DNA of 64,000 nt, from positions 6,944,001-7,008,000 of the forward strand of contig CM030332.1 in the NCBI GenBank assembly GCA_017654855.1, written 5' to 3'. This stretch comes from Podospora anserina. Its lineage: Eukaryota. Each line of letters starts with the position of its first letter. Position 1 is the stretch's first letter. This document shows positions 1-64,000 of this stretch, piece after piece. Both the position numbers and the translations under genes were made by a program. A model generated the notes under the pieces. That model was not told the DNA's origin, did no database searches, and was given only the letters and a program-made list of their open reading frames with translations.

Positions 1-1494
1 ACACATTTTCCTGCCTAGCTGCTGCTTCTTTGCTGAGTGGTGTACGTACTCGGTTACTGCCCGCCAAGCAAAAGTCACTCACTCGGTCTATGACTGCGTA
101 TTCTGCAATCTGCGTGTGACATTCACACAGCCTCACCAGAACACCAGACACCGACTTTTCCATGCAGCACACAAAAGGAGGCTGAGCCACCCGCTTCAGT
201 TCAATGGTCGCTTTGCGAACATACCTGATCCAGACCGGGAATTATCCTGTAACAGCAGTCATGCTTTCACACAAAAATCACTTGCAGACTTGTGAAGAGC
301 AAAACAAGACCTGAATTTATGAAAACTACCTGCCGCCCTGCATTGCCTGCCGTCCCCAGTTCAGTCTTGAGTGCGAGTCGCCTTCCCCAAACCCGGACCC
401 GGCGCAGCTTCCTAGTTCCACTTATTCCCGTCCGGCTTCCCCGACCATGACCGCAGGGGAAATTCTCCGAAGAAGGTCCACGGAGATGGTACAGTACTAG
501 CTAGTGCGTGATCGCATAGTCCTCTCTCCTGAATCACATCACCGCCAGCGGCCAATCCATCCCACTCCGCAGTTTCCCCCAACCAGCCATCCCCATGTGT
601 CACAGCCTCCTCGACTCAAAACCTCCCTGCCAAGCAATGCAACGACATGCCTCTGGATCTCCAACTACGCCTCTGCAAGCCCTTTAAAAGTACCACTGGG
701 AAGCGGAAATCACCAAAGACGCAAGTTCGGCTTTGCCAGATCTCCATCTCATCTTGCCCATCATTGCAAAAGAAAACGCTTCTTCCCCTGACCTCCCCAC
801 AAGCGGATCCCGATGCGATGAAGTGCAAGTGACGAAAAGGCATAATGGAAAAAAACAGAAAACAAAAACAAGAAAGAAAAGTTTGAGCGCGGTAGTCCGT
901 GTCGAAAGCGGTGTGCCTTGTGTTGTCAATCTGCTGTGGCGACCCGAAAAAACAGCTGCTCGAAACCGTCGACAGACAAGCAGTCTCCCCAATCCAACCA
1001 AGTTGCGCAGCATTATGTTGAATCTGGTCCGCCGGCAGCCGACCCTCTCTCGATATTCGACACCCCGAACAAGTCAGAGTGCCGGGCATGCCGTTCGTCC
1101 GATCAGTTTACCCAGTCCGAAATCCTCTCCAAGCTCCTAGCCATAGGGGCCAAGCAGCTTGCGAGAACACTTGTGAATAAACAGTCATCCGAGCCAGAAG
1201 GAAAGGGGGGAGGGAAGGGGAAGGGGGGGGGGGTCATAACCGATGAGATGCCGAAAAACGAAAAAAGAAAAAGACGCAATTCGTAAAACTGGGTGCTGAG
1301 GCGTGTATCTGCTATCGATGCTGATCCGCTCCCGGCAGAGCACGAGAATGTGCTCTGCCGTAGAAATCAAGGACAATTCATAGTGGGGGCCGCAGGTCGA
1401 CCATAACCCACACACAATCGATGAGAATCCACTAATGCTACAACCCAAGGGGAAAGAGGGTTCCGTGTGAAAATTGCCAGTATCAGGTGTTGCT

Positions 1495-2903
1495 TCACTC
1501 CATGGGGCGGTACTGTTTGGAAGCATATCCCGTGCCAGCGCCTTGACCTTTAGCGGCCGAGCGCAGCCTATTTATCGCAAACTGATTGTCAGCACTCCAT
1601 GTCAGCATTGTCCCTCCGGCCAGCGTTGATGAGCACACCAAACTCGAAGGAAATATGATTCCTTACTAGGAATGCTTTTGGGCTGTAACTCACATCCTGT
1701 CGCTTCCTCCGACGGCACGGTTGGTCTCGGGGGTCTCGCCGACCTTCCTGGTTCCGCGGGGGGCAGCGGGCTGGCTCTCCTTACGGGCGGCCGCAGTGTT
1801 GTCCTTGGATTCGGCGGCGGCCTGACCGGGCTGGTTGGCAGCCTGCTGGATGGCCTGGGCGTTCTTCTGATACTTGTACACAGTCCAGTCAAAGACATAG
1901 TCGTACTGGAAACCCTCGCGGACGAAGAGATCGCGGAAGATCTTGCGGAGGTAACTGTAGTCCGGCTTGTCGTCGAAGCGGAGCGAGCGAGTGTAGTTCA
2001 GGTAGATAGCAAACTCGTTAGGGAACCCGCGGCACAGCACATCGGTGGGCGTCGTCATCTTCTTCTCCATGATGCGGTCATACTTCTGCTTCTTGGTGGC
2101 AGCCTTGAGTCCCTGCCAAGGCAGAGATCCACGGCAAAAGTAGAGCATGACATAGCCGAGAGACTCCATGTCGTCACGGCGAGACTGCTCGACGCCCAGG
2201 TGAGTGTTGATAGACGCATAACGAGCGGTGCCAGTCAAGTTCTTGTTCTCTCTGTAAGGAATGTGGAAGTGCGTCTTGGGGTCGCGGTACTTCTTGGCCA
2301 AACCGAAATCGATCACGTTGACCTGGTTGCCGCGCTTACCGATACCCATGAGGAAGTTGTCGGGCTTGATGTCACGGTGGATGAACGACTTGGCGTGGAT
2401 GTACTCGATGCGGGAAATCAACTGGTCGGCCAGGAGCAGGACCGTCTTCAACGAGAACTTGCGGTTGCAGAAGTTGAAGAGATCCTCCAGGGAGGGGCCG
2501 AGGAGGTCCAGGACCATGGCATTGTAGTCGCACTCGGTGCCGAACCACCGCACGAAGGGAATGCCGACACCACCGGCAAGGGACTTGTAGACGCGGGCCT
2601 CATATTCCAGCTGGGGGTGCTTGGCCTTGACGCTTTCGAGCTTGATGGCAATTTCTTCGCCCGAGATGATGTTGGTGCCCAGGTAGATGTCGCCGAAAGA
2701 ACCGGAACCGATCTTGCGACCGATGCGGTACTTGTTACCGACGCGAAGATCCTATACGAACATGTCAGCTGTCATTTCGAACAAGATGTTTTTTTTTCAT
2801 TTTTTTTTCATTCGCTCCGATCGACGGCCATCAAGGCCATGATGGGGAAAAGCGAGATGCATCATCGCCGACCGAAGAAGGGGATGCGTACCATGGTAGT
2901 CAT
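1495..2903 (-). CDS. ck-1a: Casein kinase I, delta/epsilon type (Hhp1/Hrr25/CK-1a ortholog). Exons 2903-2892, 2751-1694, 1567-1495; ~380 aa for the long form
   Basis: Spliced start [24 protein letters not shown], plus [16 protein letters not shown] and [10 protein letters not shown] kinase motifs. Intron 1 is GTACGC...TAG (2891-2752). Intron 2 is GTGAGT (1693)...CTGAC...TAG (1568). A further in-frame ATG lies 18 nt upstream at 2921. Confidence 0.96.
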
Positions 2904-5900
2904 GCTGTTGGCGGATGTCATGTGTCGCTCCGAGAAGATTCAGTAGTGAATCGACAGTGGGAGGGTTTGAAGTCGTTCGGACGTTGCGAAAGGCTGTAGT
3001 TTAAATGGAGCCGTTAGCCTCTTGCCTAGGCGTGTTTCGAGGTTTCAGGTCTGGGGGCTTAGGGTAGAACCGGATGAGGGAAAAAATTGGGCACAGGCGG
3101 TGTAGCAGTGTGGTGTAGTGTAGTCAAAGGAACGACTCAAAGTCTTTCACCCGGTGCAACCAAGGGACATCGGTGCAGTGGGCAGATCAGATGCGTGATG
3201 ACGGGGAGTCTCGCCTCGGAATATGAGGACGGTGAAAAAGGCGGATAAGGACGTCTCGCATCCGCCCAGAACTCGGGACCGGGAACTGAGCCCTTTTCTT
3301 AGGGGCCACGAGCCGGCCCAGCAAGGGGGGGTAAAACGAAGCCAAAAACAACAAATGCATCTGTGTCTTGTTTCCAACTCACCTATTGATATCCGCAATG
3401 GGGGAGTGTGTTCGATCAAGTCGCGGGTCGGCCGGGGTCGATGTGTCGACGACGGGTTCGGTTGTGGTGAGGTGAGTTGTCGAATGGAGGGGGAAGGATT
3501 TCCTGCTTCCGACCGTGGAAGGGGTGGAAGGGGTGGCAAGGAACAGAGATCAGGGCCTGTTAAGCGGGCGGATTGTGGTTAGCTCGCAGTTGTGGACCAG
3601 GCACGAGAAAAACAAGACACGACAATGGCAAACAATGGGCGCGGGGAAGGGGGCTTCTTACCCTCAGAATAGCCCTTCTGCGCTATTGCTGTCAAAGGGC
3701 GGGAGACGGTGACGATATTTGGGAAAGGAGAAGGGCAGAGGAGAGCGAGGGAGAGAGAATGGAAAGTGTTGGTTGCTGGAGACCTGAAAGACCTGGGCTG
3801 GGCTGGGCCAACCTGACAGGCTGACTGGCGAGGTCCATGCTGGGGCGGGCTCGGCGTCCACCCCCCGGTGTGGGACGAGAGGTGGGCAGGCTCTCCAGTT
3901 GCTGGCCTCGCCCCGACCAGACGCATGGACCGCACAGTGCGGGTATGCGACACCGAAGCTCTCGCAACCTGAACAGCCGTTTCAGGCACAGCCAGCAAGC
4001 AGCCCAATCCGGATTCGTGTCTTTGTTGACATCAGACATGAGCAGCCAACTCCTACAGTTCGCATTTGAGCATTATACAGAGAAACGACAGGCGTTGGGC
4101 TCGCCAGGGTTTGTTCATGGGGCGTTGGCGCTGGGCTTGTGTCGCCTTCTGGTAGGCAGGCAGGCGGGTGGGCGGACAGCAGTTCTCCTCACGTGCCCGA
4201 CGCACAGTGCAGGAAACGCACTTTTTTTTTTGGGAAAGTGGGATTATCCAAACTTGGACTTTCTCTTTGCCCGCCTTTTCCAACTCATGCTTCCTCCATC
4301 ATGCACCCAAGGGATATCCAAGCTAACTTGCAAATAACGAAGTCATGTGTGTTTTTTTTCTTGCTTCCCGGCAGTTTGGGTCAAACACTTTTGCCTGCTT
4401 CTTTTGAAAACGAACGATAAACCCGACGCCCTTTCGGAAATGGAAGCCTTGGAAACTGCAGTTGCTGTCTGTCTGTCTTTCGCCTACGCACCTATCAAAC
4501 GGCCGCCCCAAAGCCTGCGGCGGCGCTATCGACCATCAGCGCCTATTATTAAATCCCGTACGAAAACATAGATCCGCGCTCCATTTCGGTGCATCTCGAC
4601 CTTCCACTTTTCCTGTAAACAACGCTAAGAAAACGGCATCGCTGCAACGGGTCAGCCGAAGTGTATACTACTCACCCTGTATCCCGGCTTTTGCGAGCGG
4701 TGGGAACGAGGTCGTAGGGCGTGAGCAGGGGGGGGGCATTCAACTCTCCAAAATCCACGATTGGCTGATATGGGAGGGAACCTGGAAGGCATCCAGAACG
4801 CCCCCCTCAAGACCACCCTCAAGTTTGCCTTTCTCCCGGACATGAAGGTTGCCTCTAGATGTTTCTGGACCGCCCACCGCCTCTCCCACGTCGTTTCCGA
4901 TTCAGATCGGCATTTCCAGGAGAAACATGTTCAAAAAGTTGTAACTTACGGCCCGCGGTCGTGCCCGCGTGTGCTGATTTGTCCAAGGGTGCGCCCTTTT
5001 GATGAGGGGAAGCAAGGGCTTCCCATGATGTGTGGCTTTCCCCTCACTCGGGCCGCGACCCACACTTGACAGCATCCCAAAAAATGATTCAGATGACCTT
5101 TTTTTTTTCTTTCTTTTTTTTTCTTTTTTGGGTCAGGTAGTGATACACTACGCACGTATTGGTCCTATTACCGCTCAGCCCGAGAGTCGAAACAAGCGGG
5201 CAAAGTTGTTGTTTCTCCACGTTTTTGGTCTGTGTTTGTTGTTTTGCTTGTGCCAGATCTATGCAAGTCATCCATCCCCAGACTGATTCACCCACAGCCC
5301 CCCCTCCTCCCCCTTCTCTTGATTCGGTCACCAACCCAGTAGTTCGACACCGAACACGACGCGATGTATCGAGCCGACTCACTTTGATGGCATCGTTCAT
5401 CCGCGGCCCTGGGTTGAGGGCTGTGAGAAGACATCGGCGTTCTCTCTCTTCCCCAAAATTAGAAACCGGTTTCGGGGGCCGCCTTGTCTATCTTTCTTAT
5501 TGAAGCCAAGGGGTGTGCCCGCCATTGGCTTCCTTCCACGCTACTGCGTAGAACAACCTATATTATTCTTTCGCCACAGAGTGCCCACGTGAGGAGCTGT
5601 GTGAGATAAGAGGTTGTGTTTGTACGACAGCGAAGAAGGTTTGTGTAGGTACAGAGCCCATCTCCGATCAACTCCTCTCTACATGTACGGTTTTGGTGTA
5701 ATAAAAGGTCGGAGATTTACTAACCCGACCTACTCATTCTCAGTCCGATCCGTTAGTAGTTCCGAGATAGCCGGGCTTTGGTGCTGGTGTCACAATGACC
5801 ATTCGAGATCGGGGATTAGGGAGGGAGTGGGAGGCAGGTTGCACAAAGATACACCCGGTGTTGGGTTGGGCATAGACATCGGAGTTATCGAACATGGGTC

Positions 5901-8865
5901 CAACCGTGCTCGGTGTCGAAAGACACTGTGGATGAGGTAATGTCTGGTTCTCGACATGGTCAGCTTGTCACGTAACTCGGAGTGAGTTTCGATGTTGAGA
6001 AGTGGGAGGTAGGTAGGACGGGAGATGTCATCATGTCTTACTGAATCAGAGTTTGGGTGTTGGGCATGCCAGATCTGGGCTGCTTCATTTGTCTGTGGCT
6101 GAGGCTTCAGGCTATGGTGACATCTTATGGACTGGGGATATTGTGATCCAGAGCTCTTTCTTGCTTTAGTTGAGGTAGATCTGGTGTCATGGAATGTTCT
6201 CATGACTGCTCATCATTTGACGAGAAAATCTCATGATAGGCACCACTCCGATAGTTATGGGTCTACGACCACGTGTATAGGGAGGTAATTGGAGGTCGAT
6301 GAATGGCCCGGAAATGAACCTGCTTACAACTTGTACAGTCCATTACATACCCCGCTGGACCCCTCTTCCACCGTAGCCCAATACCCCGCCGCAAACCTGT
6401 CGATATTGCAGTTCAGGGTCCATGGAGTTGTGGATTTGGTTGTGAATTCGGAAGGTGGGGCAGAGTTCACAAGCGGCATGAAAAAAGGCGAAACCCCTTT
6501 ATGCAGGCGCGGACAAGGGAAGGGCCCGGTAATTGTGGAATTGTGTCGATGATAAGACTTGGCACTTAATCAACACCCCGGACCAAGGGTCCTCGATCCA
6601 TCACCGTGCCCCGTCCCCCGTGTCCCGGCTGATGTTGCATCTTCAGGGTCCAACCTGCAGCCACCGAGATCTCGATTTGATTTGGTTTGGTTGTCGAGAG
6701 CGGGAAGTGAAGGAAGTGAAGGCGAGGAGAAGGAGGAAAAAGCAAGTGAAAAAAGAAGGGTGGGATGTCTGAGATGGGGGACGAAACCTGGACTCCTGCA
6801 GCTCACCGTTGGGGGTTGAAATGGCTCGGGAGAAGGTGAGAAATGACGCATGTGCTGACGAGGGCGGCACCAAACAGAGCTGGTAGGGAGATAAACATGA
6901 TATATACACCCTTTACCATAGCTGTCGTTGAGTGCCTCTGATCCGATCACCACAACCCCTCTCTCGGCTCCGTAGCCGACGGGAGAAGCAAACACCGGGA
7001 CGCCGGCAGGACCGCAATTCCAATGACCAGACCCCCGTTGCCGGTCAGTCCACCATCGTGAAGTGACCTTCCTTGTCGTCTGCTCCACCGCTGTCGTCTC
7101 TGCGTAGTGTTTCCTTTTTGACATGATTTCTTCGTTTTTCGTAGTAGCAAACAAACACTGCCGAGGGGTTGTTCATTTCTCAAGAGTTCTTGGTGGCTGA
7201 TCTGGATGCGACACAAGTGGACAAGCGAAGGGCCAAGGAGAAAAAGGGTTGTTCGCGATTGCTGCCCCCCCCCAGAACGGACCCCAGACGCCGAGACGGA
7301 GAGCTTGGTGGTTCCATAACTTTTTATTAACGTGACCACCCAAGGAGGAGTCTTCAGGGTCAAAGTCCAACACCTTTCCCCCCCCCCTCCCCATCCCTTT
7401 TTCATCCCAAACAACCGGACAAAGAGAGAGGGCGAGTTAATATTCTGCTTCTATCGCAGCATTCTTTATTTACTTTGAAGCTGAGTGTAACATCCTGTTG
7501 GCAAACACAACACCTAGGATCACCACCATCACGTACCTGCGCAATTGTTTGCAGATTCCCATATTCCCAGATTCCCGCCGCACCTACCTGGCCCCGAATC
7601 TCCACCTCGACCTGCGCGAGCGATCCACACAGCATTCTCCAGCTTTCCCACGGCGCGAAGCAAAACTGCAGCTTGTTTTGTTTCGCGACATTCTGGTGGA
7701 AGATCCCCCCCCCCAAGTATCCAGAAGGTATCCAGAACCTAAGCTGGAAGCAATCAGTTTCGCACTTTTGACGCTCTGTCGCTCCCTTTTCTTGGTTGAA
7801 CTCTTGTTCGCTTCGGTGTGGCCGCGTGGTGAGCTCTTGGTAACGACGATCCCCGAACTGGAATCCACCAAGACCCATTCCTCCTCCTCCGCGAGCCCCG
7901 TCCGCCGCCAGTCATCCGCCCGCTACCCTCTCTGTCTCAACAATTCCAAACCGCGGCCTCTGTTTCCCCCCTTGCAGCGTCGCAAAAATCAATTCGCAGT
8001 TCGCGTTCGACCTTCTCTCCGATACGGTACGGTAGTGACCACTGTTGGCAGCCATCGTGCGCGTTTCTTGCCGTCTGCTGCTCTTGAGATACCTAACCTG
8101 GGCTGCCCTACGTCAGGGGCTTCAACTTTGCCAGCTGCAGACAGACGCGACATTGCCGATTGGACATCCGCCTACTACCGGACGACAACCCAAAGCCTTT
8201 CACGGCCAGAAGTCAATTTGGTTGCAAAACGACCTGCATCACGTAGTGAATTATTCTTCGCGCCATCTCACCTTCCAACGCAACCAACCCATCATCCCCA
8301 GACCAGTACCAAGTCAAAGTACCCGCCGCCCAGTCGAGCGAGCACAGCGTGTGCAGTCGAATCTCGATCGAAATAGAGACGAACCAGCCAGCCAGTCTTT
8401 TGAGTCTGTCGCTGTTGTGTGATCTCGGAAAACCTGCTCCGAACCGGCTGCTGCTGCTAAGTTAGCACAGAGAGAAAAGACCGAGATCAACTGCTAGGAG
8501 CATTGCCTAGGAGGTGTTCGAAGGGGGAATTGAAACAGAGACGGGCCCGGGGCCCCACGAACAGCCGTTGGCCAAACTTGACCTTCTTATCTCTAGCAAC
8601 AGACACAGACAACTGGTATGACGCTAGCTCCAACCAAAAGGAATGAATGAAGTGCCAGACATTTTTGACACGGTGCCACAGGGAAAAAAGAAAGAAAAAA
8701 AAAAGAAAAAGAAAAACAAGCAGCACGAAAACCCGACATCCGCCCAGGCCCGCCTCTCGGAAGCCTCTACGGTAACCTTCAATCATACACAGACATCACA
8801 TCGTGCATCGTGTCCTATCGCATCTTTGCATTCACCGACGCTCGCCTTATCGTGTCCTGCCCATC

Positions 8866-10923
8866 ATGGCCACCGCCCAACCAGATCACGGTGAGTTGAG
8901 CGCCTGTCCCCCTGCAACACCCCTTGGAGATGAACACCCCCCCCCCAAACTCAAAACACGCGGCGGTCAAGTGTGACTGGTGCGTGGGTCGAAAACATGG
9001 GACGGATTTGCGCGGACGTGTGCCCACTTCCCAGTTTTCGTTGATGTTGGCGTCTGGGCAATTTCTATCGGTTCGCTCTGCCGTCGAGCCTGCTGTGTCA
9101 TGTTAAGGAGATTGGTGTTTCATCTTCCTCTCACAGTCGTCATTTGCATGCATGGTGCCGCCGTCCCCGATCCACCACCGTTCCTTGCTCGCAACCTGCC
9201 CGCCTGATGATTTACTGACGTGCTGGCCCTGCTCTAGATCAGCAGTCTGATCGGTTGTTCCTCAACCTTCCCTCCAACAACCCTTTCCGCAACCGCGCTG
9301 CGTCGCCCGCTCAGCAAAGTCCAACCTCGCCCTTTGACGACCCTCCTCCGCGCCCTACTTCGCGCAACCCTTTTCTGGATCCCACCATTGCCAACAGGGC
9401 CAGCAACCCAAATATCCGATCTGTTTCCGACAACATGTCGTCATACGATAAGCGCCCGTCGCTCACGGCCGAAGAAATATTCGTAGGTTTCTCGTCATTT
9501 TCTGAGCGTCCGCCATTGATACAACGAGAGTATGACGGAACCTTGAATTAACGCCGCTTGACTCGCAGGGTTCGTTGACGCTAGAGGAGTCCAACTCTGC
9601 AGCTGCGGGAGCTGAGGCCCCGAAGCCTCCCATGGGCCGCCGCGGTCCTCTGCCACCGGGACGTGAGAATGTGCCGAATGCTAGCCGCAATGGCCCGGGG
9701 CCCAACCACCGTCCCACTCGATCCCAGGAAGAGGCTATGCGTGCCGGTCGGAAGCAGTCCAACGCCGAACTGTTGATCCCTATCGACACACCCCGCTCCC
9801 CTCCGAGACAGCGCCAGGACCAGCGAAGGCCCCGTAGAAATTCCGACTCTTCCATTGTCGGTGCCGATAAGATCATGACCGAGGAAGAGAAGAAGGCCCG
9901 GGATCAGAGACGTCGTGAGCGTGAACGTCGGCAACGCGAGGCTGGTGGCAAGGATAGGAAGCCCGCCAGCCGCAAGCTCGACATTATCGATCAATTAGAT
10001 GCCACCAGCATCTATGGAACAGGAAGTATGTGGTTCTCGCACTCTTTGTTTCTGGAGCTTTTGATTCTAATCTTTGGACAGTCTTCCATCACGACGGACC
10101 TTTCGATGCCCTCAACCCCCACCGCAACCGCACTGGCAGCCGGCGTGCACCTATGCAAGCCTTCCCTGAAGGCTCGCTCAACAACACCCTCGGTGGTTCT
10201 GGTCCTCTGAACGCTCGCCCCGACCACTCGACATTCTTGGGTGGACACGACGATGAAGCTTTCAGGGAGTGGTCCAAGGGCTCCAAGGATAGAAACGGCG
10301 CTCCTCCCACGACCAGCAAGGGCGAGTTGCCCATGTTTGACCCCCTCAGCCGCGGCAACGTCCTCCACGGCGATGAATCCCTCGGGCTCGGCACGTCGAC
10401 CTTTTTGGAGGGCGCCCCGGCCGCCCGCACAGCGATCCAGAAACGCGAGGAGGAGCGAGCTCAAGAGGTTATGCAGGAAGGGCTGCAGCGCAAGAAGTCC
10501 CTCGCCCATCGTATCCGCAACATCAACCGCCAGCCCCGCGATTTCCAGGCTTCTGGCAGAACCACCAACCCCGAAGGAGCCTACGGGTCTCGCCGATCCC
10601 CCTCCGAGAGCGGACCCGCCTCTGCTGGCGCCAACGGGGAGCGCAACCCATTCTTCAACGAATATGGCCAACCGAGGGGTGAAGAGGGATTCAGCGTGCG
10701 CAAGGAGTCCAACGCCGGGCCCAAGTCTCCCGGCAGCCCCAAGGGTGGTTACGGCCTCGAGCGGAGATCGACGACGGACGGCACAGGCGGCGAAGATGGC
10801 CCACAACCTAAGAGTGGTGGAATCTTGGGCCGCATGAAGAGTCTGAAGGGCGGACGGCGCCAGCGTCCTGGCCAGGGCAGCTCTGATATGGGCATGCCTC
10901 CTGCTCCTGGAACCGCGGTTTAG
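8866..10923 (+). CDS. pal1: Pal1-family cell morphology/endocytic protein. Exons 8866-8890, 9238-9482, 9569-10025, 10082-10923; ~522 aa
   Basis: Splicing restores the Pal1 core LDIIDQLDATSIYGTG-IFHHDGPFDALNPHRN...APMQAFP and HGDESLGLGTSTFLEGAPA. Three NPF motifs are present. All three introns are GT...AG with branch-like sites and consistent phase. The first micro-exon is less certain. Confidence 0.88.
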
Positions 10924-12230
10924 AGGAACCACTGGTCGATTCGGGGACGACTGCTTCGCATGGGGTCTTTTACGAGGTGTTTTGGGGAGAGGAGAGAGCG
11001 TCTATGACGTGCAGTGAGGATGGTGGCTGAGACAACAACCAGGAAGAGAAGGGAGAGGAAGTCGAGCCGTGTAATTTTTTTTTGTGGTGCAAAGGAGACG
11101 GACGGGACGGGATCAGGTTGGATGGCTTGTTGTTTTTGATTTCAGTACACGGAGAAAATTCAGGAACAGGCCAGTTTTTTTTCTTTTCTTTGTCGAGAGG
11201 CGTCCTAGCTCCCTGCGCGTGTGGGATGTGTGGTGAATGTTGTACATAGAACCCGTTGTTGCTTTGGTGATGACTTTTCTTGTTTCGTCGCTCTTGTTGC
11301 TGGGGTTCCTAGGAAGGGTTGAGAGTTTACTCGGTTACTGTTGTTCAGGATGAAGTCTGACATTCACGGAAAAACCACTGGCAAAAGGAGAGGGGGACTG
11401 CGCTGGTGGTTTTGGGACAGTTGGTTTGTGTAAGAGGTAGTAGTGTTGTTGATAATCTTGAATTGAGTAGGCAGTATTGATTTTGATTTTGCGGTCGAGC
11501 CAATGGGTTGTGATTATGGTGCTTTGCTTGGTGGGTAGTTGGTGGGTTAGTGGGTAAGGGGCTGGCGATGGGGCAGATCAAAGGGGCTAATGTAAGGAAC
11601 GGGTGGGTTTTATGGGAGGGGGGGGGCAGGCTGTCAGAATCAGGGTTTTGTGGGTGAGGCGGTGTTTGGATTAGGGGTTGGGGTGAAACGGTTATGGAGA
11701 TGGGGATCTGGAAGGAAGACTGTCTTTCCTATGAGGAATAGATCTAGTCAGATATAGTTATGGTGACTTTTCAGAGTCTGGGTCAGAGGAACGGTGACGG
11801 TGTTGGTGTTGAGGGCGGTGGATAAGTTTATGCAGCAGTTATGCATGTCACTGGCCAAGCATGAGTTGCTTTCTGATTTCCTGAGCAAAGGTTGGGAGGC
11901 GCATTTACATGTCCAAGGTAAGGGGGCAGTGGAGTTTTCAGGTACCCCATATTCAACATCAGGTATTTTGACATTGTAAATGCGATTTTCAATCGAACAA
12001 TTGGCGGAGGACTTTTTGCTCCCTGTGTAAGTTGGGCGCTGGTAAAGCTTCTTCTTTGTGACCTGAGCAAGCTCACTCAACCACATCTCCATCAGTTCAG
12101 ATTCGCTACACCACACAGTCACTACACCAAAAAGTGATATTTTCAAAACTTGACTCGAATCTGACTTGGACTTTTTGATCGGAAATAAAGCTTTTAATTG
12201 ATTTACTTTGGCAACAACACCTGCAATTCA

Positions 12231-12553
12231 ATGGACACAACAACCCAACCCCCACCTCCACCTCCCACGACAACTACTACAACTACTACAACAACAACAA
12301 CAACAACAACAGCAACAACAACAACTACAACAACGCAATTCGACTCCTTAATCCCTCCACCCAAAACCGCACTCTCCTTATTGTCTCGATCCATCCAAAC
12401 ACAGCAAACCAAACCAAGATATCCCACCGGCTGTGCAGAGTTTGATCAAAATGTCTTGTTGGGCGGGCTGGATGGTGGTTCGGTGGTGGGGATAAGTTCG
12501 GAGGATGACGACTTCTCTCTTGCTGTATGCTCCCTCGTTCACTTGTGATCCCT

Positions 12554-12584
<31 letters not shown>

Positions 12585-13445
12585 CTTTTTTCTCTTCCCG
12601 CTCCACCCGCTGGTTTGTAGTTCTCCTAACCTGAATAATTGCAGCTCGCATTACAAACCATCGCCGTCGCCCTCACACAAGCGGCCCACGAGAAAACGGC
12701 CTTGATAGTGACCACCCTGCCAGTCCAAAGCCTGCTCCCGAAGCTGCGACAAGTGCTGGCAGAGCAGCTCTCCAGAATTGGCGGGGCCGTCGACCTCGGC
12801 TCCAAAGTCAGAGAGCGTCTCTCCCTCGTTTCCATCTCCCGCATCTTTGACCTCCACGGTCTGGTCGAAGTCCTCGGTGAACTTTCTCTTCGCCAAGGCA
12901 GCGGGGGGGGAGCGCCTGATGCCGTCCTGGTCATGGGCACGGCAGCCCTGATCAGCAGCCTTTTCACCTCCAAGTCGACCGATAAAGCTGCCGCTCATGG
13001 GTTCGTGGCCAATCTCGCTGTCCAGCTGGGCAGGGTTGCGAGGGGAGGACCGCTGGTGATGCTGCTCAACTCTGCTACCGCGTTGCACAACGACGGCGTG
13101 CCCCTACCCCCGGCAGCCGAGACCGGCGGGGGGGAGAGGAAGCTGGAGGTCGGGGGGTTGACGTCTATTTTTTGGACGGGGGGAGCAGGACAGCAACACG
13201 GGAGGAAAAGTGACAGCAGGCCGGCGTGGGGACAGGTTTTTGGGAGGTTGGTGGGGGTGCATTTGTTCTGTACGAGGCGTGATGTTGGGTGGGTGGTCGA
13301 GGTGCTAGGGGACGAGGTTGGGGTTTTTGAAAGAGAGGCAGATGAAAAGGGGGAGGGCGAGGTCTGGACGAGGAGGAACAGGGAGCAGAGGTGGGGGGTT
13401 TTGGAGAGGGACGAGGGGGGGGTGGTGGTTGATGTTGTGATTTAA
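12231..13445 (+). CDS. Divergent RecA/Rad51-fold protein (Rad51-paralog-like) lacking canonical Walker A/B. Exons 12231-12524, 12645-13445; ~364 aa
   Basis: PTGCAEFDQNVLLGGLDGGSVVGIS resembles the Rad51-family TG-x3-LD-x2-L-GG-x3-G segment. ISRIFDLHGLVEVL, LVMLLNS and RPAWGQVF match later paralog motifs in the correct order. Intron GTATGC...CTAAC...CAG is phase 0. Confidence 0.7.
12268..12335 (+). repeat. Imperfect (ACA/ACT)n trinucleotide run encoding poly-Thr in the N-terminus of the Rad51-like gene
   Basis: Directly visible acaactactacaactactacaacaacaacaac... run. Confidence 0.85.
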
Positions 13446-13666
13446 GGTGTAACTACCTTGTGGCGTTTATTTTTGATACAGGAGCTGTGGTCAGAATACC
13501 GCAGCTAGAACGGTGTTTGGTACAATCTTGCTATACATGTCATGAAATCAAAAGTATCCTGCCGCTCGAGCGAGTGTCCTGTTTTACCACGAGCGGGGGT
13601 GGGCTTCTTCCCCAAACCTCCTAGCATATCCCAAAATCCCGACCCAGATCCAACCGCAATCCTTCT

Positions 13667-14992
13667 CTACAAATCCCCGGCCTCGTCTCTGTCCACATAC
13701 CTCTCCAGCCTAGCCTTCAACTCCTCAACCTCAATATCCTTGTCGTCATCCTCCCCAGCATGTCCGTGATGCCCATGAGGCGGAATCAAAACCTTCCCCA
13801 CCACTTGCACAACACCATCGCTGGCAATCCCGTCCTGGAAGATCACCTTGGTGAACCCATTCAGCACAATACTGACCCACCCCTTCCACCTCTTGACGTC
13901 AACCGCGATTGCCTTGTCGTCCAGCAGCGTCTCCAGATCCACATGCCAATACTTTCCGCCCTCTGCATCTTCCACAGCAGCCTTCTCGTCCTTGTGACGA
14001 TTGTAAAAGGCATCGCTGTAGAGGGTCTGGTCGACGACAAAGTGGTACTTGAGCAGTGCCTCGAGGTACTTCAACCCGTGATGGGAGAACAAGAAGGCGT
14101 TGGCGCGGGGGCCGAGACGTCGCCAGGCCGAGTTGGTTGGTGCGAAAAGGGTGCCGCCTTTGTGGTCTGGGACGGAGAGTTCGGTCTTTTCCAGACCGAG
14201 GGAGAAGGTGCTGAAGGTGTTGGGCAGCAGGGAGATGATCTTCTCCTGGGAAGGGGGTGGGATGAGGATGTGGTCAATGGCGTGGATGATGCCGTTTTTG
14301 GCGAGGATGTTGCCGTAGACGATTTTGGAGATGACGTTGACCCTGATGGAGAACAGCAGCCCGGTTGAGATCCTCAGCCGCTGGGGGCGGGAGCCGAGGG
14401 TGTCGAGCGACAGATTGGAGGGCAGGGTGTGCTTGTGGTAAAGATCGACCTTGGTGTGCAGGCCGGGGGCGATGTGGTATTTCAACAGGGCCAGAACGAA
14501 CTCCTTGGGGGGAGGCTTGTCGCCGTGGTGGGGGATGCGCTCAAAGGCTTTGTCGGTAGGGACGAAAAGGGTCTTGTTGTGGGAGGTGGAGTCGAGGAGG
14601 TCCTTGATGTCGGAGAAGTCATCGTTGTCAAGGAGGGAGGCGAACTTGGTGGTGTACTTGTTGGATTTTATCAACTCGTAGATGGTCTTGGTCTTGTCGC
14701 CACGGTGGGGCTTACGCTCGTGAAGAGGCAGAGGGGGTAAGTTGCTGTCACTGTTGAAGCCGTCGAAGCCGTCGAAGCCGTCGAAGGAGTAGCCGTCGAA
14801 TTCGCTGCTGGCCTTTTCGATGCGTTTCTCGATCTTGGTAAAGATCTTGGCCGAGCGGGAGACGGTGGAATCCCACCAGGTTTGTACCAAATCTGGAGAG
14901 ACGGCGGGTTGTTGCTCGTCAAGCTTAATTGCCTGATCAGGGGCAACCAGAGCGGCTGCGGTAGCCGCAAAGAGAACGGTTAGATGCTTCAT
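13667..14992 (-). CDS. Secreted fasciclin (two FAS1 domains), ~441 aa, intronless
   Basis: Signal peptide MKHLTVLFAATAAALVA. FAS1 H1 motifs TLFVPTDKAF and TLFAPTNSAW, LLKYH twice, H2 motifs NGIIHAIDHIL and DGVVQVVGKVL. Confidence 0.92.
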   Translation of the reverse strand: MKHLTVLFAATAAALVAPDQAIKLDEQQPAVSPDLVQTWWDSTVSRSAKIFTKIEKRIEKASSEFDGYSFDGFDGFDGFNSDSNLPPLPLHERKPHRGDKTKTIYELIKSNKYTTKFASLLDNDDFSDIKDLLDSTSHNKTLFVPTDKAFERIPHHGDKPPPKEFVLALLKYHIAPGLHTKVDLYHKHTLPSNLSLDTLGSRPQRLRISTGLLFSIRVNVISKIVYGNILAKNGIIHAIDHILIPPPSQEKIISLLPNTFSTFSLGLEKTELSVPDHKGGTLFAPTNSAWRRLGPRANAFLFSHHGLKYLEALLKYHFVVDQTLYSDAFYNRHKDEKAAVEDAEGGKYWHVDLETLLDDKAIAVDVKRWKGWVSIVLNGFTKVIFQDGIASDGVVQVVGKVLIPPHGHHGHAGEDDDKDIEVEELKARLERYVDRDEAGDL

Positions 14993-16771
14993 GGTCACCA
15001 AGCCCCAGAGCGAGACTATTCCGGATCAGTTTTCAAAGACGAGAACTAGATCTCTCAAGGGAAACTAGGCTCCCCAACTCAGGTTTCCATCTCAGGTTCC
15101 TTCTCAGACTTGTTATACCTGATGGTGGGACGCGCGGACATACAGGCATCCCATCTCCCCATCTCCCCATAACCCCCAATAACGGCGTCATCTGTCGATT
15201 CGGCTCAACTGATTGGCTGCCCACCCCGCAGTTTGAATCGAGAGCCGTTTCGATCCGTCCTCATCGGGATGCTTTGTTCAAGCTTCCTCAATCGTTAGAC
15301 CAAACCTTGTAAAGGTCCCATCTCATGTTCCGCGTATTGCTTATTTGGTATGGCGAACTGTTGGGCAACTGCGTCATTGTCTTGTCACCGAACTTGCTCT
15401 CATTCCGCCAACGGAACAGCGGACAGCACTGAGCCATCCATCATTGACTTGGGAGTGTTCACCTTGGCTGCCAACTTTCGAGGTCGGGCATTCCGTATGC
15501 CCCGAGATCCGATTGCTGCATGTCTGTGGTCGTCCATGTCAACCTGTTTGCGTCGGCGGAAAGGAACCGTTGGTCTTGGATGCCTGTCTATCATTTATGG
15601 AGGGTGGGATTGCTCTCCATGTGTGATAGAGCTCTTCCCCGCATAAGAGGGCTGAGCTTCCATCTTGAAATGTAACGACACAGCAAAAGCTTCAATGCCC
15701 ACATGTGCATCTTTTGATATGCCAGGCATATACCGAGCTATCACACAGCCGGAGAGGCCGGTCTCGCACGTAGGACAGCATGTGTGTCAAGAGATGGCAT
15801 TACTGATGCCTGCCACTCATGATCAGCCAAAGTATTCTTAGAGATATAGATATGTTGAGAAGCCACAGCTGTAACAATGCAAGGTCACAAAGATACCCAG
15901 TTGCCGAGGGTGGATCGAAAGCTAGCACAGCCTCCGGAGCTGCCAACGTCTACGCTTGTTTCAAGTCGGCGCTTGGTACCAGACTGCCGGGTTCTATCAT
16001 TTGTGTTGATGACTTCAAGTGGGGCATCGCCCTCGAAGAATATCTGAGGTGTGAGGTGTAAAAGCTTGGCCTGCTCGTTGTCCACCATGGCTGAGGCACG
16101 GCACGGTGGCGGGGAGGATTGGGAAGAGGGAGCCGGGGGAGGGAGAGGCCACCGGTTTGTCCAGTCAGAATCCTGGAAATCGGTATCTCACCTGCCACAG
16201 CATCCCAAGTCGACGTCCCATCCACCAGTCCCAGAAGGGGTAGGGGTCTCGCTCGCTAACGAGGTCGCTGTTCGTGAGGCTGAAGCGATTAATCTTAAGG
16301 CCCCAAACTGCTGGAGAGCGCGCTGGGCATTTCCACAGTGACCCGACGTGATTTCCGCCTCTTCCATCTGTTCATCCCATTCTGCTCACTTACCAACAGG
16401 TCTTCTCAACTCAACTCATCATCGCATCTCTCTCAATCTCAACATGGCCGTTCTCATGAGTTCTGCTGCCTGACGTTAGCCCAGCCCCCGACACCCATTG
16501 GATCCCTCTTCTTTTTTCTCTCTCAATTCTCACCGAGGAATCTTTTTTTGTTGCAAGGAAGCGTGCTCGTGCTGGTCTTTCATGGTTTTGTCGGGTGCTC
16601 CGTGGTGCTAGCACAGCCTCGCCCATTGTGGGACACAACGCACCGTGGCTTGGACACTCCCTTTCAACGACACGTCGAATTGATTTCTTTACCCGGCGAC
16701 GGCCTCTTTTTCGCTCACCGGCATTTTGCGCATCCGTAAACCAGCGATTGACCGCTCACCGTCTCTGCATC

Positions 16772-19141
16772 ATGCCGGTTTTTGCGGAGCGTTCGGTGCT
16801 CGCCGCCAGGTCGACATCGCCGCTCTCTGCCGGTGCCATTGCGGGGGCAGTGGTAGGATCAGTGGTGGGAGTCCTCATTATCCTGCTCTGCATCTTTCCC
16901 TTTGCAAGACGGCGATGGGTCAACCGTCATGATGAAAACACCTTGGCAGAGATGGGGCAGAGCCCCGGAGGCCCCAACTTCACTCATCCTGATGACGATT
17001 CTACCAAAAAGTATTCAAAGGATCACCTAGTTCCTGGCTCCGATAGTCAAGCTGGCACCGCTCACGAACAACCCGCACACGGCATACCAGATATCAACGG
17101 CCAGAATACATCACCAACAAAGACCAGCTTGGATCAGCTTCCCTCTCAGCCAGCCCTCCCGCAAGGCGTTTCTCTTGACCAAGGTCTCCCGTCGCCCATC
17201 TCGCCATCTGCTTCGCCGTCACCCCGGTCCGAGTCCTTCCCCGGCCAGGCCCAAACTGGAGGCCAGGCAGTATCTTCACCGGCAGCCGGTCCGATCCGCT
17301 CACCAACGAGTGCCTCGTCAAAGTCACGTTCCGCTTCAAAAGGCACCACCGGCAAGGACAGCACACGCCAGTTGAACTTTGACTCTTCGTTCGCTTCGCC
17401 AAGTCGTCAGGGCACTTTTAGCAACATCGTCGAGGAGCCCGAGTCTTTTGAGCCCCCTTCGCAACGCTCCACTTTCCGAGAGAAACTCACTAGTATCTTC
17501 CGGACTTCATCTGGCGAGGGACGTCGGGACAGCAAGCGATCTACCGGCACCCGCTCGTCTTCTGTTCTCACAGGCGATATTCTTGCCTACCAGGAGCCGA
17601 TACCAGGACAACCCGTCGGCCAACCTATTATCGAGGAGCACCATCCCGACCCGAGTGGTCTCAACTGGGGCTATTATAACGACCCGACTCTCCCACCAGG
17701 TAGTGACGCCCTTCCCCAAGGAACGGACCTTTCCCAGTTCAGCGAACCAGTTATTTACACGGAACCAGGAACCTTTACTACCATCCCCAACCCCGCAGAC
17801 TTGACCTTTGTGCCGCCAGCGACTTACGCTTCAGCCTCGGTCTTGCCTAACCCAGTGTCGCCAAGTCAACATCCATTCCCTGGACTTGGACTCGACATCA
17901 CTTCACCTGACGGTGACCAGACTGTCACGCCTATCAACCCACTGCATAGTTTCAGCCAGCGGAATAAAGTTCCAGGGCCACTCCAGCGTGTCGATAGTCT
18001 GCCTCCACCCACCATCGTGTCGGATATCCCGAGTCCCCCGTTCAGCTATACTGCCGGCCCCAGCGGCAACCCTATGGACTTTATGAACCCCACGAATCAG
18101 GTCGAGAGCGCTTGGATGGTCGAACAGGAGATTCTCAAGGCCGAGAACTCGCCATCACCCCCAGCCCCTTCACCGCCAACTGACACCTTCCCACCAACAA
18201 TGGCCCAGGAGCCTCAGCTGCAGTATATCGACCAGAACCACCAGGTCCAGTACATCAACGGAGCTGGCCTGTCACCAGAACCAGAGTATAACTTTGGCCA
18301 GCAAAGCCTTGGCCAGCAGAACCTTGGCCAGCAAAATATTGGCCAACAGAGCCTCAACCTGAACCAGCAAAGCTTTGGTGAACAAAGCTATCAGTCCCCA
18401 CCATATCAGCCTTCATACCAGCAGACGCCAGAGATGGGATTGGTGCAAGATTTTGGCGTTCCATTAGGTTACTACGACGGTAACGGCACCGTGATTCAAG
18501 ATTACTCGACGCCACCACCGTCAGGTCCATCACTTCCCTCGACCGTCCAAAACACCCCTGACACACGCCTCACTGCGTACACGGCATCCCCATCACCGCC
18601 ATCCGAACTCGACCCCCACAATGGAATGTACCTCAACGTCTCTCCCATCCCATCACCAGGCCAGTCCCCACATCCATCATCGACCCTTTCTCCAGGGCTC
18701 TCGGCCCCGTCACCAGCCACACCGGCGGGGTTATCACCCGGGGGACAAGAGAAGGCCTTTGCCTGCAACAAGTGTGATCGCATCTTTGATCAGATCCACA
18801 AGCTCAAGTATGTTCCCATCTCATCCTCTCCTGCAGGCCCGTGTTCTAACACATACACCAGTCACCACAAACGCTACCACGACCGACCGCATGAGTGCCC
18901 ACACGCAGGCTGCACCATGAGATTCGGCACCAAGACCCATCTAGACAGGCACATCAACGACAAGCACTTCAAAACCCGCAAGTTTTACTGCACCGTCCAC
19001 GACTGCCCTTACTCGAAGCAAGGGGGCAAGTCATTCCCACGCAAGGACAACTGGAGGAGACACATGGTCAACAAGCACCAGCTTACACCAACAACGGATC
19101 CCGAGCCGGAGTTTATCGATGAGATGATGGTTGGTGTATAA
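16772..19141 (+). CDS. C2H2 zinc-finger protein (3 fingers) with an N-terminal single transmembrane helix. Exons 16772-18807, 18862-19141; ~771 aa
   Basis: After removing a 54-nt GTATGT...CTAAC...CAG intron: CNKC...HKRYH, CPHAGC...HINDKH and CTVHDC...FPRKDNWRRHMVNKH. Hydrophobic segment GAIAGAVVGSVVGVLIILLCIFPF followed by RRR at aa 21-48. Confidence 0.9.
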   Translation: MPVFAERSVLAARSTSPLSAGAIAGAVVGSVVGVLIILLCIFPFARRRWVNRHDENTLAEMGQSPGGPNFTHPDDDSTKKYSKDHLVPGSDSQAGTAHEQPAHGIPDINGQNTSPTKTSLDQLPSQPALPQGVSLDQGLPSPISPSASPSPRSESFPGQAQTGGQAVSSPAAGPIRSPTSASSKSRSASKGTTGKDSTRQLNFDSSFASPSRQGTFSNIVEEPESFEPPSQRSTFREKLTSIFRTSSGEGRRDSKRSTGTRSSSVLTGDILAYQEPIPGQPVGQPIIEEHHPDPSGLNWGYYNDPTLPPGSDALPQGTDLSQFSEPVIYTEPGTFTTIPNPADLTFVPPATYASASVLPNPVSPSQHPFPGLGLDITSPDGDQTVTPINPLHSFSQRNKVPGPLQRVDSLPPPTIVSDIPSPPFSYTAGPSGNPMDFMNPTNQVESAWMVEQEILKAENSPSPPAPSPPTDTFPPTMAQEPQLQYIDQNHQVQYINGAGLSPEPEYNFGQQSLGQQNLGQQNIGQQSLNLNQQSFGEQSYQSPPYQPSYQQTPEMGLVQDFGVPLGYYDGNGTVIQDYSTPPPSGPSLPSTVQNTPDTRLTAYTASPSPPSELDPHNGMYLNVSPIPSPGQSPHPSSTLSPGLSAPSPATPAGLSPGGQEKAFACNKCDRIFDQIHKLKYVPISSSPAGPCSNTYTSHHKRYHDRPHECPHAGCTMRFGTKTHLDRHINDKHFKTRKFYCTVHDCPYSKQGGKSFPRKDNWRRHMVNKHQLTPTTDPEPEFIDEMMVGV

Positions 19142-19349
19142 TCAACTTTGAAGAAAAAGGGGGGAGCGGGTGGGGGGAATTTATGGCGAGGAGTGCGGAA
19201 CATTCCTCGCAAAGGAAACGTTCGTTTATACCCAACATGGAGGAACAAAATCCAGGAGATACTGGTTTAAAAGCAGGCCATCTATGTTTTTTTCCGGAAG
19301 GGTGGAATTTTTTTCGGGTGATATCAAGCGGGCATTGAAAGCGTTTCAA

Positions 19350-19353
<4 letters not shown>

Positions 19354-19426
<73 letters not shown>
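19354..19426. repeat. (CT)n microsatellite, ~36 units, between the convergent 3' ends
   Basis: Perfect dinucleotide run visible in the sequence. Confidence 0.98.
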
Positions 19427-19428
<2 letters not shown>

Positions 19429-19811
19429 ATATGGAAGACAGGACATAGCATTTCTCTTGCTTTGTTTTTGTACATGTATTTTCGATTTTTTTTTGGGGAT
19501 CAGCGAAAAAGTCATGGAAGGGCTCCTGGCTTGATTTTGATGTTTTTTTTTTTTAGTTCGTAACCCTAGATTTAATAGGGGTAACGACTTTGAAATGGAA
19601 ACGCGCTATACGCGCGGCATTACTTCCGCTTTTTGGTGAGTGTTGATGACCTTTTCTGTCTCGTGTGCGTTACTGATGTGACATGCCTGCACCTGCTCAG
19701 CCATCCATCCAAGCTTTATTTTCGAGTCGTTTGATCTCTTGAAGATCGAACATTACTTTGGTCGTATTGGTATCATCATCTCACACATCTCTCCTCTCCA
19801 ACTTATCCCCC

Positions 19812-20618
19812 TCACTTCATCCCCTTGGCCAACCTCCTCACCAACTTCCTCTGCGCCTCCACCCCCAACCCCCCCTCATCCGTCTCCCTCAACGTCCTCC
19901 CGACCACCACAATAGCCTTCACATCCTCCCCCCCAACCCAAACCTTTCCATTCCTCCCCACCGCAATCTCAAACGCCAACCCCTCCCCCCCTAGCAGCTC
20001 CAGCACTTCCACCTTTCCCTCCTCCTTGCTCTTCGCCATGAGCAACCGTCTGGCAAACTGCAACGAAACATCAAACACCATCCCCCCTTTCAGCTCCCCC
20101 AGGCCGTCCGACTTCCCCGTGGACTGGGAGACACACTCGATCTCGGGATCCATGTGCTTGTTTGCCAAGACCACGCGGGCGTAGACGAGGGCTCCCGGGG
20201 CGAGCTGAGGCCGGGTCTTCTTGGTGGCCGACTCGAAGGAGAGGTGGGGGAGGGTCGCGGGGGGTGTGTAGGGGGATATGGAGGTGAAGTAGAGGTCTGG
20301 GCCGGAGCGGAGGATTTGAGCTATTATTAGGTCGCCTGGGGCTGGGATGTACTATGGATGGGTTAGTGGGAATTGTGAATGGGGGAGGCGGGAAGGGGGA
20401 AGGCGGGGGGGACATACCCGGTTGCTGTTGTATTCCACCCACATGGAGTTCTTTTGGTGGTTGGTGATCAGCTGGCCGGCGACGACGGGGACGATGTCGC
20501 TTGGGGGGACATGGCGGAGGCCGGGGCCAAGGCGGAGCGGTTTGGAGGTGGAGGAGGGGATGAGATCTGGGGAGATGGGGTCGCCGGGGAGGACTAGGGG
20601 GCGTTCGGTGGTTGTCAT
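19812..20618 (-). CDS. rrp40: Exosome complex cap subunit Rrp40. Exons 20618-20418, 20351-19812; ~246 aa
   Basis: VLPGD, LRLGPGLR, spliced NSNR|YIPAPGDLIIAQI, LSFESATKKTRPQL, GELKGGMVFDVS and FEIAVGRNGKVWV (S1 + KH). Intron GTATGT...CTAAC...TAG. Confidence 0.95.
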
Positions 20619-21489
20619 GGTGGGCGCGCGATTGTGATTTTGTGGGTTGTGGTTGTGATTTGGGAAAGATGGCAAGTTTCTCCGATTATTGGGGCTAGAA
20701 TTGGTGTTGTCGTGGCGGCGATAGGGGTATCAAAAAGAGATGGCGGTTTGGGATGTAGGTGTTTGGTTTGGTTTGGTCTGGGGAAATTTCCAGTTCAGCC
20801 TTGCGATGCGGATATCGATTGCGCTTCAGGTGCAGCCTTGGTGGGGCTGTTCGTTCGTTGATCTTGGGTGGGTAAGTTGGGTCCACGGGGCGGGTCACGG
20901 CAACGGGCAGGATTAGGTATAGAGTTAGTCGGCTGCCTGGTATATTTGGCTACAAGACGAAGACAGTGAATCAAAAAGAATCTGAAGAAGCCTGTCGTTC
21001 AAGGCCGCAGAGGTGGTGAAGTCTATTCGACCTTGGGTCTGTAAACCTTCTGGACTTGTGGTTGGGCTGACCTTGGTGGAGTCCAAGCAAGGTTGCTGGT
21101 ACAGCAGTGATCAACGACCATAGCAGCAGTGAACAAGAAAACTCTCTTTCTATGACTACGAGGGTCCCTCCACCTGAGCCTTGTCTTGCTCAGAGAAACT
21201 ATAACTCAGCTTGATAGGTGAATAGGAGACCAAATGCTGCTCCGCGACCAACCGCGCCCCATATTCACCATGTCACTGGTACCTCGATGTGGGCCCCACA
21301 GTGTCCCGCATCCCTGCGAAGACTTGGGCCAATATTTTTTTGACAGTGGAAATTTTTGGATCCCCCACCACTGTTGACCAATTTTTAACTACGAATTGCC
21401 ATTCCCACGCCGCTTCAAGAGACATCATCACCCCTCTTCGGCCTCAAGAATCCTCCCTTCCTTCGCAAATATCGCCAGTTACAGTCAAA

Positions 21490-23312
21490 ATGAGCGGTGC
21501 CAAGTCTGTTGCGCCGGAGAACCGGACCGTCATTGGCTTGACCTTTGGCAACTCCAACAGCTCCATCGCCTACACTGTCGACGATAAGGCTGAGGTTATC
21601 GCCAACGAGGACGGAGGTAAGCATCAGACTCGAGGCCCCTGGTTCCTCCAAGCGCTAACACACCCGGAACAGACCGTCAGATCCCAACAATCCTCTCCTA
21701 CGTCGACGGCGATGAGTACTACGGTCAACAGGCGAAGGCTTTCCTGATCAGAAACCCAAATAACACAGTCGCCTACTTCCGTGACTTCCTCGGGAAAGAG
21801 TATGTGGCCATGTCAGACAACAACGACAGTTACTAACAAGCCCGCAGCTTCGAGCATATCGACCCTACCCACAACCACGCCTCTGCGCACCCCAAGGATG
21901 TTGACGGAGCCGTCTCTTTCACCATCAAGGACAAGGCCGAGGAGGACGCTGAGCCGTCCACCGTTTCCGTCTCCGAGGTTGCCACCCGCTATCTCCGTCG
22001 CCTGGTCGGCTCTGCTTCCGATTACCTTGGCAAGAAGGTCACCTCTGCCGTCATCACCGTCCCTACCAACTTCAACGACAAGCAAAAGGCCGCTCTTCTT
22101 GCTGCTGCCAACGCTGCCGATCTCGAGGTTCTCCAGTTAATCAGCGAGCCTGTCGCTGCGGCGCTCGCCTACGATGCGCGCCCCGAGGCTCAGGTCGAGG
22201 ACAAGATCGTTGTCGTTGCCGAGTTGGGCGGCACCCGCTCCGACGTTGCCGTCATTGCCAGCCGTCAAGGCATGTACACCGTCCTCGCCACTGCCCACGA
22301 CTACGAGTTCAACGGTGTTGCTCTTGACAAGATCCTGATGGATCACTTCGCCAAGGAGTTCCTCAAGCGCAACCCCAGCGCCAAGGACCCCCGTGAGAAC
22401 GCCAGAGGCCTCGCCAAGCTCAAGTTCGAGGCCGAGGCCACCAAGAGGGCCCTCAGCATCGGTGCCAACGCCAGCTTCAGCGTTGAAAGCTTGTCCGACG
22501 GTATCGATTTCGCCAGCACCATCAACCGCCTCCGTTACGAGACTCTTTCCAGGACCGTTTTCGAGGGCATCAACCGCCTGGTTGAGTCTGTCATCAAGAA
22601 GGCTGGCCTTGACGCTCTTGACGTTGACGAGGTCATTCTGTCTGGTGGCACTGCCCACACTCCTCGCATTGCTTCCAACTTCAGCAACATCTTCCCCCAG
22701 ACCACCAGAATCTTGGCCCCCTCCACCAACCCCTATGCCATCAACCCTTCCGAGCTCGGCGCCCGTGGCGCCGCTCTCCAGGCCAGCCTGATCCAGGATT
22801 ACGAGGCCGACGACATCGACCAGTCGACCCACGCTGCCGTCACCACTGTGGCCCACACCAGCAACGCCATTGGTGTCGTCTCTCTGAACGCTGCCGGCGA
22901 GGAGATCTTCGTTCCTGTTGTTCCCGCCGAGACTGCCGTCCCCGCCAAGAGGACAGTCCACGTCGCCGCGCCCAAAGACGGCGGTGATGTTCTTGTCAAG
23001 TTCGTCGAGGGCAACACCCACATCAAGGTTACCAAGCCTGAGCCCAAGCCCAAGGAGGACAAGACCGCCAAGGTCGAGGATGCTGCTGACTCTGACGAAG
23101 AGTCTGACTTCTCCGACGACGACGAGGAAGAAGAGGAGAAGCGCGAGAAGGTATGGAAGATTGGCAACACCCTTGCCGAGGCTGCCATCCGCAATGTGAA
23201 GAAGGGCGGCAAGGTCGAGGTTACTGTCCAGGTCAACGCCGATCTTTCCGTCATTCTCACGACGAGAGAAGTTGGCGCCCAGGGCGGTGTGAGAGGCCAA
23301 CTGAACGCTTAG
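21490..23312 (+). CDS. ssz1: Atypical Hsp70 of the ribosome-associated complex (Ssz1). Exons 21490-21616, 21673-21799, 21848-23312; ~572 aa
   Basis: VIGLTFGNSNSSIA, VIANEDG|DRQIP, ISEPVAAALAY, ELGGTRSD and INRLRYE. The short C-terminus lacks a lid/EEVD, as is typical of Ssz1. Two canonical introns. Confidence 0.93.
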
Positions 23313-23989
23313 AAGGTTGGCGAGCTCGGGCGAGGGCAAACCGTTGATAAAAAGACACAAAAGCTCCTGCTAAAAGGCATGGAGCTGGATGAGTGGACCC
23401 CCCAAGACTTGCTCAGGAATTAGACTACAACTGAGTGGCCGGCTTCCTTGTATACGGGGTGCATTCGGGGAGACTGCCTTGGCGTTGGTTGTGACCATAA
23501 GGCGGGGTCGGATGCATCGGAGGAGGTGGGAGGTTACAAATTGTACGGGCATAGTTGGGACGAGGAGGAGGATGAAGACTTTGAGATAGTGTATGAGTTT
23601 TCGGCGGGGGCTCGGTGATGAGGAAACGGAGAAGGAGGATAACCACCAGCTGCATGGAAGGGTTAAAAGGAAAACGAAAAGGCGCTCGAGACAGGGGAAG
23701 CCTCTATGGAATGGATAGGCAGGCATTGTCATCAATAGACTCAGCGGTTGTTTGTTGATTGTTTCTTCTCATTGTAATGGATATGGTTGGGGGTTTATAT
23801 GGCATGTCATTTGCTGTGGGACGCAGGTGGGCGTATGTGAACTTGCGAGATGGGGGTTGGGAAGCGTAAATATATTATGAATTATGTCATGTGCCAGAAC
23901 GGTTTCAATCAGCCAAATTCAAGTGTCATTAAAAATTGCCCATCCTCTTAGGGGAGGGATGGCTAGTGTTTTAGAAACCAGTGTGTTGC

Positions 23990-23994
<5 letters not shown>

Positions 23995-24021
<27 letters not shown>
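23995..24021. repeat. (CA)n microsatellite
   Basis: Perfect run visible in the sequence. Confidence 0.95.
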
Positions 24022-24103
24022 TGTCCAACAACAAAAGAAACAAACCGCCCGCTTGCTTGCTCTTTTCCCAACTGAAAACTCATCACCCCAGCCAACAACC
24101 TGA

Positions 24104-25826
24104 TTAAACCACCACACCGGCCTCCCCACCAGAAGAGGGAACCGTCCAAGCAACCAAATCCTCCCTCACCTCCATCTCGTCCACCTCCTTCCCCCGCTTA
24201 AAATACCCAAACCCCCTCGTCCTCTCCCTCTCATGGTGGTCACTGCTCCCCGTCGTCGTCCCGCCACTCTCCTTATTGCCGAACCGGCTCCCGACGGTAA
24301 CCAAACTCGAACTCCGACTCCTCAAATCCCCCGCGTGCGTGATTTTGCTCTCCTCCCTCCTGTGCAACTGCCTCATCCCCCCGGCCACACCCAGCCCAAC
24401 ACCCCGCGACGACTCCCGGTTCAAGTCGGGCTGTTGATCTTGGTGTTGTTGACCCAGGACAGTATCCCCATCACTCGACCCGCTCCTGTGCCTCAGGTGA
24501 TGGCGGAATCGGTGGAGGTCGCGCGGGCGAAGGGTGGACGACATCATGTCCTGCGAGCTGTGGCTTTCCCCCTCGTCGTCCGTCTCATCAGCGGGATTGC
24601 TCGATTCGTGTCTGAACGACGGCAAGAGGCGGTTTGCGGACGGGGAGCGGCCCGGCAGGACCGTTGTCCGTCTGGTGTGCCCCCTTCCATTGGGGGCTTT
24701 GGACGCGCGACGGAACCCGTCGCCGCCGGAGAAGATATCCTCGATGCACTCGTCTGCGGGGAGCTCGCCCGGCTGGCTGGCCCAGCTGGCTGCCAAAGCG
24801 CGGCGGTACATATCCTGCGCTTCAAACACGTCACGAGATTTTCCAACGAGGGAAGAGGGAACGTGCCCGTTGGACGATTTCCCCACGTCAACCGGCTCGA
24901 GGGCCTCGCCGGCGACAAAACCGGCGATGCCGCCGAATACAGGGGCTGATTTTGGGGGTGGAGCCGCGTAGTTCCTTTCGCCGTCCACTTGGATCATGAG
25001 GATGGAAATTTTGAGCGTCGAGTTGATTTTGGACTCTTGCATCAGATACCGGCGCATGACGCCATCACGGACCTCGGACATGGGGCTGGTGGTGTTGCTG
25101 TCGTCTTCTGCTTCTGACGCAGGAGAGGAGCGGGGGCTGCCGTCAAGGGTCTCCGGGACGGTGGTGTTACTTAGGGAGCTGCGTTTGCGGTGGTGGCTGC
25201 TGGCGCCGGATTTGAGATCGCGGCTGGTAGGGGAGGAGAAGATATCCCTTAGACTTGGCCCGCCGAGAATGACACCATCTCGGAGGATGGCCTCGCTTTC
25301 CTCAATGTACTCGCTTAGGTTGAGACGGACGACACCAAGGCTGATTTTCTCATCGCGGCCGCTCGTGCTGGCGGTGCCGGGGCCGCTGAACTCTTGGAGC
25401 ACTTCGAACTCTATAGGGCATTCCACCAGGTTGCTGTTCCGGTCGATGCCGATGCGGACCGAGAAGACACGGGTGTAGTTATAGTCTACCCGGTGATTTT
25501 GAATGGGACATTTTTGTGTGCGCCCTCGTTGTTCACTGTGTATGCTGTGGGGGAGGTGCCATTTGATCAGTGACACTCCCGACACGAGTGGCACGTTGTT
25601 GAGGTCGTATATCTAATCAGCTGTAAGCCATGTGCTTAGTCACAGAGAAGGGGATGTTATTGAGCCTTACCTTGAGATGTACCTCGAACCTAGGCTGTGG
25701 AGAAAGGGGCGATGTTAGCTGTCTCATTGTCTCACCTTACTCGTACCCAATCAAACTGGTGCACGAAGAGAAGTGGGAAAAAAAACATACCTTTCTAGAT
25801 TTGCTCACTATAGGAAAGATGCGCAT
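24104..25826 (-). CDS. NT-C2 (EEIG1/EHBP1 N-terminal C2) domain protein. Exons 25826-25791, 25694-25671, 25612-24104; ~522 aa
   Basis: Spliced MRIFPIVSKSRK|PRFEVHLK|IYDLNNVPLVSG..KWHL, LGVVRLNLSEY, RRYLMQESKINSTLKISI and C-terminal EVDEMEVREDLVAW. Confidence 0.85.
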
Positions 25827-26925
25827 GTCAGCTGTCTGAGACCGTTATGACCAAGTGACGTAAAGTATCTCCCGTTGGGTCCGAAGTAAAGAGACGGGAG
25901 TTTTAGGGTTGGTGCACGGTTGGTTTGGTGGTTTGGTATAAAGACGTTGTTGCGGCTCGTGTACCGGTAGAATGTTGGAGCAACGGTTTGGGTGATGTTG
26001 CCAAATGCAAGACAATGAACAATGAAGCGTGAAATGCCAGTGAAACCAGATTGGCTGAAGAGCTTCTTCAGAGGCAAGGGAGGCAGGTTGAATAAGACGA
26101 GTGGTGAAAAGGAAAGAGGAAAAAAAAAAAAAAAGAATTGCTAGTCAAGCTTACTTAGGGATGCCATGACTTGTCACTAGCACAGATTATGAAGGTATGT
26201 AGCCTATGGTATGGATTGATTGATGCACATGAGACGGGCTATTACTGGAGAGTGTCAGATGGCGGACCGTTTCGTCGAAACCGGAGGCTGACGTCGGGGC
26301 GCGACAGGTCCAGGTTCGGTGACTTTCTTCCAGATTGCGACTATAATACCGTATATCAGCTTATCGCCCGCGGTATTTAGGTACAGTAGTAGTGTGGTAA
26401 GGTACGGCAAAGTCCAGGGCAGGGCAAGGTATCGTCAAAACTTGGAATGTAAGGTAGAAGTATCGCCGGAAGCACCGAGACCGCGGGACATTCGGCTCTA
26501 ATCGCGATGGAACGTCAGTGGGGAGTATATACAAGTTCACTAACCTGGATTGTGCTTTGAAGACTCTCTGGCGGCTTCAGAACGCGCCGGTGGACTCAAT
26601 GCCAGGCATTGAAATGCTTCTAAAGAGGTGGTTGCTGAAACCTGCTTGGTCGTTGGCTGGTGGTGCCAAGGGGTTCTTGGGGGATCTCGCCCCTGTCAGG
26701 GAACAGCCGGGGGTGGAGCTTGGGCCGAGGGGCACGCCAAGTCGTCCTGGGCCTAGTGCAGGGGCCATCTGATAAGATAAGAGCTCCAAAAATTCACGGT
26801 CCAAAGTTAAACAGTGACTTCATTTACACAGCAAACAAGCTCGACGACAAAACAGAATTATTCGGGACTGGGCTCAGTTGGGAGGTTTTCACCGCATTCT
26901 CGTACTTCCCAAGACCACAGCCAAG

Positions 26926-29640
26926 ATGGTGAAACGAAAAGACCCTCCAGGAGGAGGCAAAGACAGCCACGGACGCCAACCAAACAACACGCGCAACACC
27001 AAGCGCGCCAAAGTTCAAACTGCCCGCACCATTCGCACACAGCCCTCCGATGCTGCGCTCGAAGACGGCAAGCTCGATTTGAACAGATTCCTCAATGCCC
27101 GTGAATTCGAAATCAAATCCCTCGAAAGAAGCATGAACAAATGCAAGGCCATCAATGCCACCCGCGTTTTCCAGATGGTGCCCCGCGCGATGCGCCGGAG
27201 GACAGCAAGCCATAATGTGAAGAGAGTGCCAAAGAGACTGCGTGCGCAAGCGAGAAAGGAAATGCTGGAAGACAATACGCCGACGGTCGAGTCGAGGAAA
27301 CGAAAGCCCCGCACAACCCGCGCCCGAATACGTGCCGAGACGATGAGGAAGCTACGATATTTGGCCGAGAAGAAAAGGAAGAGGAAGGCTAAGAAGGCCG
27401 GTGATGGGGCGGTGGAGGAGGTGCAAAGGAGAGGATCAGCTGTGGTAACGACGAGACCTCCACGGCCAAAAATACGACGGAACATGCTGAACGAGCCACC
27501 GAAAGCCGACTCGAAATACAGAAAACGCCAGATTAACAAGACCTGGCTACCAACCCATTTATGGCATGCGAAACGGGCCACGATGACGAGGCCAAGCAGC
27601 CCCTTGTGGAGATTTGCCATTCCACTCACATCGACGGCGAAGTGCTACCGACCAACACATCGTGCTTCCGGGCAAAAGGGGGTGGTTGCGTGGGATACCA
27701 GTTACATGAGCACGATAGGGGTTTATGGAACGGCTGACTGTCTCGAGCGGGCGTTAAGGTATCTGGGGTTGGTACAAGAGGGTCTTTGGAATACGAGAGG
27801 CAAGAAATGGAGGGCCGGTGTTCGGAAATGGACAGGTACCGTCAGCAGGCAACAGAAGGGTTCGAAACGGGATATTGGTCCCGCCACGATAGTCTGGAAC
27901 CCACAACCGCCTGCGACAACTTCGGACGAGATGGAGACGTCTGAGAAGCCCAAGAAGCCCCGGAGACAGATTCTTATTCGCACTCATCCATCTTGTTTCC
28001 TCGAATTATTTGAGGAGTTACTCAAGGTTGCAAAAGGCCAGAAGCCTCAGCTTCACGTGGAGGACCTACGGTTCGAAGTCGGCAGCATTGAGCTAGTTGG
28101 GCCGGCCTCTACGGAAACATTGTTGGGAATTCTTGAACCCTTTCACGAATCACCAGAAGCGGCCGAACGCCATGCTAGTGTCTTCCGGTCCCTCGCTGGA
28201 GTAGCAAATCCGGCATCTCTGCCCAAGGACGCAATTCTTGCCTTTTCGGCCAGGGACCCGCGTTTGTCTTATCCCCCAAAGCGAGTCGAGATTCCCAGCG
28301 GAGGCGAACAGACAATCCTCAAGACACTCACAGATTGGCCAGTCGAGGAAAACCTCAAGCCATACGACATATTCGACCGAGAGAGCCGCTATCAAGCTTC
28401 GAGAATGCCATCACAAAAGTCACTCAACCGCCGAAAAGGCGCGAATGCTCCAGGAGAGCCTATCAAGGTCACCGCAGCAGACCCCCCCATTCCAGTCATG
28501 TTGCTCGCCTCAAGACCTGGCACAGACGGTCAGGCCCAGGGTACGTGGACATTACTCGCTCCGTGGAAATGCATCCAGCACATCTGGTACTGCTTGATGC
28601 AGTACCCCGTCAGCACAGGCGGGAACCCTCGGCTGGGAGGGCTTGAAGAGCAGAGACAAATCGCTTTTGAGCACGGGACTCCATGGTTCCCGGGGGATTT
28701 CCCGGCAACGACTGCCGGCATGAACTGGGAGCTGGAGGAGAGGGCCAAGAGGAGGGGGGATTGGGATCGACGACCAAAGAGCAAGAGATTGGAATGGAAG
28801 TCGCTCGATCTCGGGGCGGGGAGAAAAGGCGAGATCGGAGATGGGTTGGCGTGTGATTTTGAGTACCTGTTTGGGGTGTCAGTCCGAACCCGAACCCAGG
28901 GGAAACCTGACGCAGTGTCGATCCCGGATGCCGCCGCGGAAGCGATGGTGGTTGATCCACCTGCCGAGCAGCCGCAATCTCCAGTCGGTATGACGATCAG
29001 GCAGGTGACGAAGACGGAGTTTAGCGCATTGATGAAATCGGGAAGCGGGGAGGGGGTGGTGCCGGAGGGAGGGATTGTTGCTGTTGGGTTGGAGTTTGTG
29101 ACGAGGGGGGTTGCGAAGCCTTGTGCGAGGATTTATCGGCTGCCGAGGAAGGGGGGGAAGGTTGGAGGTGCGGTTGGCGTTCCGTCCACGCAGGCGGAGG
29201 TGCCTGCTACGCCTGAGGCGAGGACGAGGGACGGGTTGCCGGTTGACTTGAGCGAGCAATGGCTTTCCAAGGTACCGAATGGGGACAAGAAAAAGGGAGC
29301 TGCTGTTCCAAGGATGCCGGTTGGGGTGGATATGGAGACCAGGAAGAAGATTCTGGCCGGGTCACTTCTGGCTGTGGAGGTTCCCTATCCCAAGCCCGCC
29401 GCGGGTAATCAGACGGATTTTGGGGGTCACCCGCTTTGTCCTGGGGAGGAGGACTTGATTGGGTTTGTGACTACGGGCGCGTTCAGCCTCAGCGAGGGAA
29501 GGGGGACGGCGATTGGGTCGATTTCGGCGGGGAGGGCGCTCGAGACGTTGAGGGAGACGGGGCCCCGGGAGGGGAAGTTTTGTGTGGTTAGGAATGCGGG
29601 TGAGAGTATAGGTTGGTTGGCGAGGTGGGAGGTTGTTTGA
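26926..29640 (+). CDS. pop1: RNase P/MRP subunit Pop1, ~904 aa, intronless
   Basis: FLNAREFEI, FQMVPRAMRRRTASHNVKRVP, WLPTHLWHAKR, WDTSY, POPLD-type GGLEEQRQIAFEHGTPWFPGDFP and LIGFVTTG. Confidence 0.96.
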   Translation: MVKRKDPPGGGKDSHGRQPNNTRNTKRAKVQTARTIRTQPSDAALEDGKLDLNRFLNAREFEIKSLERSMNKCKAINATRVFQMVPRAMRRRTASHNVKRVPKRLRAQARKEMLEDNTPTVESRKRKPRTTRARIRAETMRKLRYLAEKKRKRKAKKAGDGAVEEVQRRGSAVVTTRPPRPKIRRNMLNEPPKADSKYRKRQINKTWLPTHLWHAKRATMTRPSSPLWRFAIPLTSTAKCYRPTHRASGQKGVVAWDTSYMSTIGVYGTADCLERALRYLGLVQEGLWNTRGKKWRAGVRKWTGTVSRQQKGSKRDIGPATIVWNPQPPATTSDEMETSEKPKKPRRQILIRTHPSCFLELFEELLKVAKGQKPQLHVEDLRFEVGSIELVGPASTETLLGILEPFHESPEAAERHASVFRSLAGVANPASLPKDAILAFSARDPRLSYPPKRVEIPSGGEQTILKTLTDWPVEENLKPYDIFDRESRYQASRMPSQKSLNRRKGANAPGEPIKVTAADPPIPVMLLASRPGTDGQAQGTWTLLAPWKCIQHIWYCLMQYPVSTGGNPRLGGLEEQRQIAFEHGTPWFPGDFPATTAGMNWELEERAKRRGDWDRRPKSKRLEWKSLDLGAGRKGEIGDGLACDFEYLFGVSVRTRTQGKPDAVSIPDAAAEAMVVDPPAEQPQSPVGMTIRQVTKTEFSALMKSGSGEGVVPEGGIVAVGLEFVTRGVAKPCARIYRLPRKGGKVGGAVGVPSTQAEVPATPEARTRDGLPVDLSEQWLSKVPNGDKKKGAAVPRMPVGVDMETRKKILAGSLLAVEVPYPKPAAGNQTDFGGHPLCPGEEDLIGFVTTGAFSLSEGRGTAIGSISAGRALETLRETGPREGKFCVVRNAGESIGWLARWEVV

Positions 29641-31541
29641 TGGGATGGAAAAATCATGATACGACAATTTTACCTATTTTGTGGGAAATATGGGATTCTT
29701 ACGAATGCAATGGTGAAGCTGAAAGAGCAAACAAGCATCGGGATGGTGTGCAGCCAGCTTTTTGCTGTAAAGGAACCCACCCAACACTCAAGGGCTTGAA
29801 GCTTTGTACCAAGCAGGGATGATCCCGAGATGTGAGACCTGCAGTTATGTATACAAGGCTCGATTGGATTGACCTGGGAGCGGTAAGATGTTCGGGTTCG
29901 GGGAGGGTGGGTTGCCAAATCAACAATCTGATCTTTACCGGTCAAGCCAGAATCGGGCATATGATAGGCATTGGGCAAGGGAAATGTGACGAGGTCTCTT
30001 TTGTAAAAAGCTGGTCACCCAATGAAGGGCAGATGATCACAATCATAGGTGGTGGTGGCGGATGAGTTTTTGGACTCGTGAGACACTGTCACACGGGTCG
30101 TTGGGCAGATGGAAATACACCGCTTTGGGTTTCTATACCGCAATGAGGAATTGCATGGACTGGGTTGGGAGTGGATGCAGCATCTTTGTGCGAGTCTGTC
30201 GGCTGGAGATGCCCTTCGGAATGAGGTCTAGCCGCGAGAGACGAAGGGGGAAGGATTATCGTCGTTTGAAGGCTCACCGGATGCAAGGTGTCGAGTGTGG
30301 CTTGATAACTCGCAGGTTTTGGTTTTTGGTTTTTGTTGATGAGACGGGGGAGGTGATCGGCGGGGAGCTAAGATTCGATTATGTGAGGCACGGTTTTGGG
30401 ATGTCTTACTCAACTGGCTGGCTGTCTTGTTTGTGAGAAGGGGTTTTGCCTCTCGGTAGAATTTCACTTGGTGATATATCCGGTAGACATGATATTTACC
30501 CATCTGTGTGCTGTGATGGTGATAGAAAGGGGCTTAAACACACCGTTCCCAGATGCACCACCCTCGGCCGAGCCAACCGGCGGGAGGAAAATGCAGGCGT
30601 CAGGTGCATCAACGTCGTCGAAAAATGCTTGGGTCCTCCCAAAGTTGGCTGGCGCACCAAGTTCCCGGTTGATGTGTGCTTGTATTCGCATATTACCTCG
30701 GATGATTAAGACCAAAAGCGTATGCCGAGACAAACGACCGAGACGGGAGGCAGAGAGGCTCCAGATTGCTTGCCGTTGCTAACCAGACTTTTTACACATT
30801 TCTCCCGGAACAAATGTCAATGTCAGTCAGATAGTGGGAAAAACAAGTCATCACTCATCGTACGAGGTAGTGGGCAGACAAGCCAGGACAAGGCCTGGTC
30901 ACTGACTGCGCAAAAAGTCCAAAATCGGCGGCCCGGAATCTAGAGCGACCCCGTCTGGAGCCTATCACACTGGGCCGTCACCCGCGGCCAGCTGTGTGTG
31001 TCCAGTCAAGTTATTCAGAGCTGTCATCCGGCTCACCGCGAAGCACACGGGCACACAGCCCAGCCCCAATTCCATTCCTGCAAGTTGCACAAACAACATC
31101 TCTTCCTTTTTCTCTCCTTTTCCAAACAACAGCAGAGAATTGACCCGTCTCCATCGCGCTGGCCCCAAGCTCTCGGGCCGTGCCCGTGCGGATAGACACA
31201 ACTCTGACATTGGCCTGCCGACTTGGCACGATCGGCCAAGACAGCCCACCTACAACCCAAGAGAGAGAAGAGGGTCCTCACCTTGTCCGGAAGCTGGATT
31301 GGCAACTGCGATAACCCCATCCACTAACCCCCACCCACCCCCGTCACCACCCCTCGACGGCGCTTCGAACAACAACCATATGGGACCACTCAAGAGGTCA
31401 TTTTCGCATGTCATGCCTCGAAAACTCCCAGAAAACACCGTTTGATCGGATACGGTCCTGCTTGCTTTTATTTTTATTTTTATTTATTTTTTTTATAAAT
31501 TTTTTATACTGGAATATTAATTGGTTTTTGCGGCAGCAGCC

Positions 31542-33828
31542 ATGGCGATGGCTACTACCCTGTCGCCCATCCTGAACAACCCAACCTCGAATCCTGTCAG
31601 CCCTGTCGTCACCACCACGGGCGGTGGCCCACCCGAGTTAAGCGATATCGATTATCTCCGCGAGGTCCTGGGGCAGCAGCAACCACCCGACGGCAAAACA
31701 GAGGCGGATATCGAGTCGGAACTTGCTGACAAGGCGGCGGCGTTGGGGATAGAGCTGCCGATTGAAGGGGGGGCGAGGTTGACGGTGGAGGAGCAGCTGT
31801 CGAGTGGTGAGTCGGATGGTGCTTTTACTAGGCAGCATGGGAGGACGGTGTCGTCGACGAGCTCGAACGAGACGGTTAACTCTGGTTCTGGTTCACATGC
31901 GTCGCGCCACTCGATAGTGCTGCCGGCAACGTTGACGGAGTCGGCTGCGAGGAGGAGGTCGAGGAGTTTGACTTTTTCGCAGTATGAGAAGTATCTAGGC
32001 CAGATCAACCCTGCGCTGGATCAGCCCAAGTTTATGAGGCCGCAGCATGACAAGACGGAGAGGTCGGTGGGGATATTGGTTAGGTCAGGGACGAGGAAGG
32101 GGGTGATGGATCTCAAGAGGAGCATTGCTAGCAGGTTAAAGAGAAGGAGAGCTACACCTTCCTCTCTGACGCCCATGTAAGTTTTTCTTGCTCGAGTTGG
32201 CACCTCAACCCCATATTGACCCCCTTTTTCACAGCCCCTGCATCTGCTGCCGCGAAGACTTTTCCCGCGAAAACAACACCCTCCAAACCCTCCCGTGCGG
32301 CCACACCTACTGTCAAGATTGTCTTGAAGTCATGATCGCCCAGTCCACCTCGGACGAGTCCAAAATGCCTCCCCGCTGCTGCACCCAGCCCATCCCCACC
32401 CCCATCATCAAGAGCGTCCTCCCTCGTGACAAACAGCAGCTATTCCTCAAAGCGGTCCAGCAGTACTCCACCCCCTGGGAAAACCGGATCTTTTGCCCAA
32501 ACACCACCTGCGGCGAGTTCATCCCCCCCACCTCCAAAATCGACCCGAAGCACCCCTTTGAAGCGGTGTGCAGGTACTGCCGGACGAGGGTTTGCGTCAT
32601 GTGCAAACGGAACGCGCACAGGCTGGGACAGGACTGTCCGTCTGATAGGGAGCTGGACGCGGTGCTTAAGATTGGTGAATGTTCCGGGTGGAGGAGGTGC
32701 TACAAGTGCCGGACGTTGGTGGAGCTGGCGCAGGGATGCACGCATATCACCTGTCGGTGCAAGGCGCAGTTTTGTTACATTTGCGGTGCGGTCTGGGATC
32801 CGTGCGTGGGGTGTCCGAATTTTTGCAACGGGGAGGAGGAGCTGGAGCGGAGGAGGGTGGCGGAGGAGGCGAGGTTGGCGGAGCTGGAGGCGGAGGAGCT
32901 GGCGAGGGAGAAGTTGGCGGAGCAGGAGGAGAGGGAGCGGCAGGAGAGGGAGAGGAGGACACTGGATAATGTCGAGTTTAGGATGTTGAAAAGAGAACAA
33001 GAGGCGGAGATGCATCGGTTCAGGGCGTTCGAGCTGGGGGCGAAGCAGAAGATGAAGGAGAGGCACTCGAAAAAGAGGATGGCGCTGGGGGAGAAGTATG
33101 ACGAGCTGACGGAGAAGATGAGGGAGAGGCACGCGAAGACGGAGCAGCATTTGGAGGATCGGCAGGTGCTGGCCGAGTTTGAGCTGTTGGCGAGTTTGGA
33201 GGAGAAGGAGAAGAAGATTAGGCTGAAGCTGAAGTATATGGAGGATTATTGCAGTGGGAGGCACCGGCCGTCGGCGAGTGAGCTGAGTGCGGATCCGGAG
33301 GAGAGGAAGATGCCGAGACGGGAGATCACGATGAAGGATAGGGAACAGCTGAGGCAGCAGTACTGCATACGGGATGGGATGGAGAGGAAGCATCAGTCGC
33401 AGATTAATGTGTTGAGGGAGAAGCAAGCGAAGGCGCTGGAGGAGCTGATTGAACGGCATGAGAAGGAGATGGATGCGCTGATGGACAGGCGAGCGGAAGA
33501 GATTGAGGATTTGGCGGTTGAGTTTACAAACGAGGAAGAAGAGATGGTAGGGGTCTTTAGGGAGAGGAGGAGGAGGCTAGAGTGGAAGTGGGAGTTGGAG
33601 ATGGAGATCCTTCGAGTGAGAATGGAGAGAGAGCTGGGGGTCGCCTTCGTGAGACTTGGGGGGCCAAAGTGGCCTGAGGAACAACAGCTGGTCCTGCAGC
33701 AACAGCAAATAGTAGCTGAGCACGAGCAGCAGCAGGAGTACATATTGCCTGTGGTGGCGGGGATGGAGAGTATCACGGTAGACGAGGTTCAGGTTGAGCC
33801 TGAAGCTGAGGTTGGGATTGCGAAGTGA
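31542..33828 (+). CDS. RBR (RING1-IBR-RING2) E3 ubiquitin ligase with a C-terminal coiled coil. Exons 31542-32176, 32235-33828; ~742 aa
   Basis: CICC...CGHTYCQDC...PPRCC, FCPNTTC...CRYC..VCVMC...H, and RRCYKC...GCTHITCRCKAQFCYICG. Long E/R/K-rich helical tail. Intron GTAAGT...TTGAC...CAG. Confidence 0.92.
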
Positions 33829-34323
33829 ATTTCCGTTTTCGACTGACACTACCAGACCACACCACACATTTCTTTTTTCCTTTCTTGGATTGGATTGGAG
33901 TTTTATCCTTACGAAACCTGCTTTTGCTTTGGGGGTACGCTGTCATCGCTTTGGCGTTTTTGCCTGTCTGTTTTGTTCGGTTTGTTTTACCATCTTAGGG
34001 CATTTACATTGGAAGAACGATTGGGCGGGGTGTATCGATACCATAAGGGACTGGGGCGTGGGAGGAAAGAAAGGAACTGGCTGACATGGAAGGGTGGGAT
34101 TTGGTGGAAACGGAAAGATCAAGGCGTAATATGGCACTGGGGGAAGTGTGAGCAATGTGTTTTTATTTTAGTTACATTTTTGATACCTACCCCTATTTAC
34201 CTATGAAGAGGAAGAAGGAAAGTGACATACGATTCTGCTCTCGTCGGCTTTGTTAGTGTTTTCTTCCCAATAGTGTATGTGAGTAGCTGCAGTTACCTAT
34301 ATCTGCTTAAAGGATATTGATTA

Positions 34324-34720
34324 TGTTAGAAGATGGTGCTGCTGTGTCTTTTGTGTGTGGAGATTCAAACTAGAAGAGCCGAACAACAAAAGAAGACATA
34401 CAGCTAGCTCGGCACCCTGCCCACAGAATAATTGACACAATAGGATAGCCCATATTATAATGAAAACTACTACACCTTGCAGGGTAACCACTAGGCATTT
34501 AACTATAGCTAATAGCCCTGTAAAGATAATCAAAAGGTCTTTTATGATGTTTCACAATCCTGTTAATGTACTTCCAAGGCATGGTTTACAACATTATATA
34601 GACCAACTTACTCTTGCTGTGTCCATTATTCTGTGGGCAGGGTGCTAGGGAAGGTATCTTGGCTGGTTTGTGACCAACTCTCAAGGCCACACTCACTGAT
34701 CACCATCCATCTATTGGGCC
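34324..34720. mobile_element. Possible RIP-degraded repeat relic (short AT/TpA-rich, CpG-poor patch)
   Basis: Abrupt compositional shift with dense TpA and almost no CpG from ~34415 to ~34715. No recognisable transposon protein. Confidence 0.25.
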
Positions 34721-35395
34721 GTCTTATCATTTTGGCCGACGAGAACATCTCAGAAATGTCACCTTGGCCCTCCCTCGCTCTCACATGAGAGATATCCAGA
34801 GCAGCAGCTATTAAATTCATTGGACATTTATTCCCAGAAGGTGGATCAATGTTTTTTCTCTCATTAAGCCAGCAGCGGCAAGCAAAGTTGTCCGAATACT
34901 ATCAGTCAGGAAACTGTTCTTGACCATCTCTCTTTTCTATTGATCACTTATTCTCTTCATCAAAAGTACCTTAGGTATACAACCAACTGATCCACGCCTA
35001 GTGCATATCTCGTCTTCTCATATCATTCACGCTTTCTCTCCCATTTCCATCAGCATATGCTCGTCCTTTTACATCTGCGGCGCTAGCAACTCCTACCCCT
35101 TCTGAACGCCAAATTTCGACTTCCAACCGCTCCAAAATCTTCAAATATCTCAACATGCTACCCCTCACCAGTCAGTGACCCAGACCACAAATATAACCTC
35201 CTCGTACCAATTTCCCATAACGCCGTTCCAATTCCCAAAGTCTCAAATCACTTGCCCGACCGTGGCAGAAATAATCCCTCTCATACCCTGACAAAAATAA
35301 CCAAAAACAACAAAAGGATGTTGGTATCCCCACCCAAACCCGTTCCAAAACAACAAAAAAAAACAAAAAAAAAACACAACCCGTAGCATCACCGA

Positions 35396-36826
35396 CTAAA
35401 AATCCTTAAAATACTCGTCATACTTCTCAGCCATCTCACCGGTATACTCCTCCTTCCTATCATCCTCCTCCGGGTAAATATCAAAACACTGCGCATCCCC
35501 CGGGTACCTCACCGGTGGCAGTATCGGACCCTTGTATTTCCTCGCCAGCACCGCATCCCAGTCCACCCCCTTGAAAAAAGGGTGAGCTTTTACCCTGGCA
35601 GCGCCGCCGCTGATGTTGCCTAACCTTCGAGAACGATCAACCGTGCAGAATTGGAGGATGATGTCTTTTGCTTCTGGGGAGATGGGTGGGTCTTGGGGGA
35701 AGACGACCGGTTTTTCTACAATTCTGGGAGATAAGTGTTATTAAGGGGGCAGCTGGGAAGTTTGAGACGAAAAAGGGAGGGGGGGGGGAACATACTGTTT
35801 GTAGATTTCGATTGGGTTCGAGTGCCAGAACGGTGGGTACCCAGTTAGGAACTCGTAGATTAGAATCCCCAACGCCCACCAGTCTACCGCTGTGGTGTGC
35901 CCCTTGTTGTGAATCACTTCTGGAGCGAGGTATTCTGGTGTGCCGCAGAGGGTGTACGTCTCTTCGGGATGATCGTTTTCGTTGTTGCCCAGCCGTTTCG
36001 CAAAGCCAAAGTCTACGAGCTTGATGTGGCCTTCTGCGTCGAGGAGGAGGTTTTCCGGCTTCATGTCCCGGTAGGCGATGCCGCCTTGGTGTTCGTGCAG
36101 GTATTCGAGCACGAGGACGATTTCAGCAGCATAAAACCGGGCCATGTCCTCGTCGAAACGGCGGTATTTGCGGAGGTAGGTGAAGAGCTCGCCGCCGGGG
36201 ATGTAGTCGAGGAGGATATACAGAAAGTCATGGTCGGAGAAGGAGGCCTGGAAGGAGGTGATGAAGGGGTGGCCTGAGACATCGGAGAGGATTTGCCGCT
36301 CGTGGCGGACGTGGTCGATTTGCTTTAGCTTTATTACTGAGAGGGAACCAAAGGTTAGTGCGAGGTTAGGACGGCTGTGAAAATAGATGAGACGTACCCT
36401 CGGTCTTGCGGAGAATTTTGAGAGCGTAGACTTTGCTGCGATCGGCTTCGGTACCGTGCGATGGCCGAACAAGGCATACGCGCGCAAATGTTCCTGTGCG
36501 ATTGTGGCGGTTAGTACAGGACTCGGATGCGGTAGGGAGGAAAGCTTCAACTCACCCGTTCCTAACGTTCTCACCCTTGAGAAATCGGCCAGACTTAGCT
36601 TCTTGGACGTTAAATCAAACGGCTCCTGATCGCGGGCATTTATCCTTTGCTGAGACTGCTGTTGCTGCTGCTTCGCGGCATTGGCTGCCGCGGCCGCCAT
36701 CAAGGGATGAAGACCACCACCTCCTCCACTAGCACCACCACCACCACCGCCGCCGCCGCCGCCGCCATTACTTGCTGGGCCCCCAGGCGAGAGGGGTTGT
36801 TGTGAATGCGCAACAGTGGCCGCCAT
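35396..36826 (-). CDS. pkac-2: cAMP-dependent protein kinase catalytic subunit, second (PkaB/Cpk2/PRKX-like) type. Exons 36826-36556, 36493-36398, 36336-35796, 35723-35396; ~411 aa
   Basis: RTLGTG|TFARV, VIKLKQIDHV, YRDMKPENLLL, DFGFAK, TYTLCGTPEYLAPE and terminal YFKDF* (PKA FxxF). Three canonical introns in phase. The paralog assignment is inferred. Confidence 0.9.
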
Positions 36827-37277
36827 TATGGGCGCGCTGGGGTGCAGAAAGCGACGAATGAGGCCTGAAGCGGGAAGAGCCGGCTGCGTATCGAAGCCTT
36901 CGCCACGGGACACTTTATGAATGCGCCAACGTAGGTATTTGATAGGGGGAGGATACAAGAGACTACGAGAAACAGCGCTTGCTGGTGAGCGCTATGAGAT
37001 CAGAAAGAGGGAGCCCAGCCTCACAAGGATATGTAGCAGCGGTAGAGGCCGGGCTGAGGGAGGAGGGGGAAAGACTGTACTAGTGATGCGATGAGGGGGG
37101 CCGACGGCAAAGGACGGACCTATGGACAATGACGGGGTATGGTGGATGCGGGTGTGTATCTGCGGCTCGGGTCGCGGGGTACAGAGAAGCGTGGGGTGGG
37201 TGCAAACAAGAGGGGCTCGAGGTTCATCAAGGGGAACAAAGGGGTAGGAGAGGGGGTTGCGGAATCTTTAGAGGCGG

Positions 37278-37302
37278 TGCTGCTGCTGCTGCTGCTGCTG
37301 CT
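37278..37302. repeat. (CTG)n trinucleotide run in the divergent PKA/Rab-GAP intergenic region
   Basis: tgctgctgctgctgctgctgctg visible in the sequence. Confidence 0.9.
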
Positions 37303-38253
37303 GAAGAAGAAGAGATCCCGGCATGTTTTCATGGCCTGCGGATGACGTTCGCCATGCAGGTTGACGGTTCCAAGCATCTGCTGGCAGCGCGCAAAGTCTC
37401 GGGTGTTCTCGATGGCAGGTCCGCTCTGGCCTTGGCATTGACGAATCAGGATCCGGTCAACTTGGGCGGCAATGGTGATGATGGTGAACTGGGATGTCTG
37501 GGATATCAAAGGACCAGACAGCACTCGGAAGCAACGGCGTCTACCAGGGCTGGATAACCCCGGCTTCCAAACCGAAACGTGGTGACCGGGTTCTGACGCC
37601 GGAACGGGCCCCTGGACAGGAGTAGGACTGGTGTTTCGTTTCCATTTGTGCCCACAGTCGCATCCTCAAGAGGATTCTAGGAAGGAATGTGAGAGAGAGA
37701 GGCTGGCTGTCGCTGTTGAAACCAGGTCCTAGCGTAGCGCAGAGGGGGCATAGGGCGCTTCTACAGCTAGGCACTAGACCCTTGCCGCACGATCCGAGCT
37801 TAGCTCAGGGTTAAGCCAGGGTTGTGTGTGTGCGGCAATGGGTAGCATGGATGGGCAAGCTCGAAGCAGAAGGGTTCCCTGAGACCCCACAATCCACAAC
37901 CGTGCCAAGCCACCAGCTGCATGGACTGTGGCTGCCAGGCTTCTGTCAGTCCGTCTCGAAGCATCAGCAACACTGACTGCACTGCACCGACGAGCAAACA
38001 ACAGCCTTGCTCTCAGCTGGGGCAGTGGTCGACTGACTGTAAGCCACTTGGACCAAACCACGCACACACACACGCACACACGCAACCTATACTACAGTAC
38101 ATTGCTGGGCAATGCCATCCGATCACGTCCAACCTTGACCACACGCCGAGCCCGCCCTGCGATCTTGCGAACCGCTTCGTGCCGCCGCAGGGCCAGCACC
38201 GATTACCACCAACACACTCTTTTGAATAGGCAAATACACGCAATAATCTCGTC

Positions 38254-41200
38254 ATGTTGAACCTCTCCAGCTTCGTGCAAAAAGCCCAACAGCTACTGGA
38301 CCCCACTCAGGGTTTGAATATCACCGACTCGGACAGAAATCCATCCAAAGCATCCCTCTTTCAAGCCCAGTTTAGACTTCCAGCCTCTCAACACCCGCTC
38401 TACGAGATCACCGCCGAGCTTACCATTCCCCTTGCCAACGCCACACAGAGCGACAGAGACCGTGAAAGAGGCTACCAGTACGCCGGAAAGCTTCACCTGT
38501 CCGAGTCCTACCTCTGCTTCTCTACCACACCATCCAGTTTCTTGCAGTCTGCGAGCACCCCGACTTCGTCGGTATTCACTGGCCAGACACACGGTGGAGG
38601 GCCGAGCGGGAACGGCTTCACCTTCCCCCTGTCATCCATTCGGAGGGTCGAGCGGCTTCACAGCCAGAACTTTCAGGTAAGAAGCCTCCTCTCAACGGCC
38701 CTGCTTTGCTTTGACTTACACTGAATGCGCCTGCAGTTTGCCCTAGCTATCAGCACATGGAACGGTATAAGCCAGGAAGCCGCCAAGGACAAGGACAAGA
38801 AGGACCTAAGAGAACAACGGATTACCATCCAGCTGGCCAGTAGTCGGCAGGCATGTGAGAGGTTTTGCGATGGTCTAAAAAAGGGTCTCCGAACAAACGT
38901 TGGAAATGTGGCCAAACTGAAAAAGGTGGTGAGCGAGTGCTATTCTGAATACCTTCTCCGACCCGAAGAACAGAAAAATGCGACGCCTCCCGATGCCGGC
39001 TTGGGCCTCATTTTCAAGTACCCCGGCGATCCCAAGAAGCTTCGAGACAGGGCCAAGATGCGGCTGTGGGCCGAGTATTTGAGAGACAATGGACGGAATG
39101 CGACATTAATCCGTCAGCCTACCTTCCACAAACTAATCAGAGTCGGGCTGCCGAACAGGCTGAGGGGTGAGATGTGGGAGCTGACGTCTGGGTCGCTATA
39201 TCTGCGGCTTGAAAACCCAACACTGTACGCCGACACGCTCGCCAAGCATTCGGGCATGGAATCTCTGGCTATTGATGAGATCGAAAAGGACCTGAATCGC
39301 AGTCTTCCGGAATATCCTGGCTTCCAGAGCGAGGAGGGCATCGGCCGTCTTCGGCGGGTCTTGACTGCCTACAGCTGGGTCAATGCCGATGTTGGCTACT
39401 GCCAGGCGATGAACATTGTCGTTGCGGCCTTGCTGATCTACATGTCAGAAGCACAGGCCTTCTTCCTTCTCTCCGCCCTGTGCGATCGGTTGGTGCCGGG
39501 TTACTATTCAACCACCATGTACGGCACCCTTCTCGACCAAAAGGTGTTTGAGTCCTTGGTGGAGAAGACCATGCCCATCTTGTGGGAACATCTCGTGAAG
39601 AGTGACGTGCAGCTGTCTGTCGTGTCGCTGCCTTGGTTCCTCTCGCTTTATATCAACTCGATGCCTCTCGTCTTCGCCTTCAGGGTCTTGGACGTGTTCT
39701 TTGTCGAGGGCCCCAAAGTGCTGTTCCAGGTTGGCCTGGCCATCTTGAGGATAAACGGAGAGGAACTCTTGGATGCGGCGGATGACGGAGCCTTCATCTC
39801 GGTCCTCAAGTCCTACTTTGCCCGTCTCGATGAATCTGCTCACCCCAAGTCTGAGAATCCCAAACTCAGGGCGGTCACTCGGTTCCAGGAGCTCATGGTG
39901 GTGGCCTTCAAGGAGTTCTCGGGCATCACGCACAACAGTATTACCGAGCTTCGCCTCAAAAACAAGGACGCCGTCCTGAACAACATCGAGAGCTTTGCAA
40001 AGCGAACGGCCATCAGAAATCTTGGCCCCGATAGCAAGCTGCTGAGCGCCGATGAGTTGGCCGCCTTGTACGACAGGTTCTATGGCGTGTTGTACGAGAG
40101 ACAACAGCGAGACCACATCATTAAGCAGGAGCAAGCAAGGCGAGCCAAGAACAGCCGCTCACGGGCGGCTGCTGTTGAAGGACACGACGAAAGCATCGAG
40201 AAAGGTCGGGTTGGGTTGGGACCGAGCACCAGCCTGATGGACTATGACGCGTTCCGTGAATTCCTGGCGGGAATGTCCAGATGGGCCATCTCAGACGCAC
40301 CCAGCACGCCGCGACGTGAGACTACGGGGGATAGGCAGACAGGCTTCTACGGCAGCTTTAGACGAGGTGACGTGACGTTGTCTCCCTGGGGGGCAGGTCC
40401 CGAACCGGCAGATCATGAATTTGTCCAGCGACTGTTTGCGAAGTGGGACGTGGGATCCGCCTCCGCTCTCACTCTCCAAAACGTTGTGTCGGGCATGGCT
40501 CGTATCAAAGGGAAGCGCGACATCATGGGCACCATCAACTACTTTTTTGAACTACACGATGACGACGGAGACGGCAGGGTCGATCGCGAAGGCATTTTGC
40601 GCATGTCCGAGGCCTTGCTTTTCCTATCTCGCCGTGGGCTGGAAGGCACGCTAAGCCCGTCAAGTTCGAATCTCGCCCTCAGTACAGACAACGTGAACGG
40701 TGGCGGCGAGAACCCAGGCCATTCTATCAATGAGAGGTTCCTTGGCAGCGTCAGCGCCTTCATCAGGAGATGCTTTGAATATGCCGACCCGGATCATCCA
40801 CAGAATCAAAATGCGATACAAGACGTGCAAGAACGACTAGATGCGCAGAAGCTAGAGGATGATGAGGAGCTCGCAGACCCCGACGCCTTCGCCATTGGCG
40901 ATGACGACGATGACGATGACGATCTCATGGCCATGGAATCACCATCCGCAAGTCCCAAAACAGCAGCTGTTCGCCCTGACAAAAAGCTCGGCCAGCCACC
41001 TGAGCTGCAACTGAATTCAGCATCTGCAGGGCTCTCCACGGACGGTGACATGTCAGCACGAAGACGGGTGTCCAAAGCTCAGTCGGTCAAGGCCAACGCC
41101 GCCTTGGACCCATCAAACCCGTTGCACATTACTCTCCCAACATTCCGCATGGTTGTACTTGCAGACGAGCTTCTGGAACAGTTCTTCGAGTCATCCTTCC

Positions 41201-41766
41201 CAGCATCATTTCACATTATTGAGGGTCTGGCCTCTTCGACCACACCCACCAGCGCATCGTCCTTGACTACCTTCTCCAGTCTTGGTATCGGCGCCGGACG
41301 GGCTGTCAATGCCGCGCTCGGTGGCGCTCCCGGGGCACCTGGTGCTGCCGCTGGAGGTCGCGGCCTGCGCGGTGTCTTGGATAACATTGTCACCGACGGG
41401 ATGCGCGTGGCGGCTGAAGTCCGCCGTAGGATGGAGGAGGCCCAGCGCGAGCTTGAAAAGAACGCACTCCCAGGCCAGCGCACCGAGGAGGACGACGACG
41501 AAGAGGACGATGATGTGGGGCTTGGACGGCCATCAGGGGCTGGAAAGAGTGGGGCGTACTCTGGCGATGCGGAACGGCGAAGCGTGCGCAGTTCGGACCG
41601 AGACCTCTTGACAGGTGCAGACGCTGAAGCTAGTGACGCGACAGCGGCAGGTGCCGGACGTGCCAGCGGGAGTCCCGAGGGTGGGGGTGGTGGGAATGGG
41701 GCCGGTAATGAGCCTGGCAAGGGCGCGGGGGCTGGCAAAGTTGTTGGGGTCGAGTTCGATGGCTAG
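38254..41766 (+). CDS. gyp2: Rab GTPase-activating protein, GRAM + TBC + EF-hand (Gyp2/Mdr1, TBC1D8/9-like). Exons 38254-38676, 38737-41766; ~1150 aa
   Basis: GRAM-like GKLHLSESYLCF and IRRVER. TBC motifs GLPNRLRGEMW, EIEKDLNRS and GYCQAMN. EF-hand loop DDDGDGRVDREG. Intron GTAAGA...CAG is phase 0. Confidence 0.92.
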
Positions 41767-42584
41767 GGGGCGTGGAACTTGGACCATGGCACCACTTGAT
41801 AACTCCATGCGAGAGCCCGGGGATGGCTGGGGAGTTGGATCTTTTATGCTTATCATTTTCCGCCAAGTTGGCACTCTGCTGCTTTTGCTGTTAGAAACCA
41901 TCGTCGGTTTTACGGGTCAGGTTTTGTCTGGGACGAGCGGACGGGTGTTGGGAGTCCGGGATGGAAACACCATTGTAAGTGAGCTTTTGCGAGGGAAACG
42001 CATGGCTTCTACTGATGCACAGCTCTAAAGTGTTAGGTATCTAGATGATAGCATCACCAACTTACACAAATATCGATGGTTCACTCGCTCAGTGCACATT
42101 TGTCCCTCGCCCTCGTTGTACATGTTGCCTAGCCACTCTCCCTAGAAATGCCGTCCCGATCGATTGGCCCCTCATCCCTTTTTATTCCTGAGGACTGAGA
42201 CCACCAGGAATTCTCCCCTTCTCCTTGCTCTCTTCATCACTTCAAATTCTACCCACCACTCAGTGAACATTCCATGCCTCGATCGCCCTGTCTTGGTCGC
42301 GTCTCAACAACCATGGGGAAAGTGGACCGCGTTCGCGACGCCAGTGTCACGATGGTTATCATATACAAACCCACGTTGCCGGGCACGCTCGCGGGCCGCT
42401 GTCAAGAACTTTTTCTCGTCAGCTCCCTGAGGCTACGTCCCGCAGTCATTCTTTTCTGCCTCCGTAGCCAAGGCTGCTTTCTGCTGGCTCGTCACTTTGA
42501 CAGTCCTGTTCTACCATCCGGCTTTTCACCTGCCTGCCTTTGCCTCCCAGGAAATTGATTTTGCCCAGCGAGACAACCGCAAGG

Positions 42585-45500
42585 ATGCGGAACCGGACGG
42601 GACAGGCCATTCTGGCCGTGCTCCTGACCATATTGAGTTTTGCGGGCATCACCGATGGACAAGCCTACTATGGCACAGTACAACGTGAGTTACAAGCCTG
42701 CGGTTCTGACAACTTTATCAATCTAGGATGCTTCAAGAACTTCATCTCCGTCGCCCAGCCGACATATTTCCAGTTCGATCCGCAGGGCTATCTGCCGTCA
42801 GATCCCTCAAGGAGTTTTCCAGGATGGAGTCCCGGCTCCAACTACAACAACACCGCTACCGGTCTTGACTGTGCCCGAGCCTGTCGTGGTTTCGGGTACA
42901 AGTTTGCCGCCATGAGAGATAACTCCTGCAGATGCGGTATCCAGCTACCTGTGGGATACAGCCCAACGCAAGATGCAGTCTGCCAGATTCCCTGCCAGGG
43001 CAACCCCAATCAGACCTGCGGTGGCGGCTCAGACGCTCAAATCTACGTCGACCCTTCCTTTGCTGCAAACTCGCAGGTGCCGATTCAAGCGCAAAACCCG
43101 TACATTGCAGGGTTTTACAACTACTTGGGCTGCTTCTATCTCCCGAGTGGCATGCCCTCGGGTGACAGCCGTGCCACTTTCACCGTCCCCACGGTCGACG
43201 AGTGTTGGAACAGATGTGCTGGCCTGGGTTATCCCCTCGTGGCAGGCGTGGTAGATTCGTATGGACCAGGTCGTCTTGCCTTGAAAAGAGGAGAGCTAAC
43301 ATGAACTCAGCGGTTCAACTCGATGCTTTTGCGGAACCACGTTTGGCTTTCCTTCATTTCGAGCTAGACCAGAACTCCTCCCTGTCCCTGGAGACTGCAA
43401 CACAACATGTACATCACTTGGGGGGTAAGCAAACCCCCAACAGTTCAGGGAAGGTGGCCTTAGGGATTACCGAGTTAACAAGATGTATCATAGTACCAAC
43501 GGCAACTGCGATATTGCCACCGGGAGGTGTTGCGGCCGGGGACCGTATATGCCTGTCTATATCAACCCCGAGCTCCAGGGTTGCTACTCACCGATCATCC
43601 CGGGCTTTAAGGCAACGCAAGCTGAGCCAGACTATGAGTGTTTTGATCCCCCAACCAGTCTCCTGGGTCCCCCGAAGGTTCTGGCGCAGCCAAGTTATCC
43701 CTCCAGTTTAATCATCAACACCGGACCAGCTCTGATTCGACCTCCTTCGGTCTCAGCAGGTCAGCGTGTTTATCTGATCAACGGCTGCTACGGAAGCAGC
43801 GTATTTGGTACGGGTGGCGGAACGGCGGTCTTCAACTCGGCTCTTTCTCTCACGAGATTGAACATCAGTCCTGCAACACTGGAGAACTGTGCAAGCATTT
43901 GCAACGCAGGCAATTATGACGCGATGGGCATGGTCAACGGGAGGGACTGCTACTGCTCCCCAACCGTGAATAGCGGTCTCACATTCGACAATATGGGATT
44001 CTGTAGGGTTCCATGCGGGGATGCCAACAACATTGCTTGCGGTGCCCCGAACAGTCCGGTAGTTTACGCTGTCAATGGAGGGGGCGTGTTCTCGTCCTAT
44101 GTGTCAACCCAAATTGTTACCCCTTATCCAACCTACAACTGCCTTGGCCGAGCCACCTCCTTTACGACGACAAGCACAACCACAACTTCCACCACAACTT
44201 CTATTCAGACCAGTACATCGACTACCACCACAACTACAACGTCTACCTCTACCTCTACATCGGCCACAGCCACCACCACCGGCACGACTACCTCAACCTC
44301 TACCTCCACATCCACAACAACCACGACGACTAGCACTACCACCACAGCCACATCCACCTCCACCTCAAGTACTACAACCACATCCACGTCCACCACTAGC
44401 ACTACCACAACTGGCACGTCCACCACGAGCACAACCACCACAGGGACCTCAACGACTAGTACCACCACCACCGGCACAAGCACGTCGACAAGTCTGACGA
44501 CGACCAGTTCAACATCTACTAGTCTAACGACCACAACCACGACTTCAACTTCCACAAGTCTGACCACGACGAGTTCCACCTCCACGGATCTCACAACGAC
44601 GACCACTACAACGACATCCAGTTCTACATCTACGAGTCTAACCACAACCACCACCACAACAACGTCTAGTTCTACATCCACCAGTCTAACCACAACAAGT
44701 TCCACATCGACAGATCTCACAACGACAACCACAACAACGAGTTCAACATCTACGGATCTGACAACCACCAGTACAACCAGCACTTCCACGAGTCTAACGA
44801 CCACCACTACCACAACCAGCTCGACGTCTACAAGTCTCACAACGACGAGTACGACTAGCACTTCGACAAGTCTAACAACGACTAGTTCTACTTCTACAGA
44901 TCTGACAACAACCACCACAACCACAACCTCAAGCTCAACATCTACAAGCCTTACCACTACAAGCACAACCAGCACTTCCACAAGTCTGACAACGACTAGT
45001 TCAACCTCGACAGATCTGACGACAGCAACCACCACCACAACAACCAGTTCAACGTCCACAAGCCTTACAACAACGAGCACGACTAGCACATCCACAAGTC
45101 TAACGACAACTAGCTCAACCGCCACTGATCTGACTACGACAACTACGACAACAACCTCCAGTTCAACATCTACAAGTCTGACGACGACCAGTACAACGAG
45201 CACCTCTACCAGTCTTACAACCACTAGTTCAACCTCGACAGATCTCACGACTACCACCACAACCAGCACTTCAACATCCAGCACCACTACAGACACTACC
45301 ACAACCACAACCAGCACCTCAACAAGCAGTACCACAACCACGGGGACAGAAACGACGAGCACAACGACGTCCACAACAACTACAACGACAAGCACATCAA
45401 CAAGCAGTACTACAACCACGGAGACAGAAACGACGAGCACAACAACCGACACAACCACCACAACTACAAGCACCTCCACCAGTATTTCCACAACGAGCAC

Positions 45501-48500
45501 CACGACGACAGGCACATCCACGTCCAGCACCACAACTGATACAACAACAACCACGACAAGCACTTCAACGAGTCTTTCCACAACGACCTCCACATCAACA
45601 AGTATCTCAACAACCAGCACTACCACTACGGGCACGTCAACGTCGAGTACGACCACAGAGACGACAACGACATCTACATCAACAAGTATCTCAACAACCA
45701 GCACCACTACCACAGATACTTCCACCTCAAGTACAACCACAACCGAAACATCAACAACGAGCACCACCACCACTGGCACTTCCACATCAAGCACCACCAC
45801 TGAAACCACAACAACGAGTACATCAACAAGTATTTCAACCACGAGTACCACTACCACGGGAACGTCTACCTCAAGTACTACCACTGAGACTACAACGACG
45901 TCTACATCAACAAGCATCTCGACAACCAGCACCACCACCACAGGAACAGAGACTTCCAGTACGACAACAACCGGCACATCGACAACCAGTACCACTACTA
46001 CCGGGACGTCCACATCAAGTACAACGACAGAGACAACAAGCACAAGTACAAGTATTTCGACTACGAGCACCACTACCACCGGAACCTCGACAACAAGCAC
46101 AACAGCCACGGAGACTTCTACTTCAACAACCAGCACAACAACCACCGGAACATCAACCACAAGCACGACCACCACGTCGACGTCAACGTCAAGTACCACG
46201 ACCACAGGCACATCCACGTCAAGTACAACCACAGAAACTACAACCACAACCACATCTACATCCACATCAACGAGTTTGACGACGACTAGTTCAACATCAA
46301 CTAGCCTCACAACCACAAGCTCCACATCTACCAGTCTCACAACAACCACAACAACCAGCACATCAACCAGCCTCACAGAGACAACCACCTCAAGCACCTC
46401 GACCAGCTTGACCACAACAACCAGCACATCAACTAGCCTAACAGAGACAACTACCTTAAGCACCTCTACAAGCTTAACCACAACTAGCTCAACATCCACA
46501 AGCTTAACTACAACGAGCTCCACATCCACAAGCTTAACAACCACAAGCTCTACATCAACTAGCCTTACGACTACTACTACGACAAGTACGTCAACAAGTC
46601 TGACCGAGACAACGACAAGCTCCACATCCACCAGCCTTACGACGACTACTACAACAAGCACATCAACAAGTCTGACCGAGACAACCACGAGCTCCACATC
46701 CACCAGTCTCACAACCACTACAACCACGAGCACGTCAACAAGTCTGACCGAGACAACCACGAGCTCCACGTCCACCAGCCTTACAACGACAAGCTCCACG
46801 TCCACAAGCCTAACCACAACAAGCTCGACTTCCACCAGTCTTACAACAACCACCACAACCAGCACCTCGACTGACCTAACAACCACGAGCTCGACATCCA
46901 CCAGCCTCACAACCACTAGCTCTACCTCTACAAGCCTTACAACTACTGATTCAACTTCCACGAGCTTGACAACTACCAGTTCTACATCAACCAGCTTGAC
47001 CACGACCACCACGACTGAGACTTCGACAACAAGCACCACTTCCACAGATATCTCCACCACAAGCACCACCACAACTGGCACGTCGACCTCGAGCACAACC
47101 ACGGAGACAACAACCACAACTACGAGCACATCAACAAGTCTCACAACTACCAGCTCCACTTCCACCAGTCTCACCACAACGACTACGAGCTCCACTTCCA
47201 CAGATGTTTCTACTACAAGCACTACCACTACCGAGACTTCCACTTCGAGCACAACCACAGAGACAACAACCACAACTACAAGCACATCGATAAGTCTCAC
47301 AACTACTAGCTCCACTTCTACCAGTCTTACCACGACAACTACGAGCTCCACTTCCACAGACATTTCCACGACCAGTACCACCACCACGGGGACCTCAACC
47401 TCGAGTACTACAACTCAGACAACGACGACGACAACAGCGACATCCACTAGCTCCACAACAACAACAGAAACATCGACAACCAGCACCACAACCACAAGTG
47501 TCTCTACAAGCAGTTCTACAACCACTGAAACCTCAACCTCAAGCACTACAACAACCGGGACAGAAACAACTAGTACTACAACAACTGGCACATCAACAAC
47601 AAGCACTACAACAACATCAACTTCAATAAGCCAGACCACTTCGACAAGCAGCACCACAACCACAGGGACAGAAACAACGAGTACAACAACCACATCTACA
47701 ACCACATCAACCTTTACATCGATAAGTGAGACCACTTCTACCAGCAGTATTACAACGACTGGCACATCGACAACGTCAACGACAACCACATCAACCTCCA
47801 CCTCCACCTCAATCAGCGAGACCACTTCCACAAGCAGTACCACCACAACAGACACATCAACAACATCAACAACCACAACATCAACTTCCATTTCCGCTAC
47901 CAGCACAACCACTACTGGCACATCAACCACATCAACAACAACTACTTCAACTTCAACTTCCACCTCTACATCAATTAGCCAGACCACATCTACCAGTAGC
48001 ACCACCACAACTGGCACATCAACAACGTCAACAACAACTACGTCCACTTCTACCAGCAGTGTTACCACCACTGGGACAGAGACCTCGAGCACTACTACCA
48101 CAACAACATCAACATCAACATCTGTGCGCGAGACCACGTCTACGAGCAGCACTACAACAACAGGCACTTCAACAACAAGTACTACAACTACATCGACGTC
48201 AACATCAACATCTGTCAGCCAGACCACGTCGACTAGCAGTACAACCACCACTGGCACATCCACAACAAGCACAACAACTACCACAACATCTACATCAGTC
48301 AGCGAAACCACGTCAACAAGCAGCACAACAACCACTGGCACCTCAACAACTGATACGACGACGACGTCAACTTCGACTTCAACCTCAGTGAGTGAGACCA
48401 CATCAACAAGCAGCACTACGACTACTGGAACCTCAACCACAAGCACTACCACAACGTCCACGTCTACCTCTGTCAGTCAAACAACGTCAACGAGTAGCAC

Positions 48501-51500
48501 AACAACCACAGGGACAGAAACGACGAGTACAACAACCACCTCTACTTCCACCTCTGTGAGCGAGACCACTTCAACAAGCAGCACAACAACCACAGGGACT
48601 TCCACAACCAGCACCACAACCACATCTACTTCCACCTCTGTGAGCGAGATCACTTCAACAAGTAGCACCACAACCACTGGCACCTCCACAACCAGCACTA
48701 CAACCACGTCCACATCTGTAAGCCAGACCACATCGACAAGCAGCACCACCACCACGGGCACAGAAACTACAAGTACTACAACCACATCTACTTCAGTCAG
48801 CCAAACGACTTCAACAAGCTCTACCACCACAACCGGGACGTCAACCACGAGCACAACTACAACAAGCACTTCCACGTCTATTAGTCAAACAACGTCCACG
48901 AGCTCCACCACCACAACTGGCACGTCAACATCAAGTACGACAACGACTGGGACGTCAACGACAAGTACGACGACTACTGAAACGTCAACCACAAGCACAA
49001 CTACAACATCCACATCTACATCAGTGAGCGAGACTACCTCCACAAGTTCAACAACTACCACGGGGACATCTACCACAAGCACAACCACCACTTCCACATC
49101 TACCTCTACGTCCACATCAATTACCCAGACGACCTCGACAAGCTCGACGACTACAACCGGAACAGAGACCACAAGCACAACTACTACCGGAACGTCCACT
49201 TCAAGCACAACTACTACCGGCACGTCAACTTCAAGCACAACGACTAGCACCACGACTACTGGCACCTCCACAACCAGTACCACAACCACAGGCACGTCGA
49301 CGTCAAGCACCACGACTACTGACACTTCCACAACCTCCACAACAACTACTGATACGTCAACGACAAGCACAACCACAACGGGCACTTCCACAACCAGTAC
49401 CACCACCACAGGCACGTCCACTTCAAGCACAACGACTACTGACACTTCGACAACCTCAACGACTACTACCGGGACATCAACCACCAGTACCACCAGTACC
49501 TCGACTTCAGTAACCGAAACCATTTCCACAAGCTCAACTACTACCACAGGGACGTCAACGACAAGCACCACAACCACAACCACGTCAACATCAGTTAGTG
49601 GGACAACCTCAACAAGCTCAACTACAACCACTGGGACTTCAACAACATCAACAACAACAACCGGCGTATCGACGAGCTCAACCACCACCACAGGAACTTC
49701 GACTACTTCAACGACAACAACCGACACAAGCAGCACAACAACCACAGGCACGTCAACGACTTCAACTACAACGACTGGCACGTCAACTAGCTCAACTACC
49801 ACTACCGGGACTTCAACCACGTCAACAACAACCTCGACGACTACCACTGGTACTTCAACAACCTCAACCACCACAACCGGGATTTCAACAACGTCAAGCA
49901 CAACAACCGGGACTTCAACTACATCAACAACGACTACTGACACTTTCACCACCGAGACCACCGAGACTTCGACCACGTTAACAACCACTACCGGAACTTC
50001 GACCACATCAACAACCACGTCGACGACTACTACAGGCACTTCAACTACGTCAACTACCACCACTGGCACTTTGACAACTTCAACGACAACAACCGGCACT
50101 TCGACCACGTCAACCACCACCACCGGCACTTCAACCACATCAACAACCGAGATTTCAACTACCTCAACAGCCACAACCGAGACGTCAACTACATCAACCA
50201 CAACAACCGGAACTTCTACCACGTCAACCACCGGTACTTCAACTACATCGACAACTACAACCGGGACTTCGACTACCTCCACCACTGCCACCGACACGTT
50301 GACAAGCTCAACAACAACAACTGGCACTTCGACCACGTCAACAACTACTTCCACGACAACCACCGGGACGTCGACCACTTCAACTACAACCACTAGTACG
50401 TCAACGACGTCAACGACCACTACTGGGACGTCAACCACATCAACGACCACCACTGGGACGTCGACGAGCTCAACCACCACCACCGGGACATCAACAACAT
50501 CAACGACTACAACTGGCACGTCGACAAGCTCAACGACCACAACCGGCACCGAGACATCTTCAACAACAACCACTGGCACTTCAACGACTTCCACAACTAC
50601 CACTGGCACGTCAACCAGTTCCACGACTACGTCGACGACAACTACAGGCACATCTACAACGTCTACAACAACTACCGGTACGGAAACGACCTCGACAACC
50701 ACCTCCACAACAACCACCGGCACATCTACCACTTCCACGACGACAACCGGCACGGAGACCAGCTCTACAACCACCACCGGCACGTCCACGAGCTCGACCA
50801 CTACTACCGGCACTTCAACAACTTCAACGACTACCACTGGCACCTCAACGACGTCCACAACCACCACCGGTACATCCACAAGTTTGACTACGACAACCAG
50901 CACAGGCACTTCAACTACCTCGACGACTACGTCAACGACGACTACCGGCACATCTACAACATCTACAACAACTACCGGTACATCAACAAGCTCAACCACA
51001 ACCACGGGCACGTCCACAACTTCGACGACTACCACTGACACCTCCACAACGTCCACCACGACCACAGGCACGTCAACAACATCAACAACAACCACTGGTA
51101 CATCAACAAGCTCTACCACAGCCACTTCCACAACATCGACTACAACTACAGGCACTTCAACGACTTCGACGATCACGACTGGCACATCCACGAGCTCAAC
51201 CACGACAACTACCACTGGCACTGAGACAACGTCGACCACCACGAGCGGCACTGAGACAAGCTCAACCACCACAACCACCACCGGCACGTCCACGAGCTCA
51301 ACCACCACCACTGGTACTTCGACCACCTCGACTACCACCACTGGCACATCAACAAGCTCAACGACTACCACAACCACCTCGACGTCTGTGACTGAGACCA
51401 CTTCAACGAGCAGCACGACTACCACTGGCACGTCGACGAGCTCAACCACCACTACTGGCACCGAGACAACTTCCACTACCACCACCGGCACGTCAACAAG

Positions 51501-54500
51501 CAGTACTACAACCACGACAACTTCGGTATCAACGAGCAGCACGACGACGACGGGGACATCGACAACCAGTACGACAACTACCGGCACCTCGACAAGTAGC
51601 ACGACGACGACAGGGACGTCGACTTCCAGTACCACGACAACCACCACCTCCACGTCCACCTCTGTCAGTCGAACCACCACAACGAGCAGCACTACGACTA
51701 CCGGCACGGCGACGTCAAGCACCACCACAACCACCACATCCACGAGCCAAACCACGTCAACAAGCAGCACCACCACCACCGGGACGGCAACATCTAGCAC
51801 TACGACGACGACAACGTCTACGTCCACCTCGCTCAGCCAAACCACTTCCACATCCACCGAGACAACCACGTCAACCACCACCTCCTCGGCAACGGTGATC
51901 AGGGTTACGATCGCAACAACCAGCAGCACGTCAACAAGCGTCTCCACGACGAGCACCACATCGACCGTCTCCACAACAACCACGGCAACGAGCACAAGCA
52001 GTACGACGACCACTGGCACATCAACAACCTCGACCACCACCACCCAGGCCAGCACAACAACCACGGGCACAACGACGATTTCAACCACGCTCACCTCGGC
52101 CAGCACCACAACAACGGGGACATCCACCAGCAGTACCACCACCACTGGCACGGCAACTACGAGCACAACCACCACGAACACGTCAACCAGCTCGACGACC
52201 ACCACAGAAACCACCACGTCCTCCGCTACCGTCATCAGAGTCACCATCAGCGGTAGCACTTCCACCAGCGTCTCAACAACCAGCACCACGTCCACCTTTT
52301 CCACCACGACGTCCACCACGGCAAGAAGCACAACAAGCACCACGTCCACCTTCTCCACCACAACGTCCACGACTGCCACCAGTACAAGCAGCACAACTAC
52401 CACTGGCACCGCCACGACGTCCACAACCACCACCAGCACGCAGACTTCCACGACGACAAACACGGCGACAACTTCGACGACGACGACAAGCACAACTAGC
52501 ACCACTACCACTGGCACGTCAACCACGTCGACTACCCTCACCCAAGCGAGCACCACTACCACGGGTACGTCGACGACGACGACAACAACAACAAGCACCA
52601 GCTCCAGCTCCGTCTCCGTCTTCAGAGTGACTATCATCTCCACAAGCAGCACCACAACGGAGACATCCACCACGCGGACGACGTCCACATTGTCGACATC
52701 AACAACGGTCATCAGCACATCCAGCACCACAACTACCGGCACCGCAACGACGTCGACGACCGCCACCAGCACATCCAGCACAACAACCACTGGCACGGCG
52801 ACGACCTCAACAACCACCACCGTGCCTAGCACAACCACAACTGGCACCTCCACCATCTCAACAACCATCACTTCAGCCAGCACAACCACAACCGGCACCT
52901 CGACCTCCCTGACCGCAACAACTAGCACATCCAGCTCCACTACGACAACCATTTCCACATCCACCTCGTCGACAACTACAACCGGCACATCCAGCACCAC
53001 CACCACAACTTCCGCGGTATGTCCCCCCTGAACGCCCCCTGAGCCCCCTCTTTTTCGCCTGTGAAACTAACACATGATCCAGACCACCTCAACAACCAAC
53101 ACCATCACCTCCACCTCCACTGTCTCCATCTTCCGCGTTTCCATCCTCTCCTCCTCCACCACCACAACCTCAACCCGCACAACACTAGTAGATTTCACCA
53201 CCACTCGCACAACAACTGTCGACCTCACAGTCAATGGCGCCGCCCGTCAAGCCTCCGCCGCCGTCTCGCAGGCCCAAGCTGGACGTCAACAAGGCGAGGC
53301 CATCATCGTCGAGATTGACGTCTCTGGCACAAGCGTGGGTATTGTTTCTGCTACAACAACAGGAAGCGTCATGGTTTCCATCTCTGGCACCACCGTACCA
53401 GTGGTTATCACGGCAGCGTCAGTGTTTGCCAGTCAGAGAAGCGCAAGCAGTGCCAGTGTGCGCAGTGCGTCACTTGCGAGCGCGAGCAGGGCGAGCGTCG
53501 CTTCTGTGGCGAGTGTGAGCAGTGCAAGCAGGGCGAGTTTCTTGAGCGCAGCTGGGATAGGGGGCAATGATGTGATTACGGCTGCGGCGGTTTTCAGTGC
53601 TCTGAGAGCAGAGAGTTCGGCAAGGGCCGCGTCCGCCTCTTCAGCTTCGGCTTCGGCTTCGGCTTCGGCTTCGAGGGCGGCAGCAGCAGGGAGACTGCCA
53701 TTGAGTGGACAAGCTATTGGAGTCGGACCTGTGTCCGCTTCGATTGATGTCGGAGTGGGCGCTTTGCCGGTTTCTGCTTCGGTGAACGTTGGTGCTGGAG
53801 GACCGGCTGGTTCTCCCAGCTCGAGCACTTCAAGCTCTGTGACTCCTGTGCGAGCCGGAGCCGGAGCACCAGGCCAAGCGTCCATTTCTGTTTCCCAAGG
53901 CAGAGTTAGCTCACGCTCTTCAGCCACATCCAGTTCAACAACACCACCAGCAAGAGTACCACTCGGTCTCGGCGGTACGTCCGGCCGCTTCACCATCCCC
54001 GCCCAACAACAAGGAATCAGCATGCCCGTCAGCTCAGTTTCCTCCTCATCATCCTCATCCACCGCCCGAGCAGCCCGCCAACAAGGCGGAGCAGCAGGCG
54101 GCATCGTAACAGAAGCTCCCACCACTGTGGCCCCAGCTAGAGCCATCTCATCCGCCTCTGCCACTCCCTCCATCGTAGGAAAGGGCAAGGGATCTGGCGT
54201 GGCAGGAGGGATCGTTGTAGATCCCGACACTCCTGTTGTCAACATCAATACCAACAACGACAACACCAATAACGTCGAGTCAGACTTTGGGGGTGAATTC
54301 GTCCCGGGGGGCGGAGAGGAAGAAGGCACTGGTTTTGGAGCGAGAACCGGGGGAGAATCCGACTTTGGAGCAGAGTTTGTTCCCGGGGGCGGTGAAGAGG
54401 GCATTGTATTTTCTGGAGATGGTCTCACTTCCGACTCCCGCGTCGAGACGGGCTCTGAATTCGGTAACGAGTTTATTCCCAACGGCGGCAGAGATGAAGG

Positions 54501-54813
54501 CACCATCACCTCGGATGATTCCACTACGTCTGAGTCCCTCTTCGGCAGTGAATTCATCCCCAACGGCGGCGAAGAAGAAGGGGCATTTATCGCATCCCCT
54601 AACAACCGGCGGGTCGATAATGTCAATGGGCAGGAAGACGATGGCGGCAGGGTAGAGAAGAGACAAGGCCAAAACGACCCAGTCATTGTTGTCGTTACCG
54701 CTACCGCTACGGATAAGGTAACTGCCACGGCAGAGACGGATGTCACGGCTACGGCGACGGCGACGGCGACAGTTAGGGCGAGGTTTAGGGGCGTGAGGGA
54801 TTATGTTCTTTAA
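42585..54813 (+). CDS. Giant secreted WSC-domain, Thr/Ser-rich mucin-like protein. Exons 42585-43258, 43311-43424, 43494-53016, 53083-54813; 12042 nt, ~4013 aa
   Basis: Signal peptide MRNRTGQAILAVLLTILSFAGITDG. Three WSC-like Cys modules (LGCF..CARAC..CRCG..CQIPCQGNPNQTCGG; YLGCF..CWNRC..CFCG..CNTTC; GCY..CASIC..CYCS..CRVPCGD..ACG). About 9 kb of Thr/Ser codons. All three introns are canonical and the summed exon length is divisible by 3. Confidence 0.88.
44155..53220 (+). repeat. Coding low-complexity Thr/Ser repeat array (~3000 codons)
   Basis: Continuous ACN/TCN/AGY codons with recurring units such as TSTSLTTTSS, TSVSETTSTSSTTTTG and TTTGTSTTS. Confidence 0.95.
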
Positions 54814-57800
54814 TTCTTGAGAGCATTTCTTTTCCGGATGTTTTGAGTATTCTTATCACAGGGGGGGGGGGGCTTTTTTGAGGGAGGAATCTTTTCAGTT
54901 TGGTGGAATTTTCAAGGGGGGTTAAGAAAGGAGTATGTTTGGTGATTTTTTTTGGATGGAGTTTGAGAAAAAGATAAGGAAAATCAGGGAAACGGGGAGT
55001 GAAAAGTGCAAGGAAGGGGTTCAAGAAAGATTGACATTATTGTTTAAAGAAGGAAAAGAGAGAAAGGGGTTTCACTTCTTGAGATATTACAAATGTTTGT
55101 TTTTGTATTATTCTGACGGCGGCGAAGAGGTGTTAAACCCCCCTTACCCCGTTGTTTGTTTTGGAATACACGGTACCTTGAGTTTTTAGGTAGTTTTTAA
55201 TCGATTGAGTCTGTGAAGTTATACACAGATGCTTACACTAGGTGGTTTGTTTTTGGGATGGTGTTTTGTGTGATGCTATGGGAGTGACATGGAAAGAGGT
55301 ATGTCTTGGGCCTTTTAATGTGTTAATATTCTACTGAGGCTCATTTGGCAGAACGACATTCTACAAAGCAAGAGCTCCTTTCTCAGAGCATTGCCCATTT
55401 CCCCTGAGACTAAGCTCAATGAAAGCTCATGTTAGGCAAATAGCTCTCGGCACAGATACTCAGTTTCTCATCCAGCTTCACATAACTTATTCTGTATCCC
55501 CCAACCTCGAACCATTAAGCTAACAATACAGCCAGAGCAGTAAACACACCAGGGGCTCACCACCCCCTCAAAACAAACCCAAGATCTTTCCCAAAGCAAG
55601 CCTTTCAGCCTGTCAGGGCTCCCCAGACTTTTTTCCCTCCGTCAGATCAATCAAGGGGATCTCAACACCCACGTTTCAGCTACCAAACCCGGCGATGCAC
55701 GACACCAGATCATGAGGCTTGCTTTGCCCCTCAAGTCTATTGCCGGTGGGGTTCCAAGAGACGTCAAAGTGTCAAAAAAATCAAAAAAATCAAAAAAAAA
55801 ATCGCTAAGAATAACCAAAAAAGATTCTAGAATCTCAATGATGTGGTGTAGCGTGCCCGACTGCCGAAATAGTCTGTCGTGTCGATGAAGTTGTTTCAGG
55901 GGGCTTGGGTATGGAGTTTGGACCTCCTTTTTGTTTCAACGGCGGCAGTGAGGTTTGTCGTCTGATCAACCTCGCGCCAAAAAAAATAAAAAATATTGTC
56001 AAAGCGATTAGACGCGGCAAGGAGAGGGAGAGATGAACGGTACGGAAGATATCTCCGTACAGAAAAAGGGAGGTGGTTGGTGGAGGCTGCTGAAGCAAGG
56101 ACCCTGTTTGACTGCAGGCAGAAACCGAAGGGATCACAGTGACACGACCCGGCAGTTCATCAGGACACAAGAGTTGGGTTCATCCTATGAATCAACTGCA
56201 CGGTGAATATCGAAATGGCTAATATTGACGGGCTGATGATGCTCTGCTTCTGCCATTGTGTCCTCTTTGCTGCCCGTCCCTTGGTTTCAGGGTGCCATTT
56301 TGCCGGTGAGCCTTCCGAGCACCAAGCAATTCATGCATTCTTACCGGGCTGGTTCCGTTGCCCGGATTTGACTGAATACCGATCGAGTAATACAGCCAAC
56401 GGACAGGATTCGAGTCGTGATATATCGTGATATACTTCCCTTCATTAAGTGGAACAAAACAGGTTGCTGGAAGAGAAGAAAATCCTGGCTATTTGATGGG
56501 AGTGGGGTGCATGCACCGAATCCTTGGTCGGATCACTGGAAAAAAGATGATGTCAGAATCGGTGTTGGCGTCGACATCCGAACCTGCCCTGTGCTGTGCT
56601 TTTCTTCGCGCTGAGCCGCCATTGAATGGCGGGGGGCATCCTGCAGAGACAGGGGTGTTGAAGATGGTGGTGAGAGGCCCGATTTGGTGGGTGGGTGTTT
56701 TCTTTGCAAACTTCACCTTCATGCTGTCAAACCATGATCCTCGACAGCATCCGACCCGACGACGACGCAGGTGTGTCTCGACGGGCGTCAAGCGGGCCTC
56801 GACTCTGAAAAGACTGCATTCCTCCTGCCAGCAATCAGCAGTAGCGTGAGAAAATAAGAGTTTTCTTGGTGAATTGGCGCTCCATGTCTCACCACGTGTC
56901 GAAGGGGTCCTCCAACCCCTCATGCTATTCCTCTTTGACTTCATGCAGACTCTTCCTTTTGATAGCTGTTGCATGTCCCCGCCATTTTTTACCGCTTTTC
57001 TGCTCGACAGTTGTGCAAAACATTGGTTGTCGTGTCGATGTAGGGTCAAAGTCAACAAAAAGCAAACAACCTGTCGACGGTGAGAGAGAAACACCTACCA
57101 CACACCGATTGATCGGTCTTGGCTTGGCCGAGGACCGACCCCGGGTGTGGGACATTCTCGGACACGAAGAATCTCGGGAGTGCGTTGGGAATTCCCGGAG
57201 ATGGTACCTCTCTGCCCGAATCAGAAGTGCAGATGGCGTTGCCGGAGGCGGCAGTTGTGACGCCAATCTGGGCATCGAAACGCGCGCAAGTCCTGAACTC
57301 TGGAAAATGTCCACGATGTCCAAGAGACGCGCTCGGGTGTTGCTGCTCCTCCAGGCTGATGACGTTTCGCGCACAGGGTTACATCCCGAACAGGGAGGCT
57401 CAGAAGATTACCCCCCCACTTGCGGGCTTGCGGGGGTGGGGGGGGGGGGTTTGATGAAGAAGAGAGAAAATCAGCGGGATCGAGAACTCGGAGATCACAT
57501 CTTGAAATTGCGTGGCATTGTGGCCTTGGCTGGTCGTTCAACCACTGAAGTCTCCCTAGAGCCGAGCTTCCGGGTTTTCACAGACACGATCAACAGTTGC
57601 TTTGCATCATGGAAATTCCAGAAAACCCAGAGATTTCGTCGCTGCTGCGACATGATAGGACACTTGCTGGGTGACTATCAGCTTTGACAAGGCTCCAAGG
57701 CTGTACTCACCTCGTGCCAAGATATCTCGCCATATAAAATTGCGCTGCAATTTTGTGAGATGGCCGGTGATATAGCGGGAATTGGCCAACTGACCGGAGC

Positions 57801-58999
57801 CAGACGTCGAAGCCATTTTGGGGCAAGCTCACTGGGATAAGGTCCTCAACAGTGCCCAATTGAGACATGTAAAGACGGCACGAGGTGTGGATTTCCGGAG
57901 CTCTCCCATCTGAAACAGATATCGCCAACACTGAAGGACCCCGCTTCACCGAGTCCTGATCTTGGTCTGTTCAGGCCTGGTCTTCATGGTATGTAGATAT
58001 TGTAGAGCAAGAGAGCAAGAGAGAATAAATTATGTTGTTCGACTCATTGGCTGTCCGGCCACCCGTCTTGTTTGGTACGTCGTGTATCATTGCAAGGGAC
58101 AAATCAGGCTTTATGGTGGTAGCAGGAACAGGTGCAAGGGAACCAAAGATGCGGCCACTGAATCTGGAGCTGCGAAACCGCTGCACCCTGCCATCCATCG
58201 CCATCTGTCAACTATACGACAGACTTGAACATGCCCTTTCTCACCGCGCAGCCGGACCGAAGCAGGAGGGAGGTTGGCGGGTGCAGGAAGAGACACGTTC
58301 TGTAGGCCGGGCTGTAGGCTCCAAGCTGGAGGCAGGGATCAGACGGTGTTTGTTCTGGTCTCACTTGATCTCTTCAACGATGGAGCTGGCGCACGTCCCA
58401 CTCTGGGCAGCCCCACTTTCTTGCTCCTGTGCTCCCTGAACAGAAGGGAAGGGGGGTTCCCTGGCTCAGGCGCATGCACCTCATGTAACAACCAAGACTT
58501 GTTACATCTACAAAGCAACCGCGCGCGCCCCTCCGGGCCCCCCAATCCAGTCCCTCTCTCTTGTCTTGCTCCCATCTTCTTGCCTTCTTCCAGTCGTGTT
58601 TCGACGTCTACTATACGTCTCGGATTCTTCCAGCCTCGCCAGTGCCAGAGCGAGAGGCCAAACAAATCCCAGGAAACACGCCATCCTTTGAGCCAGGGCA
58701 GGCTGGTTTCTGCTGGGCCCATTTGTGTGGCTGTTCAACTCCATTTCTTTCAGTTCAGCTTTTTCCTTTCCTTCCCACCCACCACCCCCCGTTTCCGAAT
58801 TATTCCCAGCCGACAGCCGGCTGCTCTCGCCCCGTGTCTTGACTTGATTGCTGTCCCATAACCCCCGAGAACCTCACCGCGGCACATCACTCCTGGACCA
58901 CGCAGCATTGGAACGGCATGGCACCCGCAATATCCGCATAGCAACACTCTTGCCGTCGACCCTCGGTGGGCTACTGCCCCATAGCCCACTCCTGGCACC

Positions 59000-61900
59000 A
59001 TGGGAAACGCCCAGTCCACTGAGACAGCCCGGAGGTATTCCCAGAAGCTGTCCAAGCCAAAAACCAACAATCATGCCACAGCCGGTCTGTTGAGCCCCAG
59101 CGGCTCCTCAAATAACCCCAAGAGATACTCCAACCGCCCACTGCCAGATCCTCCATTGTCTTCTCCCTCGCCGGTTTCTACCCCAACCTCATCGGTTTTT
59201 GACCAGGCCGACACTGCCCAGACACGCAACGGCCGCAGTGCCTCGTTCACATCAGTCCCAGCTCTGCAACAGGAATCCAAACGAAGAAGCCTGTTCCGCG
59301 TGAGGTCAACCCAAGTTGTGCCTGACGCTGACCATCGGGATAGTATTGGGTCGGGATCGAGGATGGTGGATCTGATGAACAGGGCCAACTCGTTGACGTA
59401 TGAGTCGGCAGTCGCATACTATGGGCCGCCTGAGCCTGAGGAGTATGTTCTGTGTCTGTGGCGATTGCTGGGTCTTGAAAGTCTTGCTAACATCTGTCTG
59501 CACAGGTGGTCATCCGAATCTAGAAGCCGGACATCTTGGAACTATAACTTGACGTCATATGAGGCTAAGCGTTTGTTGAATCTCGTCGAAGAACCAGGGC
59601 TTGAACATGCGACGACCATGTCAGAGAATCGGATGACGGTTGTCACCGAGACCACGTGGAAGAGCTCCAATCCGACGAACCCTCCGAGCACCTCGGTCAC
59701 CCGTGCCAACTCGGAAGTCTCGCTCTATATGCCTGTTCGACGAAGATCCATCATCCAAACGCCAGGCGTCGCTACCCGAGCAAATTCGATGCGCAGCGTT
59801 CCCGGACAACCGAGATTCAATCCACGATATAGTCACCCTCCTACCCCAAGTTTGTCCAGGCAACCGTCTTTCGACTCGTACCGAGATGGAATCGTTTCTA
59901 TGCCGCCTCGGATTGATGATATCGAGTCGATTCCCAGAGCGGTAACGCCGCGCGAGGAAGATTATCAGTCAATTGGTGGTTATAAGTTGGGTTCTTTGCG
60001 TATCACGAACGGGCCCGCCAGCCCTTCGAGTCCGGAGGTGGAGAGAAAAGGTGGGAGTCGGTTCAAGTTGGGGGGAGATGATGACTACTTTGCCAACACG
60101 GCAGCTTCGGACCAGAGCAGCACGACAAACCCGACTACCGCTGCACTACCACCTACACAACAGCCAGATGCTGCGGGGCTCAGTCACACCACCACCACCA
60201 CCACCGTTGTAAGCCAGCAGACAAGCGTTGTCTCTGACGGCGTCTCTGTCACGAGCACTCGACAATACTTGAAGGAGGTCAACATCAGCCCGCTCTCTAT
60301 CCGTTTATCTCCCCCGACAAGCCCGCGACTGCAGACCACATCCAAGCATACCGCCCAGGAGGATTCATTGTTCGAGGATGATGTTCTGTCGGAGATTGCA
60401 GCTGCCGAAATTCTGGATGTTCGTCTGGATCCCAGTGCAAAGCCATCTCAAGTCACTCCGACCAAGGCTCTGTCCAGAAGCGACAGCGGATTCATCTCGA
60501 CGACGAGCCCCTCCCCCGAATCCCCGCACAAGCCATTGACAAAAGCCGATTCCGGCTATAGCTCAAATGTTTCTCTCCGCTCCTTCAAGGCGAAGGATCA
60601 ACCTTCTAAGAAGGAGAGCATGCGCTCGCTTGAGGGCCGGTCGGAAGCAAACCGCCGGAGCAGCTCAGTCAGATCCAATGAGCGGGAGCAGATTGTGCCG
60701 GCCTATGTCATAGCACCACCGAGAGAAGCACCGCCTCCTCCAGTACCTCCGAAAGATGCTCGCCGCGAGAGCCCGGGTCCGTCGCCCAACCCAAGGTCTG
60801 CCAGACAATCGAGCCGCTCCACCAGCAACCTAGCTCCGGAGAGTAGCCTCAACAGAGCGGGAAACTCTAGGGCGCCGCTTTCTCTGACTCCAATCAAGAA
60901 CCTCCGATCTCGTGATCGCGGACCAGCGTCTCCCGAATCTGTCCCCACTCCTGTCAGTGCCAAATCGTCAAAGTCTGACAAATCTACCTTGAGCATTGGG
61001 ACCAAGCCTCAGAAACCCAACAGACTCCAGAGACTCCTAAGCAGTGCTCGCCGCTCTGCAGCTGGCCCACTGGAAGCCCATGCGACACATGCTGTTGAGC
61101 AGAACGCCATTCCGTCGATACCAAGAGAGGTGGAAAGCAAGCTTCAGGAGCACAATGGCAGGTTTCCCATAACGACCAAGAGGCTGGCACTGAGGCCTCG
61201 AGCCAGTTTGGATACTCTGAAGACCATTTTCAGTGTTGGAAGCATGGAGGCTAGTCTCGATGCCCTTCACACGGCTCAGAAGCCTCCTGCTACTGCTGAA
61301 TCAGGAGCAGAGCACAGCGCAAAGGAGAGTTCGTGGAGGCAAACCATGCACTCTGTGCCCACGCACATTGCGCACGTCGCCTCGCAAGTTATGCCGAAGA
61401 AGCCCATCGTGCGGAAGCCTGTAGCAGCTCGGCAGAGTTTGGAGAACCGAAGGAGCGTGGATGGCAGGCCACGGCTTGTTTCTGAATTTGCCAACAGCTC
61501 GCCTAGGCACTCTCACGAAGCGACACTTGATGCTCTGGTGGGTGGTCGTGCAGTCATCTACTCGCCCCCAGACGAGGACCAGGAGGATACGAGGTATGCC
61601 ATCGCGCACACCGAACTGCTTGCTTCGCTTCCATCACCCTTGCTTCCTAGCCCACTCGCCAAGGCGATGTCCATGAGCAGCAAGACCAACACACCACCTC
61701 CGGTTAGTATGGCGACGAGGCGCCAGATGTCCCTTCGCGTGCCACCGCCCTTACGATCACAGTCATCCAACTCGAGTCTTCACCGCACGGCCAGCCGCGA
61801 GAGCATTCAGAGCTATCCTGCTGCTCAATCCCTCTCGAGGAAGCCCAGCAGGGAGAGTATTCGCAGCTACCCATCATACCAGCAAGGAATGATTCCGGAC

Positions 61901-62497
61901 GCGGCTCTGCCCTCTGCTGCACCCACAATGGATCCCCGCCGCCTTTCAGCATTCCGTCAGTCGAGCAACAGGCCCTCCGCCTGGGAAGTTCAGTCTGAGT
62001 ACGGCGGACTTTCCCGCCAGCCTTCATACACATCGATGAATGGTGGCAGCAGGCGGGGCTCACTCAGCTCAGTCCAGGAGCACGAAGAGGATGTCATCAA
62101 GCGCCCTAGCAGTGCTCAGCCATGGCAGATGCGGTCAAGTCAGCAGCAGCAGCCCTTGAGGCACCGGGCCAGTCACGATGAGTGGAACCAGTTCGCAAGA
62201 CGGCCACAAGCTGGACATCCTCCCTCCATGTCCAACGGCTACACAGCAACCTCCAAGCCAGTGTATGAACCGCGGTATGCGCAACAGCAACACACCCCGG
62301 CCAGCACCTGGAGCCGGAGTCAGCTTGATGCCTCGGCTGGGCAGTGGTACCAAGATGCATCTTACCCCCAGGTGCCACGAGGACATTATCGCAAGCGCAG
62401 CATGAGCTTGCAAAACTCGTATGGACCAAAACCCCCCTACCGAGTGTTGCATAGCTACAACTCGCCCGCCTATCGCAACGCCCCTATTTGGGGATGA
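59000..62497 (+). CDS. Uncharacterised Ser/Pro/Arg-rich disordered protein with an N-myristoylation motif. Exons 59000-59442, 59506-62497; ~1144 aa
   Basis: Long ORF starting MGNAQS. A 63-nt GTATGT...GCTAAC...CAG intron explains the one out-of-character hydrophobic stretch. No catalytic domain recognised. Confidence 0.85.
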   Translation: MGNAQSTETARRYSQKLSKPKTNNHATAGLLSPSGSSNNPKRYSNRPLPDPPLSSPSPVSTPTSSVFDQADTAQTRNGRSASFTSVPALQQESKRRSLFRVRSTQVVPDADHRDSIGSGSRMVDLMNRANSLTYESAVAYYGPPEPEEYVLCLWRLLGLESLANICLHRWSSESRSRTSWNYNLTSYEAKRLLNLVEEPGLEHATTMSENRMTVVTETTWKSSNPTNPPSTSVTRANSEVSLYMPVRRRSIIQTPGVATRANSMRSVPGQPRFNPRYSHPPTPSLSRQPSFDSYRDGIVSMPPRIDDIESIPRAVTPREEDYQSIGGYKLGSLRITNGPASPSSPEVERKGGSRFKLGGDDDYFANTAASDQSSTTNPTTAALPPTQQPDAAGLSHTTTTTTVVSQQTSVVSDGVSVTSTRQYLKEVNISPLSIRLSPPTSPRLQTTSKHTAQEDSLFEDDVLSEIAAAEILDVRLDPSAKPSQVTPTKALSRSDSGFISTTSPSPESPHKPLTKADSGYSSNVSLRSFKAKDQPSKKESMRSLEGRSEANRRSSSVRSNEREQIVPAYVIAPPREAPPPPVPPKDARRESPGPSPNPRSARQSSRSTSNLAPESSLNRAGNSRAPLSLTPIKNLRSRDRGPASPESVPTPVSAKSSKSDKSTLSIGTKPQKPNRLQRLLSSARRSAAGPLEAHATHAVEQNAIPSIPREVESKLQEHNGRFPITTKRLALRPRASLDTLKTIFSVGSMEASLDALHTAQKPPATAESGAEHSAKESSWRQTMHSVPTHIAHVASQVMPKKPIVRKPVAARQSLENRRSVDGRPRLVSEFANSSPRHSHEATLDALVGGRAVIYSPPDEDQEDTRYAIAHTELLASLPSPLLPSPLAKAMSMSSKTNTPPPVSMATRRQMSLRVPPPLRSQSSNSSLHRTASRESIQSYPAAQSLSRKPSRESIRSYPSYQQGMIPDAALPSAAPTMDPRRLSAFRQSSNRPSAWEVQSEYGGLSRQPSYTSMNGGSRRGSLSSVQEHEEDVIKRPSSAQPWQMRSSQQQQPLRHRASHDEWNQFARRPQAGHPPSMSNGYTATSKPVYEPRYAQQQHTPASTWSRSQLDASAGQWYQDASYPQVPRGHYRKRSMSLQNSYGPKPPYRVLHSYNSPAYRNAPIWG

Positions 62498-62507
62498 TGT
62501 GAGCGGG

Positions 62508-62538
<31 letters not shown>

Positions 62539-62545
62539 ACACACA
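62508..62545. repeat. (CA)n microsatellite just after the stop codon
   Basis: Near-perfect run visible in the sequence. Confidence 0.95.
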
Positions 62546-64000
62546 AACGCATGATTATTTCCTAGCGTTGTCGTTTTTTATCATGATATCCCGCATAGAC
62601 GGCGCTTCCTTCTTTTTTTCGACTGACGAATGTCGCAGTCGTCATTATGAACATCCACATCACACATCGCTATCCGCGAACTTTTCCGTCAGGCATTTCC
62701 TTGCAACTTGTTAACTTCTAATACCGGCTTGAATAAGGCTGTGTAGGAATTATTGTACATTTACCATGGAAACATATTTGCACATTTTACGGATTTTTAT
62801 TCTTGTTGGGAGTGGCGCTTTTGTTTTATTTTGTTTAAGGGGTAGGGAAGGAGAGAAAGCATACATTTATACCCAGTTGGAAGTTGGAATAGGGGAGAGT
62901 TTGGTTCACAAAGGGAGGGACGGACGTTTTTATTTTTTTGTTTTGAAATATTGAAGGGGATTTCTGGATGGAGGTGGTTTGGTCTGGCCCAGTAGTGTGG
63001 TGGTGATTGAGGGAGAGGGGGAGGGGGACCTGGCTTGTATTATTTATATACATATTCGTGTACCCTCCAACCTCTGTATATGCGTGGGGTTGTTGAGGGG
63101 GAGAATAAGAGACATTTTGGAGATGTGATCACTTTGTTCTTTGTCTGTGTTCTGCTTCTGTGTTTGTGGTGAGAGTGGGGGATGCTTAGGGGTAGCCAGT
63201 TGCAAAGATGACTTGCCCAATGGGCGCGGGTTACCAAGTTTTCGGGTCAGCGTGTTGCTTATGCGGTGATGGTGGTGTGTGGGTGGGTGTTCCAAATTGG
63301 GGAGAGTTCCTGCATGTTTGTTTCCAGATGTGGTGTGTATGGGTGGTGAGCAACGTTCTTTCGGTGTCTCCGGTGTCAGGGGTGACTGGCGTACGGGAGA
63401 AGGGGGGGGGCGGCGAGGGATGGGAAAGTTGAGCGAAAGAACGTACGGAAGAGAGAGCTAGATGGAGGACTATGATAGAGTAAGATTGCTGAACCCACTG
63501 TCGCCATTACTTACCACCTGTCACCAGGTATATCATTTGTGGGAGACTTGTGTCATGTTTCTCTCGTCGGTTTCAAAGCGGCCCGCCGGCGTATCCCGGC
63601 GAGAAGATGGCAACAGTGACATATCCAGACAGAGGTCAGTACGCCGTCCGTTCCGGAAAATCCAAGTTTGGGTTTTGTGGTTGAGTCCAATGTCAGGGTC
63701 GTGGTGGGGGAGCGGAGGGTTTGGTACCTGACTACCCTGAATATGCGTTGGAGTGGAGAACCTGTATGTAGGTGAGGCTGCTCCGAGGCTGTGCTGCTTG
63801 TCTAAAGATTATCTTTGGGGTTGGGTTTGACAACAGACGTCATTATCTCCTGTTAAAAGCTTCCCTCTCTACTCGAGATTCGACGGGTGACTAGGCGAAC
63901 CCTTGCTGGAGTACACACCGGTAGATCTGAGTAGATATTAGACGGACTTTTCAGTTGTGACATGTGTCACCGGGGAGGGAAGTGGCATGCCGCTGCAGAT

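Follow-up and report, generated by a model that had tools for sequence, protein, structure and literature searches.

Transcription factors held at a membrane, such as SREBP, Spt23/Mga2, ATF6 and the plant NTL factors, are mostly of the bHLH, IPT, bZIP and NAC classes, and carry their DNA-binding domain N-terminal to the anchor. To our knowledge, the fungal ones all serve lipid or oxygen sensing at the ER. PacC/Rim101, Stp1/Stp2 and SltA/Ace1 are protease-activated fungal C2H2 factors without a transmembrane (TM) segment of their own, and Mid2, Wsc and Msb2 are single-pass wall sensors with a signal peptide, a glycosylated ectodomain and no DNA-binding domain. Notch is an N-out/C-in receptor. 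Nrf1/NFE2L1 is a membrane-anchored factor with lumenal bulk, gated by ER-linked degradation and yielding a clipped form upon proteasome overload. Among Arabidopsis membrane-bound factors, the anchor is C-terminal in 60.3% and N-terminal in 23.8% (PMC9237531). We found no membrane-anchored fungal C2H2 factor described in the open-access literature, searched through titles and the starts of abstracts.

In this study, a stretch of 64,000 nt of Podospora anserina DNA (hereafter, the window) was analyzed around an open reading frame that combines an N-terminal TM helix with C-terminal C2H2 fingers, and for which a preliminary description had proposed a dormant transcription factor released by proteolysis.

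The gene and its transcript

The open reading frame at 16772-19141 (+) comprises 789 open codons. Because finger 1 is split by a 54-nt in-frame GT..AG intron (18808-18861), the spliced product is a protein of 771 aa. This intron was spliced in the contigs of all 4 runs, from 4 studies, which were taken as RNA by guess, none of them being recorded as such. The features of the gene are as follows.

16369-16771, + strand: 5' leader of about 400 nt, transcribed (first position of the main contigs in the 4 runs: 16238, 16369, 16385 and 16389)
16444-16473, + strand: uORF 1, 9 codons, good start context
16582-16611, + strand: uORF 2, 9 codons
16772-18807, + strand: coding exon 1, with the stub, TM helix, linker and first half of finger 1, without constitutive intron
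16790-16810, + strand: stub motif R7-S-V-L-A-A-R13, putative Kex2-type LxxR cleavage site
16832-16906, + strand: single TM helix G21-A45, with a G21/25/29/33 zipper
16907-16915, + strand: basic stop-transfer cluster RRR (46-48)
16916-18763, + strand: disordered Pro/Ser/Gln-rich linker, about 619 aa (pLDDT mostly <50; column identity 0.19-0.30)
17700-17768, + strand: minor 69-nt in-frame skip (GT..AG) removing 23 linker codons, 2 of 4 runs
18068-18139, + strand: conserved NPMD module (433-456), predicted helix pair, retained in distant Helotiales relatives
18500-18568, + strand: conserved Ser/Thr-Pro cluster (577-599)
18764-18880, + strand: C2H2 finger 1 (665-685), split by the intron
18808-18861, + strand: intron, 54 nt, in-frame, GTATGT..CTAAC..CAG, spliced in 4 of 4 runs
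18862-19141, + strand: coding exon 2, with the remainder of finger 1, fingers 2 and 3 and the stop
18896-18967, + strand: C2H2 finger 2 (691-714)
18989-19078, + strand: C2H2 finger 3 (722-751), C-to-H spacing of 18 residues

In 2 of the 4 runs, one contig reaches from 16369 or 16385 to 19345 and includes the leader, the TM and the fingers, so that TM and fingers share one mRNA. The TM and the DNA-binding domain are also joined in one polypeptide in the raw DNA of syntenic loci (see below). The absence of an intron between the TM and the start of finger 1, claimed in the preliminary description, holds in that exon 1 has no constitutive intron, the minor skip (around 17700-17768) leaving the TM-finger connection unaffected. 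That description had considered transcripts starting downstream of 16915 as evidence against a tethered protein; the contigs begin at 16238-16389, upstream of the ATG, their 5' ends not establishing the transcription start.

The membrane helix and its predicted topology

The hydrophobic span G21-A45, with glycines at 21, 25, 29 and 33, is followed by RRR at 46-48. Its best 19-residue Kyte-Doolittle window scores 2.87, a value attained in 0 of 2000 shuffled versions of the protein, and beyond residue 60 all windows stay at or below 0.75. The glycine-zipper helix followed by a basic stop, as first described, is borne out. Among 104 members of the family aligned on G25 as anchor, G21 is conserved in 97% and G33 in 77%.

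The cytosolic C-terminus that had been proposed is also what the family predicts: mean net charge is +1.4 N-terminal of the TM and +4.2 C-terminal of it, the C-terminal side being higher in 97 of 104 members, and glycosylation sequons are rarer than chance C-terminal of the TM (383, versus 489 +/- 18). Charge bias and sequon depletion thus predict that the DNA-binding domain faces the cytosol. This predicted cytosolic bulk is at odds with a factor of the Nrf1/NFE2L1 type, in which the anchor would constantly deliver the protein to ER-linked degradation, the membrane would be a sink instead of a sensor, and a clipped form would survive and act only upon overload of extraction or of the proteasome. 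Such a degradation-gated factor would agree with an N-terminal anchor placed ahead of a C-terminal DNA-binding domain, with the early transient induction reported below, and with the Ser/Thr-Pro cluster as a possible degron; it would leave the Golgi-type stub motif unexplained, and we consider it quite improbable.

The stub preceding the helix is about 17-21 aa long in most members. No signal peptide or large ectodomain was found in the family, and most of the longer N-termini are without a hydrophobic core. The uncharged TM span has a median of 26 residues across the family, a length usual for TM segments of the late Golgi and the plasma membrane. A hydrophobic-x-x-R motif is present in the stub of 147 of 151 members (42 +/- 5 in shuffled stubs) and in 45 of 49 distinct stubs (13.7 +/- 2.9 expected), these counts coming from related sequences and so not from independent events; dibasic KR or RR is found in 29 of the 151. 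The stub matches the sequence pattern of Kex2 substrates, namely Arg at P1 and an aliphatic residue at P4 (LxxR, KR, RR), and Kex2 works in the late Golgi (PMC8528282), so that it is a candidate substrate, with the reservation that LxxR-like stubs may be common ahead of fungal N-terminal TM helices in general.

The long TM and the conserved stub motif point beyond the ER and the nuclear envelope, and so argue against an uncut protein residing at the inner nuclear membrane. There, the fingers would bind DNA through the flexible linker and regulate or position loci at the nuclear rim, with a logic like that of bacterial ToxR and a transport route like that of yeast Heh2. The 619-aa disordered linker could reach DNA, and the distance from TM to finger 1 is about 490-670 aa in metagenome loci having the family's helix. 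In addition, an alignment of 60 orthologs shows no evident conserved cleavage motif in the cytosolic part, and no processed form is reported in the literature searched. This arrangement, the main alternative to release, we hold to be unlikely.

Conservation of the architecture

Relatives were collected with the finger region only as query. Of the 119 obtained, 105 share this N-terminal TM; the others comprise 9 truncated models and 5 six-finger chimeras. In seven of the 9 TM-less models, residue 1 aligns to an internal position of a TM-bearing relative, one has a model gap in the TM, and one is partial and without a start. In raw DNA, the TM lies in a stop-free frame with the start of finger 1 at all 14 syntenic loci (11 distinct) with enough upstream sequence. 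Orthologs do keep TM and C2H2 together, as the preliminary description had suggested checking. The family covers at least eight Sordariomycete orders, plant pathogens included; distant Helotiales relatives are mixed, the TM being present in some and absent in others. Column identity over 60 orthologs is 0.62 for the TM and 0.77 for the fingers, versus 0.19-0.30 for the linker outside conserved islands.

The gene order, fasciclin, C2H2, RRP40 and SSZ1, with Pal1 upstream, is that found at Pa_1_18880 and NCU00694, and by this synteny the gene is identified as Podospora Pa_1_18880, Neurospora NCU00694. The N. crassa protein (P0030) has the same TM and the same fingers. The neighbours in the window are:

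13667-14992, - strand: fasciclin-domain gene (Pa_1_18870/NCU00695), divergent, co-induced in incompatibility
19812-20618, - strand: RRP40 (Pa_1_18890/NCU00693)
21490-23312, + strand: Hsp70 SSZ1 (Pa_1_18900/NCU00692)

These data also bear on whether the working form could be a soluble isoform, arising by initiation at a later start codon, from a promoter further downstream or by a TM-skipping splice, with the TM form minor or for storage. A few database models (P0008, P0047, P0072, P0075) omit part of the TM, the six-finger chimeras use the finger cassette without it, and the two leader uORFs together with an in-frame Met61 in good context might permit re-initiation. RNA contigs miss rare forms, but the main contigs of all 4 runs contain leader and TM, no TM-removing joint was found among them, and no consensus 5' splice site was found within 16361-17000. 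Moreover, the position of the post-TM Met varies among relatives (median 76.5 residues from G25, interquartile range 41-142, near Met61 in 57 of 170). A working soluble isoform thus appears very unlikely to us.

Linker and zinc fingers

From the TM end to finger 1, the linker measures 619 aa and is 37.5% Pro, Ser and Gln. The disorder and composition given in the preliminary description are confirmed, its length of about 630 residues being slightly too high. In the AlphaFold2 model of a close relative (P0004), only the TM helix (20-56), a module at 436-461 and the fingers are confident. The NPMD module had no match in PDB sequence and fold searches. The conserved Ser/Thr-Pro cluster (577-599) probably contains kinase sites. 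With strict TPPx[ST] in just 26 of 104 members having the block, we do not regard a Cdc4/Fbw7-type TPPxS degron as characteristic of the family, and this count also weighs against the degradation-gated factor considered above.

The three C-terminal fingers initially noted are all present after splicing. Pfam zf-C2H2 families match 53-54 of 60 members. Base contacts at helix positions -1, 2, 3 and 6 are conserved in 108 of 124 sequences for finger 1, 123 of 124 for finger 2 and 124 of 124 for finger 3. By the zinc-finger recognition code, the predicted target has a GAG-GGN core, which is similar to the Crz1 site. PDB sequence and fold searches return generic C2H2 arrays, mostly DNA-binding, with TFIIIA among the structural matches. 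An Atlas search with the whole protein returned solely unnamed Ascomycota C2H2 clusters, and one with residues 1-70 gave no match at or above 0.9. The best reading of these sequence data is a C2H2 zinc-finger transcription factor, with sequence-specific DNA binding predicted. The near-invariance of the base-contacting residues and the DNA-binding nature of most structural matches make highly improbable a membrane scaffold with RNA- or protein-binding fingers, or a ubiquitin-ligase adaptor, even if C2H2 arrays such as TFIIIA may bind RNA and a knockout phenotype is absent (see below). An Rsp5-adaptor role was likewise rejected, PY motifs being depleted (6 of 60 members, versus 19 +/- 4 in shuffled sequences).

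Upstream elements and expression

Elements resembling Crz1 sites were found upstream of the start codon:

15926-15934, + strand: upstream CACAGCCTC copy, in the region common to the divergent fasciclin gene
16612-16620, + strand: conserved CACAGCCTC element, fitting MoCRZ1 CAC[AT]GCC, its reverse complement fitting yeast GAGGCTG
16645-16650, + strand: second conserved element GTGGCT, calcineurin-response-element-like

The MoCRZ1 and yeast motif definitions are from PMC2873923. Of 15 loci, counting the window, 12 have the exact CACAGCCTC 9-mer between -122 and -246, and CAC[AT]GCC is present in 11 of 14 upstream regions (2.4 +/- 1.4 shuffled; window background 28%); GTGGCT, in either orientation, is also found in 11 of 14 (background, 20% of 600-nt windows), all these loci being related and not independent events. 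Within the window, CACAGCCTC occurs 5 times, versus 0.76 expected, and 2 of the 5 copies are upstream of this open reading frame. The copy at 16612 is itself transcribed as part of the leader; it might function at the RNA level, or be a binding site of the factor encoded here. Several relatives have short uORFs like uORF 2 around -200 to -290. In M. oryzae, MGG_00504 is directly targeted by MoCRZ1, encodes C2H2 fingers and is a possible ortholog. The leader has no excess of the Ssd1/GUL-1 motif (2 copies there, 110 in the window); the NCU00694 mRNA is bound by GUL-1, which carries little weight because 1,048-2,628 mRNAs are bound likewise.

Pa_1_18880 is induced 5.22-fold at 30 min of incompatibility in P. 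anserina and falls afterwards, and NCU00694 26.14-fold in N. crassa incompatibility; for heterokaryon incompatibility, a 2013 study put the pair forward as a candidate early regulator, and the pair is co-induced with Pa_3_1720/NCU07952 (PMC3689799). In that paper's annotation entry, the pair is just zf-C2H2 with function unassigned, a blank SignalP column and no mention of a TM (PMC3689799). Knockout of NCU00694 leaves growth, asexual and sexual development normal, and bacterial challenge leaves Pa_1_18880 expression unchanged in P. anserina. NCU07952 is called vsd-9 in one paper, and we take Pa_3_1720/NCU07952 to be crz-1. A germling phosphoproteome contains no NCU00694 phosphopeptide, so the protein was not seen there. 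In the literature searched, we found no localisation, cleavage, processing or DNA-binding data for NCU00694 or its family.

Proposed mechanism and comparison with known systems

We favour, with modest confidence, an N-out/C-in anchored transcription factor that would be dormant until proteolytic release. The protein would insert with its short stub outside, without signal peptide, and its fingers in the cytosol. It would then travel to the late Golgi or plasma membrane, where Kex2 would trim the stub after R13. Membrane or wall damage would induce the gene through calcium, calcineurin and Crz1. Finally, the finger-bearing part would be freed, either by a second cleavage within the glycine-rich helix or immediately on its inner side, or by processing of the ubiquitin/Cdc48/proteasome type, and would move to the nucleus as a second-wave regulator. 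Our confidence falls from insertion to Golgi or plasma membrane location with Kex2, then to Crz1 induction, then to the second cut. The normal NCU00694 knockout, the germling phosphoproteome, the unchanged expression under bacterial challenge and the mixed TM state of the Helotiales relatives speak against this model. A more specific version, which we offer tentatively as rather doubtful, is a Notch-like fungal relay, in which a plasma-membrane N-out C2H2 factor, calcium/Crz1-induced and Kex2-primed, would be released by an intramembrane or juxtamembrane protease at a membrane or wall breach caused for instance by non-self fusion; sensor and transcription factor would be the same protein, and the glycine zipper a sensing or gating element.

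New here are the Kex2-type stub motif, the near-invariant base-contacting residues and the Crz1-type CACAGCCTC upstream. The family suggests a little-studied membrane-to-nucleus signal route in moulds, release from the membrane being presumed. As two genetic model fungi have the gene and a knockout exists, the protein makes testable the question of how fusion-triggered membrane damage leads to transcription.

With Mid2, Wsc and Msb2, the family shares a small-residue-rich LSxGAIAG helix, a basic stop and a cytosolic C-terminus; the likeness to these sensors, initially proposed, applies to the helix, and does not extend to a signal peptide, a large ectodomain or a Mid2/Wsc/SKG6-type Pfam family, matched by 0 of 60 members. 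With PacC/Rim101, Stp1/Stp2 and SltA/Ace1, it has in common C2H2 fingers and, in the proposed mechanism, the logic of a latent precursor and membrane-linked activation. Some family database entries are auto-named 'ace1', the ACE1 cluster being a weak structural match only (TM-score 0.17). Notch and Nrf1/NFE2L1 share with it an N-terminal or N-out anchor and a C-terminal part that would act in the nucleus, and Notch also a convertase-type site, putative in the family, outside the membrane; the family has no ligand-binding ectodomain, unlike Notch, and no sequence relation to either was found. As in SREBP (Sre1/SrbA), Spt23/Mga2, ATF6 and plant NTL/bZIP factors, TM and DNA-binding domain, the latter predicted cytosolic, are in one protein, and the basic motif of the lumenal stub could allow a priming cut as in SREBP/ATF6-type factors. 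Neither a bHLH nor an IPT/ankyrin domain with a central or C-terminal anchor is present, Pfam giving C2H2 families and weak TM-like matches. In contrast to SREBP and Spt23/Mga2, the anchor is here N-terminal and the domain C2H2, about 620 aa apart, and release is a prediction. The family differs from the known fungal membrane-bound factors both in its reversed orientation and in the type of its DNA-binding domain.

Gene structure and transcripts

The gene encodes an N-terminal stub, a transmembrane (TM) helix, a disordered linker and three C2H2 fingers:

16772-19141, forward strand: frame of 789 open codons; spliced product of 771 residues
18808-18861, forward strand: 54-nt intron within finger 1, stop-free and in frame in the window
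Residues 21-45 (G21-A45): TM helix, glycines at 21, 25, 29 and 33
Residues 46-48: RRR
Residues 665-685: C2H2 finger 1
Residues 691-714: C2H2 finger 2
Residues 722-751: C2H2 finger 3

G21-A45 is the sole hydrophobic segment of the protein, with a top 19-residue window of 2.87 (reached by 0/2000 shuffles) and values of at most 0.75 after residue 60. The intron was spliced in 4/4 runs, presumed to be RNA, from 4 studies, and in two of these four one contig extends from about 16370-16385 across the TM up to 19345. Because frame, splicing and TM-spanning contigs agree, the architecture is not a gene-model fusion, as the preliminary description had maintained. A soluble isoform is very improbable: no joint removing the TM was found in contigs of the four runs, there is no consensus splice donor near the TM, and the position of the first downstream Met is not conserved. 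A minor 69-nt in-frame skip within the linker was seen in 2/4 presumed-RNA runs.

Many database models of relatives stop just past the first half of finger 1, at the intron position, and the family is therefore often annotated without its fingers. Between the gene and RRP40, the 3' region contains some 90 nt of (CT)n microsatellite (19346-19437), at which the RNA contigs break. Elsewhere in the window, a very large secreted mucin-like gene (42585-54813; N-terminal WSC domain, then a Thr/Ser-rich frame of 3182 codons and a frame of 579 codons) accounts for the marked GC and AT skew over 44-54 kb.

Conservation of the TM and the fingers

Relatives were found by the finger region alone (199 matches, 120 listed, 119 counted besides the query). 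Among the 119 listed, 105 have an N-terminal TM, so that orthologs do retain it with the fingers; 9 have no TM and 5 are six-finger proteins. For seven of the 9, the first residue aligns inside a TM-bearing relative; the others are a model with a gap removing part of the helix and a partial one. With orders assigned from species names, the named relatives listed presumably represent Sordariales, Glomerellales, Xylariales/Amphisphaeriales, Diaporthales, Ophiostomatales, Microascales, Coniochaetales and Calosphaeriales. In Helotiales, the fingers and an NPxD-type motif persist in distant relatives; an N-terminal hydrophobic helix is present in some of these and missing from others.

For a test independent of gene models, finger patterns alone were used to collect 80 metagenome loci. 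Twenty-four adjoin RRP40 or fasciclin: 14 (11 distinct) have a TM in the frame of the finger-1 start, stop-free, 8 are cut by a contig end, and 2 are unmatched by the finger-2 pattern (one has a TM). Among the 56 others, the TM was present in 5 and absent in 8 with sufficient upstream DNA, 19 being too short and 24 unmatched by the finger-2 pattern.

Column identity over 60 aligned orthologs is 0.62 in the TM and 0.77 in the fingers, versus 0.19-0.30 in the linker. Base-contact residues are identical in 123/124 proteins for finger 2 and in 124/124 for finger 3; we regard a non-transcriptional role as extremely improbable. The AlphaFold2 model of a close relative, P0004, is confident only for the TM helix, the fingers and the NPMD module, a conserved linker part (residues 433-456), with a mean pLDDT of 51.7 and a pTM of 0.34.

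The family's three-finger cassette also occurs in TM-less five-/six-finger proteins (P0038, P0054, P0103, P0116, P0123, P0127, P0174, P0194). In a finger tree of 104 columns only, whose bootstrap is not settled, P0038 nests with P0004/P0007 (support 95/90), and P0103, P0116, P0127 and P0174 fall inside a Xylariales clade (96/98). Such placement next to the local TM ortholog suggests that another family took up the cassette on several occasions. Ubiquitin-like domains are fused to the same finger type in the distant relatives P0217 and P0253, the former also with an N-terminal hydrophobic segment.

Predicted topology and the N-terminal stub

Mean net charge rises from +1.4 over the 15 residues ahead of the helix to +4.2 after it (after exceeding before in 97/104 proteins), post-helix sequons are depleted (383 versus 489 +/- 18 expected, 161 proteins), and the median uncharged span is 26 residues. 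The first two traits predict the cytosolic C-terminus originally proposed, and all three fit an N-out/C-in anchor without signal peptide. That DNA would be bound while the factor stays tethered at the inner nuclear membrane seems unlikely to us.

The stub, i.e. the residues ahead of the TM, has an Arg, in most cases 5-7 residues ahead of G21, and an aliphatic residue three positions upstream of that Arg. Of 170 anchored TM proteins we set aside 16 whose stubs fell short of 12 residues and 3 lacking an Arg in the stretch considered (4 unanchored distant proteins were excluded), and the motif was present in 147/151 stubs versus 42 +/- 5 after shuffling and 6.5% of windows taken from the linker; once similar stubs were removed, it was found in 45/49 versus 13.7 +/- 2.9 expected. 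This predicted site agrees with the extended Kex2 motif, in which P1 is Arg and P4 aliphatic (PMC8528282), the classic KR/RR occurring in 29/151. Stub residues 7-10 read RSVL (16790-16801), with the Arg kept in 56% of the 151 stubs. RSVL is also the site-1 protease site of SREBP-2; a site-1 protease is not known from ascomycetes, so the match may here be fortuitous or mark a further Kex2-type site.

Identity and expression

The neighbours of the gene are Pal1, a fasciclin gene, RRP40 and an SSZ1-type Hsp70. The supplement of PMC3689799 gives the order Pa_1_18870 fasciclin/NCU00695, Pa_1_18880 zf-C2H2/NCU00694, Pa_1_18890 RRP40/NCU00693 and Pa_1_18900 SSZ1/NCU00692, and NCU00692 is ssz-1 (PMC12790415). 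As gene order matches, the window gene was treated, on synteny, as the ortholog of Pa_1_18880/NCU00694. The nearest named proteins among the matches listed belong to Cercophora samala, Triangularia setosa and Apiosordaria backusii (83-84% across the finger region); no Aspergillus member was among the relatives listed by sequence searches. For Pa_1_18880 and one other factor, orthologs are described as restricted to N. crassa or to N. crassa plus A. nidulans, the legend passage not saying which pattern belongs to which factor (PMC6709928).

In incompatibility, Pa_1_18880 is up 5.22-fold at 30 min (later 1.65, 1.33, 1.34 and 1.22) and NCU00694 26.14-fold; the authors named Pa_1_18880 a prime candidate early regulator, placing it in cluster H in the text and E in the supplement row (PMC3689799). 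The gene shows 3.29-fold activation by FPR1, a mating-type factor (PMC3125171), is 8.37-fold down in delta-PaRid crosses (PMC6709928), and is among the C2H2 genes listed by a nitric-oxide scavenging study (PMC10607626). Its expression is unchanged by two bacteria (PMC4835503), the NCU00694 knockout is normal in standard assays (PMC5592922), and a data set from germlings contains no NCU00694 phosphopeptide (PMC4238974), all of which we counted against a broad role. The knockout was also included in a cold-shock screen, the passage on which names no phenotype for it (PMC5940138).

Upstream elements and proposed mechanism

A Crz1-type 9-mer, CACAGCCTC (window 16612..16620, with a further copy upstream at 15926..15934), lies 122-246 nt ahead of the ATG at 12/15 loci including the window, and CAC[AT]GCC occurs in 11/14 upstream regions versus 2.4 +/- 1.4 when shuffled, these loci being related and the counts thus not independent. 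Pa_3_1720/NCU07952, co-induced with Pa_1_18880, is presumably crz-1, which together with the motif makes a putative calcium/calcineurin input to the gene likely. The motif equals both the MoCRZ1 motif and the reversed yeast GAGGCTG element (PMC2873923).

Incompatibility also induces the divergent fasciclin gene, by 11.62-fold in P. anserina and 2.42-fold in N. crassa (PMC3689799), and the upstream region that the two genes share (within window 13667-16771) carries CACAGCC at 15744, 15926 and 16612; it may therefore be a bidirectional region under Crz1 control. CACAGCCTC also forms a close pair near the window start (126-134 and 601-609), beside a casein kinase I-like frame, possibly another Crz1-type target. 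Several relatives have a uORF of 7-11 codons 190-290 nt before the start codon (16582-16611 in the window), alike in sequence in the metagenome loci L029, L016, L019, L031 and L008; this recurrence suggests conserved translational control.

We lean towards a dormant membrane-anchored transcription factor whose action depends on release. It would be inserted N-out/C-in, Kex2 would trim the stub en route to the late Golgi or cell surface, damage would induce the gene via Crz1, and a second proteolytic step would free the factor to act on its targets. Architecture, conservation and induction are observed, the topology is predicted, and traffic, trimming, release and target genes are inferred. A Notch-like version, with the factor at the plasma membrane and released upon membrane or wall breach, is possible but doubtful; a degradation-gated, Nrf1-like mode appears quite improbable.

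Comparison with known systems

The architecture is real, conserved and apparently overlooked: text passages naming Pa_1_18880 or NCU00694 say nothing of its anchor, and titles and abstract openings, mainly of open-access literature, yielded no C2H2 factor from a fungus that itself carries a TM. A possible connection of the architecture to calcium signalling and non-self cell death can be put to the test. Family searches ruled out membership in SREBP, Spt23/Mga2 and Mid2/Wsc/Msb2, and the likeness to Mid2/Wsc/Msb2 sensors first drawn from the helix does not amount to kinship. The yeast C2H2 factor Com2 is not described as membrane-bound in the passages on it (bioRxiv 10.64898/2026.02.20.707110). 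In plants, N-terminal anchors make up 23.8% of Arabidopsis membrane-bound cases (PMC9237531). By the sequence-level criteria for membrane-bound transcription factors, the C2H2 protein ranks, provisionally, as a candidate member of that class.
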